The position numbers and the translations under genes are program-made. A stretch of 64,000 bases of DNA from an uncultured Acidobacteriaceae bacterium (GTDB lineage Bacteria; Acidobacteriota; Terriglobia; Terriglobales; Acidobacteriaceae). The stretch lies in contig CAWGOX010000010.1 of assembly GCA_963824315.1 (NCBI GenBank), positions 50,308-114,307 on the forward strand, given 5' to 3'. A model generated the notes under the pieces. It ran no database searches. It was not told where the DNA came from and saw nothing but the letters and a program-made list of their open reading frames with translations. The number at the start of each line of letters is the position of its first letter. Position 1 is the stretch's first letter. Below are positions 1 through 64,000 of this stretch, one piece after another.

Positions 1-119
1 AGGTCCGGTGAAGTCGCGGCCTTGGCCATTTTCGGCAACGCCTTTACGAGTTGGGTTTCCGCGCTGTAAAGATCTTTGAGTTCATCGATATAAAGTTCTT
101 TCAATCCTTGATTAGCCAT
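1..119 (-). CDS. ferritin-like DUF892 (YciE/YciF family) protein; N-terminal fragment, the rest lies beyond the window edge
   Basis: The reverse complement reads ATG MANQGLKELYIDELKDLYSAETQLVKALPKMAKAATSPD, which matches the N-terminal signature of YciE/YciF-type stress proteins. A GGGAGAAAG ribosome-binding site lies just upstream on the minus strand (about 123-131). It is absent from the ORF track because it is truncated. Confidence 0.6.
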   Translation of the reverse strand, partial: MANQGLKELYIDELKDLYSAETQLVKALPKMAKAATSPD

Positions 120-486
120 GACTTTCTCCCTTTGAGGTCTGAATTTTTCCAAAATTTCGTGAGACAGATTGGTTTCGACTTTCTGATTGACTTTACCGTT
201 CCGATGGGGCGACGGAAATACGTCGCTTTCCCTATTTGTCCGACGAAATCGCGGTAGAAGAGATCGGGGTTCGTGCCGCGTTTGTCACGCGGGTGGGAGA
301 GAGTTCATCCGCGGAAGAGGTGAAAAAACTAATTTCATATCGAGGCGTACCATTACGGCGATTCCTCTCCTTAAACTTCATCGCATCCAACGATTGTGCG
401 AAAGGCAACAGAGCACTCATTTTGCGCATCTGTAATCCAACTCTGTCGAGGCCGAGAGCAACGCAATCGGAGGGAGGGCTGTAAGT

Positions 487-705
487 ATGTCTAAATTGAC
501 CAAGCCGGTTCGGGATCGTATATCCGCAAGCAAATTTGCCTTCCCTAAACAGCGGAAGGAGCCTCTGGAGAGCGCTACGCACGTGCGTAGTGCGATCGCG
601 CGCTTCGATCAGGTTAAGGGCGTCACGGAAGCGGAGCGCAAACAAGCTTGGAGAAGGATTCGGGCCGCCGCAAAGCAACACGGTGTGACTATCAGCGAAT
701 CGTGA
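487..705 (+). CDS. small basic conserved hypothetical protein (72 aa), possibly DUF6582 family
   Basis: ATG start preceded by GGAGGGAGGG. The sequence FAFPKQRKEPLESATHVRSAIARFDQVKGVTEAERKQAWRRI matches my recollection of a widespread small bacterial family. The family name is from memory only. Confidence 0.55.
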   Translation: MSKLTKPVRDRISASKFAFPKQRKEPLESATHVRSAIARFDQVKGVTEAERKQAWRRIRAAAKQHGVTISES

Positions 706-951
706 GTGAGCAAAACACCGGGGTGGTTATTTCCAGTCCGAAGTGAATGCATAACCGTCGCTGGCGAATCACTAAAACCGCCTATCGTTTTTCGCATCGA
801 AAAGGTCAACAGGTCTATTTCATATTCGGTTCTGCGGAATGCGCCCGACAGTCGAGTCTGCTAGAACACCCATTCGAGTAGGATGGGTGAAATCTTGAAT
901 CGAGAAATCTAGGATAGCGGTTCCGTATCTCTTGGCGATGATCTCTCAGCG

Positions 952-2949
952 ATGACCACAACTCCGTCAGATTCGTACCGGCAGTCCTCGAACCATAGCG
1001 CCAAGAACGACAGCGCAAAGCTTAGCGGCGCGGGGATCTCTGGAACTGAAATCTCGAATTTTGTTGGGGCCAAGCCCACTCCACAAGGAACATATTTTCG
1101 CCTGTGGGCTCCGCGCGTGAATAGCGTCTCGGTGGTTGTCGAGGGGCGTGACGTTCGCTTTCCCTTAGAGAAGGGAAGCGGAGGTTATTTCTCAGGCATG
1201 GTGTCTGAGATTCACGCCGGGGACTTGTACAAGTTTAGTTTGGATGACGGTGAGCCATTTCCAGATCCCGCATCTCGGTTTCAGCCTCGAGGCCCTCACG
1301 GTCCTTCTTTGGTGGTAGATCCGAACGGTCGTCGTTGGTCTGCATCCGAAGCGACGTGGCCTGGAATTACTATCGATGGCCAGGTTCTGTATGAGCTTCA
1401 CGTGGGCACGTTTACGCCAGAAGGTACATTCTTAGGCGCTATCAGCCAATTTCCCCGATTGCGCGATCTCGGTATAACCGCGATCGAGTGCATGCCTCTG
1501 GCGGAGTTTGCGGGGGGCGCTGGCTGGGGTTATGACGGAGTTAGTTTGTTCTCGCCGTTCCATGGCTACGGAACTCCCGACGATCTGCGAGCCATGGTAG
1601 AGGCGGCGCACAATTGCGGTCTGGGAATAATCCTGGATGTCGTTTACAACCATCTCGGTCCCGAAGGGAATTACCTGGCGAAATATGCGGCTGATTATTT
1701 TTCCCGGAAGAACACTGAGTGGGGGGATGGCATCAATTTTGACGGCGAGAACAGTCGTCCGGTGCGAGAGTTTTTTATCTCGAACGCGGCTCACTGGATC
1801 CGTGAATATCATTTCGATGGATTGCGGCTGGACGCAACACAATCGATCCATGACGACGAGTCGCACGGCGCCCACATTTTGGCCGAAGTTGGCGCGGCGG
1901 TTCGCCACGCTGCAGGCCAGCGTGACACGATTGTGGTCGCCGAAAATGAGCCGCAGGATAGTCGACTAATCGCTTCGACTGAGCTAGGCGGATACGGACT
2001 TGATGCGGTGTGGAACGACGATTTTCATCATAGTGCGGTTGTCGCCCTTACCGGTCGGCGAGAGGCGTATTTCAGTGATCATCTGGGTCGGCCGCAGGAG
2101 TTTATCTCGGCTGCAAAGTATGGATACCTATTTCAGGGTCAATATTACGGCTGGCAAAATCAGCCGCGAGGCTCGGCTTCTCTGGGCTTATCGCCGAGAG
2201 CGTTTATTACATTCTTGGAAAATCATGATCAGGTCGCAAATTTCGGACGTTCTCTGCATTTGCGCCTGATTTCCAGTCCGGCACGTTATCGTGCCATGAC
2301 CGCGCTTTGGCTGTTGAGTCCAGGCACGCCGATGTTTTTTCAAGGTCAGGAATATGGTTCCGAGAAACCTTTCTTTTATTTCGCTGGCCATACTGGAGAA
2401 CTTGCCAAGGCGGTGAACGAAGGCCGCGGAAAATTCATGCTGCAGTTCGCAAACCAGGATACGCCGGAGATGAAAGCCTTCTTTCAGAATCCGGAGGATC
2501 CTGCGACTTTCACAGCTTCTGTTCTGGATCCGACGGAGCAAGCCCGACATCCCGAGATTGTTCTGCTTCATAAGGATCTTTTGAGTTTGCGGAGAAACGA
2601 ATCTGTGTTTAGTGCGCGATCGTCGGCATCTGTAGACGGAGCGCTCTTGGGGGAAGACTGCTTTGTGCTTCGATACCTGACTCCTAAGCACGAAGATCGA
2701 CTGTTAGCTGTCAATCTCGGGACTGGTATTGACCTTCCACATCTTCCTGAGCCTCTGGTGGCGCCGCCTGCAGGTTGCCAATGGGAAGTGAAATGGTCCA
2801 GTGAATCGCCAGAATATGGTGGCAGCGGAGCGTCCGCACCGGGACGTTTTGGCGCGTGGCACGTTCCCGGCGAATGTACCCAGTTTCTCGTTCCAGTGCG
2901 AGCTGAGCGACCCTTCGCCCCTGACCCACCGAAGAGCGGGATCAGTTGA
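952..2949 (+). CDS. treZ: malto-oligosyltrehalose trehalohydrolase (GH13)
   Basis: GTYFRLWAP N-domain, YELHVGTFTPEGTF, GH13 regions DVVYNH, GLRLDA, VAENE and WNDDFHH, and the typical TreZ C-terminus. Confidence 0.9.
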   Translation: MTTTPSDSYRQSSNHSAKNDSAKLSGAGISGTEISNFVGAKPTPQGTYFRLWAPRVNSVSVVVEGRDVRFPLEKGSGGYFSGMVSEIHAGDLYKFSLDDGEPFPDPASRFQPRGPHGPSLVVDPNGRRWSASEATWPGITIDGQVLYELHVGTFTPEGTFLGAISQFPRLRDLGITAIECMPLAEFAGGAGWGYDGVSLFSPFHGYGTPDDLRAMVEAAHNCGLGIILDVVYNHLGPEGNYLAKYAADYFSRKNTEWGDGINFDGENSRPVREFFISNAAHWIREYHFDGLRLDATQSIHDDESHGAHILAEVGAAVRHAAGQRDTIVVAENEPQDSRLIASTELGGYGLDAVWNDDFHHSAVVALTGRREAYFSDHLGRPQEFISAAKYGYLFQGQYYGWQNQPRGSASLGLSPRAFITFLENHDQVANFGRSLHLRLISSPARYRAMTALWLLSPGTPMFFQGQEYGSEKPFFYFAGHTGELAKAVNEGRGKFMLQFANQDTPEMKAFFQNPEDPATFTASVLDPTEQARHPEIVLLHKDLLSLRRNESVFSARSSASVDGALLGEDCFVLRYLTPKHEDRLLAVNLGTGIDLPHLPEPLVAPPAGCQWEVKWSSESPEYGGSGASAPGRFGAWHVPGECTQFLVPVRAERPFAPDPPKSGIS

Positions 2950-3039
2950 TCTGGTCGCAGCATTCCGCATGCTAGTCCCTACATTTTCGATTCGGTTGGG
3001 AGACTGCCGAGTCGGAATTCAAATTGCTCTAGGAGAGAC

Positions 3040-5094
3040 ATGAAGGGTTTTCGGGCTCCAGAACTGGTAAGAACTACCACGGTGGAACACAACTCCTCCG
3101 ACCTGAATCGCGAATGGATTGTCACGAACGGATTGGGGGGCTACGCGTCGGGAACAATTGCTGGGTTGAACACGCGCCGTTTTCACGGATGGCTGATTTC
3201 CGCGCTGCCCGCTCCTCATGGGCGCATGATGATGCTGAATCAGGTTGAGGAAACAATTTGTATTGGGGATCGCAAATATAGACTCACGGCGGATGATCTC
3301 AGCCGCGCCACTAATACGGATACCGTGAGCCAGTTTCTTAAAGATTTCCGACTGGAAAATGGATTGCCCGTCTTTACTTATGCTGGCGACGAGTTCGTTT
3401 TGGAAAAGCGCGTATGCATGGTGCACACGCAAAACACGACTTACATCACGTATCGCCTGATCCAAGGAAAAGATGCGGTGTTGGACCTCCGGCCAGCCGT
3501 CGATATACGACCTCATGAAGGTTTACTCGAGGGTCCTAAGCATGAGCAATATCGCTTTTCGGCAGTGGCTCATGGTTATGAATTGGTGGTATCGAGTGAT
3601 CTGCCGCCGCTTCGTCTCGCTTTCTTGGGAGAGGGGTCTTCGTTTCAGTCGGCACTGGAGCAAGTGAGCGATCTCCGTTATCGCATCGAACAGAGTCGCG
3701 GCTACGACTGGAAGGGCAATCTGTGGAGCCCTGGTTGTTTTTCCGTCAGACTCGAGGAAGGTCACGGGGCTTCGCTTGTTGCCAGCACCGAGCCCTGGGA
3801 TCATGTCGCCGCCCTTTCTCCTGAAGACGCGTTTGCGGGAGAGAGCGAGCGCCGTCGCCGGCTATTACGAACTGCTCCTGAGGAAGCGAGATCTGGAATC
3901 GCGGCCGAACTTGTTCTTGCCGCCGATCAGTTTCTGATTACTCCGGTCGGACGCACTCGAGACACCGTACAAGCCCACAGCATCGGCGACGAAGTGCGCA
4001 CAGTGATTGCCGGCTATCACTGGTTCGCGGAGTGGGGCCGTGACACCATGATCACGCTGGAAGGACTGACGCTATCGACCGGGCGATTTTTGGATGCGCA
4101 GTATATCCTCCGCAGTTTTGCCAAATACATTCGTAACGGGCTTATCCCGAATATGTTTCCGGAAGGCAAGATCTCTGGCCTCTATCACACAGCAGATGCG
4201 AGCCTTTGGTTCTTTCATGCCGCGGACCGTTACATCCAAGCGACGCAGGACATTGAGACGCGCGAAGTGCTGCTGCCTAAACTCCTCGACATTATCGAAC
4301 ATCATCAGAGGGGGACGGATTTCGGCATTGGTGTAGATCCGTCGGATGGTTTGCTGCGACAAGGGGCTGATGGATACCAACTCACATGGATGGACGCAAA
4401 GGTTGACGATTGGGTTGTTACTCCTCGACGTGGCAAGGCCGTCGAGATAAATGCGCTCTGGTACAACGCGCTCTGTGTTGCGTCCAGTTGGCTCGAAGCT
4501 GAAGGCGATTTGGAGCGGGCGCGGCAGTTGTCAAACACCGCTGGGAAAGTTTTCGACAGCTTTAATGCGAAGTTCTGGTCTCCGAAGCTTGGGTATTGCT
4601 TCGACGTCGTCGATGTGGACAACGAGGGAGGCCGAACCGATGCTTCGCTTGGTCCAAATCAGGTGTTTAGTATTTCCTTGCCGCACGCCGTTCTCGCCGA
4701 AGATAAGTGGCAGACGGTGCTCGACATCGTACGCAAAGAACTGGTCACTCCGATGGGACTGCGATCTCTTGCGCCGACCGATCCCAACTTCAAGGCCCGT
4801 TACGATGGTGACCTGCGATCTCGTGACGCCGCTTATCACCAAGGGACGGTTTGGGCGTGGCTAATCGGCCCATTTTTCGACGCCTGGCTTCGAGCCAATC
4901 CAGGTGATTGGAAGACAGCTAAAACATTTCTAGCTGGTTTTGACGCAGAGATGAGCGAAGCTGGGATCGGAACCATCAGCGAGATCTTCGATGCGGAACC
5001 GCCCTTTAGCCCTCGCGGCTGTATCGCTCAGGCTTGGAGCGTAGCCGAAGTTCTCCGCTGCGAGCTGAAGCTCCGGGTGGGCAGAAAAGGGTAG
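3040..5094 (+). CDS. glycogen debranching enzyme, GDE / amylo-alpha-1,6-glucosidase family (archaeal-type)
   Basis: N-terminal REWIVTNGLGGYASGTIAGLNTRRFHG. (alpha/alpha)6 region motifs GYHWFAEWGRDTMI, LTWMDAKV and AYHQGTVWAWLIGPF. AGGAGAGAC precedes the ATG. Confidence 0.85.
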   Translation: MKGFRAPELVRTTTVEHNSSDLNREWIVTNGLGGYASGTIAGLNTRRFHGWLISALPAPHGRMMMLNQVEETICIGDRKYRLTADDLSRATNTDTVSQFLKDFRLENGLPVFTYAGDEFVLEKRVCMVHTQNTTYITYRLIQGKDAVLDLRPAVDIRPHEGLLEGPKHEQYRFSAVAHGYELVVSSDLPPLRLAFLGEGSSFQSALEQVSDLRYRIEQSRGYDWKGNLWSPGCFSVRLEEGHGASLVASTEPWDHVAALSPEDAFAGESERRRRLLRTAPEEARSGIAAELVLAADQFLITPVGRTRDTVQAHSIGDEVRTVIAGYHWFAEWGRDTMITLEGLTLSTGRFLDAQYILRSFAKYIRNGLIPNMFPEGKISGLYHTADASLWFFHAADRYIQATQDIETREVLLPKLLDIIEHHQRGTDFGIGVDPSDGLLRQGADGYQLTWMDAKVDDWVVTPRRGKAVEINALWYNALCVASSWLEAEGDLERARQLSNTAGKVFDSFNAKFWSPKLGYCFDVVDVDNEGGRTDASLGPNQVFSISLPHAVLAEDKWQTVLDIVRKELVTPMGLRSLAPTDPNFKARYDGDLRSRDAAYHQGTVWAWLIGPFFDAWLRANPGDWKTAKTFLAGFDAEMSEAGIGTISEIFDAEPPFSPRGCIAQAWSVAEVLRCELKLRVGRKG

Positions 5095-5266
5095 TCGATA
5101 GCGTCGGCCGTCGGCGAGGAAGGGCAACGGTTGGAGCAGGCAACTGCTACCACTCTCCTTTCATCCAAAGCGTCGATTGTGTCGTTCTAAGAAACCAAGA
5201 CGATAGCTGTTCTAGATCACTGCTTTGGATCACTGTTTTTCAAGAGCATGCTATCAAGGAGGATTT

Positions 5267-5722
5267 GTGGCGAGATCAAGCGACGAAAAGAATTTGCGCA
5301 CTGGGGTTCCAGAATCGATTTATGGAAACTTGGATGAAGTGGACAGGACCACGGGTTCGAAGTCGGACTCAGGCGTGTCTAGAATTGATCGGGAAATCGT
5401 GCCCTCTCTGGAAAAAAAAGACCGGGCTGATGTGACGTTTACGAAATTGGAATCTAAGTCGTCTTTGGACTCTGGCTCTTCCATTGATGCGCCGTCTGTC
5501 GATGGGCTCGACGAAAGCCGAATTCGAGAACGGGCATACGATCTCTACGTTCAAAGCGGATACGTCGATGGTCATGCCGACGAACACTGGTACATCGCGC
5601 GGCGGGAGATTGAGCAACTGTATTCGGAAGCGAAACCCGGATCGAAGACGTCGACCGTTGAAGAACCCACTTTTCCTTCACTGGCGCAAGCCCAATCAAA
5701 GTCAGAAAGAAAGGTCGCTTAA
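5267..5722 (+). CDS. hypothetical protein with a DUF2934-like segment
   Basis: GTG start 4 nt after AAGGAGG (5256-5262). The internal segment RIRERAYDLYVQSGYVDGHADEHWYIARREI matches the DUF2934 signature. The track ORF begins at 5225, but no ribosome-binding site is present there. Confidence 0.55.
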   Translation: MARSSDEKNLRTGVPESIYGNLDEVDRTTGSKSDSGVSRIDREIVPSLEKKDRADVTFTKLESKSSLDSGSSIDAPSVDGLDESRIRERAYDLYVQSGYVDGHADEHWYIARREIEQLYSEAKPGSKTSTVEEPTFPSLAQAQSKSERKVA

Positions 5723-5784
5723 CGGTGGTTCAAAATTGAGAACGTGCATTCGCACCGGATAACTTTTCTGGCTGACTTCTCTAG

Positions 5785-8682
5785 TTAGCTCAGGGAACAT
5801 ACCGCGAACGGAAGTTGCGAAAAAGCTTGTGCTACCGGGAGCCGCGCATGATCGCGGCTCTCCCAAGTGTGTCCAGTCAGTTCGTTTGAGCAGCGATTGG
5901 AGGGTCCACAACCAGCCAGGACGACGCTCGTGTCGCCCCAAACCCCTTCTCCGAGGGGTGGGAGATCGCGTTCTTGCAGCAGCCCGGCCAGCAATCTGGG
6001 AACGACAAATACACAGGTGATATTGCCTAACTTCCTGGCAAACGCCACAACTCGATGCGCCTGTGAACCCTCCACCCGTAACGGAATGTACTGCCCCCGC
6101 TCGAAGAGCTCTATGTGGCGATGGCGAAACTGCAATACTTTCCAGATCAAGAACAACTTAACGCGGCCGTCTTCTGGATTGTCCATCAGCTCATCGAGAA
6201 ATTTAGCCTTCGATCCTGCTTCGCCTGCAATGACGTTGTCGAGCGATTTTTCAATCTGGCTATACTGAACTTGTCTTCGATTGTCGGGGTCGACCAAACT
6301 GAAATTCCAAGTTTCCGTCCCTTGATAAATGTCAGGCACTCCCGGCGATGTCAATTTCAGAAACGTTTGAGAGAGACCATTCCATAAGCCCACGCGAGCG
6401 ATTCGTCGCTGGAACGATATGAAGTCTTGCAAGAAGGCGTTGGTGTCGGAAGGTGTGAGGAGTGCCTCAACGAATGTTGAAACCGCGCCTTCATATTCCG
6501 CGTTGCGATTGATCCAACTGGTATTCTGCTTCGCTTCGCGGATCGCCTTCAGCATGTAGTTCTTGATCCGTTCGTGAAAAGCGATTTGATCCTGCTCGTC
6601 TTTGAGCCCGGCCGACGGGTATGCACCCATCAGGGTTTGATAAAGCAAGTACTCATCGTTCGAAGATGGACATCGAGTTCCATTTACCGAAGTCTTGGAG
6701 TCACGGTTGCCACGTTGCCAACCTCGAACGTGAAGTTTCCATAAAGCGGGAATTTCAGAGAGCACGTTGATGCGAGCCCGTACGTCCTCGGAGCGCTTCG
6801 AATCATGTGTGCTCGTGGAGAGCATCGTGTGAGGCCAACGTCGAAGACGCTCGATGTTCGCGGAATGAAATTCGTTGGTCGGTATTCCAAACCTGTTGAG
6901 ATCGGCACCCACGTCGTTTAACGAAATTAAACGGTTGTAGCGATAGAACGCCGTATCCTCAAGTCCCTTGGCCATAACCGGGCTCGTGAACTGCTGAAAT
7001 TTCATGGCGAAGGAAATGACAGCGCTTTTGTAGGCGTCATCTTGCCCATCCGCGATTCGAGTCAGTAGCACGTCGTTTACGAAATCGAAAACGCTGGTGT
7101 CAACGGCGGGACTTCTCCACTTCGCGGACGCGATCGCACTCCGAATGTAGCGTTCGTCGTCATCGGAGAGGCCGTTGCCCCCCACATATGTGCGGTATAC
7201 GGGAAAGCAGGCGACGACTTCGCTCAGCGCATCGCGAAGATTGTTCAGTGTGAAGTCGCAAGTGCGCCTCTTGGAGAGCGCAATCGAGGTCAGCCGATTT
7301 GCCAGGACGTTAAGTTCGCTTGCCAGCGCCACGCGCATCACGAGTTGACGGCAAAGATAGCCTTGGTCCGTATAGCTGGTATCGTCATCGATGAAAGTTC
7401 GATAAATGCGATTGAAGCGTCCGACCGATCTAGTTTCAACAAACAAGCCATTGACCTGATTTGCGAAATCGTAGCCAGTCGTGCCGGCTACGGGCCAACC
7501 GTCCGGTAATCGTTCGGCTCCGCTGAGTATTTTTTCGATCACCACATATTTTGCGTCTTTTTTCGTATGTTCCGCCGGTGCTTCTTCCTCTTTGGTTGCT
7601 TCGGCGATCCCGCGATCCAGGCGCTCAAAATATTCCGTCGGATCGTACAGACCGTCGGGATGATCCAGTCGCAGGCCGTCTACTTTTCCCTCAGACATAA
7701 GCTGAAAAATGAGGCGATGCGTTTCCTGAAAGACGGTTGGATTCTCCACCCTGATTCCAGCGAGATCGTTGGTGTCGAAGAAGCGACGGTAGTTGATATC
7801 GTCGGCCGCGACTTTCCAATTGGCCAGGCGAAACACCTGAGCTTTGATCAGTTCATGCAGATGTTCGAAGCTGGGTGGATCGCCGGGATGACCATTTATC
7901 TCCGTCACGGCGCTTGCGATGCGTCGCGCGATCTCGGGGGAGTGAGCGCAAAGGGTGGCGAGGCGGCGTTTGTGAATTTCCTTGTCACGGTTCCGCTCCG
8001 CGATTCGGGCTGGAGCGATTTCTTGCCTACCCGGTAAATTGCGAAATGCTGTAATAAGGCTTTGAAACTCTAGTGCGTCCGCATTGTCTGAGGTGCGGTC
8101 GGAGTCATGCGCGCTGCGCTCCAGAATTTCGGGATATATCTTCGGGTCGATTGGAAAGAGATGCTCCTTATAACCGATCGCGAACTCGCCGCTATTCGGA
8201 CGAAAACCCAGTTTCAAATCGCCGCTTTCCAGCACAGCACCGTAGTGATCATGGAGGATTGGAATTAGGATTTTGCCGCGCAGCTCATCTTTGAGAGGAT
8301 GCCAGTCAATGTCAAAGAATGAAGCGTGTATCGACGACTGGCCGTTCTCTAAAACGTCAAGCCACCAGATATTGTCGCTGCCCATCACTCCCATGTGGTT
8401 CGGGACAATATCCAGGAGCAACCCCATTTTGTGTTCGTGAAGAACGGCCACGAAGTGTTCGAATTCTTCGGGGCTTCCAATTTCAGGATTCAAGGAATTG
8501 TGATCGACGATGTCATAGCCGTGCATACTGCCAGGCCTTGCCTTCAAACAAGGCGAGATGTAGCAATGGCTGATTCCGAGCTTGGATAGATGGGGAATAA
8601 TCAGGGTCGCTTGGCGAAAGGTGAACTCGTGATTCAGTTGCAGGCGATATGTCGCCACCGGAATTCGCGAGCGAGGTTTCAT
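5785..8682 (-). CDS. treY: malto-oligosyltrehalose synthase (GH13)
   Basis: MKPRSRIPVATYRLQLNHEFTF is the classic TreY N-terminus. Also DIVPNHMG, GLRLDHPDGL and TSTHDSKRSEDVRARI. I prefer the start at internal Met 8682 over the track start at 8727. Confidence 0.9.
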   Translation of the reverse strand: MKPRSRIPVATYRLQLNHEFTFRQATLIIPHLSKLGISHCYISPCLKARPGSMHGYDIVDHNSLNPEIGSPEEFEHFVAVLHEHKMGLLLDIVPNHMGVMGSDNIWWLDVLENGQSSIHASFFDIDWHPLKDELRGKILIPILHDHYGAVLESGDLKLGFRPNSGEFAIGYKEHLFPIDPKIYPEILERSAHDSDRTSDNADALEFQSLITAFRNLPGRQEIAPARIAERNRDKEIHKRRLATLCAHSPEIARRIASAVTEINGHPGDPPSFEHLHELIKAQVFRLANWKVAADDINYRRFFDTNDLAGIRVENPTVFQETHRLIFQLMSEGKVDGLRLDHPDGLYDPTEYFERLDRGIAEATKEEEAPAEHTKKDAKYVVIEKILSGAERLPDGWPVAGTTGYDFANQVNGLFVETRSVGRFNRIYRTFIDDDTSYTDQGYLCRQLVMRVALASELNVLANRLTSIALSKRRTCDFTLNNLRDALSEVVACFPVYRTYVGGNGLSDDDERYIRSAIASAKWRSPAVDTSVFDFVNDVLLTRIADGQDDAYKSAVISFAMKFQQFTSPVMAKGLEDTAFYRYNRLISLNDVGADLNRFGIPTNEFHSANIERLRRWPHTMLSTSTHDSKRSEDVRARINVLSEIPALWKLHVRGWQRGNRDSKTSVNGTRCPSSNDEYLLYQTLMGAYPSAGLKDEQDQIAFHERIKNYMLKAIREAKQNTSWINRNAEYEGAVSTFVEALLTPSDTNAFLQDFISFQRRIARVGLWNGLSQTFLKLTSPGVPDIYQGTETWNFSLVDPDNRRQVQYSQIEKSLDNVIAGEAGSKAKFLDELMDNPEDGRVKLFLIWKVLQFRHRHIELFERGQYIPLRVEGSQAHRVVAFARKLGNITCVFVVPRLLAGLLQERDLPPLGEGVWGDTSVVLAGCGPSNRCSNELTGHTWESRDHARLPVAQAFSQLPFAVCSLS

Positions 8683-8790
8683 GTCAGTGGGAACGATACC
8701 ATTGCAGAGAAAGATGGGAGTCAACAACAGGATAGCGTTTAAACAGTGGGCAATCGCTAAAAGCGGGGAGCATCGCGATGTCTCACTTCA

Positions 8791-10959
8791 TTATGGCTTC
8801 TTGCTGTTGCCGTTCAACCGCCGCTCGATCTGCACAATTTCCATCAGCACAATCATCGATCGTGCTTGTAATGGATAAGCTGTTCCAGGGTCCAGGGTTT
8901 CTCCTGTCTTGAGGCCGTTGTCGCGAGAAGTGTCCATCCACGCCAGCCAACGCCCATGGTTGTCGGATGATGGCAACGTAAACTCAGCGTCGGCGTCGTT
9001 AGCGTTCAGAAGCAGGAGAAAAGTGTCGTCAGTCATTCGTTGCCCGCGTTCGTTCGTCTCATCGAGGCCATCGCCCGAAAGCAGCATGCCGAGACATCGA
9101 ACGGAACTGTCGCGCCACTGATCCTCGGTCATCTCCGTTCCACTTGGATTCAACCAAAGCACATCTTTCACGTCGGCACCCTTGATGGGACGGCCTTGAA
9201 AGAATCGGCGACGATGGAAAATAGGATGCGCTTTCCGCAAACCGATCATGCGGCGAACGAATTGCAGCAAGTCGCGGTCCTCGGGGCACATTTCCCAATT
9301 CAACCAACTTGTAGGATTATCCTGGCAGTAAGCGTTGTTGTTTCCGTTCTGAGTTTGACCGATGCTATCGCCGGCGGAAATCATCGGAACGCCCTGCGAC
9401 AACAATAGCGTCGCCAAGAAATTGCGCTTTTGTTTTGCCCGTAGCGCCAAAATGTTCGCGTCATCGGTGGGGCCTTCCACACCGCAATTCCAACTTAAGT
9501 TGTTGTTTGTGCCATCGCGATTATTTTCACCATTCGCTTCGTTGTGTTTCTCGTCGTAGCTAACGAGATCTTGAAGAGTGAAACCATCGTGGGCGGTAAC
9601 AAAATTCACGCTGGCATAGGGGCGGCGTCCGCTGTGCGCGTAGAGATCACTGGATCCCGTAATTCGGTAAGCTAAATCGCTGACCCTCCCTTGGTCGCCT
9701 TTCCAGTAAGCGCGCACCGTATCGCGGTAACGGTCGTTCCATTCCGCCCATCCGACAGGGAAATTGCCGACTTGATATCCGCCCTCGCCGAGGTCCCAAG
9801 GTTCGGCGATGAGCTTGACTTGAGAGAGCACGGGATCCTGGTGGATGATGTCCAGAAAGGCGCCGAGCCGGTCCACTTCATGCAGTTCGCGAGCTAATGT
9901 CGCGGCGAGATCAAACCGGAATCCATCGACGTGCATTTCCAGCACCCAATAGCGCAAGCTGTCCATAATCAATTGCAAGACCCGTGGATGCCGCATGTTC
10001 AGGGTGTTGCCCGTGCCTGTGTAGTCCATGTAATGGCGAGGACTGGTCGGAATGAGACGATAGAAAGTACAGTTGTCGATGCCTTTCAAGGAAAGAGTTG
10101 GACCGAGGTGATTGCCTTCCGCCGTGTGGTTGTACACAACGTCAAGGATCACTTCGATATCCGCGGAGTGCAGGGTCTTCACCATCGTCTTAAATTCGTG
10201 AATCGAGTTGCTGGCCAGGTATCGGTTTTCCAGGGCGAGGAATCCGATGGAGTTGTAACCCCAATAATTTCGCAGGCCGCGATCCGTGAGCTGGCGGTCG
10301 TCCACGAAACTATGCACAGGCATGAGTTCGATCGATGTCACTCCAAGCCGCGTGAGGTAATCCACTACGGGCGCGGTAGCGAGCCCAGCGTACGTTCCGC
10401 GAAGGCGCTCGGGCACACCCGGATGGTTCATCGTGAAACCCTTGACGTGTAATTCGTAAATCAGAGTTTCGTGCCATGGAATCGCGGGCGGTTTGTCAGC
10501 GCCCCAAGTGAACGCAGAATCGATTACCTGATTCTTAGGCATGCCTCCAGCGTTATCCCGGGTGTCGAAAGAAAGATCCTCTTCTTTTGAACCCACCACA
10601 TATCCAAAATGTGAATCGCTCCACTCGATCGCACCCTGGACCTGTTTGCCGTAGGGATCGAGCAGCAATTTGTGTGGATTAAATCGGTGGCCTTTTTCCG
10701 GTGCATAAGGCCCGTGAACGCGATAGCCGTACAGTTGTCCTGGGCGGACCTGCGGCAGATAGCCGTGCCAAACCATGTCAGTCTGTTCGGGGAGTTGAAC
10801 GCGAAGGGTTTCGCTTTTCCCAGAGTCGTCGAATAAACACAACTCGACTTTTTCGGCGTGTTCAGAATAAAGCGCGAAATTAACGCCCTCTCCGTCCCAC
10901 GTGGCACCCAAGGGATACGGGCGACCCGGCCATACGATCGGATGGTTCTGGTCTGACAT
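8791..10959 (-). CDS. glgX: glycogen debranching enzyme GlgX/TreX (isoamylase-type GH13)
   Basis: [48 protein letters not shown] and [11 protein letters not shown]. The start is placed at Met46 (10959). The track start at 11094 would add an atypical 45-aa extension. The start remains uncertain. Confidence 0.9.
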
Positions 10960-11145
10960 GGAGTCTTGAAAGTTTTGCAGCTCTCTAGCGGACGGCCTCG
11001 ATTGTTGAAACCCGGTTCCGATCTCGTCTATTTTGACACTCTCGCCTAACAAATATATAGCTCGGGACGAAGCGAATCGTGTCAGGCGCTTCATCCCGAG
11101 CTTGGGTGCAGTTAGTTCGTTAGCTCAAAGAGATCAATCAGGTGG

Positions 11146-11478
11146 TTACTGTGGCGGGGGAGTTGTCGTCGTGGTCGTCTGGCTCTGCCCTGACTGTCCA
11201 GGTGCGGTGGTCGTGGTTGTAGTCTTTTTCTCTTTTTGAGCCTTCTTGTGATTGTGCTTGTACTGCGTGGTGCTCTCGTCCGTTTGCGTCGTCTGAGTCA
11301 GGGGCGGCGTAGCGGGCGTGGTTGTCGTGGTCGTGCTCTGAGTTTGGGATGGGGGCGGCGTTTGTGTCGTTGTAGTGGTCGTTGACTGGGTGGTGTCTTG
11401 GGCAACTGCGGGTGACAGCATCGCTGCTCCCAGCGCTACTCCGACGAGCGGCACAAACAAAAACGTTTTCAAGTTCAT
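11146..11478 (-). CDS. secreted Thr/Pro/Gln-rich low-complexity (mucin-like) protein
   Basis: Clear Sec signal peptide MNLKTFLFVPLVGVALGAAMLSPAVA-QD, followed by runs of T6 and PPP. AAGGAGAATG precedes the ATG on the minus strand. Confidence 0.6.
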   Translation of the reverse strand: MNLKTFLFVPLVGVALGAAMLSPAVAQDTTQSTTTTTTQTPPPSQTQSTTTTTTPATPPLTQTTQTDESTTQYKHNHKKAQKEKKTTTTTTAPGQSGQSQTTTTTTPPPQ

Positions 11479-11734
11479 GACATTCTCCTTAATAATTGTG
11501 TGTGCGGTCGCAAACGAATCGCTTTCAGCGAAGATGAACCGCTATTTTTTTGCTATCTCTTTATTCGAATCAATCGTGGGACCAAGACTATTGGACGGTC
11601 GAAGGATGTCAAATCAGGCAAATACTGTATTTCGGGGAATCTTCTAGGATATGACGTACCCGCAAACGTCTGAGGACGACAATTTGGTGCTGGGAATTTC
11701 CGCAAGGAATGATGCCAGCGGATTGGAGTGTCTG

Positions 11735-12634
11735 CTAACTTCCTGAGTTGACCATCATCAGAGCAAACAGCGCGGGCAGATAGATCACAGTGGCTCGAAG
11801 TAGCCGGCGGGCCGACGGTTTCGACGCGGGTGCAGTGACCGCAAGTTGTGGATAGGCCATTCCCATTGATACACGGAATAAGGCGGCGCCCATCAGGACG
11901 GCTCCAATTAAATACAGTCGTCCAGCCATCCCCATCGCGACTGGCAAGAGGCTCACCGGAATCAATGCGGCGGAATATGCCAGGATTCGCCACACGGTGG
12001 ATTTTCCGTCGGACTCAACGACAGGCAACATTCGAATCTCGCCTTGCGCGTAGTCCTCGCGATACAGCCATGCGATCGACAAGAAATGGGGAAACTGCCA
12101 GACAAACATGATGGCAAAAAGAATCAGGGCTTCGGGATCGAGTTGCCCGCGCGCTGCCGTCCAGCCGAGGACCACCGGCATGGCGCCTGGGAAAGCTCCC
12201 ACAAATGTGCACACGGGAGAAATTTTCTTAAGGGGTGTATACGCGGCGAGGTATGTAAGCGATGTCAGGAAAACTAATATGCCAGTGAGTAGGTTCGCAT
12301 ACACGACGAGGTAGATTGACCCACCCAATGTCAGGACGAGTCCAACGATGACCGCACGGATTTTCGTCATGCGTCCTGCAGGAAGAGGTCGCATTGCGGT
12401 GCGACGCATTCGTGCATCCACTTTTGATTCGATCACTTCGTTCAACGCTGCGGTGCCGCTGGACACCATCGCTACGCCAAGCAGCGCGTGAACGAGGCCG
12501 AGCGACCACGAGGAGACGCCCATGCGGTGGGCGCCGAAAAAGTATCCCGCCCACGCGGTTAGCACGATGAGAGTCGTGACTCGCGCCTTAGTCAATTCTG
12601 CGTAGTCGCGGAGCAACGAAATTAAATTATGCAA
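11735..12634 (-). CDS. ctaB: protoheme IX farnesyltransferase (heme O synthase)
   Basis: UbiA-family polytopic membrane protein with a NEVIESKVDARMRRT motif (NxxxDxxxD-like). It has the typical CyoE/CtaB length and lies adjacent to a cytochrome oxidase cluster. Confidence 0.9.
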   Translation of the reverse strand: MHNLISLLRDYAELTKARVTTLIVLTAWAGYFFGAHRMGVSSWSLGLVHALLGVAMVSSGTAALNEVIESKVDARMRRTAMRPLPAGRMTKIRAVIVGLVLTLGGSIYLVVYANLLTGILVFLTSLTYLAAYTPLKKISPVCTFVGAFPGAMPVVLGWTAARGQLDPEALILFAIMFVWQFPHFLSIAWLYREDYAQGEIRMLPVVESDGKSTVWRILAYSAALIPVSLLPVAMGMAGRLYLIGAVLMGAALFRVSMGMAYPQLAVTAPASKPSARRLLRATVIYLPALFALMMVNSGS

Positions 12635-12707
12635 TCAGGACCCCTGACCTACGGCTCGATAGACGAAACCACTTGCTGAAAAGCGATTGTGATGACGGCA
12701 AAATAAC

Positions 12708-14066
12708 CTAGTCCGTGCCTCCTGCCGCAGGCACGCTGAAGGTTTCGGGTGGATCAAAATAGCATTGGTGCCACAAGGCAGCATCCGACAATGAGCCCGC
12801 CTTCCATTGCTGGACGGTCGAGAGCGTGGCGGCAATCATGCCGCCGTCAATGGAATCGAAAATCAATACGATCCCGGAAAGTTCTTGCGCTCTAGCGGCC
12901 AAGTCCCCGTAATTCTTGTCGATCAGAGACTTGGCATATTCCAATTTCGCTGGCGCCCCACTATCTTTTTCGTTCTCCTGGATCTTCTGCACTGAAATTA
13001 TTTTTACGTTCTTGCCTCGGAGCGGACCCCAGTCTCCTGGGAAGGGCGCAGTCTCTTCTCTCGTTACTTGAAACAGGTCGGCCGCGACCAGCTTGGACTT
13101 CGCGACACTCTGCGGGATGTCGGAGATACCCTCCGGCATTTCCAGGCTGGTGCGCCAGATCCAGCCGCGGGACAAGCCTGAAATTCGTACGTGGACCCAA
13201 TCAGCATTAAAGTCCAACATCTCAAACTCATCATGAGCGCTGGCTAAAAATAAATTCTTGCCGTTCAGACTAGGCGAAGCGACCACTGGAGTTCCTGATT
13301 TCTTAACTGCGACCAAGTTTTTTGGGTGCGCCTGATTCTTCAGAACATCTTCTAAGCTCGTCGCCTCGGTTTGTAGAGCCGTTTGTGCGGGGTCCGCCGG
13401 CTTCAGCGAATTTTTTGATTCGGCTAACTGTTGGGCTGACAATCCCTGTCGTATTTCTAAAGGAGGGTTTGAAAATGGGCGGTTGCTATCTGGAGTGGTA
13501 GCGGCAGAAGTAGTGGGAGCAGAAATCTCAGATTGCGGAGTCGCGATTTCCGCGTTCTGATTGAACTTGCTTTTCCCTATCGGAGTCGTCGCGCTCGCGC
13601 TGCTGGTTAAGGCCTCACTCAATTGATCCAAGAGATCGGATTCGAGTCGGCCATTCGACGTCACCAGTTGGTATCCCGCGCGCGATGCGACGGGGTCGGC
13701 ATACCAGGCCGTCACTTTCGTATTCACACGAACGAGAGATCCACCGGAGGCCGTCGCTGTCACCTGCACTGCGGATTGATAGAACGCGCGCTGGTAGCGG
13801 CTCAACGGATGCTCGCCCGGAAGCGCGAAACCCTCTAGAGCCGGCAATCGTCCGCTCATTGAAGATTGCAGGTCTTTGAGTGCGCGTTCCACCACGACCT
13901 TCGGCTGACGGTAAGTACGCTCGTGAGTGTCGGTAGCGTCACTCCGGCTGGCATCGTTGGAATGAGTTTGCGCATCGCTCTTTTTTCCACAAACGATCGC
14001 GGTCACCGTCCACAGCAGCAACGGGATCATGACCATAGCGAACCTTGCTGGGCGGGGCTGCTTCAT
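12708..14066 (-). CDS. hypothetical lipoprotein-like secreted protein with a C-terminal bacterial SH3-like domain
   Basis: The start ATG at 14066 overlaps the upstream stop (ATGA). The signal peptide has a TAIVC lipobox-like site. There is a Ser/Thr/Pro linker and an SH3b-like segment DFNADWVHVRISGLSRGWIWRTSLEM. Confidence 0.6.
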   Translation of the reverse strand: MKQPRPARFAMVMIPLLLWTVTAIVCGKKSDAQTHSNDASRSDATDTHERTYRQPKVVVERALKDLQSSMSGRLPALEGFALPGEHPLSRYQRAFYQSAVQVTATASGGSLVRVNTKVTAWYADPVASRAGYQLVTSNGRLESDLLDQLSEALTSSASATTPIGKSKFNQNAEIATPQSEISAPTTSAATTPDSNRPFSNPPLEIRQGLSAQQLAESKNSLKPADPAQTALQTEATSLEDVLKNQAHPKNLVAVKKSGTPVVASPSLNGKNLFLASAHDEFEMLDFNADWVHVRISGLSRGWIWRTSLEMPEGISDIPQSVAKSKLVAADLFQVTREETAPFPGDWGPLRGKNVKIISVQKIQENEKDSGAPAKLEYAKSLIDKNYGDLAARAQELSGIVLIFDSIDGGMIAATLSTVQQWKAGSLSDAALWHQCYFDPPETFSVPAAGGTD

Positions 14067-15205
14067 GGCAACTGCTCCAACTGCTCGCGAAGGATCCATC
14101 CGTGCTGGCCATCGTGAGTTTCGACGCCATACCAATAGGTGGTGGAGATGACGATGAGGACTTCAGCACCGGGTTCCAACGATTTCAGGGTATTTGCTGT
14201 GTGGAATGGAGCGGCCTTTAAAGGCGCCCCCGGATTTTTCACCAACCGTTCGACTTGGTGACGCAACTCCACAACATGCTGTTCGAGCGATACCGGGGAG
14301 TCGTAGGAGTAGTTCAGCAGAGGAGCAACCGGTGCGGAGGGCATAGTGTCCGCGGGTGCGCCTGGATTGCTGCTACTGTACATCGCAGTGGCGGGAGGCG
14401 TACTCAATAACACCGTGTCGTTATTGCTTGCCGAAGTTTCTGCCGGTCTGTTTTGTTCTCCCGACTCGTTGGGCGACCCGCCAGTCCCGACCAAGCCAAA
14501 TTGTTTCTTTGCCGCGTACTCTTGTTTCTGGCGCAATGCCTCCGCGGTTTCTTTCTTCATCAGCTCTGCTGCTTCCAGTTTCGACTCGATGTCCTGATAC
14601 TCGTTGCTCTCAACCGAGCCATTGGATTGATGCGTGGCGTGGCGATAGTCCTCAACAAAAATTGCGTCGATGCGGAGAACAGTATTCTGATTGCCTTGCG
14701 GTTGTACGACGTAGCGCACCGCGAGAGTTCCTACATCGCCGCTGTCTTTAAAGTTTCGCGGATCGAGAGCCTGCAGTCGTACCTTGTAGAAGACCTTGCC
14801 ACCCTCTGTCCAAGTTGGAAACACGGAGGTACTCGGGACTGACGTGGCTCCCGAAACGAACTCATCCTTGTTGTACTCCTTGGTGCCTCGGATGATGGTG
14901 TTCTGTGCGACCTCCTCTACCACCTTGACGACTTCCGGCTCGGGATGAGGGATATTGACGATCAGTCCCGCTCCGTACTCCAGCACATCTTTTTCTCGGC
15001 CGTAGGCTGGGATCGTCGCGAGACACAAGAGAAAGAATAGGGCGGTGAGTTGGGGCAAAGCACGAAAAATTACGTTAAATCGGGAGGAATTCACGCAGCC
15101 GTCCAGATCCTTACCGCGAAAAATCTCGTCCCAATTCACGACTGGCTCCGCTGATGGTGCGTATTCCTGTTGCAGAGTCTCATACACAGGGTCGATTGCT
15201 GTCAA
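14063..15205 (-). CDS. hypothetical membrane-anchored protein with a C-terminal bacterial SH3-like domain
   Basis: Internal hydrophobic anchor LTALFFLLCLATIPAYG, a coiled-coil/low-complexity linker, and a C-terminal LIVISTTYWYGVETHDGQHGWILREQLEQL (SH3b-like). The architecture parallels the downstream gene. Confidence 0.6.
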   Translation of the reverse strand: MTAIDPVYETLQQEYAPSAEPVVNWDEIFRGKDLDGCVNSSRFNVIFRALPQLTALFFLLCLATIPAYGREKDVLEYGAGLIVNIPHPEPEVVKVVEEVAQNTIIRGTKEYNKDEFVSGATSVPSTSVFPTWTEGGKVFYKVRLQALDPRNFKDSGDVGTLAVRYVVQPQGNQNTVLRIDAIFVEDYRHATHQSNGSVESNEYQDIESKLEAAELMKKETAEALRQKQEYAAKKQFGLVGTGGSPNESGEQNRPAETSASNNDTVLLSTPPATAMYSSSNPGAPADTMPSAPVAPLLNYSYDSPVSLEQHVVELRHQVERLVKNPGAPLKAAPFHTANTLKSLEPGAEVLIVISTTYWYGVETHDGQHGWILREQLEQLP

Positions 15206-15292
15206 CTACGTTCGATGGGAACCATTTTCCGGTTGTCAAGCTCGTTTGGGGTGAGGATGTAAACAAATTGTAAAAAATAATTTACCAACCTA

Positions 15293-15321
15293 TTGCAAGT
15301 GACTACACACGGTAGTAATAT
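15293..15321 (+). promoter_or_regulatory. candidate sigma-70-type promoter for the cyc2-like operon
   Basis: TTGCAA (15293-15298), a 17-nt spacer, then TAATAT (15316-15321). It sits in an AT-rich divergent intergenic region about 150 nt upstream of the 15475 start. This is a sequence match only. Confidence 0.25.
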
Positions 15322-15474
15322 CCGTCGCCGTAGGGTTTCAAAGCAATTTTTGTTGTACAGGTTCCGTGAAGCGTTGATCACCGCGTTCGTGATTACGCGA
15401 CGTTAGGAATTCGGTGATTGCCCGAATGTGCTTTAGCTTTTCAAAATACCAAGTCGTAGTCTGAGGAGTGCAGC

Positions 15475-16881
15475 ATGCGTATGTGGGCGCAGTCTTACCT
15501 CTGCCAGAAATCGCAGCGCGTTTCTTCCATCCTCGCCGCTGCTTTCGCGTTCATCTTTCTGATTCTGGGTTCGAGCCAGCAGGCCAACGCGATCCCGGCC
15601 TTCGCCAGAAAATATGGTTTGCGCTGCTCAGCCTGCCATGAAAGTTGGCCGATGCTGAACTTCTTTGGACAAAAGTTCAAAGACAACGGCTATCAGTTGA
15701 TGAATGATCGTGATTCGCCGATTTGGCAGAATCCAGGCTACTGGCCGATTACGTTCCGCATCCTTCCTGTCTGGCATCGGATCAGCACCAACAAGGTTGC
15801 GACCGACCAGAGCCCGACCGGGGAGCAGAAGATCACTTCTTCTGGATTTGACCTTAGCGGTCTGGACTTCCACACTGGCGGCACCCTCGAGAAAAATTTC
15901 TCCTTCTACGTTCTCCCCTCCTCTGACGCAACCGCATCCTTCCACTTTGAAACCGTTATGGCGAGGCTCGACAACGTTGCGGGTAGTTCGTGGTTGAACG
16001 TAAAGTTCGGCAAGTTCGAGCTGGACAATCTGCTTTCCGAGAAACGCATTCTGACGCTGACCGGAAATGGCGGTATCTATCAGCTCTATCACTTCATTCC
16101 TGCTGGCGATGGAAACGTCTTCGGTCAAATGGGAGACAACCAGCTTGGCGTCGAGGTGATGGGTCACTCCTACAACGACAGAACCCGTTATTCGGTAGCT
16201 CTGTTGAGTTCGAACGATGGACAGGTTGGCTTGCCGTACGGCGCCGAATCCTATTCCACGTTCATTACCGCAAGTCAGGCATTCGATGCTGGCAGACTTG
16301 GCGTGGATCGTGTCGGCTTCTACTTGATGGCCGGTCAAGCACCGACCGGTTGGCTCACCACTGGCGGCGCCCCAATACCCGGATCGGGCTACAACAATAA
16401 GGGCTACAGTCGTGAAGGCTTCGTTGGACAGTTCTACTTCGGGCAGCATGTTGACGTGACAGTCGTTACTCAGCACGGCGAAGACAGCGCATGGTTTGGC
16501 CAAGGTTACGGAGATTTGGTCGACGGGGTCGCAACCCAGAACAACATTCCGGGCGTTTCTGTGCTCCCGATGGGTTCGCGAAATCCGACCTGGAATGGCG
16601 TTCTCGTCGAGCCACACTACGTAGTAAGTCCGCAGATGATTTTGTTGGCACGATACGAAACGATTCGCATGTCGCAGCAATCCACACCGGGATCGCCATC
16701 GGATCTCGGAAATGTCACGACCTACACAGCTGGCTTCCGTTACAACCCATTTATGACGAGCCGGGCGGGCTTCGCGTATCACGGCGAGTACAACTTGTTT
16801 CATCAGGTCGGTACCGCGCCTGATGGATCTACCAACTTGAACAGCAGTGAACTCTTATTTGGATTCGACTTCGACTTCTAA
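15475..16881 (+). CDS. Cyc2-like fused monoheme cytochrome c / outer-membrane beta-barrel porin (putative)
   Basis: GAGGAG lies 5 nt before the ATG. The signal peptide ends in QQANA. The mature N-terminus is IPAFARKYGLRCSACH, with a single CxxCH at 15625-15639. The remaining 410 aa or so are rich in alternating Gly/aromatic beta-strand-like segments and end in FGFDFDF, with a terminal Phe as in an OMP beta-signal. Confidence 0.6.
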   Translation: MRMWAQSYLCQKSQRVSSILAAAFAFIFLILGSSQQANAIPAFARKYGLRCSACHESWPMLNFFGQKFKDNGYQLMNDRDSPIWQNPGYWPITFRILPVWHRISTNKVATDQSPTGEQKITSSGFDLSGLDFHTGGTLEKNFSFYVLPSSDATASFHFETVMARLDNVAGSSWLNVKFGKFELDNLLSEKRILTLTGNGGIYQLYHFIPAGDGNVFGQMGDNQLGVEVMGHSYNDRTRYSVALLSSNDGQVGLPYGAESYSTFITASQAFDAGRLGVDRVGFYLMAGQAPTGWLTTGGAPIPGSGYNNKGYSREGFVGQFYFGQHVDVTVVTQHGEDSAWFGQGYGDLVDGVATQNNIPGVSVLPMGSRNPTWNGVLVEPHYVVSPQMILLARYETIRMSQQSTPGSPSDLGNVTTYTAGFRYNPFMTSRAGFAYHGEYNLFHQVGTAPDGSTNLNSSELLFGFDFDF

Positions 16882-16895
16882 CCCCCAGGATGGCC

Positions 16896-16918
16896 GCCGG
16901 AGAACTCAGTTCTCCGGC
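16896..16918 (+). terminator. intercistronic hairpin after the cyc2-like gene
   Basis: Perfect 10-bp stem GCCGGAGAAC / GTTCTCCGGC with a 3-nt loop, 15 nt after the stop codon. There is no U-tract, so it is more likely an attenuator or mRNA-stability element than a full terminator. Confidence 0.4.
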
Positions 16919-16945
16919 GTAGATTTCGGTTGAAGGGTGCTGACC

Positions 16946-17899
16946 ATGTCTAGCTCGACTATGAACTGCTTGAAGCCAATGCGATTTATCTGCGCGATTG
17001 TTTTCACCGCAATCGTGAGCGTGGCACTTGCCTCTGCACAGGATGCGCCCGACGTGGGCCCCAAGCCACCGCTTGCGGTCAAACCGATGGAGAGCCACAT
17101 CGGCAACCTCACCGGACACTCCGAGAGCGCGAAGTCTGACTATCGTCGCTACTGCGCGGGCTGTCATGGGGATTACGGCGATGGCAACGGCGAGAATGCG
17201 GTTTGGCTCGATCCGAAGCCGCGCGACTTCACGATCGCGACTTTTAAGTGCCGGTCCACGTTGACCGGAACGCTGCCTACGGACCAGGATCTTTACAACA
17301 CCATCCAGCGCGGCCTGACTAATTCGAACATGCCGATCTGGAATACGTTTTCCAAGCAACAAAGAGCTGATCTCGTCGCTTACTTGAAGATTTTCTCGCC
17401 ACGCTGGTCGACGGAGAAAGCGGGAGAGCCAATTAAGATTCCCGCCGAGCCGCCGGTCACGATGGATAGCATCGCCCACGGCAAGCTCCTGTTTACAAAG
17501 TTGGAATGCTGGAAGTGTCACGGTCCACATGGTGAAGGTGATGGGCCATCCGCCGCGACTCTTACTGACAGCAAGGACAATCCGATTCGTCCTTACAACT
17601 TCGCACTGGGCAAAGATGACTCGCGCTTCAAGTGTGGAAACACGAATGAGGACATCTACAAAATCTTCATGACGGGTGTGGATGGAACGCCGATGCCATC
17701 ATTCGCGGACGTAATTCAGCCCAACGACGCATGGGATCTCGTCCATTTCCTGCGCACGTTACAGGTTCATCGTCACAGCAAGGAGAATGAAATCTTATCT
17801 GCTGCGCACGGAGTGATTCCGCCGTACGTCGATAAGAATCCGCCACCAGCAGCCGCTCCTGCCCCCGCCGACAACAAGGCGCCCGGCGGAACACGGTAA
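16946..17899 (+). CDS. diheme c-type cytochrome, secreted
   Basis: Two CxxCH motifs (CAGCHGDYGDGNG and CWKCHGPHGEGDG), each followed by a Met-containing distal segment (NMPIW, TPMPSF). The signal/anchor is MRFICAIVFTAIVSVALASA. The start is chosen at the ATG 8 nt after GAAGGG; the track start is 16937. Confidence 0.85.
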   Translation: MSSSTMNCLKPMRFICAIVFTAIVSVALASAQDAPDVGPKPPLAVKPMESHIGNLTGHSESAKSDYRRYCAGCHGDYGDGNGENAVWLDPKPRDFTIATFKCRSTLTGTLPTDQDLYNTIQRGLTNSNMPIWNTFSKQQRADLVAYLKIFSPRWSTEKAGEPIKIPAEPPVTMDSIAHGKLLFTKLECWKCHGPHGEGDGPSAATLTDSKDNPIRPYNFALGKDDSRFKCGNTNEDIYKIFMTGVDGTPMPSFADVIQPNDAWDLVHFLRTLQVHRHSKENEILSAAHGVIPPYVDKNPPPAAAPAPADNKAPGGTR

Positions 17900-17963
17900 G
17901 CTAGTTGCGGAATGGATTGTTACAGATTCATTGCAAATTAAAGACCCCCGAAGGAGTTCTCGA

Positions 17964-18665
17964 ATGCGCTCGAAGCCAGTACTACTCGCTCTTTTGACTT
18001 TCTTGGCTTGTTCCTCTCTGATGTTCGGCGGAACGGTCAAGGGCAAGGTGACCTACACGGGGACGCCTGCCAGGCAGAAACCAATTGACATGTCCAAAGA
18101 GCCGAGCTGCGCCAAGCAGCATGCGACTCCCATTACCACGGAGTCGGTGGTAACCGGTGCCAACAATTCGTTAGAAAACGTCGTAGTGTACGTTTCGGCG
18201 GGTGCGCCGGACGAGAGCGCGGCACCGTCGCAGTCAATCACGTTCGAACAGAAAGGTTGTCAGTATATTCCGCACGTGCTGGTGATGCGCACCAATCAGG
18301 AATTTAAGATCCTCAACGACGACCAGACTTCGCACAACATCCACCCGCTGGCAAAGGTAAACACGGAATGGAATAAATCGCAGCCGCCCGGATCGGCGCC
18401 GATCGTTGCGAAATATGACAAGGAAGAATTTATTCCCGTGAAGTGCAATATCCATCCCTGGATGCACGGCAATTTCGTCGTTCTGAAGACCTCGCACTAC
18501 GACGTCAGTAAGTCGGGCGGCGAATTCACCCTCCCAAATCTTCCTCCGGGTAAGTACACCCTCACCGCGTGGCAAGAAGATTACGGTACGCAGACGGCCG
18601 ACGTCACGATCACCGGCAACGAGACCAAGGACGTCAGCTTCGTGTTTAAAGCGAAAGCCTATTAA
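17964..18665 (+). CDS. type-1 copper (amicyanin-like cupredoxin) protein flanked by carboxypeptidase-regulatory-like beta-sandwich segments
   Basis: GAAGGAG lies 7 nt before ATG 17964. The signal peptide has an FLAC site. The candidate copper ligand set is SHNIHP ... KCNIHPWM; the C-x2-H-x2-M spacing matches the amicyanin CTPHPFM motif. The C-terminal segment is GGEFTLPNLPPGKYTLTAW. Confidence 0.7.
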   Translation: MRSKPVLLALLTFLACSSLMFGGTVKGKVTYTGTPARQKPIDMSKEPSCAKQHATPITTESVVTGANNSLENVVVYVSAGAPDESAAPSQSITFEQKGCQYIPHVLVMRTNQEFKILNDDQTSHNIHPLAKVNTEWNKSQPPGSAPIVAKYDKEEFIPVKCNIHPWMHGNFVVLKTSHYDVSKSGGEFTLPNLPPGKYTLTAWQEDYGTQTADVTITGNETKDVSFVFKAKAY

Positions 18666-18684
18666 GCGAGCGTTATTGGTCGAT

Positions 18685-18717
18685 CTAGGCGGAGATGGCT
18701 CGTGCATCTCCGCCTAG
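18685..18717 (+). terminator. strong hairpin between the cupredoxin gene and coxB
   Basis: Perfect 12-bp stem CTAGGCGGAGAT / ATCTCCGCCTAG with a 9-nt loop, 20 nt after the stop codon, followed by CTTCCCTAAAAA. It has no classic U-tract. Confidence 0.45.
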
Positions 18718-18768
18718 CTTCCCTAAAAACCCAGACATTCAAAGCTGATTCCACGAGGGCATAGCATC

Positions 18769-19572
18769 ATGGGCAAACTGTTTGCAGTGACTCTTGTCAT
18801 CATCGCGATTCTTTCCGCGATTCCTATCTTGCGACACACTTGGCCGATTCCAGAGGACATTTCGACCCACGGGCACCTGATCGATGAACAGATGTCGGAG
18901 ACGATGGCGGAAGCGGGCATCGCCTTTCTCGCGGCGCAATTTTTGCTGGCTCTGTTTGTGTGGCAATCGTCGAATCGTGCGCCTGACGCCAAGTTGAAGA
19001 GATTTCCTGGCGGTGCTACTGGGTTGGTACTGGCCGCGTTACTAGTGGTCGGAATCGAAGTGCTCGCGCTCGGAGTATTTGGAGTGAAAGCTTGGGCCAA
19101 CCAATATCTCACTCCGCCGTCCGCTGACGCTATGAAGATTCAAGTGCAGGCCGGACAGTTTGCCTACTACTTCCGCTATCCCGGGCCGGATGGAACATTC
19201 GGTGCGCTTCATCCCGAAATGATCAACGAAGGATCACAGAATTTCTTCGGCCTCGATCCCGAACACGATGCGGATTCCAGGGATGACGTCGTTGCTGCAG
19301 AGATGGCTATCCCTGTAAATAAGGAAATCCATCTGCTGATGCATGCCAAAGATGTGGGACATTCATTTTTCGTGCGTGAGTTGCGGGTACAGCAGGACTT
19401 TGTTCCGGGATTAGATGTTTCGCTCCATTTCACGGCGACCAAAGTCGGCAAGTACGAAATCGTCTGCACGCAACTTTGCGGACTGGGTCACTACAACATG
19501 AAAGCGTATCTCGAAGTGATGTCGCAGGCGGACTTCGATGATTGGATGAAGAAAGAACAGGCTCTGCAGTAG
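18769..19572 (+). CDS. coxB: cytochrome c oxidase subunit II (no fused cytochrome c domain)
   Basis: Two N-terminal transmembrane segments and a cupredoxin domain with DVGHSFFV and the CuA motif CTQLCGLGHYNM. At 267 aa it is too short to carry a caa3-type heme c domain. Confidence 0.9.
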   Translation: MGKLFAVTLVIIAILSAIPILRHTWPIPEDISTHGHLIDEQMSETMAEAGIAFLAAQFLLALFVWQSSNRAPDAKLKRFPGGATGLVLAALLVVGIEVLALGVFGVKAWANQYLTPPSADAMKIQVQAGQFAYYFRYPGPDGTFGALHPEMINEGSQNFFGLDPEHDADSRDDVVAAEMAIPVNKEIHLLMHAKDVGHSFFVRELRVQQDFVPGLDVSLHFTATKVGKYEIVCTQLCGLGHYNMKAYLEVMSQADFDDWMKKEQALQ

Positions 19573-19630
19573 CGCTTGCAAACGCCGCGCTTAGGCGCGG
19601 CTAACTGGTAAGTCTCTGAGGTGAGGGTCA

Positions 19631-21415
19631 ATGCACGACATGGCGGCGCATGCGGCGCAACATCATACGGCTCCGACAAGTTTCATCCGGAAGCACGTGT
19701 TCAGCCTGGATCACAAAGTAATCGGCAAGCAGTATTACGCCTTGGCGCTGGTCGCTGCTCTGGTGGGAATGGCGCTTTCGTGGCTGATGCGAATCCATTT
19801 GGCTTGGAACAGCGCTGCCATTCCTGGACTGCAATTGCTCTCGAAGACCGGCGCCCCCGGCGGAGTGATGACTCCGGAATACTACCTCCAACTGATGACC
19901 ATGCACGGCACGATCATGGTCTTCTTTGTGCTTACGACGGCGCCGTTCGCGGCGTTCGGCAATTATTTTCTGCCCATCCAGGTCGGCGCAGAGGACATGC
20001 CCTTCCCCCGTTTCAACATGATGTCCTTCTGGGTCACGTTTACGGCGTTCCTGGTGTTGGTGTCGTCATTCTTTATCGGAGACGGTCCGACACTGGGAGG
20101 ATGGACGCAATACGCTCCGCTGAATTCAGTGGGCTCGGTTGCAGGTCCGGGACAGGGAGCCGGCGTAATTCTGTGGATGATATCCATCGCGCTATTTTGC
20201 GTTGGACAGTTGCTGGGCTCGTTGAACTTTATTACGACGACGCTGGATCTTCGAGTCAAAGGCATGAGCCTGATGCGACTGCCGCTGACTGCTTGGGCAT
20301 GGTTCATTACTTCTTGCATGGGGCTAACGGCGTTTGCAGTACTCATGCCAGCGTGCATTCTCGTCATTCTCGATCACGTCGCGGGAACCAGTTTCTTCGT
20401 CGCATCGAATCTCGTGATCAACGATCAGCTGCAGCCGCACTCTGGTGGATCCACACTGCTCTGGCAGCATCTTTTCTGGTTCTTTGGACATCCCGAGGTT
20501 TACATTGCGATCGTGCCGGGCATCGGAATCGTTTCCCACATTCTGATCACCAGCATGCGCAAGCCGATGCTGAGCCAGCGCGTACTTATTTATTGCATGG
20601 GCGCTCTCGCGGTGCTCAGCTACATGGTGTACGGGCATCACATGTTTGTCAGCGGCATGAATCCTTATTCGGCGCTGGCATTTTCGTTTCCGACCTTGGT
20701 GATCACGATCCCGGCCACGATTACGGTGTTGATCTGGGTCTTTAGTTTGTACGGATCCAAGTTACGCATCAATTCAGCTTCGTTATTTTCGCTGGGATTT
20801 ATTTCGATGTTCGTCAGTGGCGGCGTCAGCGGATTCTTTCTGGCGCAGCCTTCGATCGACATTCAGTTGCATGGTACATACTTCGTCGTCGGCCACTTCC
20901 ACATGGTTATGGGCGTGGCTGCGATGTTCGGCATCTTCGCTGGAACTTATTTTTGGTTCCCGAAAATGGCTGGGCGCATGATGAGCGAGACTCTCGGCAA
21001 ACTTCATTTCTGGCTGAGCTTCGTAGGGACTTACTGTATCTTCATGCCATTCCATTATTTGGGGATGGTTGGAAACGTCCGTCGCTACGCATCGTTCGTG
21101 GACGACTATTTGCAACCGTTGATTCCGGTACATCGCTACATCACGATCGCAGCGCTTTTGACCGGCGCGGCACAGCTGATTTTTGTCTACAACCTTATTC
21201 ACAGCCGCTTCTGGGGCAAGCCCGCTCCGGATAATCCGTGGGAAGCGACTTCGCTGGAGTGGAGCACGGCTACGCCGCCTCCGTTTGATAATTTCGGCGG
21301 CAAACATCCCGTGGTGTATCACGATCCGTATCAGTACGGGGTCAAGAGTTCAGTGGGTGATTACGTGATGCAGACTTCGCCGGAGCAAGTTGCGACCGAC
21401 CACGATGAGAAGTGA
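19631..21415 (+). CDS. coxA: cytochrome c oxidase subunit I (A-family heme-copper oxidase)
   Basis: WFFGHPEVYI, GHHMFVSGM, HFHMVMG and 12 or more transmembrane segments. Confidence 0.95.
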   Translation: MHDMAAHAAQHHTAPTSFIRKHVFSLDHKVIGKQYYALALVAALVGMALSWLMRIHLAWNSAAIPGLQLLSKTGAPGGVMTPEYYLQLMTMHGTIMVFFVLTTAPFAAFGNYFLPIQVGAEDMPFPRFNMMSFWVTFTAFLVLVSSFFIGDGPTLGGWTQYAPLNSVGSVAGPGQGAGVILWMISIALFCVGQLLGSLNFITTTLDLRVKGMSLMRLPLTAWAWFITSCMGLTAFAVLMPACILVILDHVAGTSFFVASNLVINDQLQPHSGGSTLLWQHLFWFFGHPEVYIAIVPGIGIVSHILITSMRKPMLSQRVLIYCMGALAVLSYMVYGHHMFVSGMNPYSALAFSFPTLVITIPATITVLIWVFSLYGSKLRINSASLFSLGFISMFVSGGVSGFFLAQPSIDIQLHGTYFVVGHFHMVMGVAAMFGIFAGTYFWFPKMAGRMMSETLGKLHFWLSFVGTYCIFMPFHYLGMVGNVRRYASFVDDYLQPLIPVHRYITIAALLTGAAQLIFVYNLIHSRFWGKPAPDNPWEATSLEWSTATPPPFDNFGGKHPVVYHDPYQYGVKSSVGDYVMQTSPEQVATDHDEK

Positions 21416-21451
21416 TTTAACTAACTAGTTAGTTAAATGAATTAATTTCCT

Positions 21452-22141
21452 ATGGCAACTACAGTACATGAACCGCCCAAGATCGACTCCAGCCGTTTGC
21501 CTGATGCTCAGCGTTCGGATCGAATTACGGATAATGGCGGTTGGCGAAATCTGGTTCCGGCGGGAGGAGACGTCCGGACCGCGTTCAAATATTCTCCGCC
21601 GCCATCCGCTACCGGCATCTGGGTCGTGATTTTTGCGATCACGATGATGTTCGCGGCGTTCACGAGCGCGTTGTTTGTGCGCAAGGGATCGTCTCTAGAC
21701 TGGCAGGGCTTTACGTTGCCGCCGATCCTCTATTTCAACACCCTGCTGCTTGTTGCCAGCGGAGTCACGTTGGAAATCGCGCGTCGTCGCGTGGCTACAT
21801 TCATGGGCGGTGTGAGGAGTCAGTTGGAAAGTCCTGCGCGATGGTTGTACATCACTTTGGCGCTAGGCCTACTCTTCGTGGCCGGACAGTATGTCGCCTG
21901 GTCTCAGTTGAGAGCCCGCGGACTCTATCTGGCAACGAATCCCAGCAGTTCATTTTTCTATGTACTGACTGTTACTCACGTCCTGCACGTTTTAGGTGGA
22001 CTCGGCGGACTGCTGTATGTGATCCGCAAGCTGAGTAAGTCGAACCTGCGAAGAAGCCAACTCGACGCGACGGCTCGCTACTGGCATTTTATGGGTGGGC
22101 TTTGGATTTACCTGCTCTTGCTGTTATGGGTGAAGCTTTAG
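21452..22141 (+). CDS. coxC: heme-copper oxidase subunit III family protein (copy 1)
   Basis: Multi-transmembrane protein with FFYVLTVTHVLHVLGG and ARYWHFMGGLWIYL, which are subunit III signatures. Confidence 0.85.
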   Translation: MATTVHEPPKIDSSRLPDAQRSDRITDNGGWRNLVPAGGDVRTAFKYSPPPSATGIWVVIFAITMMFAAFTSALFVRKGSSLDWQGFTLPPILYFNTLLLVASGVTLEIARRRVATFMGGVRSQLESPARWLYITLALGLLFVAGQYVAWSQLRARGLYLATNPSSSFFYVLTVTHVLHVLGGLGGLLYVIRKLSKSNLRRSQLDATARYWHFMGGLWIYLLLLLWVKL

Positions 22142-22191
22142 CAGATTGAATATTTCGTGATGGATCGTTTGACTGAGTAACGGGAGGCGAT

Positions 22192-22812
22192 GTGAGCCAA
22201 GCGGATTTGACCATGGAAACGCACGGGACCGGACTGATGGTAGGTCCCGCGTTTTCTATTCCTACGAAAAAGCTGGCGATGTGGCTGTTCATCATCGCCG
22301 ACACGATGACATTCGCGGCGTGTCTCGTGGCTTACGGATTCGTGCGCAATGGCTCTCCGAATTGGCCACGGCCATTCCACAGCATCCTCAACGTGTCGCT
22401 GATGACTTTTATTCTGCTGACGAGCAGCTTAACGATGCTACTGGGAGTGCGGGCGGCGAGGTTGGGTGACAAAGCGGCCGCGTTCCGCTGGACGATGATT
22501 ACGGCGGCGGCGGGAATTCTATTCGCGTTGCTACATATCAGAGAATGGATGGGGCTGATCGACGAAGGCATGACGATGTTCAAGAATCCCTGGGGCACTG
22601 GACTCTTCGGCGCATCGTTCTTCACGGTTACTGGCTTGCACCTTACACACGTTACCGGCGGCATTATCGCGCTGATCGTTGTAGGGCTTCGCTACAGGGG
22701 TGGACGCTATAACGCGGACGATATCGAAATCCTCGGTCTGTACTGGCACTTCGTAGATCTGGTGTGGATGTTCGTTGTGCCGTTGGTCTACCTGTTGAAT
22801 CTTGCACACTAG
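22192..22812 (+). CDS. coxC: heme-copper oxidase subunit III family protein (copy 2)
   Basis: GTG start 4 nt after GGGAGG. Contains FFTVTGLHLTHVTGG and GLYWHFVDLVWMFV. Confidence 0.85.
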   Translation: MSQADLTMETHGTGLMVGPAFSIPTKKLAMWLFIIADTMTFAACLVAYGFVRNGSPNWPRPFHSILNVSLMTFILLTSSLTMLLGVRAARLGDKAAAFRWTMITAAAGILFALLHIREWMGLIDEGMTMFKNPWGTGLFGASFFTVTGLHLTHVTGGIIALIVVGLRYRGGRYNADDIEILGLYWHFVDLVWMFVVPLVYLLNLAH

Positions 22813-22847
22813 ATTGGAAGAGTTTGGAAAAGTCAGGAGCGAAGGCC

Positions 22848-23171
22848 ATGGCAACGACACAAGCGCAAAACGGGACCGCTGAGGGAATTGGAAAAATTCT
22901 CTTTATCTATATTTGTCTGTTGGTGTTGGCTGGTTTGCAATTTGTAATCGCCTACCAAAATATTGATACGTCGCAAATGTTGATGCGGATGATGACGGTT
23001 GCGATCATCGAAGCTGGATTGGCGGGCATGTTCTTCATGCACTTGTGGTCCGAAAAGCGCGGTTTTATGCTCTTTGTAGTGGTATTTACGGTTTTTGTTC
23101 TTCTAGCGATGCAATACGGATGGACCGATAGTTCGAGGATGGTGGTGGGAGCGCCGTTTTCAAAGTTATGA
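22848..23171 (+). CDS. coxD: prokaryotic cytochrome oxidase subunit IV-like small membrane protein
   Basis: ATG at 22848 lies 8 nt after AGGAG. Three transmembrane segments and a GMFFMHLW motif typical of the COX4_pro family. The track ORF start at 22764 overlaps coxC and lacks a ribosome-binding site. Confidence 0.65.
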   Translation: MATTQAQNGTAEGIGKILFIYICLLVLAGLQFVIAYQNIDTSQMLMRMMTVAIIEAGLAGMFFMHLWSEKRGFMLFVVVFTVFVLLAMQYGWTDSSRMVVGAPFSKL

Positions 23172-23452
23172 CGCCGCGAATCTACAAGCAGACGTTGTCG
23201 CAAATGCTGTTCCGAACTCGGTTAATGAAGGTTGTGCTCGCCGGGCTGACCCTCCTCGCTTCCTCGCTTCCAGCTTTCTCACAAGGTTGCGCGCTGTGCT
23301 ACACGTCAGCGGCTTCCTCGGGCAATCGAATGATTCAGGCACTGCAAAGTGGAATTCTGATTTTGATCGTCCCACCAACACTCATGTCTGTCTTGATGAT
23401 TTTTATCGTGTATCGGAAACGCAATCAGTTTCGTAACGACGATGCTTCGTAG
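23168..23452 (+). CDS. small secreted/membrane-anchored CxxC protein, function unknown
   Basis: ATGA overlap with the coxD stop codon. Signal-like MKVVLAGLTLLASSLPAFS-QG, then CALC, then one C-terminal transmembrane segment (ILILIVPPTLMSVLMIFIVY) followed by RKRNQ. Confidence 0.5.
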   Translation: MTPRIYKQTLSQMLFRTRLMKVVLAGLTLLASSLPAFSQGCALCYTSAASSGNRMIQALQSGILILIVPPTLMSVLMIFIVYRKRNQFRNDDAS

Positions 23453-23472
23453 ATGCTAGCGATGGGTAAAAT

Positions 23473-24861
23473 CTAAAAGAGTAACTTTCCACTATTTGAA
23501 TTCTGCTCGATGTATTTCTTGCTGTTGAATTTCTTTCCAGTGCTGGCGCCTGACATGTAGCGAATCAGCCCAAAGATAGGGCGATCAAACCAGGGCCGGT
23601 CGAATTTTCCTACGATTGACCACGCAATTCCCGCGTAGCCGTTGGGATCGCGGCCATCGAGTTCGTATTTATCATTGAGTTGTACAGCAATCTGATACGC
23701 CTGCGCTGCTGACGGGCTCCATTCCAGAATTTTTTTCGCCCAGTACATCCGCAGGTAGTTGTGCATCCAGCCAGTGTTCGTCATCTGACTTTGAGCCGCA
23801 TTCCAAAGTTCATCGTGAGTTTCGGCGTGCTCCAATTGCTGCTCGCTATAGAGAACGGGACGATCATCGTTCGCGTGCGCTGCCAAAGTACGATGGGCCC
23901 ACGGTTCTCCGCATTCAAAATTGTCGTAGTTAGGATTGAAGCGAACCAGGTTCACCGCCAGTTCCCGCCACGTAATGATTTGGTTTAGGAACGCCTCTTT
24001 GTCTTCTTTCGGAGCGTCGGCCTTTTCGACGGCCAGCGCAACCGTGATCGGACTGATATGTCCGAAGTGCAGATACGGCGAGAGGCGGCTGGTTCCGCTC
24101 AGCTCTGGTTTGTTGCGGAGGGTCGCGTAGGATTGCAATCCGTTCTTAAGAAAGTTATCCAATAATCGCAGAGCCTCTTTTGTGCCGCCGCGAAAGCCCG
24201 AGACTGGACCCACTGAAGTATCGAGCGGCCAATTCTGGGTGATATCAAATCCGGTATCAAGCGATTGAATTTCTGCGGGCTGATGCCATGCAACTTTCGC
24301 TTTCACGGTTGGGGATGCCACCAAAAAGCGCCCGAGCAACGCCTGCAATCGTGGTCGGATGATATGCGCTGCGTATTGTTCTTTCTGGAGTAGGTAGGAG
24401 GGCACGATAACGTCCGCGTCCACTGTCCACAAGGGCAGCACTAGCTTTGTTGCAGCCTTGCGCCGCCACGAGTCGAGCTCACGCATCGGATTCTCATCAC
24501 CGATCACGAGGGCAGCATTTACTTCTGTGCAGAATTTGATCAGGCTGTGTTCGGGGAACCGCCGCAGAATGAATCCGATGTTTCGCCGCTCTAGAGCTTC
24601 GGCGATGTCCGGAATGCCTTCGTTCAGGAAGCGATAGTGGCGCAGGTTGGCGTGGGGATAATAGGGGACGGGCGCGAAGAAAACGACCACTGGCTTTCCC
24701 AGTGCATTAGCGGCTTCGACCGCAACATCGAGCGCAGGATTATCCAAACCGCGCTGTGCCCGCTGCATCCAGTACACGACACAAGTGCCGTTGGGGGACG
24801 GAGGTCCTGAGCGCCGCACGGTCACGCGCGGATCGCTAGCCAGTCGACTTAGATCGTCCAA
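23473..24861 (-). CDS. phr: deoxyribodipyrimidine photolyase, class II CPD type
   Basis: VVYWMQRAQRGLDNPAL at the N-terminus. FAD-domain motifs SRLSPYLHFGHISP and WMHNYLRMYWAKKILEW, plus the C-terminal GLIRYMS. This pattern fits class II rather than class I photolyases. Confidence 0.9.
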   Translation of the reverse strand: MDDLSRLASDPRVTVRRSGPPSPNGTCVVYWMQRAQRGLDNPALDVAVEAANALGKPVVVFFAPVPYYPHANLRHYRFLNEGIPDIAEALERRNIGFILRRFPEHSLIKFCTEVNAALVIGDENPMRELDSWRRKAATKLVLPLWTVDADVIVPSYLLQKEQYAAHIIRPRLQALLGRFLVASPTVKAKVAWHQPAEIQSLDTGFDITQNWPLDTSVGPVSGFRGGTKEALRLLDNFLKNGLQSYATLRNKPELSGTSRLSPYLHFGHISPITVALAVEKADAPKEDKEAFLNQIITWRELAVNLVRFNPNYDNFECGEPWAHRTLAAHANDDRPVLYSEQQLEHAETHDELWNAAQSQMTNTGWMHNYLRMYWAKKILEWSPSAAQAYQIAVQLNDKYELDGRDPNGYAGIAWSIVGKFDRPWFDRPIFGLIRYMSGASTGKKFNSKKYIEQNSNSGKLLF

Positions 24862-24899
24862 TGAAAGCCATCCATTTGAAGTTCTTCAGGATATTCAGA

Positions 24900-25142
24900 T
24901 CACATCAACCAGGATGGCGCGACTTTCGATGCAGAGCCAATGACAATCTCGTCAAATTCGGCTCGGTTCATCTGAGTCAGGACTGCCTCAGCGTCGGTCG
25001 CTTCGCGTCTCACTCGTGCTGTTCGGAGCAGGTCGTTTAACAATCCCAAGCGACGGGTGAGATCAAGGATCAGCTCGATCCGTTGCTGGGTGGTCATTTC
25101 GCCCGCCAACTCAATTTGTGGAACTACCGGCTTTGCAAACAT
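24900..25142 (-). CDS. hypothetical protein (80 aa)
   Basis: An ORF that exactly fills the gap between the cfa-like gene and phr on the same strand. I recognise no motif. Confidence 0.35.
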   Translation of the reverse strand: MFAKPVVPQIELAGEMTTQQRIELILDLTRRLGLLNDLLRTARVRREATDAEAVLTQMNRAEFDEIVIGSASKVAPSWLM

Positions 25143-25312
25143 GAGTCACCCTTTCGCGAACACTTTTCAACTCATCCGATTTAACAGTAGATCAACCGCT
25201 CTTCACTAAGAATCAAATACTCAAAGGCTGTCGCTCTGGTTTGAATCACGCGACAATAAGTGGGGTGCCAATTGCTTTTGGAGAAAACACCTCCAGCGGC
25301 ATTCACCGCTCT

Positions 25313-26422
25313 TCAGTTGCGAAACACGTAGTGCGATACGAGCCATTCCTGGCCTCCGCGGTAACCCCATAGTTCCGCGCAAGCCATGAAAAAGACGCGC
25401 CAGTGGACGAACCAACGAAGAGTTTCTGCTTTCGCTTGTTTCAACGGAAGCCTTTTAGCATAGGTCTCAGCGAAAAGATCAAGTATCTCCGGGCGATTCG
25501 CGTCCATGTTGTTAAGCCAGGCTTCGGCAGTCTTTTGGTAGTGAGTACCGTTCACTTGCCAATGGTTTTGTAATCGCAAATCGCGCTGGAAATACAAGAG
25601 CAAATCGTCGCTCGGCATGATCCCGCCTGTAAAGAAATGGCGAGCCATCCAATCGCTTTCATCTTTAATGTCGAAGGGATAAGCAAACCGCGCATTCGTA
25701 AAAATGTGGACGAAGAGTTTGGCACCCGGTCGCATCCATGAAGAAATACGCTGTAGCAACATTTCGTAATTCCGCATGTGTTCAAACATTTCGACTGAGA
25801 CCACGCGATCAAATTTCGCGGCCGCTTCGAAGTCGTTCATGTCTGCGGTGAGGACGGTCAGGTTATCGAGACATCGCGCCTTGGCTTGGGCATCGATGAA
25901 CCGCTTTTGGGAAGAAGAATTGGAAACGCTGACAATGGTGGATTGAGGAAAGCGTTCCGCCATCGACAGAGAGAGCGATCCCCATCCGCAGCCGAGTTCA
26001 AGCACTCGCTGACCGTTGGCCAATTCCGCGCGTTCCATGGTGAGAGAGAGCATCGCTGCTTCCGCTTGATCCAGGGTAGTGGTACCGTCCTGCCATAGTG
26101 CGGAGCTGTACTTCAGGTGCTTGCCAAGTGCTAATTCGAAAAAGCGTGCAGGGACTTCGTAGTGCTGAGCGTTCGCAGCCGCAGTTTCAATCGCGATTGG
26201 CCCGTTCTTTAACTCCTGAATGAATTGCATCAAATGGGACTGCTGCATTTCCGGTGAGGCTTTGGTCTCGTCCCGCAAACGTTGACGCAGCAGACGTCGT
26301 ATGCCGGCGCGGATCAGCAAATCGGGAACCAAGTCGCGCTCGAGTAAAGCGAGGTCCCATGAACTTTCTCCCGCTCGAGAATGCGCCGATGTGGTCCGTG
26401 TCATCGTTTGTGTGTCGTTCAT
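25313..26422 (-). CDS. cyclopropane-fatty-acyl-phospholipid synthase family SAM-dependent methyltransferase
   Basis: [24 protein letters not shown], the SAM motif [11 protein letters not shown], and the FEHM and [12 protein letters not shown]-terminal signatures of the CFA synthase / mycolic acid methyltransferase family. Confidence 0.85.
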
Positions 26423-26461
26423 ATCGCAATGCCTTTCATGGCGATCATTGAAGAAGAGGGA

Positions 26462-27085
26462 TTACTTGTGGTCTTGGGTGAGCGCTGCGCTTAGACTCGC
26501 GGCCTTGGCTTCATCGAAGATGCCTTGCGATCTCCACAAGACGTCGCCATTCCGATTGACCAGAAATTCGTAGATCGTCTTTTGATCATCGATAAGAAGC
26601 GCTTCGCAAAACGGCTTCTTATCCAGATATAAAGTGATGGTGCGTTCGCGTGCATTGCGATCTGGTATGCCTCGCCGCATGCCGCTATCAATGAACCAGC
26701 GTGTGAGGGCCATCGGCCTCTCGATCGTGGGCAACTCGTAATATTGAAAGTTCAGACGACCCGAGCCTTGGTTCAGATTTTCGAATCGTTTCATTTCTCG
26801 GAGCCAGGTATCGACATCTTTTTGCTGCTCTCGCTCGAAGGCCACCAAGAGAAGATTGTTGTCGCCTTCGAAATCGGTGGGCAAATTGAAAGAACGTTTT
26901 TCGAGGTTGGATGCCGTTAGGGTGGGGAAGTGCCCCATCCGACGGCTCTCCGTCGATGCCACGGCCATGGTTCCTCCAAAATACAGCGTTAGCGTGAAAA
27001 TAATAGTCGTTATAACGACTATTATTGTGGTAGCCGCGACTTGTCTATCCTGCTTCCTTATGGTCGATAGCAGATGTTTGCTCAC
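26462..27085 (-). CDS. membrane-anchored hypothetical protein
   Basis: N-terminal transmembrane segment (ATTIIVVITTIIFTLTLYFGG). ATGA-type 4-nt overlap with the upstream DUF1295 gene. No recognised catalytic motif. Confidence 0.5.
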   Translation of the reverse strand: MSKHLLSTIRKQDRQVAATTIIVVITTIIFTLTLYFGGTMAVASTESRRMGHFPTLTASNLEKRSFNLPTDFEGDNNLLLVAFEREQQKDVDTWLREMKRFENLNQGSGRLNFQYYELPTIERPMALTRWFIDSGMRRGIPDRNARERTITLYLDKKPFCEALLIDDQKTIYEFLVNRNGDVLWRSQGIFDEAKAASLSAALTQDHK

Positions 27086-27873
27086 GCTGCTGACTTCCTA
27101 AACCATGGGACAAAGGCGCTCGTGGTCTGCTGATAGCGACGGTAGGCATCGCCCTTGCTGCGTAGCGCCTGCGCTTCGGTCGCGGGAATTCCAGTCACAC
27201 GAAAGAGGAAATAGAACATCAGCAACGGGCAGATGATGGCGAGCCATCCATAAGGAGAGGCAATGGCAAAAACTGCCCATGCCAGCCACACCAGCCACTC
27301 GAAGAAATAGTTTGGGTGCCGCGAATACTTCCAGAGTCCGCGTTGACAGACTTGTCCATTGGACGACGGATCGCGCTTGAAAGCTGCGAGTTGTGCATCG
27401 GCGATCGCTTCGCCAGCGATTGCTACCAACCAAATCGCGACGCCCACGTATTCAAGTGGCGACATCGTCGGCGCGGGATTCAGCGCAGCCATCAGGAAGG
27501 GAAGCGAGAGTACCACGTCGAGCAGTCCCTGGAATTCGAAGAACAGTAAGAACTTGAGTGGGAGGTTCGTCTTCCACTGTCGGCGCAGTTCCTGATAGCG
27601 GCCTTCTTCGGGTTCACCGACAATGCGCACCAGCAAATGAATACCGAGGCGGATTCCCCAAACCGCAGCCATCCCTGCCATCAACCATTTGCGCGCTACG
27701 AAGCCGGAACCGAGCACTGCATAGGTGACGGCTAATAGCGGTACGCCGAATGCCCATCCGGGATCAACGACGCTGGCGTTGTTAGTCCGCAGATGAACGA
27801 GCCATAGCACGAACATCATCGCCAGTACGAGCGCAGCGCCTGGCAGAACGAGATGGAGAACGGAATGGAGCAT
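27082..27873 (-). CDS. DUF1295 family membrane protein (steroid 5-alpha-reductase / ICMT-like fold)
   Basis: Polytopic membrane protein with the C-terminal RGLWKYSRHPNYFFEWLVWLAWA motif characteristic of DUF1295. Confidence 0.8.
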   Translation of the reverse strand: MLHSVLHLVLPGAALVLAMMFVLWLVHLRTNNASVVDPGWAFGVPLLAVTYAVLGSGFVARKWLMAGMAAVWGIRLGIHLLVRIVGEPEEGRYQELRRQWKTNLPLKFLLFFEFQGLLDVVLSLPFLMAALNPAPTMSPLEYVGVAIWLVAIAGEAIADAQLAAFKRDPSSNGQVCQRGLWKYSRHPNYFFEWLVWLAWAVFAIASPYGWLAIICPLLMFYFLFRVTGIPATEAQALRSKGDAYRRYQQTTSAFVPWFRKSAA

Positions 27874-27920
27874 CTAAAACCCAAGAATGCACTAGCGTAG
27901 CGGTATCAATGTCACAAACT

Positions 27921-28262
27921 CTAACGCCCGACTTTCAGAACTAGATCAGAAAGTGGCTCTTCCGATCTCAACTTAAAAAGTTGGAGGAGCACGTAACCTG
28001 ACATCGCGATATTTCCCAACGACATGATCAGGACAAACCAAACTACTTTTGCGAGCAGTCCGCGTTCTTTAAAACAGACCCAGACAAAAAATGTAAGAAA
28101 TCCAAAGTAGGCATCAAACAATGTCGCGACTGCCCAAGGGCTATCGCTCCAGCTAAATTCCGATCCGGCCAGCCGCAGGGGCTTGTGCAGGCTGACGTAG
28201 GAAGTCATGACAATCATCCAAATGAAAATGGCACCGAAGATGATTTTCAAAAATAGCCGCAT
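27921..28262 (-). CDS. small integral membrane protein, DUF1475-like
   Basis: Four predicted transmembrane segments. PWAVATLFDAYFGFLTFFVWV resembles DUF1475. The family name is from memory. Confidence 0.55.
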   Translation of the reverse strand: MRLFLKIIFGAIFIWMIVMTSYVSLHKPLRLAGSEFSWSDSPWAVATLFDAYFGFLTFFVWVCFKERGLLAKVVWFVLIMSLGNIAMSGYVLLQLFKLRSEEPLSDLVLKVGR

Positions 28263-28350
28263 AAGTTCTCAGTCCCTATTCCGAATCAAGTACGGGGATA
28301 CCCACTAATAAGTACGTCCGTGAGCGAGCTGCGGATTGTTCCCGGAAACG

Positions 28351-29271
28351 CTAAAACCTGGCGCCCAGCGCCGACAACTGTTGTTCTAGAGCGACAAAAT
28401 CGTTCAGCACCAGCCAGCGAGATCCCGCAGTAGCGCGCTCCAGTCCAAGCGCAGGCGGGCCACCCAGCCACAGCGCGGTGGATCGTTGGGCCTTGCGGGC
28501 AATAAAGTTCAACTCCTGCAAAAGGTCGGGACCGGGAACACTACTGAGGCTCAGCAGCACCACATCCGCGTCACTTTTTCGTGACGCCCACACGATGTCC
28601 GCGGCGGGCAAGTCGGATCCCAAATAAATCACGCCAAGGCCGCCGACCGCGGTCAGCATGGCAGCGGCAAGATTGGCGAATCCGTGGCGCTCATTTCGGG
28701 GCGTCGCTAACAACACACGAGCCGGTGGATTGGTTGGCGAATACGTTCGGACCATCGAAGCGAGCAGCGCGCTGAGCAGGTTGGTCAACATGTGCTCCTG
28801 AGCAATACTGCATTTCCCGGCGTGCCAGCGTTCGCCGATGATCCGCATCAGAGGCAGTGCTGCTTCATGCACAAAGTCTCTAGGACTGGCCATCGCAGTG
28901 GCCAGACGGTTGATTTCGCGATCCGTGGCGGCGTAATCGAAGCGTTCAATCTCACGCAGGATGGGCAGTAGCAAATCCTGCGACGCCGCCTCTTTCCGGA
29001 TCGTTTTCTTGTTCTTGGCGGCGAGAGAATCACCCGCATCGAGAAGCTCGCGCAATTGTCCATCTTTAATCGCAGCGACCTGTCCGATTGCGTGCCCTTG
29101 TTCGACCACCTGCCGCAGAAGAATCAGTCGCTTAATTTGCTCCGCGGAATACACACGTCCGCGCGCAGAACGTGAGGGTACAACCGCGCTGTAACGACGC
29201 TCCCAAGCCCGAAGCGTGTCGAGGGGAATGCCCGTCAGTTTGGCAGCAGCGCTGATGGGATACGAGGACAT
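28351..29271 (-). CDS. carH: MerR-family, B12-binding light-responsive transcriptional regulator (CarH/LitR type)
   Basis: N-terminal MerR helix-turn-helix (YPISAAAKLTGIPLDTLRAWERRY). A four-helix-bundle Wx9EH motif, RWHAGKCSIAQEH, at 28792-28827. A Rossmann B12 domain, VLLATPRNERHGFANLAAAML ... YLGSDLP ... LGG, that parallels Thermus CarH. The start is chosen at ATG 29271; the track uses TTG 29298. Confidence 0.85.
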   Translation of the reverse strand: MSSYPISAAAKLTGIPLDTLRAWERRYSAVVPSRSARGRVYSAEQIKRLILLRQVVEQGHAIGQVAAIKDGQLRELLDAGDSLAAKNKKTIRKEAASQDLLLPILREIERFDYAATDREINRLATAMASPRDFVHEAALPLMRIIGERWHAGKCSIAQEHMLTNLLSALLASMVRTYSPTNPPARVLLATPRNERHGFANLAAAMLTAVGGLGVIYLGSDLPAADIVWASRKSDADVVLLSLSSVPGPDLLQELNFIARKAQRSTALWLGGPPALGLERATAGSRWLVLNDFVALEQQLSALGARF

Positions 29272-29292
29272 TCGATGGGTGGATCGTAACAC

Positions 29293-29340
29293 TGACAAGT
29301 ATAGCTGTCAATGAATTGTCATGGACAAATGATTGACAAT
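29293..29340. promoter_or_regulatory. candidate CarH/LitR operator and divergent promoter region
   Basis: Clustered TGACA/TGTCA half-sites: TGACA 29293, TGTCA 29306, TGTCA 29317, GACAA 29324, and TTGACA 29333-29338. Spacing is about 10-13 bp, and two short palindromes are present (TGACA-N8-TGTCA and TTGTCATGGACAA). The site lies between carH and the desaturase operon. Confidence 0.3.
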
Positions 29341-29418
29341 ACCTAGGGCGAGATGTACAAGAAGATGAAGGCAATCCGCAGCTAGCCCTGGAAACGTACC
29401 TGATACGAAGGGCTCAAA

Positions 29419-30264
29419 GTGCCCCACCTCAAGGAACTTTCTGTGATCGAGCGCTTGAACCACTACAGTTTCGGGACGGTCATACCGTTCGTGCTACTGC
29501 ACGCGGGATGCGTAGCGTTATTTTTCATACCCTTTCGTTGGTCGTACGTTTGGCTGATGCTGGCTTTATATGCGGTCCGGATGTTTGGCATCACGGCTGG
29601 ATACCACCGCTATTTCAGTCATCGCACCTACAAAATGGCCCGAGCATGGCAATTCCTGATGGCGTTCCTGGCTGAGACGTCGGGACAAAAGGGTGTTCTG
29701 TGGTGGGCGGCTCATCATCGCGTTCATCATCAGCACGCGGACAAGGAACGCGACATTCATTCACCAGGGCTACGCGGATTCTGGTGGGCTCATGTTGGGT
29801 GGGTGCTGTCCAACGACTATGACGGATACGATCCGGCGCTGATCAAAGACTTCAGCAAATTTCCTGAACTGCGCTGGCTTGACAAGCATTACCTAGTGCC
29901 CCCCGCAGTGCTTGGCGGATTGCTGCTGGTGGTTGGTGGGACGGGGGCTTTTGTTTGGGGATTTGTTGCATCGACTGTTCTGTTGTTCCACGGGACGTTT
30001 GCGATCAATTCGCTGGCGCATCTTTGGGGGTCGCGACGGTTTGATACTCCGGACGATAGCCGCAACAATTTCGTGCTTGCCATCGTGACGCTGGGTGAGG
30101 GGTGGCACAACAATCACCATAAGTTCATGTATGCATGTCAGCAGGGGATTCGTTGGTGGGAAGTGGATTTCACCTTTTACGCGCTGAAGGTCTTGAGTTG
30201 GTTGGGAGTTACGCGAGACCTGCGTGGCATCCGCCTGCCGATTTCAGAGGGTAATGCGCGATGA
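29419..30264 (+). CDS. acyl-CoA/acyl-lipid delta-9-type fatty acid desaturase
   Basis: Three histidine boxes (HRYFSH, HHRVHH, HNNHH) and the transmembrane topology typical of membrane desaturases. GTG start. Confidence 0.9.
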   Translation: MPHLKELSVIERLNHYSFGTVIPFVLLHAGCVALFFIPFRWSYVWLMLALYAVRMFGITAGYHRYFSHRTYKMARAWQFLMAFLAETSGQKGVLWWAAHHRVHHQHADKERDIHSPGLRGFWWAHVGWVLSNDYDGYDPALIKDFSKFPELRWLDKHYLVPPAVLGGLLLVVGGTGAFVWGFVASTVLLFHGTFAINSLAHLWGSRRFDTPDDSRNNFVLAIVTLGEGWHNNHHKFMYACQQGIRWWEVDFTFYALKVLSWLGVTRDLRGIRLPISEGNAR

Positions 30265-31529
30265 GTCGGATCGCGGTGATTGGTGCGGGCATTTCGGGTA
30301 TGGCTGCTGCTTACCTTCTTAGTGAGAAGCACGAGGTAAGTTTGTTCGAGAAGGAAGATCGCCTGGGTGGCCACACTCACACGCACACGATCGAAACCAG
30401 TTGCGGACCGCTGCCAATCGATACGGGATTTATTGTCCACAACGATCGAACATATCCGAATCTGGTGCGGCTATTCAGTCGCATGGGATTGAAGCGACAA
30501 AAGAGCGATATGTCATTTGGAGTCTCCTGCCGTCGCACGGGATTTGAATACAGCAGTCGCGGATTGCGAGGACTTTTTGCCGGCGGAAACTGGCATCGTC
30601 CTGGGCATTACAAATTTCTCTCGGAGATTGTGCGATTCAACCGGGAGGCGCGTCGCTTACTAGCGGATCCCGCTAGAGCAGATATCACCTTGCGCGACTA
30701 TTTGCGTTCTCATCAATTTGGCGGAGAGTTTTCCCGCTACTATCTGCATCCCATGGCGGCGGCGGTTTGGTCTATGTCGCTCGAAGAAATTGAAGAGTTT
30801 CCCGCCTTGACGTTAATTCGCTTTTTCGACAATCACGGTTTCCTTGGATTAACGACGCAGGCGCAGTGGTACGTGTTGCAAGGTGGTAGCAGCACGTACA
30901 TTCCGCCGATGACGGCTCCTTATAGGGAGAGGATTCGGCTCGGTGCAAAGATTGGTTCGGTGACTCGGACTGCATCAGCAGTGCAAATTGAATTCACTGA
31001 TCGAGCGCCTGAGAAGTTCGATCAAGTGGTCTTCGCGTGTCACGCTCCTCAAACGATGCAGTTGCTGCGAGATGCAACGCCGGCTGAGACCCAAGTTTTG
31101 GGAAGCTTTCGAACAAGTCGTAACGAAACGGTGCTTCATACGGACTCCCGGTTGTTGCCCACACAACCAGAAGCTCGCGCGTCGTGGAATTACCACCTCG
31201 GGATTGAGCGTCGGGCGGCCACTCTGACGTATCACATGAACCGTCTGCAGGGATTGCCGACGAAGGAGGACTATTGCGTCACCCTGAATGACACCGCGTC
31301 AATCGATTCGCGGTGCGTTCTGCGCGAGATGACCTACTTTCATCCTCTATATACATTGGACGCGATTCGCGCTCAGGCGCGCTGGTCGGAGATTAGCGGC
31401 CGCCATCGGGCGCACTTCTGCGGCGCTTACTGGGCTTACGGATTCCACGAAGATGGGCTGAATTCGGCGATCCGCGTTGCAGAGACTCTCGGCGTTCGTT
31501 GGGCTGTTGGCTCGGAGGCGGCGGCGTGA
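30261..31529 (+). CDS. NAD(P)/FAD-dependent oxidoreductase, amine-oxidase / phytoene-desaturase-like
   Basis: The N-terminal dinucleotide fold IAVIGAGISGMAAAYLL ... VSLFEKEDRLGGHT and the C-terminal FCGAYWAYGFHEDG motif of this family. 4-nt overlap with the desaturase gene. Confidence 0.85.
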   Translation: MSRIAVIGAGISGMAAAYLLSEKHEVSLFEKEDRLGGHTHTHTIETSCGPLPIDTGFIVHNDRTYPNLVRLFSRMGLKRQKSDMSFGVSCRRTGFEYSSRGLRGLFAGGNWHRPGHYKFLSEIVRFNREARRLLADPARADITLRDYLRSHQFGGEFSRYYLHPMAAAVWSMSLEEIEEFPALTLIRFFDNHGFLGLTTQAQWYVLQGGSSTYIPPMTAPYRERIRLGAKIGSVTRTASAVQIEFTDRAPEKFDQVVFACHAPQTMQLLRDATPAETQVLGSFRTSRNETVLHTDSRLLPTQPEARASWNYHLGIERRAATLTYHMNRLQGLPTKEDYCVTLNDTASIDSRCVLREMTYFHPLYTLDAIRAQARWSEISGRHRAHFCGAYWAYGFHEDGLNSAIRVAETLGVRWAVGSEAAA

Positions 31530-32326
31530 TGGAGTCGGGAATCTATTCCGGAACATTGCGCCATCGGCGCTTCAGCCCGGCAGTGCACGAGTTTACCTAT
31601 CCCTTGTTCATGGTGTTTCTCGATATTGAACGGATGCCTGAGTTGATGGATGTGTCTCCGATTGCCGGGTATAACCGGCGCAACCTTGTTTCGTATCAGG
31701 AGCGCGATCACTTCGGAGATCCCGCGAAGAAGCTGCGGGACAGGATGTCGATCGAGGCGCAACGAAAAGGAATTGCAATCCCAGAGGGACGAATTTTCCT
31801 GCTCACGCATCTTCGCTACCTCGGATACAACTTCAATCCCGTTTCTTTTTTCTACTGCTACGACCGGAAAGACCGGCTGCAAACAATTATGGCTGAAGTG
31901 AACAATACGTTTGGAGAGACGCAAAACTACTGGCTCACACCGGCTGTTGAACTTCCAGCGGGGCTGAACAAGAAATATCGATTTCCAAAGACATTCCATG
32001 TGTCGCCGTTTATGAAGCTGGGACACGAATATGAATGGACGTTCACGCCTCCGGGCGAGGGACTGGTGACGGAATGTATCAGTCATGAAGATGGGAAAGT
32101 CATTTTCGATTCGACGTTGAAGATGGAACGGAGTGAGTGGTCGCGAGCCTCGCTGCATCGGGCGATTGTGCGGTTTCCGTGGATGACGGCGAAGGTGATT
32201 GCCGCCATTCATTGGCAGGCTCTGCGACTGTTGATAAAGCGCGTTCCTGTGGCACCACATCCGGGTGCGGGACATTTTGAACCGGCAACAGCGCGACATT
32301 TGGGGGCGTCATGGCGAGCGGAGTAA
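31529..32326 (+). CDS. DUF1365 family protein
   Basis: ATG overlaps the upstream TGA (TGATG). The N-terminus SGIYSGTLRHRRFSPAVHEFTYPLFMVFLDI is the characteristic DUF1365 start. This family is usually found next to cfa-like genes. Confidence 0.8.
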   Translation: MESGIYSGTLRHRRFSPAVHEFTYPLFMVFLDIERMPELMDVSPIAGYNRRNLVSYQERDHFGDPAKKLRDRMSIEAQRKGIAIPEGRIFLLTHLRYLGYNFNPVSFFYCYDRKDRLQTIMAEVNNTFGETQNYWLTPAVELPAGLNKKYRFPKTFHVSPFMKLGHEYEWTFTPPGEGLVTECISHEDGKVIFDSTLKMERSEWSRASLHRAIVRFPWMTAKVIAAIHWQALRLLIKRVPVAPHPGAGHFEPATARHLGASWRAE

Positions 32327-33660
32327 GTACGAATACCTCTGACAGTATGGTTCACTCACAGAATATTGTTCATAAGATCGCGAGGGCGATATTTCTGAAG
32401 ACGTTGTCTGGTCTTAGGGACGGGAGTCTGGAGTTAGTTTGTCGCGAGGGCACGTATCACTTCGGAGATCGTCATCAGGGCGATCGTCGTCAGAACGGCG
32501 AAAACGAAGAACTTCACGCCGTGGTCGCGGTGAACAACGAACGCTTTTTCCTGCGGGCGCTGCTAGCCGGAGATGTTGGTGTAGGCGAGGCCTACATGGA
32601 TGGCGATTGGTCCACACCGGATCTGGTGGCCGTAGTACGTTTGGCGGTGCGAAATCTTGAACAGCTTGACGGCAGCAATCGACTCTTTACGGCGTTTCGA
32701 AGGGCTGCGGATTTAATCTCTCACCGCAGCAATCGCAACACGCAGTCTGGAAGCCGCCGCAACATTTCTTATCATTACGATCTAGGCAACGATTTTTATC
32801 GTCTCTTCCTTGATCGCAATCTGGCGTATTCATGCGCTTATTACGAAAGATCAGATGATTCGCTAGAGCAGGCGCAAATCAACAAGTTCGATCGTATCTG
32901 CCGGAAGCTTGAGTTGAACTCTCAAGATCACGTTCTGGAAATTGGGACTGGCTGGGGTGGATTCGCAGCATATGCCGCGGAGACTTACGGATGCCGTATC
33001 ACCACCACCACCATCAGTCGAGAGCAGCACGAGTACGCACGAGAAATGTTTGCGCGGATTCCGGCGGGCGGAAGAATCGAATTGCTGCTCGAAGATTATC
33101 GAAATCTAAAGGGGCAATACGACAAGATTGTCAGTATCGAAATGTTCGAGGCGGTCGGCTATGAACATTACGATGATTATTTCGGAGCCTGCAATCGTCT
33201 GCTTAAGCCGCAGGGCGCTATGTTGCTGCAGACCATTACGATTCTGGAGTCGAAGTTCCAGCAGTATCGCAAGCAAAGCGATTGGATCAAGAAATACATC
33301 TTTCCTGGCGCTGAGCTGGCGTCAGTGACGGAGATTGAACGATCGCTAGTTCGCGCGACGGGGATGAAGTTATTTAATCTGGAAGATATCGGGATGCACT
33401 ACTCCTTGACGCTGCGCGAGTGGCGTCGCCGGTTTTTGGATCGGTTGCCGGAGGTGCGTGAGCAGGGTTTTGACGATCGCTTCGTCCGTATGTGGGACTA
33501 CTATCTCGCCTATTGCGAAGGCGCGTTTCGCGAGGGATACATCGGCGACGTGCAACTGGTACTCACAAAAGTAGCAAACCCGAAGCCGCTGTTTGGCGAT
33601 AGAAATATCGACGGCGGGACGGCGCACGCTGAACGGGGCGGAGCGTTGGCGAGAGTGTAG
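32311..33660 (+). CDS. cfa: cyclopropane-fatty-acyl-phospholipid synthase family SAM-dependent methyltransferase
   Basis: ISYHYDLGNDFYRLFLDRNLAYSCAYY, VLEIGTGWGGFA, IEMFEAVG and MWDYYLAYCEGAFREGYIGDVQ are canonical CFA synthase motifs. Confidence 0.9.
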   Translation: MASGVSTNTSDSMVHSQNIVHKIARAIFLKTLSGLRDGSLELVCREGTYHFGDRHQGDRRQNGENEELHAVVAVNNERFFLRALLAGDVGVGEAYMDGDWSTPDLVAVVRLAVRNLEQLDGSNRLFTAFRRAADLISHRSNRNTQSGSRRNISYHYDLGNDFYRLFLDRNLAYSCAYYERSDDSLEQAQINKFDRICRKLELNSQDHVLEIGTGWGGFAAYAAETYGCRITTTTISREQHEYAREMFARIPAGGRIELLLEDYRNLKGQYDKIVSIEMFEAVGYEHYDDYFGACNRLLKPQGAMLLQTITILESKFQQYRKQSDWIKKYIFPGAELASVTEIERSLVRATGMKLFNLEDIGMHYSLTLREWRRRFLDRLPEVREQGFDDRFVRMWDYYLAYCEGAFREGYIGDVQLVLTKVANPKPLFGDRNIDGGTAHAERGGALARV

Positions 33661-33814
33661 CGAACGTGCGAACATAGTTGAGAACAAGTTGAAAGACAGT
33701 GCGGACTGCCTGGGAAGACATCGACCGGGTAGTTTCAGAAATTGGGTTTCGCATCTCCGGCCCCGTAGGCGCGAGCCAACACAATTCTCACGAACCGTAT
33801 TTACTTTGGAGATC

Positions 33815-34351
33815 ATGAACATGAAGACTCTTGCACGATTCGCATTTTGCGTAGCTTTGTTGTCGCTCACTCCTCTCATGCTGTTCGCCGGTTCTGCGCC
33901 CGCGATCGGCAGCATGGCGCCGGAATTCACGCTCAATTCACAGGAAGGCTCTCCCATTAGCTTGAAAGACTATCGCGGCAAATGGGTGGTGCTCTATTTT
34001 TATCCAAAAGACTTCACCAGCGGCTGCACCATTGAAGCGCATAACTTTCAGCGCGATCTGGAGCAGTACAAACAGAAGAATGCCGTGATTCTTGGCGTTA
34101 GCGTTGATAGCGCGGATTCGCACAAGCAGTTTTGCACCAAGGAAGGCCTGAACTTCAAATTGCTGGCCGACACCGACCACAAGGTTTCGAGTGACTATGA
34201 CTCGCTCACCAACATGGGGCTGGTGAAGTTTGCGGCGCGTCACACGTTCATCATTAACCCCGACGGAAAAGTCGTGAAGGAATACATGGATGTGAATCCG
34301 AGCCAGCACAGTGCTGAAGTGTTGGCGGCGCTCGCAGACTTGCAGAAGTAA
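33815..34351 (+). CDS. bcp: secreted peroxiredoxin, Bcp/PrxQ type
   Basis: ATG at 33815 after GGAG. Signal peptide MNMKTLARFAFCVALLSLTPLMLFA. Active-site motif YFYPKDFTSGCTIEA. The track ORF start at 33593 would add 74 non-homologous residues. Confidence 0.85.
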   Translation: MNMKTLARFAFCVALLSLTPLMLFAGSAPAIGSMAPEFTLNSQEGSPISLKDYRGKWVVLYFYPKDFTSGCTIEAHNFQRDLEQYKQKNAVILGVSVDSADSHKQFCTKEGLNFKLLADTDHKVSSDYDSLTNMGLVKFAARHTFIINPDGKVVKEYMDVNPSQHSAEVLAALADLQK

Positions 34352-34375
34352 ATAGTGACAATGCAGGGGACGCCG

Positions 34376-34401
34376 TAGAGACGGGGCAAGCCCCGTCTCT
34401 A
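34376..34401 (+). terminator. Rho-independent-like terminator after bcp
   Basis: Perfect 11-bp stem TAGAGACGGGG / CCCCGTCTCTA with a 4-nt loop, followed by TTCGGCGATTT. Confidence 0.6.
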
Positions 34402-34444
34402 TTCGGCGATTTGTATAACAACTCCATCCCATGAACTCCATCCG

Positions 34445-35467
34445 ATGAAATACGACGCCATCCTTATTACATCGTTCGGTGGTCCTGAGCGTCCTGAGGA
34501 TGTCACGCCATTTTTGGAGAATGTGCTGCGCGGGAAGAATGTACCTCGCGAGCGCATGCTTGAAGTGGCGGAGCACTACTATCACTTCGGGGGCAAGAGC
34601 CCGATCAACGAACAGAATCGTCAACTGATTTTCGCGTTGAAAGACGAATTGGAGCAGCACGGGCCGCATCTTCCGATCTATTGGGGTAATCGCAACTGGC
34701 ATCCGATGCTCGCGGACACATTGCGGCAGATGAAGGATGACGGAATCCAGCGAGCCCTCGCTTTTGTAACCTCCGCCTACAGTTCCTATTCAAGTTGTCG
34801 GCAGTATCGCGAGGATATTGCGCGCGCACAGGCAGCGGTGGGAGTGGGCGCGCCGGTGGTCGATAAGATTCGCGCTTTTTATAATCATCCGGGATTTGTG
34901 GAGGCAGTCGTCGAGCAAGTGGGAGAAGCGCTGGTGCAGTTTCCGGAAGAGCGTCGCGAAAACGTACATCTCGTCTATACAGCCCACAGCATTCCGATGG
35001 GGATGGCGGAAAACTCCGATTACGAGAAGCAACTGCGAGAGACCGCGAAGCTCGTCGCGGAGAGCTTGGGCAAGAAAAATTGGCAGCTCGTCTATCAGAG
35101 CCGCAGTGGACCGCCATCGCAGCCTTGGCTGGAGCCGGACATTCTCGACCATTTGCGAGAAATCAAGAGTGGTGGAGCGACCGATGTAGTGATCGCCCCG
35201 ATTGGTTTTGTCTCCGATCATATGGAAATTCTGTTTGATCTGGACACACAGGCCCGCGATTTGTGCGCGGAATTGGGATTGAATATGGTCCGCGCGAAGA
35301 CGGTCGGGACTCATCCTCGATTCGTTACGATGATTCGCGAACTGATCTGCGAACGGATCGAAGAGAATCGAGCGCGGTTGGCTTTGGGAGTTCTCGGTCC
35401 TCGTCCTGACCTGTGCCCGGAGGATTGCTGTCCTGTGCCGAAGAGGCCGTCCAAGCCCACGATCTAG
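34445..35467 (+). CDS. hemH: ferrochelatase
   Basis: AILITSFGGPERPEDVTPFLENV, YTAHSIP and FVSDHMEILFDLD motifs. Confidence 0.9.
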   Translation: MKYDAILITSFGGPERPEDVTPFLENVLRGKNVPRERMLEVAEHYYHFGGKSPINEQNRQLIFALKDELEQHGPHLPIYWGNRNWHPMLADTLRQMKDDGIQRALAFVTSAYSSYSSCRQYREDIARAQAAVGVGAPVVDKIRAFYNHPGFVEAVVEQVGEALVQFPEERRENVHLVYTAHSIPMGMAENSDYEKQLRETAKLVAESLGKKNWQLVYQSRSGPPSQPWLEPDILDHLREIKSGGATDVVIAPIGFVSDHMEILFDLDTQARDLCAELGLNMVRAKTVGTHPRFVTMIRELICERIEENRARLALGVLGPRPDLCPEDCCPVPKRPSKPTI

Positions 35468-35655
35468 CGATGATTCCGGCCTCACCTCCCGATTAGAAAC
35501 CAAATGTCCTCGTTCAACCGGTATTCAATCGGTTGACGGACATTCACTTTAGTAACTGCCATCGCTTCGAAATCCGATAACTTGTCTCCAACTCATGGGT
35601 TATAAGAAGTAGGCCGGGCTCTGACACTTTGCCGGCCACAAGGTGAATACGATCC

Positions 35656-36108
35656 ATGAAGCTCAATCGAATTGCCGCATTGCTCGTTTTAATTCCGGCG
35701 TTGGCCTTGCTCTCGCGGGCAGATGATCCGGGCCACCATCCGGCGTACCTTCACGCCCTCACCGACTTGCGCCACGCGCGCGCTCATTTGGAGCGATTGT
35801 CTCCATCGGATCGCGTCGACAACGAAGAAGAACATGCGATTCGCGAAATTGACGCCGCAATCAATGAGATCAAACAAGCGGCGATTGATGACGGCAAGAA
35901 CTTGAACGACCACCCCAGCGTTGATGCTCACCTGGGACACAAAGGCCGCTACCACCGGGCGTTGGAGTTACTCGACAAAGCGCACCACGACATTTCAGAA
36001 CGAGAGGATGATGGGTTTGCGCACGGTCTGAAGCATCGTGCCCTGGAGCACATTGACGAAGCGCACCGCATTGTCGATCACCTGATCGTCCAGGCGGCGA
36101 ACGACTAA
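35656..36108 (+). CDS. secreted His/Asp-rich helical hypothetical protein
   Basis: Signal peptide MKLNRIAALLVLIPALALLSRA-DD, followed by repeated HxxALxxLxxA-type helical segments. I recognise no family. Confidence 0.5.
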   Translation: MKLNRIAALLVLIPALALLSRADDPGHHPAYLHALTDLRHARAHLERLSPSDRVDNEEEHAIREIDAAINEIKQAAIDDGKNLNDHPSVDAHLGHKGRYHRALELLDKAHHDISEREDDGFAHGLKHRALEHIDEAHRIVDHLIVQAAND

Positions 36109-36195
36109 GGAAGAGTTGTCGAGCGGTTCAATGAAATGAAAATGAATCAAAAACGCCCCGTTCCGGGTTCAACCTGGACGGGGATTCTTGCGTTG

Positions 36196-36960
36196 TCAGG
36201 GACCGTTATTTTTCGCGCGTTTTTTCGCTTCGGCTAACTGTTGCGGCGTCATTCTCTTTACCAACTCTTTCATCTTTTGACCGCTGTGCTCGACGTGGTT
36301 CTTCTTGGCGCGCGCGTACCAAACATAGGCCGTCGGCAAATCGCTTCCATGAGACGAGAGATAGTCTCCCATTGCGAACTCAGCTTTGGGGAAGCCTTGT
36401 CTCGCGGATTTCTCCAGATAGTCCGGTCCCCGATACTCATATTTCATGTCTGGGCTGTCGGACAGGAACAATAGCGCAAGTTCGTATTGGGATTTTGCAT
36501 CCCCCGCATCCGCCAGCGGGATCAAGTTGGCGTACTTCGGAGGGCTAGTGTTGCCGAGAAAAGAAAAGAGCACCTCGACGCTCACGATGACTGCTACAGG
36601 CGCGCCGTCCTTCGTTGCTGGACTAAATCTCCACCGCCGAACGGCCGCGATTGCTCTTTCGTCGAGCTCCACACCCAGTGACTTCTTTACTGCGATGTCA
36701 CGAGGCAGGCCGTTAGGATCGACGACTACCGACAACACGCAAGTGCCGGTAAAGTGCGCCTTTTGAGGTTCGTCAGTGTATTCGGGTTCGGGACCGTAAA
36801 TGACCCGTGGCGCGCTGACGTCGCCTCCGACCTTAAGAATGGCGTTTGGGTTGGTAGCTTTCTCAGAGTCAGATGGTGGCTGCGTTTGTGCGCGCAGCGG
36901 GGACGGGATCGCCAGCAACAAGATTGCGGTCCAAACAATTGAAGAAGTCGTGCGACACAT
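36196..36960 (-). CDS. secreted protein with a TonB C-terminal-like domain and Sel1/TPR-like repeats
   Basis: Signal peptide. The TonB_C-like segment is GTCVLSVVVDPNGLPRDIAVKKSLGVELDERAIAAVRRWRFSPATKDGAPV. It is followed by Sel1-like GDAKSQYELALLF and GFPKAEFAMGDYL. Confidence 0.65.
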   Translation of the reverse strand: MCRTTSSIVWTAILLLAIPSPLRAQTQPPSDSEKATNPNAILKVGGDVSAPRVIYGPEPEYTDEPQKAHFTGTCVLSVVVDPNGLPRDIAVKKSLGVELDERAIAAVRRWRFSPATKDGAPVAVIVSVEVLFSFLGNTSPPKYANLIPLADAGDAKSQYELALLFLSDSPDMKYEYRGPDYLEKSARQGFPKAEFAMGDYLSSHGSDLPTAYVWYARAKKNHVEHSGQKMKELVKRMTPQQLAEAKKRAKNNGP

Positions 36961-37090
36961 GATCGAACCGAAGTCTAACAGAACAACCAGCAGGCAAGGG
37001 GGCCGGATATTGGCTGGCTAATTCCTGCAACTAATTAATTAATTGCAGGAATCAGCGTGGCGGAGCGATGCTTCCTTTTCGCGGGCCGAT

Positions 37091-39085
37091 CTATTTGTCT
37101 GCTGGCGTTAGCGGCGAGATGGTATGCGACGGAGAAATTCTCTCCGCATGCGCTACGCCCCTTGTATCAACTCTGATCCGCAGGTAAACAGCTCGCCCCG
37201 GGCTCAATACCACATGCCGATGCTTTGCGAAGGCGATCGTGGTATCGACAGAAATGCTGTGTCCATTGCGCAGTGCGATCTGAAGTTGATTGCCTTCCAC
37301 GCTGCAGACGGCTCCGGTGAACTGATGCGCAGATCCTGCGGCACCTACTGCAATCGCCGACGGACACGAAAAGGTGTCGGGCGCAGAGGGTTGCAGCGAC
37401 TCTGGCAAGGCGCGTTGCGTCTGCTTTGACGCATTGGTCGGAAGCAATCCAAAAATCTGCAACTGCTTGTTACTCGCTACATACACCTTGCCGTTGGCGA
37501 CGGTCGGAACGATGTCAGCGTTGCTGTTGTCGGCGTGCGTCCATGTTCCCGCCTGAATGGAGACTAGTTGGTGTGACAAGTTGGACGCGTCGAACGCTTG
37601 CAGGGTGACCGGAGTACCAGGATCCGTATCCGACGAAGATGAAGGGCGCTGCACAAACCAGGCGATGGCAGACCCGGCTGTTGTTCCGTTCGACGACACG
37701 ACGGGGATGGATCCTCCATAGTCAGGAAGGCCATCAGCCACGCCTGAACCTGTGGAGCTTTTCTTGATTAACTGAACCGCCGGCAGAGAGAGCTGCCAAC
37801 TCGTGATTCCATTTCCGCCGCCGGTGAGAACGTAAGGATTTCCATCCGAGCCCACAAAATATGCGGGGCCGCACCAGCATCCACCTTGATTCACCGACTG
37901 CAGAATATTGTCGGGGCCGTTCTGCGTGTAGCCGCCGAGGTTGTCGCGGTTCATTAGAAACTCGCGTCCATCTTTGCCACCGGCCACGACGAGATGCGGA
38001 GTCGACCCCGGTTGGTCGGGAAGTAGCATTGCGCCGCCCGATCCGAGATCGGTGTCGCCTTGATCGAGCTGGAAATAATCACTCGGCGTGAAGCTGTCGA
38101 TCAGCGAGGTTAGGTCTCCGGACAAATGCACCACGCTATCAGGACGATTGAACGACGCAGAATAGCTGGGCGTGTTCGGGTCGCTGTTGCCGGTAGAGAA
38201 ATAAATATCGCCGTTCGAGTCCGCAGCTACTCCATAACCGGATTGCCAGATGGAAGACAGATAGTACGAAGTGTTAGTCCGAAGAGTGTTGGTGACGTCA
38301 CTCCCAAGAAAAGCCAGCGACGTTGCGTCGTAGCGCGCGATGCTGCCGCGGGATTGGTCGGGCTGCGTGTCTCCGTTGCTGCCGAAGGCGACATAGATAC
38401 TGCCGTTGGCTTCGAGCAATCCGGGACGCTGCAGGTGAAACTTTGGATTGAATTTCCAGATGGTGCCGTCCGCTAAACGTGCGCTGATCTTGATCTGTGC
38501 AGCGGGGACGACATCTCTTCCGGTCGTGATGGAGATGGCGTGGAGACGGAAGGTATCGACCTTTCCGTTGTAGGTGTCCGCGACAAAATACATCACGCCT
38601 GCATTGCGATCGATCACGGGTGTCCCAAGTATGCCCATCACGGGATAGACATTGTCGTCGTAATTCTTATATTGGTAGGGAACTGCTGGCCCGATCTTGC
38701 GGTGATTCAGGATCGCGCCGGAGTCGGCATCGATCCAATAGACAGAGTCATTTTCGGTGACGACGAAGAGAACGTTATGCGTGCCTTTTTTCCCAGGCAA
38801 AGTTAAGTGCGAAACGTAGAGCGGTTCTGCGTCTACTCGTCCATCAAGGACAACGGCCTTCAGCAAACCGAACGACTGCGAGTTCACGTTGCTTGCAGTC
38901 AAGATCGTCTCCGAGGAGAACCAACCCGTGCGCAGGGTGTCGCCGTGATAGGTCAGCACGTCCTGGGCGGAAGCGAACGGCGTCGCCGTCAAACAAACCA
39001 TCGCCAGAAAAGCAACTAGGAAATAAGTGGCTGAGACACGACGGTTCCGGGAGTTAGATTTCGTGACGCACGTTTGCATCGGCAA
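37091..39085 (-). CDS. secreted beta-propeller (PQQ-like repeat) protein, function unknown
   Basis: Signal peptide ending in FASAQD. Repeated Gly/Asp-rich blades (GDIYFSTGNS, DGNPYVLTGGGNG, ANGKVYVASN). The family assignment is tentative. Confidence 0.55.
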   Translation of the reverse strand: MPMQTCVTKSNSRNRRVSATYFLVAFLAMVCLTATPFASAQDVLTYHGDTLRTGWFSSETILTASNVNSQSFGLLKAVVLDGRVDAEPLYVSHLTLPGKKGTHNVLFVVTENDSVYWIDADSGAILNHRKIGPAVPYQYKNYDDNVYPVMGILGTPVIDRNAGVMYFVADTYNGKVDTFRLHAISITTGRDVVPAAQIKISARLADGTIWKFNPKFHLQRPGLLEANGSIYVAFGSNGDTQPDQSRGSIARYDATSLAFLGSDVTNTLRTNTSYYLSSIWQSGYGVAADSNGDIYFSTGNSDPNTPSYSASFNRPDSVVHLSGDLTSLIDSFTPSDYFQLDQGDTDLGSGGAMLLPDQPGSTPHLVVAGGKDGREFLMNRDNLGGYTQNGPDNILQSVNQGGCWCGPAYFVGSDGNPYVLTGGGNGITSWQLSLPAVQLIKKSSTGSGVADGLPDYGGSIPVVSSNGTTAGSAIAWFVQRPSSSSDTDPGTPVTLQAFDASNLSHQLVSIQAGTWTHADNSNADIVPTVANGKVYVASNKQLQIFGLLPTNASKQTQRALPESLQPSAPDTFSCPSAIAVGAAGSAHQFTGAVCSVEGNQLQIALRNGHSISVDTTIAFAKHRHVVLSPGRAVYLRIRVDTRGVAHAERISPSHTISPLTPADK

Positions 39086-39331
39086 GCCTCGTAAAGCTGG
39101 CGGTTGCCAGCGATGATTTTCAAGATTGCATGGAGAAGAAATCCGTCTTGGGGGGGAGACGGAATGAAAATGATCGCAAGAAGCAGCGTCAAATGCTAAC
39201 TTCGACGGCCATTTTCGACCCCCCGATTCTGCAAGGGGATGGGCAAAAGATCAAGATGAAAGAGTTTGCATCAGGTTGTAACCTTTGCACCGAATGCGCA
39301 TCCTAAACCATGGGGGAATCTGGGAGGAAGC

Positions 39332-39925
39332 ATGCAGAATCGTCGTCAGTTTTTTGCGAGTACCGTTGTTGCCATTGCCGGAGCGGGGCTAGCCGCCTGC
39401 GCGAAAAGCGCAGGAGTGGTGAGCGCCAGTTCATCCGGCGATCCAGACAAAACTGGGGGCAACGGTCGCAGGGATTTCGTGAAAATCGTGCAGTTCGACG
39501 ACTCGGGTAAGAAAATCGGCCTCGCCACGGTGGAGAAAGTTCGCAAGACCGACGCCGATTGGAAGAAACAGCTGTCTCCGTTGCAGTTTGAGGTGACGCG
39601 CCAGCAAGGCACGGAGCGGGCGTTCACTGGGGCGACCTATAACTTGCATGATCCTGGCTTGTATCGCTGCATCTGCTGCGATAACGCGCTTTTCAGTTCG
39701 GACACGAAGTTTGAATCCGGCACGGGGTGGCCGAGTTTCTGGGCTCCGATCGCAAAGGAGAATGTTCGAACCTCAACCGACACCAGCCTTGGGATGACGC
39801 GTGACGAAGTTTCCTGCACGGAATGCGAAGCGCATCTTGGACATGTGTTCGACGATGGACCGCAACCCACAGGCTTGCGCTACTGCATGAACTCCGCGTC
39901 ATTGAAGTTTATAAAGCGAAGCTGA
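39332..39925 (+). CDS. msrB: peptide-methionine (R)-S-oxide reductase MsrB with a Tat signal
   Basis: GGGAGG precedes ATG 39332. Twin-arginine NRRQFFAS. SelR-domain motifs [33 protein letters not shown] and RYCMNS. Confidence 0.85.
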
Positions 39926-40095
39926 TCGATAGGGCATAACTGGTGTGTAGCCGATGAGGCCCCAAAACAAGCCCTCAATTAAGGGCTGAATCGCGGCATT
40001 TTCGGGCTATTTCCGCCCCCAGCGGCCCTGCACTCCCGTGACCTCGGAAGGATAGCTGGCAATTGCTAAGCTCCGGATGAGTTCCAGGAGGCTTC

Positions 40096-40467
40096 TTGTC
40101 CGCAACCGCTCAGAAATCTAACATCAAGATTCTTTACGGCGAGTCCGACGACCACGCATTGTCCGCGCAGGCCGCTGAAATGACCAAGGCTGGTCATCAC
40201 GTGACTACCGCCCTCAACCGTCAAGGCGTTCAGGACGCGCTGCGCTGTGATGCCTTCGACCTCGTTATTCTTGGAGCTACTTTGTCCAAGGAAGACCGCC
40301 ATCACTTGCCCTACATGGTGAAGAAGGCGCACGAGGGGACGAAAGTTCTGGTGATGCACGCTGGCTCGCATCATCATGCGGTCGACGCGGCGGTGGATCC
40401 CACGATGTCGATGCATCGGATATTGGAAAAAATCGCCGGATTGTTACAGCCCGTATCCGCAAGGTAA
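40096..40467 (+). CDS. receiver-like (pseudo-receiver) single-domain protein
   Basis: TTG start 4 nt after AGGAGG. A CheY-like alternation (KILYGESDD ... FDLVILG ... KVLVMHAG). The expected phospho-acceptor Asp position reads Gly (LVILGATL). Confidence 0.45.
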   Translation: MSATAQKSNIKILYGESDDHALSAQAAEMTKAGHHVTTALNRQGVQDALRCDAFDLVILGATLSKEDRHHLPYMVKKAHEGTKVLVMHAGSHHHAVDAAVDPTMSMHRILEKIAGLLQPVSAR

Positions 40468-40513
40468 GAGTTCCGCAGTTCGCGGATCGTCAACCAGAAC
40501 CTACAGAAAAAGG

Positions 40514-40550
40514 GGTCTGGCCGGATGGAGAGAGTCGCACCGGCCAGACC
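40514..40550 (+). terminator. hairpin terminator candidate
   Basis: Perfect 11-bp stem GGTCTGGCCGG / CCGGCCAGACC with a 15-nt loop, 47 nt after the stop codon of the 40096-40467 gene. Confidence 0.45.
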
Positions 40551-40911
40551 TGTTCAAACCCTTCCAGGCTGATAAGCCAATATTTTCACAGCCCTTAAAT
40601 CACACGTTGTCACGGACTCGTCACGTTGTCGTCATTTTTGGCGCGTCGGGATTGACGGGGCAATCCTCGCCTGCACGTCAAATTTGTGGCGGCGGTTGCG
40701 TGTTGAGAGCCGTTTGCTGACTCAGGAAATTTGCTGGGAAACTTAAAATGGGCCGCCAGCCAAGAAGCGGTGACTCTTCCTTGGCTATCGGCCCATTCGA
40801 TCCGGACGGGATCGGAGGTGAAACAACATCGTATCCCCTCTAGAGGCGAAGTCAAGATGGATCTTCCATAATTGCCTGCAAGAAATTCGTATCCAAAACC
40901 GCTTACAATCA

Positions 40912-40940
40912 TTGACACTCGCGGTCTGCGGTGTTATTTT
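40912..40940 (+). promoter_or_regulatory. candidate promoter for the atp operon
   Basis: TTGACA (40912-40917), a 17-nt spacer, then TATTTT (40935-40940), about 90 nt upstream of the atpF' start. This is a sequence match only. Confidence 0.2.
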
Positions 40941-41030
40941 TGTTGGTTCCAGTAAGAGAACTTCTTCCAGCGTATCGGCCAGTGGTATCGGCCAAATCAG
41001 CCAGCGGCACCAGAAAACGATTATCAGAAA

Positions 41031-41504
41031 ATGGATCAGACACTCCGACAACTAGGCGAATTACTGCTCGGATCAGTGCCTACAGTGATCCTTTTAACCA
41101 TCCTTTATATTCTCTACACTTTTCTGGTCCATCGGCCGTTGAGCGCAGTGCTAGCGGAACGCAGAAGCCGCACTCTAGGAGCGATGGAGAAAGCGCGCGC
41201 CGATATTGCCGCTGCCGAAGCTCGCACTGCGGAATACGAACAGCGCATGCGTGAAGCTCGCCAAAAACTTTTCAAGAATCAGGAAGCGCGCCGTCAGCAA
41301 GCGACTCAAGCCCGCAGCCTGGCGGTGAACGAAGCTCGCACCCGCGCCCAAGACCAGGTCAAGCAAGCCCGCGTCGGCATAGAACAGGATGTGGAGCAAG
41401 CAAAGTCGAAACTGGAATCGGATGCCGCTCGACTCGCAACCGATATCGTGCGAACAGTGTTGCGTCCGGTGGCTGCCCCCAGTCCGGTGGGTGGCCAATC
41501 ATAA
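41031..41504 (+). CDS. atpF: F-type ATP synthase subunit b' (b-family, copy 1)
   Basis: A single N-terminal transmembrane segment (VPTVILLTILYILYTF), then a long Ala/Arg/Glu/Gln-rich helix. It lies immediately upstream of a second b gene. Confidence 0.8.
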   Translation: MDQTLRQLGELLLGSVPTVILLTILYILYTFLVHRPLSAVLAERRSRTLGAMEKARADIAAAEARTAEYEQRMREARQKLFKNQEARRQQATQARSLAVNEARTRAQDQVKQARVGIEQDVEQAKSKLESDAARLATDIVRTVLRPVAAPSPVGGQS

Positions 41505-41506
41505 TC

Positions 41507-42301
41507 ATGACGACGAAGCTTTCATTACGCAGGTCGCAAGTCGGATTAGTATTGGCGTTGGCAGCGAGCTTTTTTGTCTTCTCGATCCGCCTGGTCCGCG
41601 CGCAAGAGCAGGCTGCCCCTTCTGCTCCGTCGTCTCAGCAGCAAACTTCCGCCGCAACTGAAAATCATGCACCCGAAAATCACGGCACCGCAGGAACGCT
41701 GGTGGAGGAGACTCGCGAAGCGGCCGGAGATGACGAAGAAGAGAATGCGAATCTGAAACATTCCTCGCCGGTTCGTTGGATTGCCAAGAAAACTGGCCTG
41801 ACTGTTCACCAAGCTCATCTCTTGTCCACAACGCTGAACTTCGCAATTGTCGTTGTCGTATTGGTTTGGGCGTTTCGCAAGTTTGTCCCGACGATGTTGC
41901 GCAGTCGGAATGCCTCAATCCAGCAAGCGTTGCAGGAGGCTCGCGCGGCGAGCGAAGATGCCAATCGCCGACTGGGTGACATCGAAAACCGTCTCGGTCA
42001 GTTAGACAAGGAAATCGGACGGATGACCGCGACTGCGGAAAGCGAGGCTGCGGCGGAAGAGAGTCGCATCCAGAAGGCGGCGGAAGAAGAGATCCGTAAA
42101 GTTGTGGCGTCCGCTGAGCAAGAGATCGCGACCGCGGCCAAGTTAGCTCGTCGAGATCTCGCGAACCACACTGCGGGATTAGCGATTGCACTGGCGCGAA
42201 AACAGATCAACGTGGATGCCAATACAGATCAGGTGCTCGTCCGAAACTTCGCTTCGAAGTTGTCCACAAATAGTGGCGACGGCGGAAAGGGCGGGCAGTA
42301 G
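41507..42301 (+). CDS. atpF: F-type ATP synthase subunit b with a ~95-aa N-terminal extension
   Basis: The canonical b core is LNFAIVVVVLVWAFRKFVPTMLRSRNASIQQAL followed by a charged helix. It is preceded by an extra hydrophobic segment (VGLVLALAASFFVFSIRLV) and an acidic linker. Total length is 264 aa, against roughly 160-170 aa for typical b subunits. Confidence 0.8.
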   Translation: MTTKLSLRRSQVGLVLALAASFFVFSIRLVRAQEQAAPSAPSSQQQTSAATENHAPENHGTAGTLVEETREAAGDDEEENANLKHSSPVRWIAKKTGLTVHQAHLLSTTLNFAIVVVVLVWAFRKFVPTMLRSRNASIQQALQEARAASEDANRRLGDIENRLGQLDKEIGRMTATAESEAAAEESRIQKAAEEEIRKVVASAEQEIATAAKLARRDLANHTAGLAIALARKQINVDANTDQVLVRNFASKLSTNSGDGGKGGQ

Positions 42302-42389
42302 CCATGGCTTCAGTGATCGGAACTTATGCTCGCGCTTTTGCGGATGTCGTGATGAAGCCAGGGAATCATCTTGATCCCGCGCGAGATGC

Positions 42390-42851
42390 TTGCAGGAATT
42401 GCAAGGCTTCGACGCGCTACTTAAAGAGAGCGATCAACTGCGACGAGTGATGGAAAATCCATCCATCCCCGGAGATCGCAAGCGTGCTGTGCTTGACGCG
42501 GTTGCGGGGCGACTGGGGACGACTCAGCAGGTCCGAAATTTTATTGCTGTGGTCACTGATCACAGAAGGCTTCCGCTGTTCGGCGAAATTCTGAAAAGTC
42601 TGGAGCAGGAACTAAACGAGCGTCAGGGATTCGCCGAAGCTCAAGTGAGCAGCGCTCGTCAGTTGAGCGATCAGGAAAAGCAGTTGCTGGAATCTGAGAT
42701 CACTAAGATGACTGGCAAGAAAGTTCGCGCACGGTATGAACAAGACTCTTCATTGCTAGGCGGAGCAGTCGTGCAAGTCGGCAGCACGATTTATGACGGA
42801 TCCGTCAAAGGCCAGTTGGAAAGAATTCGCGAGCAGTTGGTGGAGGGCTAA
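42390..42851 (+). CDS. atpH: F-type ATP synthase subunit delta (OSCP); the reading frame appears disrupted near the 5' end
   Basis: The delta core includes ENPSIPGDRKRAVLDAV and GGAVVQVGSTIYDGSVKGQLERI. A typical delta N-terminus, MASVIGTYARAFADVVM, is encoded from ATG 42304 in a different frame, 2 nt after the atpF stop. See the finding on atpH. Confidence 0.8.
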   Translation: MQELQGFDALLKESDQLRRVMENPSIPGDRKRAVLDAVAGRLGTTQQVRNFIAVVTDHRRLPLFGEILKSLEQELNERQGFAEAQVSSARQLSDQEKQLLESEITKMTGKKVRARYEQDSSLLGGAVVQVGSTIYDGSVKGQLERIREQLVEG

Positions 42852-43024
42852 AACGGCTTTTGGCTGTTAGCCATTGGCTTTTAGCTTGGACTGAGGTTCC
42901 GCAAGCTACTACGGCAAGCGTAGCGCTGAAGATTTGAGATTCGTATCAGGGCATCGCTTTAGCGATGCCGGAAGACGAGAAATTAAGAGCCCCTTGAGGG
43001 GCGCGCAAAAAAGCTAACAGCTAA

Positions 43025-44575
<1,551 letters not shown>

Positions 44576-44576
44576 A

Positions 44577-44658
44577 GGTGTCGGGTCTCGGGTCTCAGGA
44601 AAATCTCAGATCGTGAGATGAACTTGACCGTAAGACCTGCGACCCGAGACCTAGGACC
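44577..44658 (+). repeat. long imperfect inverted repeat filling the atpA-atpG spacer
   Basis: The arms GGTGTCGGGTCTCGGGTCTCAGG (44577-44599) and CCTGCGACCCGAGACCTAGGACC (44636-44658) pair at 18 of 23 positions, with an 11-bp perfect core. A nested ATCTCA-GATCG-TGAGAT hairpin lies between them. Confidence 0.5.
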
Positions 44659-44671
44659 TGACAACTGATTT

Positions 44672-45763
44672 ATGGCAAACATTCTCGATATCCGGCGCCG
44701 TATTCGCAGCGTGGTAAACACGCGGCAGATCACCAAGGCCATGAAGACGGTCTCGGCGGCGAAATTGCGTCGCGCGCAAGAGAGCGCTTTGGCTGCGCGT
44801 CCGTATTCGCAGATGTTGACGAATGTGTTGAAGTCGCTCGTTTCGCGCGCCGAGATTTACGATTCAGTTACCGGACTGCCAATCCATGCTCTGCTGGCGG
44901 AGCGTACTGAGAAGAATGTTTTGTTGATCGTTGTAACCGGAGACAAAGGTCTAGCCGGGGCGTTCAATACCAATATTTTGAAGATGGTGGCGAAGTTCAT
45001 TGCCTCGAAGCCAGAGCAAAACATCGACGTAGAGTGCGTCGGACGCAAAGGCCGCGATTTCATGCGTCGCCGCTATCCGTTGGCGCCGGAGAAACTTGTT
45101 GCTAATGAATCCGGCGCAGTTTCGCCAGTGGAAGTGAATGATGCGGGGAACCTGCCGAGAGCGGGCCGGGTCCAGATTACAGGCGAATATGTCGGAGTGC
45201 TGGGAAAAGTAGATTACAAATTTGCGTCCACCCTCAGCGAGAAAGTGATTGCAAGTTACTCGCGAGGAGAGATCGATAGCGTCTACGTTCTCTTCAACGA
45301 ATTCAAATCCGTGATTGCGCAGCGGCTTGTTGCTGAACGACTGCTCCCGATCCGCGAGATTGGCTCGGTCGATATCAGCTTCTCCGAAGAAGCTACGGAA
45401 GAAGAGCGCAAGCAGAGATTGGAAGCGGCGAAGACGGCGGGCGTTAGCGTTCGTCCGCTGGATACGACCGCTGTGGATGCGGCAGCGGCGAGTTTTGGAT
45501 CATCCACGGTTGATTACATTTACGAGCAACCGCCGAACGAACTCTTCCAGGGCATTCTGCCAAAATATATTGGCATTCAGATTTTTCGCGCCCTGCTCGA
45601 ATCTGTGGCTGCTGAACATGCGGCTCGTATGACTGCGATGGACGCAGCGACCAGCAACGCCAGTGACATGATTGACTCCTTGACGCTGATTATGAATCGA
45701 GCGCGCCAGGCGAAGATCACCAAAGAAATTATCGAAATTGTAAGCGGAGCAGCAGCGCAATAA
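44672..45763 (+). CDS. atpG: F-type ATP synthase subunit gamma, unusually long (363 aa)
   Basis: The N-terminus is RRRIRSVVNTRQITKAMKTVSAAKLRRAQ and the C-terminus is MTAMDAATSNASDMIDSLTLIMNRARQAKITKEIIEIVSGAAA. Two internal insertions are present relative to gamma subunits of about 290 aa. Confidence 0.9.
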   Translation: MANILDIRRRIRSVVNTRQITKAMKTVSAAKLRRAQESALAARPYSQMLTNVLKSLVSRAEIYDSVTGLPIHALLAERTEKNVLLIVVTGDKGLAGAFNTNILKMVAKFIASKPEQNIDVECVGRKGRDFMRRRYPLAPEKLVANESGAVSPVEVNDAGNLPRAGRVQITGEYVGVLGKVDYKFASTLSEKVIASYSRGEIDSVYVLFNEFKSVIAQRLVAERLLPIREIGSVDISFSEEATEEERKQRLEAAKTAGVSVRPLDTTAVDAAAASFGSSTVDYIYEQPPNELFQGILPKYIGIQIFRALLESVAAEHAARMTAMDAATSNASDMIDSLTLIMNRARQAKITKEIIEIVSGAAAQ

Positions 45764-45814
45764 TTGCTGCGACCGAGTTTGGGGTTTAGCGAATAGCGAA
45801 CGACCAACGACTAG

Positions 45815-47275
<1,461 letters not shown>

Positions 47276-47352
47276 GAGATTGGTCGTTTGGCTCTGCGGC
47301 AACGGCGGACGAACTGCGGTTTTAGCGCGAACGACGAACGACGATTCAAAAA

Positions 47353-47763
47353 ATGGCAGATTCTTTCCAACTCGAAATCGTGACTCCGGCGAAGCTCGTA
47401 GTCAAAGACACGGCTGAAGAAGCTCAGATCCCGGGACTTAGCGGGTATCTGGGTATTCTTCCTGGCCATGCTCCCTTGATCACTGAACTGGCAGTCGGTG
47501 TTATCAGTTATAAGGCCAGCGGGACGACGCATTCGCTTTCGGTGGCATGGGGATTTGCCGAGGTGTTGCCAGACAAGGTCACGATTCTCGCGGAAGCTGC
47601 TGAGCTTCCGCAGGACATCGATGTCGCTCGGGCTCAGGAAGCCAAGGGACGAGCTGAACAGTTGCTGAAGAGCAACGATCCCAAACTTGAAGTGGATTAT
47701 GCGCGTGCGGAAGACGCTCTGCATCGTGCGGAAAATCGCCTCACGGTTGCTAAAGACCGGTAG
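47353..47763 (+). CDS. atpC: F-type ATP synthase subunit epsilon
   Basis: FQLEIVTPAKLVVKDTAEEAQIPGLSGYLGILPGHAPLIT is the canonical epsilon beta-sandwich start. The C-terminus is a helical hairpin. Confidence 0.9.
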   Translation: MADSFQLEIVTPAKLVVKDTAEEAQIPGLSGYLGILPGHAPLITELAVGVISYKASGTTHSLSVAWGFAEVLPDKVTILAEAAELPQDIDVARAQEAKGRAEQLLKSNDPKLEVDYARAEDALHRAENRLTVAKDR

Positions 47764-47920
47764 GGTAGTAACTGCTGCAGTCTCCTCGTAACTCAGGTGT
47801 ATTCCTTAGTTTCAGTCGGGTCGTTATCTCCCTAGGAGCCGACCATCTATGTTAGTCGCTTACTAATCGTACATTCCTAGGGATTTTCACAGGCGTGCAT
47901 TTCTTTTCACGACGTGTTCA

Positions 47921-47944
47921 TCCGTGAGTCATATTCCGGTAACG
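47921..47944 (+). promoter_or_regulatory. conserved upstream element shared by the two phosphoesterase paralogs (copy 1)
   Basis: TCCGTGAGTCATATTCCGGTAACG ends exactly 57 nt before ATG 48001. The related element at 50658-50679 ends exactly 57 nt before ATG 50736. Confidence 0.35.
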
Positions 47945-48000
47945 ACTTGAACTCACTCTAGGTGCGTGCAGTTGATGCACGATCCAGAGGAGAAAAATTC

Positions 48001-49950
48001 ATGTCATCCGTTGGTTTCCTGACAAAAGTCAGGCAAAACTTCGTGGTTGGTACAAGCTTAGTTGCTTTGCTTGCCAACATGGGAGCGCCGGTAACCGCCG
48101 CCGCTCAGGAACATCACACCTCAGCCGCAACCGCAGTGACTCCGATTCAGCATGTGATCGTCATCATCGGTGAAAACCGAAGTTTCGATCACGTTTACGG
48201 AACCTATCAACCGGTCGCCGGACAGACTGTCTCCAATTTGCTTTCCAAAGGAATCGTGAACAAATTTGGAGCTCGCGGACCGAATTACGCCTTGGCCGCG
48301 CAGAACAGTGCGCTGGATCTCACCACGTTCTCGATCAGTCCTACACCGAAGCAGGCCTACTCCTCGATCCCTGCGGCACTCGCGGGCGGCAACACTGCTC
48401 CGAGCGACGCCCATCCGGCTCCGTTTGCGACTTTGGCAGTTGCGGAACTCGCCGAGCCAGATCTCTTCGGCAAGTACAACAAATATCTGACCACGGGAGC
48501 CACAGGCCTGGCGCACGGTGCAGTCGACACGCGCATCAAGAACGCTGCCGCTCCTGGAAAGGGTGTGTTCCGTCTCACGCCGCTTAAGTACGACTCGTAC
48601 GCCGCCAGCCCAGTTCATCGCTTCTATCAGATGTGGCAGCAGTTAGATTGCGCCGCGGGGACAGCCACCGCCGATAATCCGAGTGGATGCTTGGCGGACC
48701 TCTTCCCGTGGGTCGAAGTCAGCATTGGCGCTGGCAGCAATGGAAATCCACAACCAAATCCTTTCACTAACGCCACCACCGGTGAAGGTTCCACCGCGAT
48801 GGGAATCTATGATGTGCAGGCCGGCGATGCTCCATACTTCAAATATCTGGCCGATCACTACACGCTCAGCGACAACATGCACCAATCCGTGATGGGCGGC
48901 ACAGGTGCCAACCACGTGATGTTTGGTTACGCGGATGGCATGTACTACAGCGACGGAAAAGGCAACATCGCTGTGCCCCCGAGCAATCAGATCGAAAATC
49001 CGAATCCTCAGCCTGGTACTAACAACTATTACGATCAGGACGGTTACTCGGGTGGTACTTACAGCAACTGTTCCGACCCGACCCAACCTGGTGTTGCCGC
49101 CGTAGAAAACTATCTCGAATCTCTCAGCACTCCGATTAGTCCGCGTTGTGCCGCCGGCGCTTACTACCTTCTGAACAACTACAACCCTGGCTATAACGGG
49201 GACGGTACGTTGACCAGCCAGTATTCGCCGTTCACGATTCCGCCATCCGCGCAGCCGCACATCGGCGATGTGCTCGGAGCAGCCGGCCTTTCTTACACCT
49301 ACTTCGGCGAAGGTTGGAATCTCTACCAGACCGATCCCGCCGGGCAAAATCCGTACAACGCCTATTGCAATATCTGCAATCCGTTCCAGTACGCGACGGA
49401 CATCATGACCAACGTTTTCGCGCGCGAAGCCCACATTCAGGACACCACCACCCTGTATGAGGACATCGATAACGGCAACCTGCCGGCAGTTTCCATCGTG
49501 AAGCCGAGCGGCTTCCTGGATGGACATCCGGCTTCGTCGAAGCTCGACTTGTTTGAAGGATTCGTAAACCGGATCGTCAACCAGGTGCAGGCGTCTTCGG
49601 AGTGGTCGAGCACCGCCATCTTCATCACGTTCGATGAGGGCGGCGGGTACTATGACTCCGGCTACGTTCAGCCGTTGGATTTCTTCGGCGATGGCACCCG
49701 CATACCGTTGCTCATCGTTTCTCCTTATTCCACCGGTGGAGTGGTCAACCACAGCTATGCGGATCACGTCTCTATCATCAAGTTCATCGAACGTAACTGG
49801 GGACTGGGAACGATCGGTCCACACACGCGCGATAACTTCCCCAACCCGATTGTGGGAGCGAATGCCTACGTGCCGACCAACAGTCCAGCATTGGATGACT
49901 TGTTCGACGCGTTCAACTTCGGCAACGATGCGAAGGTCGCCGTCAAGTAG
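48001..49950 (+). CDS. secreted phosphoesterase-family protein (PLC / AcpA acid phosphatase family)
   Basis: GAGGAGAAAA precedes ATG 48001. Signal peptide ending in APVTAAAQ. Family motifs HVIVIIGENRSFDHVYGTY, ITFDEGGGYYD and FGDGTRIPLLIVSPY. Confidence 0.85.
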   Translation: MSSVGFLTKVRQNFVVGTSLVALLANMGAPVTAAAQEHHTSAATAVTPIQHVIVIIGENRSFDHVYGTYQPVAGQTVSNLLSKGIVNKFGARGPNYALAAQNSALDLTTFSISPTPKQAYSSIPAALAGGNTAPSDAHPAPFATLAVAELAEPDLFGKYNKYLTTGATGLAHGAVDTRIKNAAAPGKGVFRLTPLKYDSYAASPVHRFYQMWQQLDCAAGTATADNPSGCLADLFPWVEVSIGAGSNGNPQPNPFTNATTGEGSTAMGIYDVQAGDAPYFKYLADHYTLSDNMHQSVMGGTGANHVMFGYADGMYYSDGKGNIAVPPSNQIENPNPQPGTNNYYDQDGYSGGTYSNCSDPTQPGVAAVENYLESLSTPISPRCAAGAYYLLNNYNPGYNGDGTLTSQYSPFTIPPSAQPHIGDVLGAAGLSYTYFGEGWNLYQTDPAGQNPYNAYCNICNPFQYATDIMTNVFAREAHIQDTTTLYEDIDNGNLPAVSIVKPSGFLDGHPASSKLDLFEGFVNRIVNQVQASSEWSSTAIFITFDEGGGYYDSGYVQPLDFFGDGTRIPLLIVSPYSTGGVVNHSYADHVSIIKFIERNWGLGTIGPHTRDNFPNPIVGANAYVPTNSPALDDLFDAFNFGNDAKVAVK

Positions 49951-50053
49951 ATCCACTCTGTAATGTCCCGGTTTGGACTGGGGCGTGATGCTTCAGTCCA
50001 ACCGGGAATTGTTCGTCGCCAATCAATGCCACATTTCCAAATAGGAGTTTTAC

Positions 50054-50596
50054 GTGATTCAAATCCATCGGTTCAGCTTCGCGCTTGTTGTTGGAACTCT
50101 GATCATGGCAACGGTTTCGTCCGTTTTTGGTGAGAAGTTAGCAGAGGGAAAAGCCGGTACGCCTCAGCAAAAACGAGATTTCGCGGCCGCGTCGCTCAGT
50201 GGCGAGTGGCAAGTCTCATGGCAGGGCCGACTAGGGTCAGAACAATGCGTACTTCGCCTGCAGCAGGATGGCAAGACCCTGACCGGAACTCTGAAGACGC
50301 TGCGTGGCGTTTCCTCAGTGACCGGGACGGTAGATCAGCCAGCGGACGGCAAAGCGGGAGAGAGAGTCTCTTTCGACGTCGAGTTTCAAGGTGCTCGTCC
50401 TTACACGATTCGTTTTACGGGAGACGTGGTTGACGAGACCAAGTGGGTGGGAGTTTCGCGTGCGTCTAGTGTCAACTCGGGCGGCGCATATTTGGGGCAC
50501 GCTGGAGAAATCGTGCAACCCGAGCATCCATGGACGGCGACGCGTGCGGGCAACCAGATCAGTGGCTCTGCGGAACGCCAATCCACTTCACGGTAG
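50054..50596 (+). CDS. secreted hypothetical protein
   Basis: GTG start after AGGAG. Signal peptide FALVVGTLIMATVSSVFG. Beta-rich sequence with no recognised motif. Confidence 0.45.
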   Translation: MIQIHRFSFALVVGTLIMATVSSVFGEKLAEGKAGTPQQKRDFAAASLSGEWQVSWQGRLGSEQCVLRLQQDGKTLTGTLKTLRGVSSVTGTVDQPADGKAGERVSFDVEFQGARPYTIRFTGDVVDETKWVGVSRASSVNSGGAYLGHAGEIVQPEHPWTATRAGNQISGSAERQSTSR

Positions 50597-50657
50597 CGGA
50601 TGGAGATTCGCTTCCTCCATTTTCGGCGTGTGGATTTTTTTTCATCTCCCGTTAACC

Positions 50658-50679
50658 TCCGTGTAACGCTCCGGTAACG
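50658..50679 (+). promoter_or_regulatory. conserved upstream element shared by the two phosphoesterase paralogs (copy 2)
   Basis: TCCGTGTAACGCTCCGGTAACG contains GTAACG direct repeats spaced 11 bp apart and ends 57 nt before ATG 50736. Confidence 0.35.
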
Positions 50680-50735
50680 GCAAAGGATTTACCTAATGAA
50701 GTGCGGTCACTCGCACGTATTTCAGGAGGAAAATC

Positions 50736-52661
50736 ATGCCGTCGATTCATCCCTTGACGAAAGTCAGGCAACACCTTGTGGTGGGCTCAAGCGTATTGGC
50801 TTTGCTTGCCAACATGGTAGCTCCCGCCGCCGCCGCTCAACCCGCCAAGCAAACACCTACCGCATCACCCATCAAGCATGTGATCGTGATCATCGGAGAA
50901 AATCGTAGCTTCGATCACGTCTTCGCGACCTACCAACCCCAGAATGGCGAGACAGTTTCGAACCTGCTCTCGAAGGGAATCATCAAAGCGGACGGCGCTC
51001 CTGGTCCGAACTATTCTCTGTCCGCGCAGTACAGCGCGGTGGACAGCACGACGTATGAAATCAATCCCGGTGGCAAGACGATTTATTCCAACGTTCCACC
51101 GGTAGTTGCTGGTGGTCCGACGACCCCGTATGTGCCCACGATTGCCCTGGCAAAAGAGATCGAGCCAGGCATGTTGGCCAAAGCCTACTACCGTGATCTG
51201 ACGATCGGTGGCACCGGACTGGCTCCATACGTTGTTCCGGACACGCGTCTTCCGAATGTGCTGGACCTGCCGGAAGGTGCATTTCAACTGACTCCTTCGA
51301 TTACGTACAACGACTACGCGAACAGCCCGGTCCATCGCTTTTACCAGATGTGGCAGCAGACTGATTGCAGTGTGGCGACCGCGACAGCATCGAATCCCAG
51401 CGGTTGCTTGAGCGATTTGTTTCCGTGGGTGGAAGTCACCATCGGAGCAGGCAGCGACGGATCCAGCGGATCGACCACTCCTCCGACGGACTACCTCGGC
51501 ACTGGTGAAGGGTCCACTTCGATGGAGTTCTACAACGTCCACCGCGGCGACGCAAAATACTTGAAGAGCTTGGCAGATCAGTACACGCTTAGCGATAACT
51601 TCCACCAATCCGTGATGGGTGGGACCATGGCAAACCACATCGAACTCGGATACGCGGATTCGATCTGGTACAGCGATGGAAAGGGCAATGCTCTTACCCC
51701 GCCGGCCGCACAGATTGAGAACCCGAATCCTCAGCCTGGCACCAACAACTGGTATGACGATGACGGATACAACAGCGGAAGTTACGTTGGATGCGCCGAT
51801 CTCGGGCAGCCAGGGGTTCCTGCTGTGGTCAACTATTTAGAATCGCTGCCGCGCCCGGTTGCTCCGAATTGCGACGCCGGACATTTCTACATTCTGAATA
51901 ACTACAACCCCGGATTTAACGGCGACGGATCGTCGGCGCTGCCGCTCTCTCCGCTCACCATCCCCGGAACTTCAGTGCGCCACATCGGTGATGCATTGAT
52001 GGAGAAGAATATTTCCTGGAAATATTACGGAGACGGTTGGAACGTTTATCTTTCGGATCCTACCTTCCAGAATCCGCTCGACACCTACTGCAACATCTGC
52101 AATCCGTTCCAGTACGCAACGGATATCATGACCAACGCCACTCTTCGCACAGAACATATTCAGGATGCGCAGAACATTTACGAAGACATCAAGGCGGGCG
52201 AATTGCCTTCCGTGTCGATCGTCAAACCGGGCTGGCCATCGGATGGTCACCCAGCGTCCTCGAAGATTGAGCTTTTCGAGGGCTTCTCAAAGAACATCGT
52301 GGATGCTTTGCAGGCAAATCCTGAATTGTGGTCCAGCACCGCGGTATTCATCACCTTCGATGAGGGCGGTGGCTACTACGACTCCGGCTACATTCAGCCT
52401 GTGGATTTCTTTGGCGACGGAACCCGCATTCCTCTATTGATCGTTTCTCCGTACACGACGGGCGGACATGTGAATCACGCTTACTCCGATCACGTCTCCA
52501 TCACGAAATTCATCGAACGGAATTTCAAGCTGGCGCCGCTGACTGGACGTAGCCGCGACAACTTGCCAAATCCAAAGACGGCGGCGAACAATCCGTATGT
52601 ACCGCTGAATAGCCCGGCGATTGACGACCTCTTCGGCGCGTTCAATTTTCCGGGGAAATAA
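50736..52661 (+). CDS. secreted phosphoesterase-family protein (PLC / AcpA family), paralog of 48001-49950
   Basis: AGGAGGAAAA precedes the ATG. HVIVIIGENRSFDHVFATY, ITFDEGGGYYD and FGDGTRIPLLIVSPY. The protein is collinear with the upstream paralog, including the signal-peptide region LTKVRQ..VVG.S.LALLANM. Confidence 0.85.
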   Translation: MPSIHPLTKVRQHLVVGSSVLALLANMVAPAAAAQPAKQTPTASPIKHVIVIIGENRSFDHVFATYQPQNGETVSNLLSKGIIKADGAPGPNYSLSAQYSAVDSTTYEINPGGKTIYSNVPPVVAGGPTTPYVPTIALAKEIEPGMLAKAYYRDLTIGGTGLAPYVVPDTRLPNVLDLPEGAFQLTPSITYNDYANSPVHRFYQMWQQTDCSVATATASNPSGCLSDLFPWVEVTIGAGSDGSSGSTTPPTDYLGTGEGSTSMEFYNVHRGDAKYLKSLADQYTLSDNFHQSVMGGTMANHIELGYADSIWYSDGKGNALTPPAAQIENPNPQPGTNNWYDDDGYNSGSYVGCADLGQPGVPAVVNYLESLPRPVAPNCDAGHFYILNNYNPGFNGDGSSALPLSPLTIPGTSVRHIGDALMEKNISWKYYGDGWNVYLSDPTFQNPLDTYCNICNPFQYATDIMTNATLRTEHIQDAQNIYEDIKAGELPSVSIVKPGWPSDGHPASSKIELFEGFSKNIVDALQANPELWSSTAVFITFDEGGGYYDSGYIQPVDFFGDGTRIPLLIVSPYTTGGHVNHAYSDHVSITKFIERNFKLAPLTGRSRDNLPNPKTAANNPYVPLNSPAIDDLFGAFNFPGK

Positions 52662-52867
52662 GTCATTTAACTAACCGGTGAGTTAAATGGAACCGGCCGG
52701 GATTACTCTCCCGGCCGGCTTCACTTTTGGTGCGCTTTTTAAACGCGCTCCGTCTGACGCGATGGCGAGCCGGTGAAATCCAGAACGAACTTTTCATCAG
52801 ATTTTCATACATCCGCCGCCTCGCCGTGGGGCTTCGGTGCGAAACTTTAAGAAGAGGCGCAAGTCTT

Positions 52868-54625
52868 GTGTTGAATCGTCGAGATCTGCTGCGCATGGGA
52901 TTGTGCGCGAGTGCGGGATTAGTCGCCGTACCTAAGAACGTGCTGGCACAAGCAGTATCCCCATCGTCGGCGATGAACATGCCGGGGATGGGCGCACCCG
53001 CTTCTTCAAGCATGGCCTCGCCGGGGGCCGCGATTCCTCAAATCCCTCCTGTCGCGCTCGCCAGTTACGTCACGCCGTTGGCTGTCCCGCCCGTCATTCG
53101 TCCGCAAAGCGGCAAGTTGGTTCAGATTGCGATGCGTCCTTTTCGACATCAGTCACACCGCGATCTGCCCGCCACTCCTATGTGGGGATACAACGGAATG
53201 TGGCCAGGGCCGACGTTCGAGGTCCGCAAGGGCGAACCGGTTTCCGTGAAGTGGACGAATCAACTTCCCACGAAACACTTTCTCCCGATCGACTACACGG
53301 TCCACGGTTCAGGGCACGAGTTGCCCCAGGTTCGAACTGTGACGCACATTCATGGGGCGCGAGTGATGCCGGAGAGCGATGGCTATCCCGACGCTTGGGT
53401 CACTTCGGACGGGCGAACCGGACTTGTGCGTGCCGCTGACCCATGCCATTACCCAAACGATCAGCGGGCGGCAACGCTTTGGTATCACGATCACGCGATG
53501 GGCATCACGCGTCTCAACGTTTATGCCGGGCTGGCAGGATGTTATCTCATCCGCGACCCGGAAGAAGACGCGCTAAACCTTCCACGTGGAGCTTACGAAA
53601 TTCCACTGCTCATTCAGGATCGCAGTTTCAGCGCCGACGGTGCGTTGCTGTATCCACCGGCTCCGAACGGAACGCATCCGGTGTGGATGCAAGAGTTCTT
53701 CGGCAATGCGATTTGTGTAAATGGGAAAGCGACTCCATTTCTCGAAGTCGAGCCGCGCAAGTATCGCTTCCGAATCATCAATGGATCGAATTCTCGCTTC
53801 TACCACTTCACGATGGCGCCTGCGGATCCTTCGGGCAAGCCTAATGGGAGGCCTGTCGATGCTCCGCCATTCATTCAGATCGGCAGCGACGGCGGCCTGC
53901 TTCCTGCGCCGCTACGCATGCATTATCTGATTGTTTCCCCGGGAGAGCGTTTCGATATCGTCATCGATTTCTCGGAGCACAAGGGCGCGAATCTGGCGAT
54001 CACCAATGATGCTCCCGCTCCGTACGCGCGCGGTGGTGAGGTTGTGCCGACCGACGTGATGCTGTTCAAAGTCACGAAGCCGCTATCGGGGTCGGATACC
54101 AGCGAAGTGCCACAGACACTATCGCCGTTCGTTCCACTCGACGCAGCGCAGGCGGTGCGGGAAAGAGTGCTTGCACTCACTGAGATGGATCGTGCATCCG
54201 ACGGCTACACGATGATCGGATTACTCGACAAGAAGCACTGGGACGATCCAATATCGGAGGATCCGAAAGCTGGTTCCACGGAAATCTGGTCGTTTGCGAA
54301 TACCACAGGCGACGTTCATCCTATGCACCTGCATCTGGTGCAGTTCCAGGTGCTGAATCGCCAGCCGTTTGATACGCAAACATATCTGCAAAGTGGGAAG
54401 CTAAACTTTACCGGCATTCCGATGCCACCGGAATCAAACGAGCGGCCTGCGTGGAAGGACACGATCAAAACGTATTCCGGATACGTAACCCGGGTGATCG
54501 CACGCTTCGATTTGCCTTCAGGAGTTGTTCCGAAGCCCGGCGAAGAGTTCCGCTATGTCTGGCACTGCCATGTGCTGGAGCATGAGGACAATGAGATGAT
54601 GCGTCCGTATAAGATCGTTGGCTAG
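52868..54625 (+). CDS. Tat-exported multicopper oxidase (CotA / bilirubin oxidase-like, three-domain)
   Basis: Twin-arginine NRRDLLRMG. Four copper motifs: HIHGA, WYHDHA, HPMHLHL and WHCHVLEHEDNEMM. The start is placed at GTG 52868 just before the Tat motif; the track start is 52727. Confidence 0.85.
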   Translation: MLNRRDLLRMGLCASAGLVAVPKNVLAQAVSPSSAMNMPGMGAPASSSMASPGAAIPQIPPVALASYVTPLAVPPVIRPQSGKLVQIAMRPFRHQSHRDLPATPMWGYNGMWPGPTFEVRKGEPVSVKWTNQLPTKHFLPIDYTVHGSGHELPQVRTVTHIHGARVMPESDGYPDAWVTSDGRTGLVRAADPCHYPNDQRAATLWYHDHAMGITRLNVYAGLAGCYLIRDPEEDALNLPRGAYEIPLLIQDRSFSADGALLYPPAPNGTHPVWMQEFFGNAICVNGKATPFLEVEPRKYRFRIINGSNSRFYHFTMAPADPSGKPNGRPVDAPPFIQIGSDGGLLPAPLRMHYLIVSPGERFDIVIDFSEHKGANLAITNDAPAPYARGGEVVPTDVMLFKVTKPLSGSDTSEVPQTLSPFVPLDAAQAVRERVLALTEMDRASDGYTMIGLLDKKHWDDPISEDPKAGSTEIWSFANTTGDVHPMHLHLVQFQVLNRQPFDTQTYLQSGKLNFTGIPMPPESNERPAWKDTIKTYSGYVTRVIARFDLPSGVVPKPGEEFRYVWHCHVLEHEDNEMMRPYKIVG

Positions 54626-54648
54626 TGCTGCGGAGTTTAAGTTCAAGA

Positions 54649-54675
54649 AAATTCGTTAGCAATGCTAACGAATTT
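54649..54675. terminator. bidirectional hairpin terminator between the convergent MCO and pilT genes
   Basis: Perfect 12-bp stem AAATTCGTTAGC / GCTAACGAATTT with a 3-nt loop. The A/T-rich flanks give U-runs on both strands. Confidence 0.55.
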
Positions 54676-54693
54676 CTACTGCTGGCTCAGACG

Positions 54694-55965
54694 CTAGCTC
54701 TTCTCCAATAGCGGATCTTCGGCGTCGGCTTCCGCGTCGAGCCTTAAGTCGGACATATCGAGTTGCAGGTTGCCGGGATTGGTCGCATAAGCGAGTCCAG
54801 TCTCCATGTCGATGATGCCTTCGCGGATGAGGCGTTCAATATCGCCATCGAAATGTTGCATGCCTTCCTGTTCGCCGACGCGCATAGCATCCAGCAAGGT
54901 CTTACCTTCGACTTCGCCCTTTTCTACGTATTCGCGGGTACGCAGAGTGCCTTTTAGGATTTCAATCGCTGCCACTCGTCCGCTGCCGTCTTTCCGTGGA
55001 ATCAGACGCTGCGAAATGATGTAGCGGAAACTTTTCGCCAGCCGATTGCGCAAGGTGTGCTGTTCGTTCATCGGAAAAGCTCCGACAATTCTTTCGACTG
55101 TTTTCGAAGCGTCGATCGTATGCAACGTCGATAGGACGAGGTGACCCGTTTCGGCTGCTTCCATCGCGATTTCGATGGTTTCCTTGTCGCGCATTTCGCC
55201 GACCAGAATTACTTTGGGCGCCTGCCGCAATGCCGCTCTCAACGCCAACGCAAAACTCGGGGTATCGCTGTGTAGTTCCCGCTGATGAACGATGCAGCTC
55301 TTATGGCGATGCAGAAACTCAATCGGATCTTCGATGGTCAACACGTGATAAGACTGTTCTTGATTGATCTTGTCGATGATCGCCGCTAGCGTGGATGACT
55401 TTCCCGATCCGGTGGGACCGGTGACGAGTACGATTCCATTGCGCAGCCCGACGATCTTCGCCAATTCAGCCGGCAGATGGAGCGTCTCGAACGCAGGGAC
55501 ATCGCCTGGAATTACGCGCATCACGATGGCAGTCGTACCGCGCTGCATAAAGACATTCACGCGAAATCGATGCGCTCCCGGCAAACTGTAAGACACGTCG
55601 CACGATCCACGTTCTTTGAGGTTTTCGAGGGCGTGCTTGTTGTCGCCAATAAGATCAGCACCAATTCGCTGTGTGTCGTCACTAGTAAGGGCGCGAGCCG
55701 TCCCTGCAGGTGCAAGCTTCCCACTGATTTCAACGAGCGGAGGTTTGCCCGGAGAGAAGAAGAGATCGCTGATTTTCGGCGAGATCTTCAGCATGGCTGT
55801 CAGCAATGCAGGCGTAGAAAATCCAGTAGGAGCCGGAGCCGCAGCCGCAGCGGCACCCGTCGGCATTGCTGGACGGGCGGTAGCGGGAGCGGCAGGAGCT
55901 AATTTTGGGGGCGCAACATTTGCAGGATTCGTGGGAGATGCCATAAGGACAGAGATTTCCTTCAA
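54694..55965 (-). CDS. pilT: type IV pilus retraction ATPase PilT family, with an Ala/Pro-rich N-terminal extension
   Basis: Walker A GPTGSGKSST, the Asp box, ILVGEMRD and GHLVLSTLHT. The first 60 aa or so are low-complexity Ala/Pro. Confidence 0.85.
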   Translation of the reverse strand: MKEISVLMASPTNPANVAPPKLAPAAPATARPAMPTGAAAAAAPAPTGFSTPALLTAMLKISPKISDLFFSPGKPPLVEISGKLAPAGTARALTSDDTQRIGADLIGDNKHALENLKERGSCDVSYSLPGAHRFRVNVFMQRGTTAIVMRVIPGDVPAFETLHLPAELAKIVGLRNGIVLVTGPTGSGKSSTLAAIIDKINQEQSYHVLTIEDPIEFLHRHKSCIVHQRELHSDTPSFALALRAALRQAPKVILVGEMRDKETIEIAMEAAETGHLVLSTLHTIDASKTVERIVGAFPMNEQHTLRNRLAKSFRYIISQRLIPRKDGSGRVAAIEILKGTLRTREYVEKGEVEGKTLLDAMRVGEQEGMQHFDGDIERLIREGIIDMETGLAYATNPGNLQLDMSDLRLDAEADAEDPLLEKS

Positions 55966-56216
55966 AAAATTAACTAAAAAATATAGGAACGATTTGACGA
56001 AAAGGCTTCCCGTGACACTAGGTCTTGCAGGGACTTAACTAGAAGACTACACAGGGATTTGCAGGTGAGAAAGGTTACCGAAGACACCATCGTTTCAATG
56101 CACGACGGTTTCAAGCATGGGCTGTTTCGAGCGGAACGCTTGAAATGTGCAAGCCATCCATCATGCCGCGAACTACCGTGCGGCGAACTGCTGTGCGACG
56201 ATCTCCCGTGGGAAGA

Positions 56217-56822
56217 TCACTGAACGGTCTGCCGCGCTGGGGAGCCGAGTTCCCAAAAATTCTCGTCTTCAACAAGATCCAGGCCCATCAGAAATTCCGC
56301 GATGCCGTTCCTTTTAACCCAGGCGACTTTCGCGAGCGCGCGCAATGGGCTCATCGGCTTTTGGATCCAAATTCTTTCGCCGATGGAAGCAGCGCCGACG
56401 GTCGTGACGCAGGCTCCATGTTTACTAACATTTACTGTACTCGCGAGTTCCTGGTTTCCTGCGACTCCGGTCTCACGATAAAGAATGATCGGCATATTCA
56501 TCGGCACACGAGGACTTCGTTGTGCGCACTTGTACAGCTCCATCGCGGAGAATGACAGTTCGCGCAAGCGATCGCGCTCCTGGGCATCGAGCACCTTCGA
56601 TCGCACCACTAAAGTCGTGGTGGCGCTGATCACTTCCGACAGAAACTTGAGCATGGCGATGCCACGGGGACCTGAGGGGACAATATTCCGCAGGCTCTCG
56701 CGATGTTCTCCGAGTCGTCGCGCGGCAAGCTCATAGAAATGGATGCGGCATAACCCCTTGCCTTCGAGTCCCGCTTCGGCGCGGTTGCTGCAATGAGCCG
56801 TGGTGCACCCAGTCTCCGTCAT
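56217..56822 (-). CDS. PilZ-domain protein with an N-terminal Cys/His cluster
   Basis: ATG 56822 follows GAGGAAG and avoids overlap with the response regulator gene. The N-terminus carries CTTAHC ... CRIH. The C-terminal PilZ-like segment is QRSPRVPMNMPI ... NVSKHGACV; the N-x-S-x-x-G half matches, while the Arg motif is RxxR rather than RxxxR. Confidence 0.55.
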   Translation of the reverse strand: MTETGCTTAHCSNRAEAGLEGKGLCRIHFYELAARRLGEHRESLRNIVPSGPRGIAMLKFLSEVISATTTLVVRSKVLDAQERDRLRELSFSAMELYKCAQRSPRVPMNMPIILYRETGVAGNQELASTVNVSKHGACVTTVGAASIGERIWIQKPMSPLRALAKVAWVKRNGIAEFLMGLDLVEDENFWELGSPARQTVQ

Positions 56823-56875
56823 CTTCCTCGTTCCCAATCGTGCGGTCGTCAATTTGTCGATAGTGTGCAGAGTCT

Positions 56876-57301
56876 TCACTCCGGAAAAATAGCCATCAGC
56901 AATGCTTTCAGCTCTTCCAATCGAAATGGCTTCTGAATGAAGTGACTTCCGGGCGGCTTGTCTTCGTGATCGTCCCACTCCATCAAGTTGATACCTCCCG
57001 ACATGAACACGATGCGCATCGTCGGACGGAAGCTCGCTATTTCAGTGGCTGCGTCCCAACCAGAATGTCCTCGCATTTCGAGATCAGTGAGTAGCAAATC
57101 GATTTTCCCAGGATGCGCTCGTGAGATTCGGATGGCTTCAGCGGCGTCCGATGCTTCGATGACACGAAAGCTCATCGATTGGAGAAAACCACGCAGCATC
57201 TCGCGCAGCATGACCGCATCATCGGCTAACAGCACAGTCTTCGGGGGGCCTAAAGTTCTCGACATCGCGTGGAGGTTAGAACTCAATGTCTCGCTTTCCA
57301 A
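56876..57301 (-). CDS. single-domain response regulator (CheY-like receiver)
   Basis: VLLADDAVMLREML ... IDLLLTDLEMRG ... IVFMSG ... FIQKPF gives a complete acidic pocket, a phospho-acceptor Asp and a conserved Lys. Confidence 0.8.
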   Translation of the reverse strand: MESETLSSNLHAMSRTLGPPKTVLLADDAVMLREMLRGFLQSMSFRVIEASDAAEAIRISRAHPGKIDLLLTDLEMRGHSGWDAATEIASFRPTMRIVFMSGGINLMEWDDHEDKPPGSHFIQKPFRLEELKALLMAIFPE

Positions 57302-57824
57302 TCACGCATACGTTGAGGGTTAGCAACCATTCGGAGACTGACAAGTCCGGTGATTTAACCAATACAAAGTTCGATAAGGAAGGTGCGTTGGGGAAGGGCT
57401 GACTCATGCTCCCATCCAAGTGATGACGAGCTGATTTCGAGACAAAACTAGACACTTTCGCTCCCATTGGTATGACCGCTATGCCACGTCTGGTCAACGA
57501 TTTCGAGTGTTGATGCGTTAGTTGGCCACGTTGAGCAAAGTTCGTCTATCCACTTTGCGAAGACCTGATTCCTTCATTCCCGTTTTCAAATATCTGTAGT
57601 AACTTTTGAGTGCTGATAAAACACGATTCATACGAAAGGCCTTTTCATGTTTTCCGCTTTCCTCGATGTCTTCATACATACTTTTTTTGCAAAACGCCTA
57701 TTTCAGTTCGGGCAACAGCATCTTTCCCATAATCACGACGAGGTCGTTTCTCACTTACAGCAGAAAGTTTGTACTAACTCTTTGAAGACCCCAATGACAC
57801 TTTTCATACAGAGAGGAATTCCCC

Positions 57825-58874
57825 ATGTATTGCGCAGGGCAGGACACTTTGGCAAATGGATTTTTTACTCAATTTGGCGTGCAGGACACGCAAGTCATTT
57901 CGTACGACCTAGACGAAATATCTTCACTCTTAAAAAGGCGAGTTGGTCCGCAGAAATACGAATTGCGCGACCGCACCAAAGATTTTTGCGCGAGACTGCA
58001 ATTCCGGAAATTGCAGGACTTGATGCTGAGCCACGGCTGGTTCTCTCCGGCCATGACCATTACCTCATCGCCAGACGTGCCTTATTACTCATTATTTTTT
58101 CGCCGCTACGGCTCCTCGGAATACACCGTGCGAGGCCGCACGTTTATTACTTCGCCGTCTTGCGGCGCGTTTCTGCCGGGCATGGAACCGGTGCGCGTTC
58201 GCACCAAAGAGAACTGGCATGTTTTCGGCACGAAGTTTTCGCCTAGCTCGCTCCATCGCGAACTCTCGCACTTGCTTGGGCGTGAGGCGCTGCAGTCGAT
58301 CGAGTTTGATCCGATCGTGAGATTCGATCGAGGAGCGGGACTGCTCGTCAAACGAATGTTGGCCCGGTTGTACGAAGCCGCGGCTTTGAGTGAGTTCGAG
58401 TTGCCGACCTCGGGAATACAAATTCGCCAGACTGAGTTGTCGCTGATCACGCTGGTCTTAGAGGGCCTGAATCACAACTATTCCAAGTTTGTGAACGGGC
58501 CGGAAAGAAAGATCGCGCCTTGGCAGGTGCGCTCGGTCGAGGAATTTATCAGCCAGAACGCCGATCGTCCGCTCTCATTGGGCGACCTCTCCGTCGTCAG
58601 CGGCGCGAGTGCACGCAGTTTGCAATACACATTCATGCGTCACCGCGGGTGTTCTCCCATGGAGTTTCTGAGACGCACACGTTTCGAACGAGCGCACGGA
58701 GAACTCTTGTCCGGGAGTGACGGTGCCACTGTCACATCCACCGCACTCCGTTGGGGATTTTCACACTTGAGCCGCTTTTCCGCGGAGTATCGCAGACGAT
58801 TTAACGAAAGCCCGTCCGACACTCTACGTCGTGCGCGAGGGGTCTCAAGGCAAGCGGCGAATGCTGGATTCTAG
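57825..58874 (+). CDS. AraC-family transcriptional regulator
   Basis: C-terminal dual helix-turn-helix: LSLGDLSVVSGASARSLQYTFMRHRGCSPMEFLRRTRFERAH ... ALRWGFSHLSRFSAEYRRRFNESPS. GAGAGGAATTCCCC precedes the ATG. Confidence 0.8.
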   Translation: MYCAGQDTLANGFFTQFGVQDTQVISYDLDEISSLLKRRVGPQKYELRDRTKDFCARLQFRKLQDLMLSHGWFSPAMTITSSPDVPYYSLFFRRYGSSEYTVRGRTFITSPSCGAFLPGMEPVRVRTKENWHVFGTKFSPSSLHRELSHLLGREALQSIEFDPIVRFDRGAGLLVKRMLARLYEAAALSEFELPTSGIQIRQTELSLITLVLEGLNHNYSKFVNGPERKIAPWQVRSVEEFISQNADRPLSLGDLSVVSGASARSLQYTFMRHRGCSPMEFLRRTRFERAHGELLSGSDGATVTSTALRWGFSHLSRFSAEYRRRFNESPSDTLRRARGVSRQAANAGF

Positions 58875-58916
58875 TGCTCTGGGAGTGGGCGGACGGATCG
58901 GCGTTACCCGTTCGCC

Positions 58917-59720
58917 CTACCTCGTTGGTACTAAGTCGGCCGATGACAGGACGTACGTTGTCGAATTGTCCAGCTTGATCTTGGATTGCTTAGACGTAAG
59001 GACCACACTGCCGTCCGAGTTGTGGATCAGTTCCACATCCTTCATCAGTTCGCGATGTGGCGGAGCGGTCGATTTTGGCGCGGGTGGAACGGGATCGGGA
59101 TCGCTGTCTGTCGTCGGAGTAGGGAACGGCGGTGTCGGACGTGGCGTTGTGGTGGGATAGGTTCCGGTCCCGGTGCCACGTTGCTGCGGGTTGCGAAGAA
59201 TCGCTGGTGGAGTGTCTGCGGAATTTCGGTCCAGTGGATCTTCCAGCGGGTAATACCACGCAGTCAAAAAGACTTTCGTCCTGAAAGAAATCGTCACAGG
59301 CTTCGAACCAATTTTCCAAGACGCCGAATCCATCCGGATGGCGAGACGATAAGAAGTGGAATCAGCCACAGTCGCGACAGAGGACTCCGTAATTTCGCCG
59401 TACAGCTTGGCACCCTCTGGAACTACAACTCCTTCGACCAGCGTTGCGGCTGTGAGTTTAGCTTGGATAGCGGTTCCAACCGGCGTCCTCCCCGATTCAA
59501 CCCTGCGGTGGAAGATCACGGGTAACTCCAACCCAGAGGACGAACCAGACTCTCCACGAGTTGCTGTGCCATGAGCGGCCTGCGCGGCGAGTACCGGTAA
59601 GACGAGCGCATTCTCCATGCTTGCGACGCAGGCAATCACAATCGGCGCAAGAATAGAAATTCCGAAGGCAACATGACGGAGGCGAGTAAACCGAATGGAT
59701 TCCTTGGACATCGTCTGCAC
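58917..59720 (-). CDS. secreted hypothetical protein with a Pro/Thr-rich linker
   Basis: Hydrophobic signal/anchor FGISILAPIVIACVASM and a PTTTPRPTPPFPTPTTDSDPDPVPP linker. I recognise no family. Confidence 0.45.
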   Translation of the reverse strand: MQTMSKESIRFTRLRHVAFGISILAPIVIACVASMENALVLPVLAAQAAHGTATRGESGSSSGLELPVIFHRRVESGRTPVGTAIQAKLTAATLVEGVVVPEGAKLYGEITESSVATVADSTSYRLAIRMDSASWKIGSKPVTISFRTKVFLTAWYYPLEDPLDRNSADTPPAILRNPQQRGTGTGTYPTTTPRPTPPFPTPTTDSDPDPVPPAPKSTAPPHRELMKDVELIHNSDGSVVLTSKQSKIKLDNSTTYVLSSADLVPTR

Positions 59721-59872
59721 CGGGGTCTAGGAGATTGTACTTCGCCGGTACGGGCGCGCGCCTCGACTCTCGGAGATAGTCCAACAAAAAGCCCCGCCCA
59801 GGCCTGAGCCTGGACGGGGCGGGATGTGCGAGCAGGCCTTCCAGAACCTGCTCTGGGCAACACCTCAGAGCA

Positions 59873-62800
59873 TTACGGCTTCACAACCTGTTTCACCACG
59901 TTCGAGGTGCTGGTCGCGAAGTTAGCATTCCCTGCGTAAACCGCAGTGATGGAATGCGTCCCCACGGCGAGTGCCGACGTCTTGAAGGTCGCCTGATGGG
60001 TCCCTGAGTTGATGGATCCGGTGCCCAGTTTGGTGGTGCCGTCGTTGAAGGTGACCTTGCCAGTCGGGGTTCCGGAAGTGGCCGTAACCGTCGCTGTGAA
60101 GGTAACCGAGTTTCCGTTGTGCGAAGGATTCAAGGACGACGTGAGTTTCGTTGTCGTCTTTGTAAGCGTCGCGGCTTGGATCTTAAACGTGACCGACTCC
60201 GTGGCTTCGACGTTGCCAGCAACGTCCGTACTCTCAAACGTTACCTTGTGTGTGCCATTCGTCGAAACGGTAAAGGGCGCGGTGTACGTCTTCGAGGATC
60301 CGCCATCGATACTGTACTTCGTGCTGGCGACTCCACTCAGATTGTCGGTTGCAGTGAGAGTAACTTTCACTGGTGTCGTGTACACGCCGCTCTTCAAAGT
60401 GCCGGTGAGTTTGGCTTTGGTGACAGGTTTCGTCTCGTCGATATAAGCGGGACCCTGTTCTGTCGGCTCGAAGTTGCCTGCGACATCTTCGCTGAACATG
60501 TAAACGACGTGCATGCCTTCCGTCGTGATGTGGAAAGCGGAGCCCGTGTATTGAATGCAAGCGCCAAGGTTGCCCGAGGAGCAGGAGGGTTGATCCACGG
60601 AGTACCAGGATTTGAGAACACCTGATCCACCGGTATCGAACGCATTGAGTTTCACCGAGTCCGAGGTCTTGTTCCAGTGCGCGGCGTTCGGCGTCGGAGT
60701 GATGGTCTTGGAGGTATTCGGCGGAACCGTGTCATAGCACACCGGACCATAAGTCGCGTTGCTGGAGAAGCCAGAGTTGTCCCATGCCCGCAAGTTTGCG
60801 GTGTGGCAACCTTGACCCGCCCACGACAGCGCGAGGTAACCGCTGGTCGCATTGGGGAACTGAGGACCGGAGTAGAACGAGTTCCCCGCACCAGGAGTAG
60901 CCGCGCTGAATGGATCGCCCGGATCTGAGTCCCATGCCTGGCTGAATCCACTGATGCCAGTTGCCGGCAAACCGCTGGTGCCGGTATCCGCCACCGTCCA
61001 TGAGACGTTTTGGTCCGTGTTGTACCACTTATTCTTGGTAGGCCCTGAGAAAGTGGTGCTCGGCAATCCAAAATCTCCGGCTTGATAAGTATTAATCGCG
61101 CGCGCCAATTGCAGCGCGTTGAACGATCCCCATCCCGTCACCGGATCGTAGCCGATTGCCGTGCACCAATAACCTAACCCGAACTTCGCAGTTACGTCGT
61201 TGTTATTGCACCCCGACGTAATGTCGTAATAAGGATAGTGGGGAGCGTAGCCTGGGTTAGTGCCAAACCAGTACAGGTAATAATTAGCATTTCCGAGCGG
61301 CGTGCAACTATGACTGTTGCAGGAGCCTCCGGTTTGCAGGCTGATGTAGTCGAGATAGGCGTTTTCCTGCGCAAAGAATCCTGCTACTTCCGGCGCCACG
61401 ATGCTAGTGCCGCCATTTCCTTGCAAGAAGCCCCCGAAATACATGTTCTGCGGAGTGTTGACCCAGTCGGCGTTAAGTGCGATATCCGGTACGGCCCTGG
61501 AACCGTAGCCCAGCGAAGATTGGTAACTGGGAACTCCGTAGTAAGCGCTTTCACCACCCGTGCTTCCACCATCATTCGCTGAACAGCCGTACGGTCCACC
61601 GGACCACGCCACTTCGTAGTTATAGATCGGGCCGGAGAACAGTGACAAAGTGGTACCACCGGCTCCTACGATATTGGGGTCTGACGCCGGATATTGCACG
61701 GCAATCGCATCGCCGCATCCTGCAGTCGCCCCCTGATCACCGGAAGCGGCGACCATCGTCCAACCTTGTCCCGCCATGGAGTTGAAAATTGCGTGGTCAG
61801 TATCCATTACAGACTGAGGAGTACAACCGAACTCCTCACAGCCCCAGCTGGTGCTGAATACGCGAGCTGCACCGTCGGTCAAAATCTTGTTATAGACGTC
61901 AGTGAAGGTTGAAAACTGGTTGTTGACCCCGTCGTACATGTAGATCATGGCCGTGTTCTGGAAACTACCAAAACTATTTGCCATGGCGGTCGTCCAGTCG
62001 AAATCCATCGTGCCTTCTCCATCGCAGCAGGTTGGAGTTCCATCAACATAGATCTGCTGATAGTGGTAGGCGAGATATGGATAGGAATTGTGAAAGCCCG
62101 CGAAGTCGTTAGGATCCTGGGTACCCGCAGTTGCAATCGCGATGGAAGACTCAGGAGGCGTTACTCCCGAATTTCCCAGCGGGTTGCAGCAGTGACCCTG
62201 CGCGTTGAGCGCATTAAGGTCGTAGGCTTGGGAGTTATACATATCGGTTGGATCGTATGCTCCGCCCGTGATGTTCGGCTTGACCTTGCCGGACTTGTCT
62301 TTCAACTGACGAGGAAGTTTGCTGCGGTTACCGTTCGCGCCCTTTTCTTCACCCCTAGCGAAGACATCTCCCGGAGTGTAGTCGGTGAACGTCGGTTCCT
62401 TAACCGTCTTGCTTGCGGGCCGAAGTACCTGAATGTTGTTCAATCCACCCACGGAGTGGATGACGTAATTCAGGTTGGTTGGAATCTGTGGGTCTCGGTC
62501 GTTGGAAAATGTCGTACGAGCGCCCACCTGATAGGTGTTGATCTTCACGCCGAATGCTTTCTGGATTGTATCCACCGTACCTTCGAGATCGACCAGTAAA
62601 CGATTTGAATAACGCTGGGTTACAGTCAGGCCCTGGCTCTTCGCCCAATCCACGACAGCTTGCTCATCCTGTTCAGACGGCGCAAACCGAGCGTTCCATT
62701 CGTCGGGAGTAAGAAAATGATGGAAGTCTTTGGATCCTTTCGTCTGCAGGTCCTCTAAGAACTGGTTTTCTTCATCCATGTGCGGTGGTTGCAGGCCCAA

Positions 62801-62983
62801 AACCACCCGCAGCATTTTTGTGGATTCGTACGGTCCCACTAGTTTGGCCGAATTGTCCAAGACTGCTGACGGTGTTGGACCGCCACCTTTAATTTTTGTT
62901 GGAGTTGGTCGCTGGGCGGCCAAAGGCAGCACACAGCACGCAAGGAAAAGAAACGCGCACGCACGAGCATTGATTCGTAACAT
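59873..62983 (-). CDS. secreted S53 (sedolisin/kumamolisin-like) serine-carboxyl peptidase with C-terminal Ig-like / OmpL47-like repeats
   Basis: Signal peptide. A pro-kumamolisin activation domain (FLTPDEWNARFAPSEQDEQAVVDWAKSQGLTV). Catalytic-region motifs ASGDQGA and GNGGTSIVAPEVAG. About 400 aa of beta-sandwich repeats follow, ending in a Big_3_5-like segment VTFTATVTA ... GTHSITAVYAGNANFATS. Confidence 0.85.
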   Translation of the reverse strand: MLRINARACAFLFLACCVLPLAAQRPTPTKIKGGGPTPSAVLDNSAKLVGPYESTKMLRVVLGLQPPHMDEENQFLEDLQTKGSKDFHHFLTPDEWNARFAPSEQDEQAVVDWAKSQGLTVTQRYSNRLLVDLEGTVDTIQKAFGVKINTYQVGARTTFSNDRDPQIPTNLNYVIHSVGGLNNIQVLRPASKTVKEPTFTDYTPGDVFARGEEKGANGNRSKLPRQLKDKSGKVKPNITGGAYDPTDMYNSQAYDLNALNAQGHCCNPLGNSGVTPPESSIAIATAGTQDPNDFAGFHNSYPYLAYHYQQIYVDGTPTCCDGEGTMDFDWTTAMANSFGSFQNTAMIYMYDGVNNQFSTFTDVYNKILTDGAARVFSTSWGCEEFGCTPQSVMDTDHAIFNSMAGQGWTMVAASGDQGATAGCGDAIAVQYPASDPNIVGAGGTTLSLFSGPIYNYEVAWSGGPYGCSANDGGSTGGESAYYGVPSYQSSLGYGSRAVPDIALNADWVNTPQNMYFGGFLQGNGGTSIVAPEVAGFFAQENAYLDYISLQTGGSCNSHSCTPLGNANYYLYWFGTNPGYAPHYPYYDITSGCNNNDVTAKFGLGYWCTAIGYDPVTGWGSFNALQLARAINTYQAGDFGLPSTTFSGPTKNKWYNTDQNVSWTVADTGTSGLPATGISGFSQAWDSDPGDPFSAATPGAGNSFYSGPQFPNATSGYLALSWAGQGCHTANLRAWDNSGFSSNATYGPVCYDTVPPNTSKTITPTPNAAHWNKTSDSVKLNAFDTGGSGVLKSWYSVDQPSCSSGNLGACIQYTGSAFHITTEGMHVVYMFSEDVAGNFEPTEQGPAYIDETKPVTKAKLTGTLKSGVYTTPVKVTLTATDNLSGVASTKYSIDGGSSKTYTAPFTVSTNGTHKVTFESTDVAGNVEATESVTFKIQAATLTKTTTKLTSSLNPSHNGNSVTFTATVTATSGTPTGKVTFNDGTTKLGTGSINSGTHQATFKTSALAVGTHSITAVYAGNANFATSTSNVVKQVVKP

Positions 62984-63005
62984 AATCCCCCTTTGTTGCT
63001 TCTTG

Positions 63006-63035
63006 AAGATGATTGTTGAAAAGATGATTGTTGAA
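63006..63035. repeat. perfect 15-bp tandem duplication directly upstream of the S53 peptidase gene
   Basis: AAGATGATTGTTGAA occurs twice: 63006-63020 and 63021-63035. On the gene strand this reads TTCAACAATCATCTT x2, 22 nt upstream of the ATG at 62983. Confidence 0.85.
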
Positions 63036-63789
63036 CCCCGCCTTCAACGATGCGGAGCAGCTCCGTAAAATGATTTGTCGTCGTGGTGAAACATGTCGTT
63101 CAACCAGACGCTGACATCGCAACGGGTCAGCATTCGATCAACGATCATGTTCGAGTTCGGCTTGTATGAAGGGTCCGATACGGTATCGAGTCCGAAAAAC
63201 CACACTGTCTTTCGGGCACATCGGAACAAAAAATCCTCAACAACAGTGATTTAAGAATTCGCTTGGTAGACCGCTTTCCTGTGTATAGTGCCGATTTCCC
63301 TGATTTCGTTTCACGCAACGAAACTGTCGCGCTACTATCGTCGCTCGTTTTCTCTCTCTGATTTTCGAGAGCGAATCGCTCGGCGAAAGTGTCGCAATCT
63401 TGCCTCACACTCGAGAAAACGTCCATGGTGCGGAGATGAAGCCGTCTCAATTCATCTGAAGATTGTTTGCATTTCAGGAAACGGGATCGTCGTTTCCTCG
63501 CCTCGGGCGAGGATGCGGTGATTCCAGCGCGGGCACGCACGTTAAAGGCAAACTGCAAACAGAGGAAAGGCGCGATGAGGAGCATAAAACGGGAATCGCG
63601 ACGACAACTCATGCTTTCATTTGGCGCAACGCAATTAAATATTCTCGGTGGACAGACTAGAAGCTCCAATCGCATTCTGCGTTCATTACGACCTCGCGAT
63701 ACAGTTGTTAGCAATGAGTTTCAGATCCATTCTGTACTGCTATAATCGCTGGAAATTCCGACTAGTATTTTTGGTAGACGGAGGGCGCG

Positions 63790-64000
63790 ATGCACACGAT
63801 GCGAAGGAAGCCTTTTTTCACTACGATCGTTTTATTAATCACACTGGTGGCGCTGCAGGACTTCGGTCCGTTCCTCTCCGCTCAGACCTCCATTCCCACG
63901 GCCGATGAACTCGATCAGTTGCTCGCTCCGGTGGCTCTCTATCCTGACTCTCTGCTCTCGCAGATCACGACCGCCTCGACAAATCCTCAGGAGATTTTGG
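63790..64000 (+). CDS. DUF3300 family protein; N-terminal fragment that continues beyond the window
   Basis: ATG 63790. The signal peptide is FFTTIVLLITLVALQDFGPFLSAQ, followed by ELDQLLAPVALYPDSLLSQITTASTNPQEI, the hallmark DUF3300 motif. The frame is open to the window edge. Confidence 0.6.
   Translation, partial: MHTMRRKPFFTTIVLLITLVALQDFGPFLSAQTSIPTADELDQLLAPVALYPDSLLSQITTASTNPQEIL

Follow-up and report, generated by a model that had tools for sequence, protein, structure and literature searches.

The locus raises the question of whether the MerR-type regulator of an uncultured acidobacterium is a light sensor of the CarH type and, if so, which genes it would control. We analysed the gene together with its surroundings in the window (the whole stretch of DNA, 64,000 nt), in the host genome and in related loci. 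The CarH identity is supported by the domain architecture, the motifs, the predicted fold, the conservation of an operator and its co-occurrence with carH, and the genes for cofactor supply. We judge, at a probability of roughly 0.7, that the gene is an ordinary CarH (class I LitR) orthologue, encoding a MerR-family repressor with a C-terminal AdoCbl-binding module that would act by the mechanism proposed below; in this soil or peat acidobacterium, light probably induces defences based on membrane lipids and DNA repair through the CarH-like protein. The features of the locus are collected in Table 1.

Table 1. Features of the carH locus, with positions numbered from the first letter of the window
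Feature	Position	Strand	Evidence or remark
Genes downstream of carH	23473–28262	−	Pfam; possibly co-transcribed with carH
Photolyase	23473–24861	−	Pfam
CFA-synthase-like methyltransferase	25313–26422	−	Pfam
DUF1295 gene	27082–27873	−	Pfam
DUF1475 gene	27921–28262	−	Pfam
Second ECF-like motif CAATCCGCAGCT...ACGTAC, between carH stop and DUF1475 gene	28312–28338	−	Sequence match
carH-like gene	28351–29271	−	Stop-free ORF; 306 aa plus stop
Rossmann-type B12-binding subdomain, residues 183–306	28354–28725	−	phmmer, AF2, Foldseek
Lower-ligand segment E194-R195-H196-G197-F198-A199	28675–28692	−	His196, predicted cobalt ligand; Ala199 where Gly is canonical
Four-helix-bundle subdomain	28759–28962	−	Pfam PF02607 B12-binding_2, residues 104–171, 46 bits, 6e-12
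Wx9EH motif W149, H150, E159, H160	28792–28827	−	phmmer alignment and residue mapping; H150 corresponds to Thermus H132
Flexible linker, residues 80–96	28984–29034	−	AF2 pLDDT <50 there
MerR helix-turn-helix (RxWERRY)	29068–29262	−	Pfam MerR_1, residues 4–68, 49 bits, 4.9e-13
carH promoter	29283–29311	−	−35 TTGACA 29306–29311, 17-nt spacer, extended −10 TG-n-TACGAT 29283–29288
Predicted CarH operator TGTCAATGAATTGTCATGGACAAATGATTGACA	29306–29338	.	TGTC-N7-TGTC-N3-GACA-N7-GACA
Divergent lipid-operon promoter	29333–29361	+	−35 TTGACA 29333–29338, 17-nt spacer, −10 TACAAG 29356–29361
ECF-sigma-like promoter motif CAATCC-N17-CGTAC, lipid-operon leader	29372–29399	+	Conserved in 22 loci; putative function
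Membrane fatty-acid desaturase, first gene of divergent operon	29419–30264	+	Pfam FA_desaturase 1e-18
UfaD-like FAD/NAD-binding enzyme (amine-oxidase or phytoene-desaturase-type)	30261–31529	+	Pfam Amino_oxidase, NAD_binding_8
UfaO-like DUF1365 protein	31499–32326	+	Pfam DUF1365 6e-75
UfaM-like CFA-synthase-family SAM methyltransferase	32311–33660	+	Pfam CMAS 4e-90
Secreted peroxiredoxin (AhpC/TSA), last conserved plus-strand gene	33812–34351	+	Pfam AhpC-TSA 1e-41; start approximate

Both MerR_1 and B12-binding_2 exceeded the Pfam cut-off in the 306-residue protein. The MerR helix-turn-helix read in the initial annotation was supported by the Pfam match and by R21-A-W-E-R-R-Y27, which is invariant across the clade of Terriglobales homologues and follows the RxWERRY motif named for the CarH DNA-binding domain (PMC9304148). 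A disordered linker, seen here as a segment of low AF2 confidence, has also been described for CarH (PMC8156234). CarH homologues are defined as proteins in which a MerR-type DNA-binding domain is followed by Wx9EH and a His-on B12 motif (PMC8156234, PMC9304148), and the exact Wx9EH that had been claimed (W149, E159, H160) agreed in full with the codon mapping, which places W149 at 28825–28827 and H160 at 28792–28794. The gene starts at the ATG at 29271, where the N-terminus M-x-x-S-Y-P-I is kept in 24 loci and the start codon lies 10–11 nt past the conserved −10 box; an upstream TTG at 29298 was ruled out as the start by the conserved N-terminus and by the distance between the ATG and the −10 box.

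An alignment against characterised CarH proteins, proposed as a check in the initial annotation, placed Thermus CarH (3WHP, 5C8D) at the top of a phmmer search of the PDB (E ~3e-23) with the motif residues in register. The segment GERWHAGKCSIAQEH of the query pairs with GEAWHRGEIGVAEEH of Thermus CarH and ATPRNERHGFANLAAAM with TTPPGERHEIGAMLAAY, and Thermus W131/H132/E141/H142 and E175/R176/H177 correspond to W149/H150/E159/H160 and E194/R195/H196, respectively. The Thermus lower-ligand string given in the initial annotation was right in every letter except the first, which is T and not A. The AF2 model (pLDDT 85.6) has helices at residues 91–109, 113–126, 130–150 and 156–177 and a beta-alpha repeat in the C-terminal domain; the best 50 PDB matches listed by Foldseek were all TtCarH (E down to 5e-16), with TM-scores of 0.76–0.80 to the Thermus cobalamin-binding domain, an rmsd of 3.0–3.5 Å and ~27% identity in the alignments. 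The residues of the dimer salt bridge, R195/D220 (Thermus R176/D201), and G211 (Thermus G192) are present and conserved in the clade at 94, 85 and 100%, respectively, while Thermus G160, the second Gly of the interface, faces a gap in the alignment. The best NCBIfam match of the protein was NF052513, the 'HTH-type transcriptional repressor CarH' equivalog, although its score of 95.4 bits is below the curated cut-off of 400; judged by sequence, the protein is a CarH homologue, yet outside this narrow equivalog.

The classic spacing of the B12 motif is intact (ExHx2[A]-x41-S241-x-S243-x26-G270G271). When compared with the His-on motif E/DxHx2G-x41-SxV/T-x22-27-GG, E194, H196, S241 and G270-G271 match, while Gly is replaced by Ala199, V/T by Ser243 (SxV/T reading SxS), and the residue after the His is Gly. 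The initial annotation had reported the Ala as a single deviation; the Ala is real, but the change was understated, since the Gly is lost throughout the clade, in which the last position of ExHxxG is Pro in 119 and Ala in two of 121 homologues. In comparison, among 136 more distant relatives 133 have Gly at this position, as does each of the four CarH/CarA reference proteins (alignment in the supplement of PMC9304148), and PMC9304148 writes the motif with G/P there. Ala199 recurs in P0002, a metagenome homologue with 93% identity, and in P0123, a representative with 55% identity, and is therefore no sequencing error. As a whole, the loop of the clade reads ExH(A/G)F(P/A)(T/N) where a nearly invariant ExHEFG(I/L) is usual, with Gly or Ala in place of the usual Glu after the ligand His, and a clade-specific Cys lies within Wx9EH. 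Other functional positions are retained: E159 and H160 are invariant among the 121 sequences, and W149 and H150 are found in 116 and 120 of them, respectively; together with E194, H196, S241 and G270-G271 they range from 91 to 100%. Of the 18 functional residues, 17 reach a conservation of 90% or more in the clade, as against 43% of all columns.

These changes bear on another reading, in which the protein would repress without need of B12 in the manner of CarA or class II LitR, forming a constitutive oligomer on the same operator that is relieved by another factor, for example an antirepressor or a partner photoreceptor, with a vestigial B12 module. The clade-wide change of the near-invariant Gly and its neighbours and the sub-cut-off score of the Pfam B12-binding family PF02310 (25.2 bits against 32.1) are in keeping with it, and there are precedents: CarA has a B12 motif yet needs no B12 (PMC8156234), and class II LitR proteins (Pseudomonas putida PplR1-3, P. 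mendocina PmlR2), which share the MerR family and have a very similar regulon, in which light induces photolyase, lipid genes of the ufaM type and genes without a known function, use LOV partners (PMC9758184). However, the CarA of Cystobacterineae has lost the Wx9EH Trp and the residues flanking it and is paired with the CarS antirepressor (PMC9304148), whereas here the Trp is kept and conserved, and neither a CarS-type antirepressor nor a CarA paralogue was seen in the genome, whose only other B12-binding_2 protein has no MerR domain. Class II LitR, for its part, has lost similarity to the Rossmann domain (PMC9758184), being a B12-independent protein that retains the bundle only and has an adjacent short-LOV partner, whereas the protein studied here has both the Rossmann domain and the His ligand, the LOV signature GxNCRFL occurs in no frame of the genome, the neighbours are the DUF1475 and desaturase genes, and no partner gene is conserved beside carH in related loci. 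Given this, the retention of the cofactor-related residues and the G/P allowed at the end of ExHxxG, we consider B12 independence unlikely.

For the preferred reading of a CarH orthologue, we treat AdoCbl binding as inferred because the near-invariant Gly is replaced clade-wide and the Pfam and NCBIfam scores are below their cut-offs. Two distant orthologues (43–49% identical in CarH) with the same synteny and operator carry the canonical ExHEFG, which argues that the clade descends from a standard CarH with the same target. It is conceivable, although improbable, that with the altered loop under the corrin ring and the Cys in Wx9EH the protein has ceased to act as a standard AdoCbl photoreceptor, and prefers another cobamide, has altered His-on chemistry or has lost its B12 dependence. 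Furan-fatty-acid synthesis in abundant soil bacteria would then be governed jointly by such an input and by an ECF-sigma-type, singlet-oxygen-like promoter at the locus. Having lost the motif Gly as a whole, the clade offers a natural test of how important that residue is for His-on binding.

Regarding the supply of the cofactor, a cobalamin riboswitch (72.9 bits) precedes the gene of a TonB-dependent receptor in the genome, which also encodes a CobA/BtuR adenosyltransferase (222 bits) and two methylmalonyl-CoA-mutase-type enzymes; neither CobS nor a PduO-type transferase was found in it. From its gene content, the host seems to be a B12 auxotroph that can import and adenosylate B12; M. xanthus shares B12 auxotrophy with uptake (PMC8156234). 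With no CobS and a riboswitch-controlled import, repression would track external corrinoid, and many carriers of the locus are MAGs from bog, fen and soil, which is consistent with a sensor of cobalamin availability that represses when B12 is plentiful and releases when it is scarce, light having no physiological role, for example in dark peat. However, the photolyase and the ufaD-ufaO-ufaM-like targets are photo-oxidative-stress genes, not genes of B12 metabolism, the Wx9EH cap and the His beside the Trp are tied to AdoCbl photochemistry (PMC8156234), and the Co–C bond is light-sensitive in CarH (PMC8156234), from which we would expect any form with bound AdoCbl to respond to light. We regard a role in sensing B12 alone as highly improbable.

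The initial annotation had presumed a non-phototrophic host, and indeed no reaction centres were found in the genome; this is no surprise, as CarH in non-phototrophs is the norm. To our knowledge, all characterised CarH/LitR proteins come from non-phototrophs, among which CarH homologues are already known to be widespread.

The intergenic region contains a predicted operator consisting of two tandem 11-bp repeats per strand, arranged head to head and symmetrically, whose two outer repeats coincide with the −35 boxes of the divergent promoters. CarH operators are described as 11-bp repeats, nAnnTnnACAn, overlapping the −35 element (PMC9304148); here T-nn-ACA is found in three of the four repeats and A-nn-ACA in the remaining one, with a period of 11 bp. 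Against the CarH reading, we counted that the two central repeats are only 8 bp apart and on opposite strands. The pattern occurs once in the window (0.02 expected), is gap-free and conserved in 23 loci, and was present in all 25 carH loci examined, including the two whose CarH is only 43–49% identical, while it was absent from the three syntenic clusters without carH that were examined, which serve as natural controls. A PWM scan of the genome (4.75 Mb) gave no second operator above 12 bits, the site at the locus being the sole match, which limits the predicted direct regulon to this locus. A fifth half-site proposed in the initial annotation (TGACA, 29293–29297) was ruled out, being unconserved in other loci. 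Among the promoter-like sites of the region the carH promoter ranks first, with 10 of 12 consensus matches plus the TG, and it is conserved in related loci; it predicts a transcription start a few nucleotides before the ATG, and hence a near-leaderless mRNA. The lipid-operon promoter was read from the sequence, the consensus scan not having called it, and its pattern TTGACAA-N16/17-TACAAC is conserved in related loci. In the desaturase leader, RNAalifold found no pairs, and Rfam gave nothing in 22000–36000 at E up to 1.

Downstream of the lipid-operon promoter lies an ECF-sigma-like motif, which raises the possibility that light or singlet oxygen acts mainly through ECF-sigma-like promoters (CAATCC-N16/17-CGTA), CarH being minor or autoregulatory. 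Besides the desaturase-operon leader of 22 loci, the motif follows carH in the window and, ~10 nt past the carH stop, in 10 related loci; a related ATCC-N17-CGTAC is readable in L043, the one of the three carH-less clusters that was inspected for it; and the motif resembles the RpoE/ChrR consensus TGATCC-N16-CGTA (PMC5507510). The RpoE-ChrR system of Rhodobacter sphaeroides (ufaM, and the RSP1091-1087 ufaD-ufaO operon) shares with the locus ufaD-, DUF1365/ufaO- and CFA-synthase/ufaM-like genes, a photolyase and a xxATCC-N16/17-CGTA motif, but there a sigma/anti-sigma pair senses singlet oxygen, whereas here the operon adjoins a CarH-type repressor. A search of the genome for an anti-sigma factor of the ChrR type found none, the best PF12973 match being a secreted cupin of 175 aa that has no sigma gene in its vicinity; the ECF-like motif precedes no sigma gene of the genome; and its loose form is near chance genome-wide (77 found against ~52 expected). 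Unlike in Streptomyces litR-litS, no ECF sigma gene adjoins carH in L017, the only related locus inspected for it. ECF control is compatible with CarH repression of the upstream sigma-70-type promoters and would be an added layer more than a rival, and as the main control it appears very unlikely.

The genes on both sides of the operator point to photoprotection. In 24 of 24 loci carH and the desaturase operon are divergently arranged. Of the 201 genomes of the order, six have carH, and in each of these a DUF1365 gene lies within 3 kb. The desaturase probably starts at the GTG at 29443, judging from a conserved GTGATC and an AGGAA-type ribosome-binding site, and the peroxiredoxin is syntenic in most loci. 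UfaD, and UfaO as a DUF1365 protein, have been described (PMC7380195); the gene order ufaD-ufaO-ufaM agrees with R. palustris RPA2571-2569, and in Rhodobacter and Pseudomonas light or singlet oxygen induces photolyase and genes of the ufaD-ufaO-ufaM type (PMC7380195, PMC9758184). The minus-strand genes downstream of carH, which also include an anchored 207-aa protein and an 80-aa ORF, vary in composition among related loci. The region scan found no terminator-like sites between carH and the DUF1475 gene (14 sites in the region against 13.6 expected from shuffles), and carH is possibly co-transcribed with the downstream genes from DUF1475 to photolyase. As targets we predict the desaturase/ufaD-ufaO-ufaM-like/peroxiredoxin operon and carH itself, to which the genes that follow carH, as far as the photolyase, can probably be added. 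A contig in a bin labelled Alphaproteobacteria (L027) was rejected as evidence of transfer, being a 183-bp contig-end fragment with 89% DNA identity.

Taken together, the motifs, the Thermus-like predicted fold, the CarH-style operator and the AdoCbl supply genes agree with the CarH-type identity that had been claimed, and from them we infer the oligomeric state, the light response, the repression and the products of the target operon. In the dark, the AdoCbl-bound protein would oligomerise, probably as a tetramer of two head-to-tail dimers, and would occupy the four TnnACA-type repeats. Since the outer repeats are −35 boxes, both divergent promoters would be blocked, one for carH with read-through into DUF1475 and on to the photolyase, and the other for the desaturase/ufaD-ufaO-ufaM-like/peroxiredoxin operon. 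UV, blue or green light would cleave the Co–C bond, whereupon His150 could take the upper axial position, the oligomer would disassemble and both promoters would open, so that the cell would make peroxiredoxin, photolyase and membrane lipids with furan-type or other modifications. Corrinoid would be imported via the riboswitch-controlled TonB-dependent receptor and adenosylated by CobA; as the cell would not make B12 but only import it, the operons are expected to be constitutively on without B12.

This arrangement is closest to Thermus thermophilus CarH (LitR, TTHB100; PDB 5C8A/5C8D/5C8E/5C8F; class I LitR), which shares the RxWERRY MerR domain, the disordered linker, the W-H-x8-E-H bundle, the E-R-H lower ligand in the Rossmann domain, the R/D salt bridge, the tetramer-interface Gly and 11-bp TnnACA repeats that include the −35 box; its host is likewise non-phototrophic and its regulon photoprotective. 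It differs in that Thermus CarH has the Gly of ExHxxG, where Ala is found here and Pro in the clade, Glu instead of Gly after the His, and a G160 whose equivalent is missing here; its operator has three tandem repeats, and that of Bacillus CarH is also all-tandem, whereas here the repeats are 2+2 head to head; and its targets are carotenoid genes, not lipid-modifying genes and a photolyase. The CarH proteins of Bacillus megaterium and of myxobacteria (M. xanthus, Cystobacter, Sorangium, Haliangium) share the AdoCbl-type motifs and operators of 2–5 repeats, some on two divergent promoters (PMC9304148), but they regulate carotenogenesis, and all four aligned references have Gly in ExHxxG; CarS/CarA were not seen here.

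The CarH-like protein, which public records list only as 'MerR family transcriptional regulator', now has a sound annotation; since CarH is common in non-phototrophs, the locus is that and not a surprise, and it leaves the picture of the family unchanged. The fully symmetric four-repeat operator serving two promoters is useful to specialists. For the organisms, the locus points to a light- and B12-dependent photoprotection module of furan-type lipids, peroxiredoxin and photolyase in uncultured peat and soil Terriglobales/Ca. Sulfotelmatobacter, patchily distributed in the order, which ties a stress response to corrinoids from other organisms.

Translation of carH, the minus-strand gene for a candidate CarH-type B12 light repressor, gave 306 residues free of stops, in which MerR_1 (residues 4–68) and B12-binding_2 (104–171) both exceeded their Pfam cut-offs, as the initial annotation had proposed for the MerR and helical-bundle parts; PF02310, the Rossmann-type B12-binding family, fell short of its cut-off of 32.1 bits with a score of 25.2. 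The Wx9EH motif lay exactly where it had been placed, and the classic motif spacing was unchanged to the residue (ExHx2A-x41-S241-x-S243-x26-G270G271). In the proposed alignment against characterised CarH proteins (phmmer, all PDB sequences), Thermus thermophilus CarH came first (3WHP, 5C8D; E ~3e-23), and both segments singled out earlier aligned with it (GEAWHRGEIGVAEEH and TTPPGERHEIGAMLAAY); the Thermus sequence given at that stage was correct apart from one letter. By the same alignment, R195/D220 and G211 are equivalent to the Thermus dimer salt bridge R176/D201 and tetramer-interface Gly G192, respectively. H150, adjoining the Trp of Wx9EH, is the equivalent of Thermus H132, which becomes the upper ligand once photolysis has occurred. 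An AlphaFold2 model built from 47 clade sequences (pLDDT 85.6) placed a disordered linker at residues 80–96 and predicted a winged helix, a helical bundle and a beta-alpha domain with five strands, and the best 50 PDB matches listed by Foldseek were all T. thermophilus CarH entries, with TM-scores of 0.76–0.80 to the cobalamin-binding domain. Within the Wx9EH segment (W-H-x-G-K-C-S-I-A-Q-E-H), C154 is Cys in 107 of 121 clade members, a residue unusual among more distant CarH relatives, and the Trp itself is replaced by Cys in five members.

CarH homologues are defined in the literature by Wx9EH and the His-on B12 motif together, behind a MerR-type DNA-binding domain whose named recognition-helix motif is RxWERRY (PMC8156234, PMC9304148), present here as R21-A-W-E-R-R-Y27. 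Class II LitR proteins retain the helical bundle alone and partner with an adjacent LOV protein (PMC9758184); since no LOV signature was found in any frame of the whole genome, this identity was rejected, as was a CarA-like one, because CarA has lost the Trp of Wx9EH (PMC9304148) and the carH protein has W149. Against the narrow NCBI CarH equivalog the protein scored 95 bits and missed the cut-off of 400. Its in-silico identification as a CarH/class I LitR orthologue is well supported.

The ExHxxG motif does end in Ala (A199), as first reported, and the deviation proved larger than was then seen, extending across the clade. A set of 121 close homologues, 61–93% identical and all from metagenome bins of Terriglobales, Acidobacteriaceae or Ca. 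Sulfotelmatobacter, has Pro instead of this Gly in 119 members and Ala in only two, the carH protein and its 93%-identical metagenome homologue P0002, while the residue following His is Ala or Gly, not Glu. Among 136 less closely related representatives (32–55% identity), Gly occupies this position in 133 and Glu directly follows His in 121. HExG is common to all four reference proteins in the supplement alignment of PMC9304148, the main text of which gives 'G/P' at the Gly position. Canonical GE(E/L)HEFG occurs in two less similar orthologues of this bacterial family (43% and 49% identical) that share the synteny and operator of the window locus, so the clade is descended from standard CarH proteins and has retained their target. 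Of 18 residues with a known CarH role, 17 are at least 90% conserved in the clade (vs 43% of all columns) and 11 are invariant (vs 18%), a pattern that would reflect ongoing selection for cofactor binding.

The carH–desaturase intergenic region spans 147 bp, more likely 171 bp; the probable start codon of the desaturase is the GTG of a conserved GTGATC, with AAGGAA ahead of it. The predicted operator consists of two tandem 11-bp repeats per strand, head to head. T-nn-ACA, which forms the core of the CarH repeat in the literature (PMC9304148), is seen in three of the four. Allowing up to two mismatches, the pattern had one match in the window where 0.02 were expected, and a position-weight matrix scan found no further copies elsewhere in the 4.75-Mb genome; the array is ungapped and conserved in 23 loci, with divergent flanking sequence. 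Because the outer repeats are the two −35 boxes, a single bound oligomer would span both. On the desaturase side, the promoter is conserved in other loci as TTGACAA-N16/17-TACAAC. As the ATG lies so close to the −10 box (10–11 nt in related loci), the carH mRNA is probably leaderless or almost so; homologue gene calls of 316–339 aa in public records probably have the start set too far upstream. Three same-order genomes lacking carH keep the syntenic desaturase/ufa cluster beside DUF1475-DUF1295, and in these the operator is absent (best scores −12 to −17 bits), compared with 40 and 57 bits in two distant carH-bearing loci. These clusters form a natural 'deletion' control that supports assignment of the operator to carH, and the regulator seems to have been gained or lost in cassette fashion.

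Features of the carH locus and of related loci (G000, genome holding the window; other G numbers, further genomes; L numbers, loci)
Feature	Position	Strand	Remarks
carH	28351–29271	−
Wx9EH	28792–28827	−	W149-x9-E159-H160
ExHxxG	28675–28692	−	E194-R-H196-G-F-A199
C154	28810–28812	−
Predicted operator	29306–29338		TGTCAATGAATTGTCATGGACAAATGATTGACA; TGTC-N7-TGTC-N3-GACA-N7-GACA
carH promoter			−35 TTGACA (outer operator repeat), 17-nt spacer, TG-n-TACGAT; region's best promoter-like site
carH −10 box to ATG	29269–29288	−	ATG 11 nt past box
Desaturase-operon promoter			TTGACA (other outer repeat), 17 nt, TACAAG; faces desaturase operon
Desaturase start	29419–29445	+	probably GTG at 29443, not ORF-list GTG at 29419
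ECF-sigma-like motif, copy 1	29372–29399	+	CAATCC-N16/17-CGTA(C/A); desaturase-operon leader
ECF-sigma-like motif, copy 2	28312–28338	−	as copy 1; between carH and DUF1475
Cobalamin riboswitch	G000:C15:580003–580222	−	ahead of TonB-dependent receptor gene
CobA/BtuR	G000:C15:485899–486417	−	adenosyltransferase
357-aa B12-binding protein	G000:C12:1742485–1743558	+	= L033:820–1893
carH fragment	L027:8000–8176		183 bp
carH-less cluster L043	G061:C90		entire desaturase/ufaD-ufaO-ufaM cluster
carH-less cluster L044	G152:C4		as L043
carH-less cluster L045	G004:C119		as L043

First in the divergent operon comes a gene for a membrane desaturase; genes for an FAD/NAD amine-oxidase-type enzyme, a DUF1365 protein and a CFA-synthase-family methyltransferase follow in that order, and one for a secreted peroxiredoxin is last. 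The arrangement of this operon with carH is retained in all 24 related loci. The middle three genes resemble Rhodopseudomonas palustris ufaD-ufaO-ufaM in domain content and order, a likeness of kind only; the latter yield furan fatty acids, which accumulate during singlet-oxygen stress (PMC7380195). On its downstream side carH is followed by genes for DUF1475, DUF1295, another CFA-like methyltransferase and a photolyase, and here the composition differs from locus to locus. The two ECF-sigma-like motifs of the window, a possible second layer of control, share the 12-mer CAATCCGCAGCT and are similar to the RpoE/ChrR promoter consensus TGATCC-N16-CGTA (PMC5507510). The motif is kept in the desaturase-operon leader in the 22 loci listed and after the carH stop in 10, and a related form is readable in the carH-less cluster L043; neither a ChrR-type anti-sigma factor nor a sigma gene bearing the motif was found in the genome.

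Neither type I nor type II reaction-centre proteins were found in the genome (99% complete), so the initial description of the host as non-phototrophic, the usual setting of CarH, holds. The genome has a single cobalamin riboswitch, directly ahead of the receptor gene, a CobA/BtuR adenosyltransferase and two methylmalonyl-CoA-mutase-type enzymes, and neither CobS nor a PduO-type transferase was found in it. The organism probably imports corrinoids, like Myxococcus, which takes up external ones (PMC8156234), and looks like a corrinoid auxotroph still running AdoCbl enzymes. The 357-aa B12-binding protein has Wx9EH (WELNKITTAQEH) and the canonical ExHxxG (EMHRIG), no MerR domain and an N-terminal ~140 aa without a Pfam match; its top-scoring PDB hits, 8J2W/8J2X (E 8e-22), are named 'cobalamin-binding proteins'. 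Possibly this protein acts as another B12 photoreceptor. The distribution of carH is patchy (6/201 genomes sampled from the order), and in all six carriers it lies within 3 kb of a DUF1365 gene. The carH fragment (89% DNA identity) that terminates a contig in an Alphaproteobacteria bin most likely arose through faulty binning or assembly.

Beside the architecture, motifs, predicted fold, operator with its linkage to carH, and supply genes, all of which the analysis shows, we infer the biochemical steps as follows. In the dark, AdoCbl-bound carH protein would oligomerize and repress both promoters; light would cleave the Co-C bond and release the protein from the operator; without B12, both gene sets would be expected to be on. 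Whereas the Thermus and Bacillus CarH operators are all tandem, that of the window is head-to-head, and simultaneous occupancy of all four repeats may fail because the inner repeats are just 8 bp apart; plasticity of CarH family operators is on record (PMC9304148). Taken together, carH adds another member to the already known CarH family and does not found a novel one, its points of interest being the loop peculiar to its clade, the symmetry of the operator and a lipid instead of a carotenoid target.
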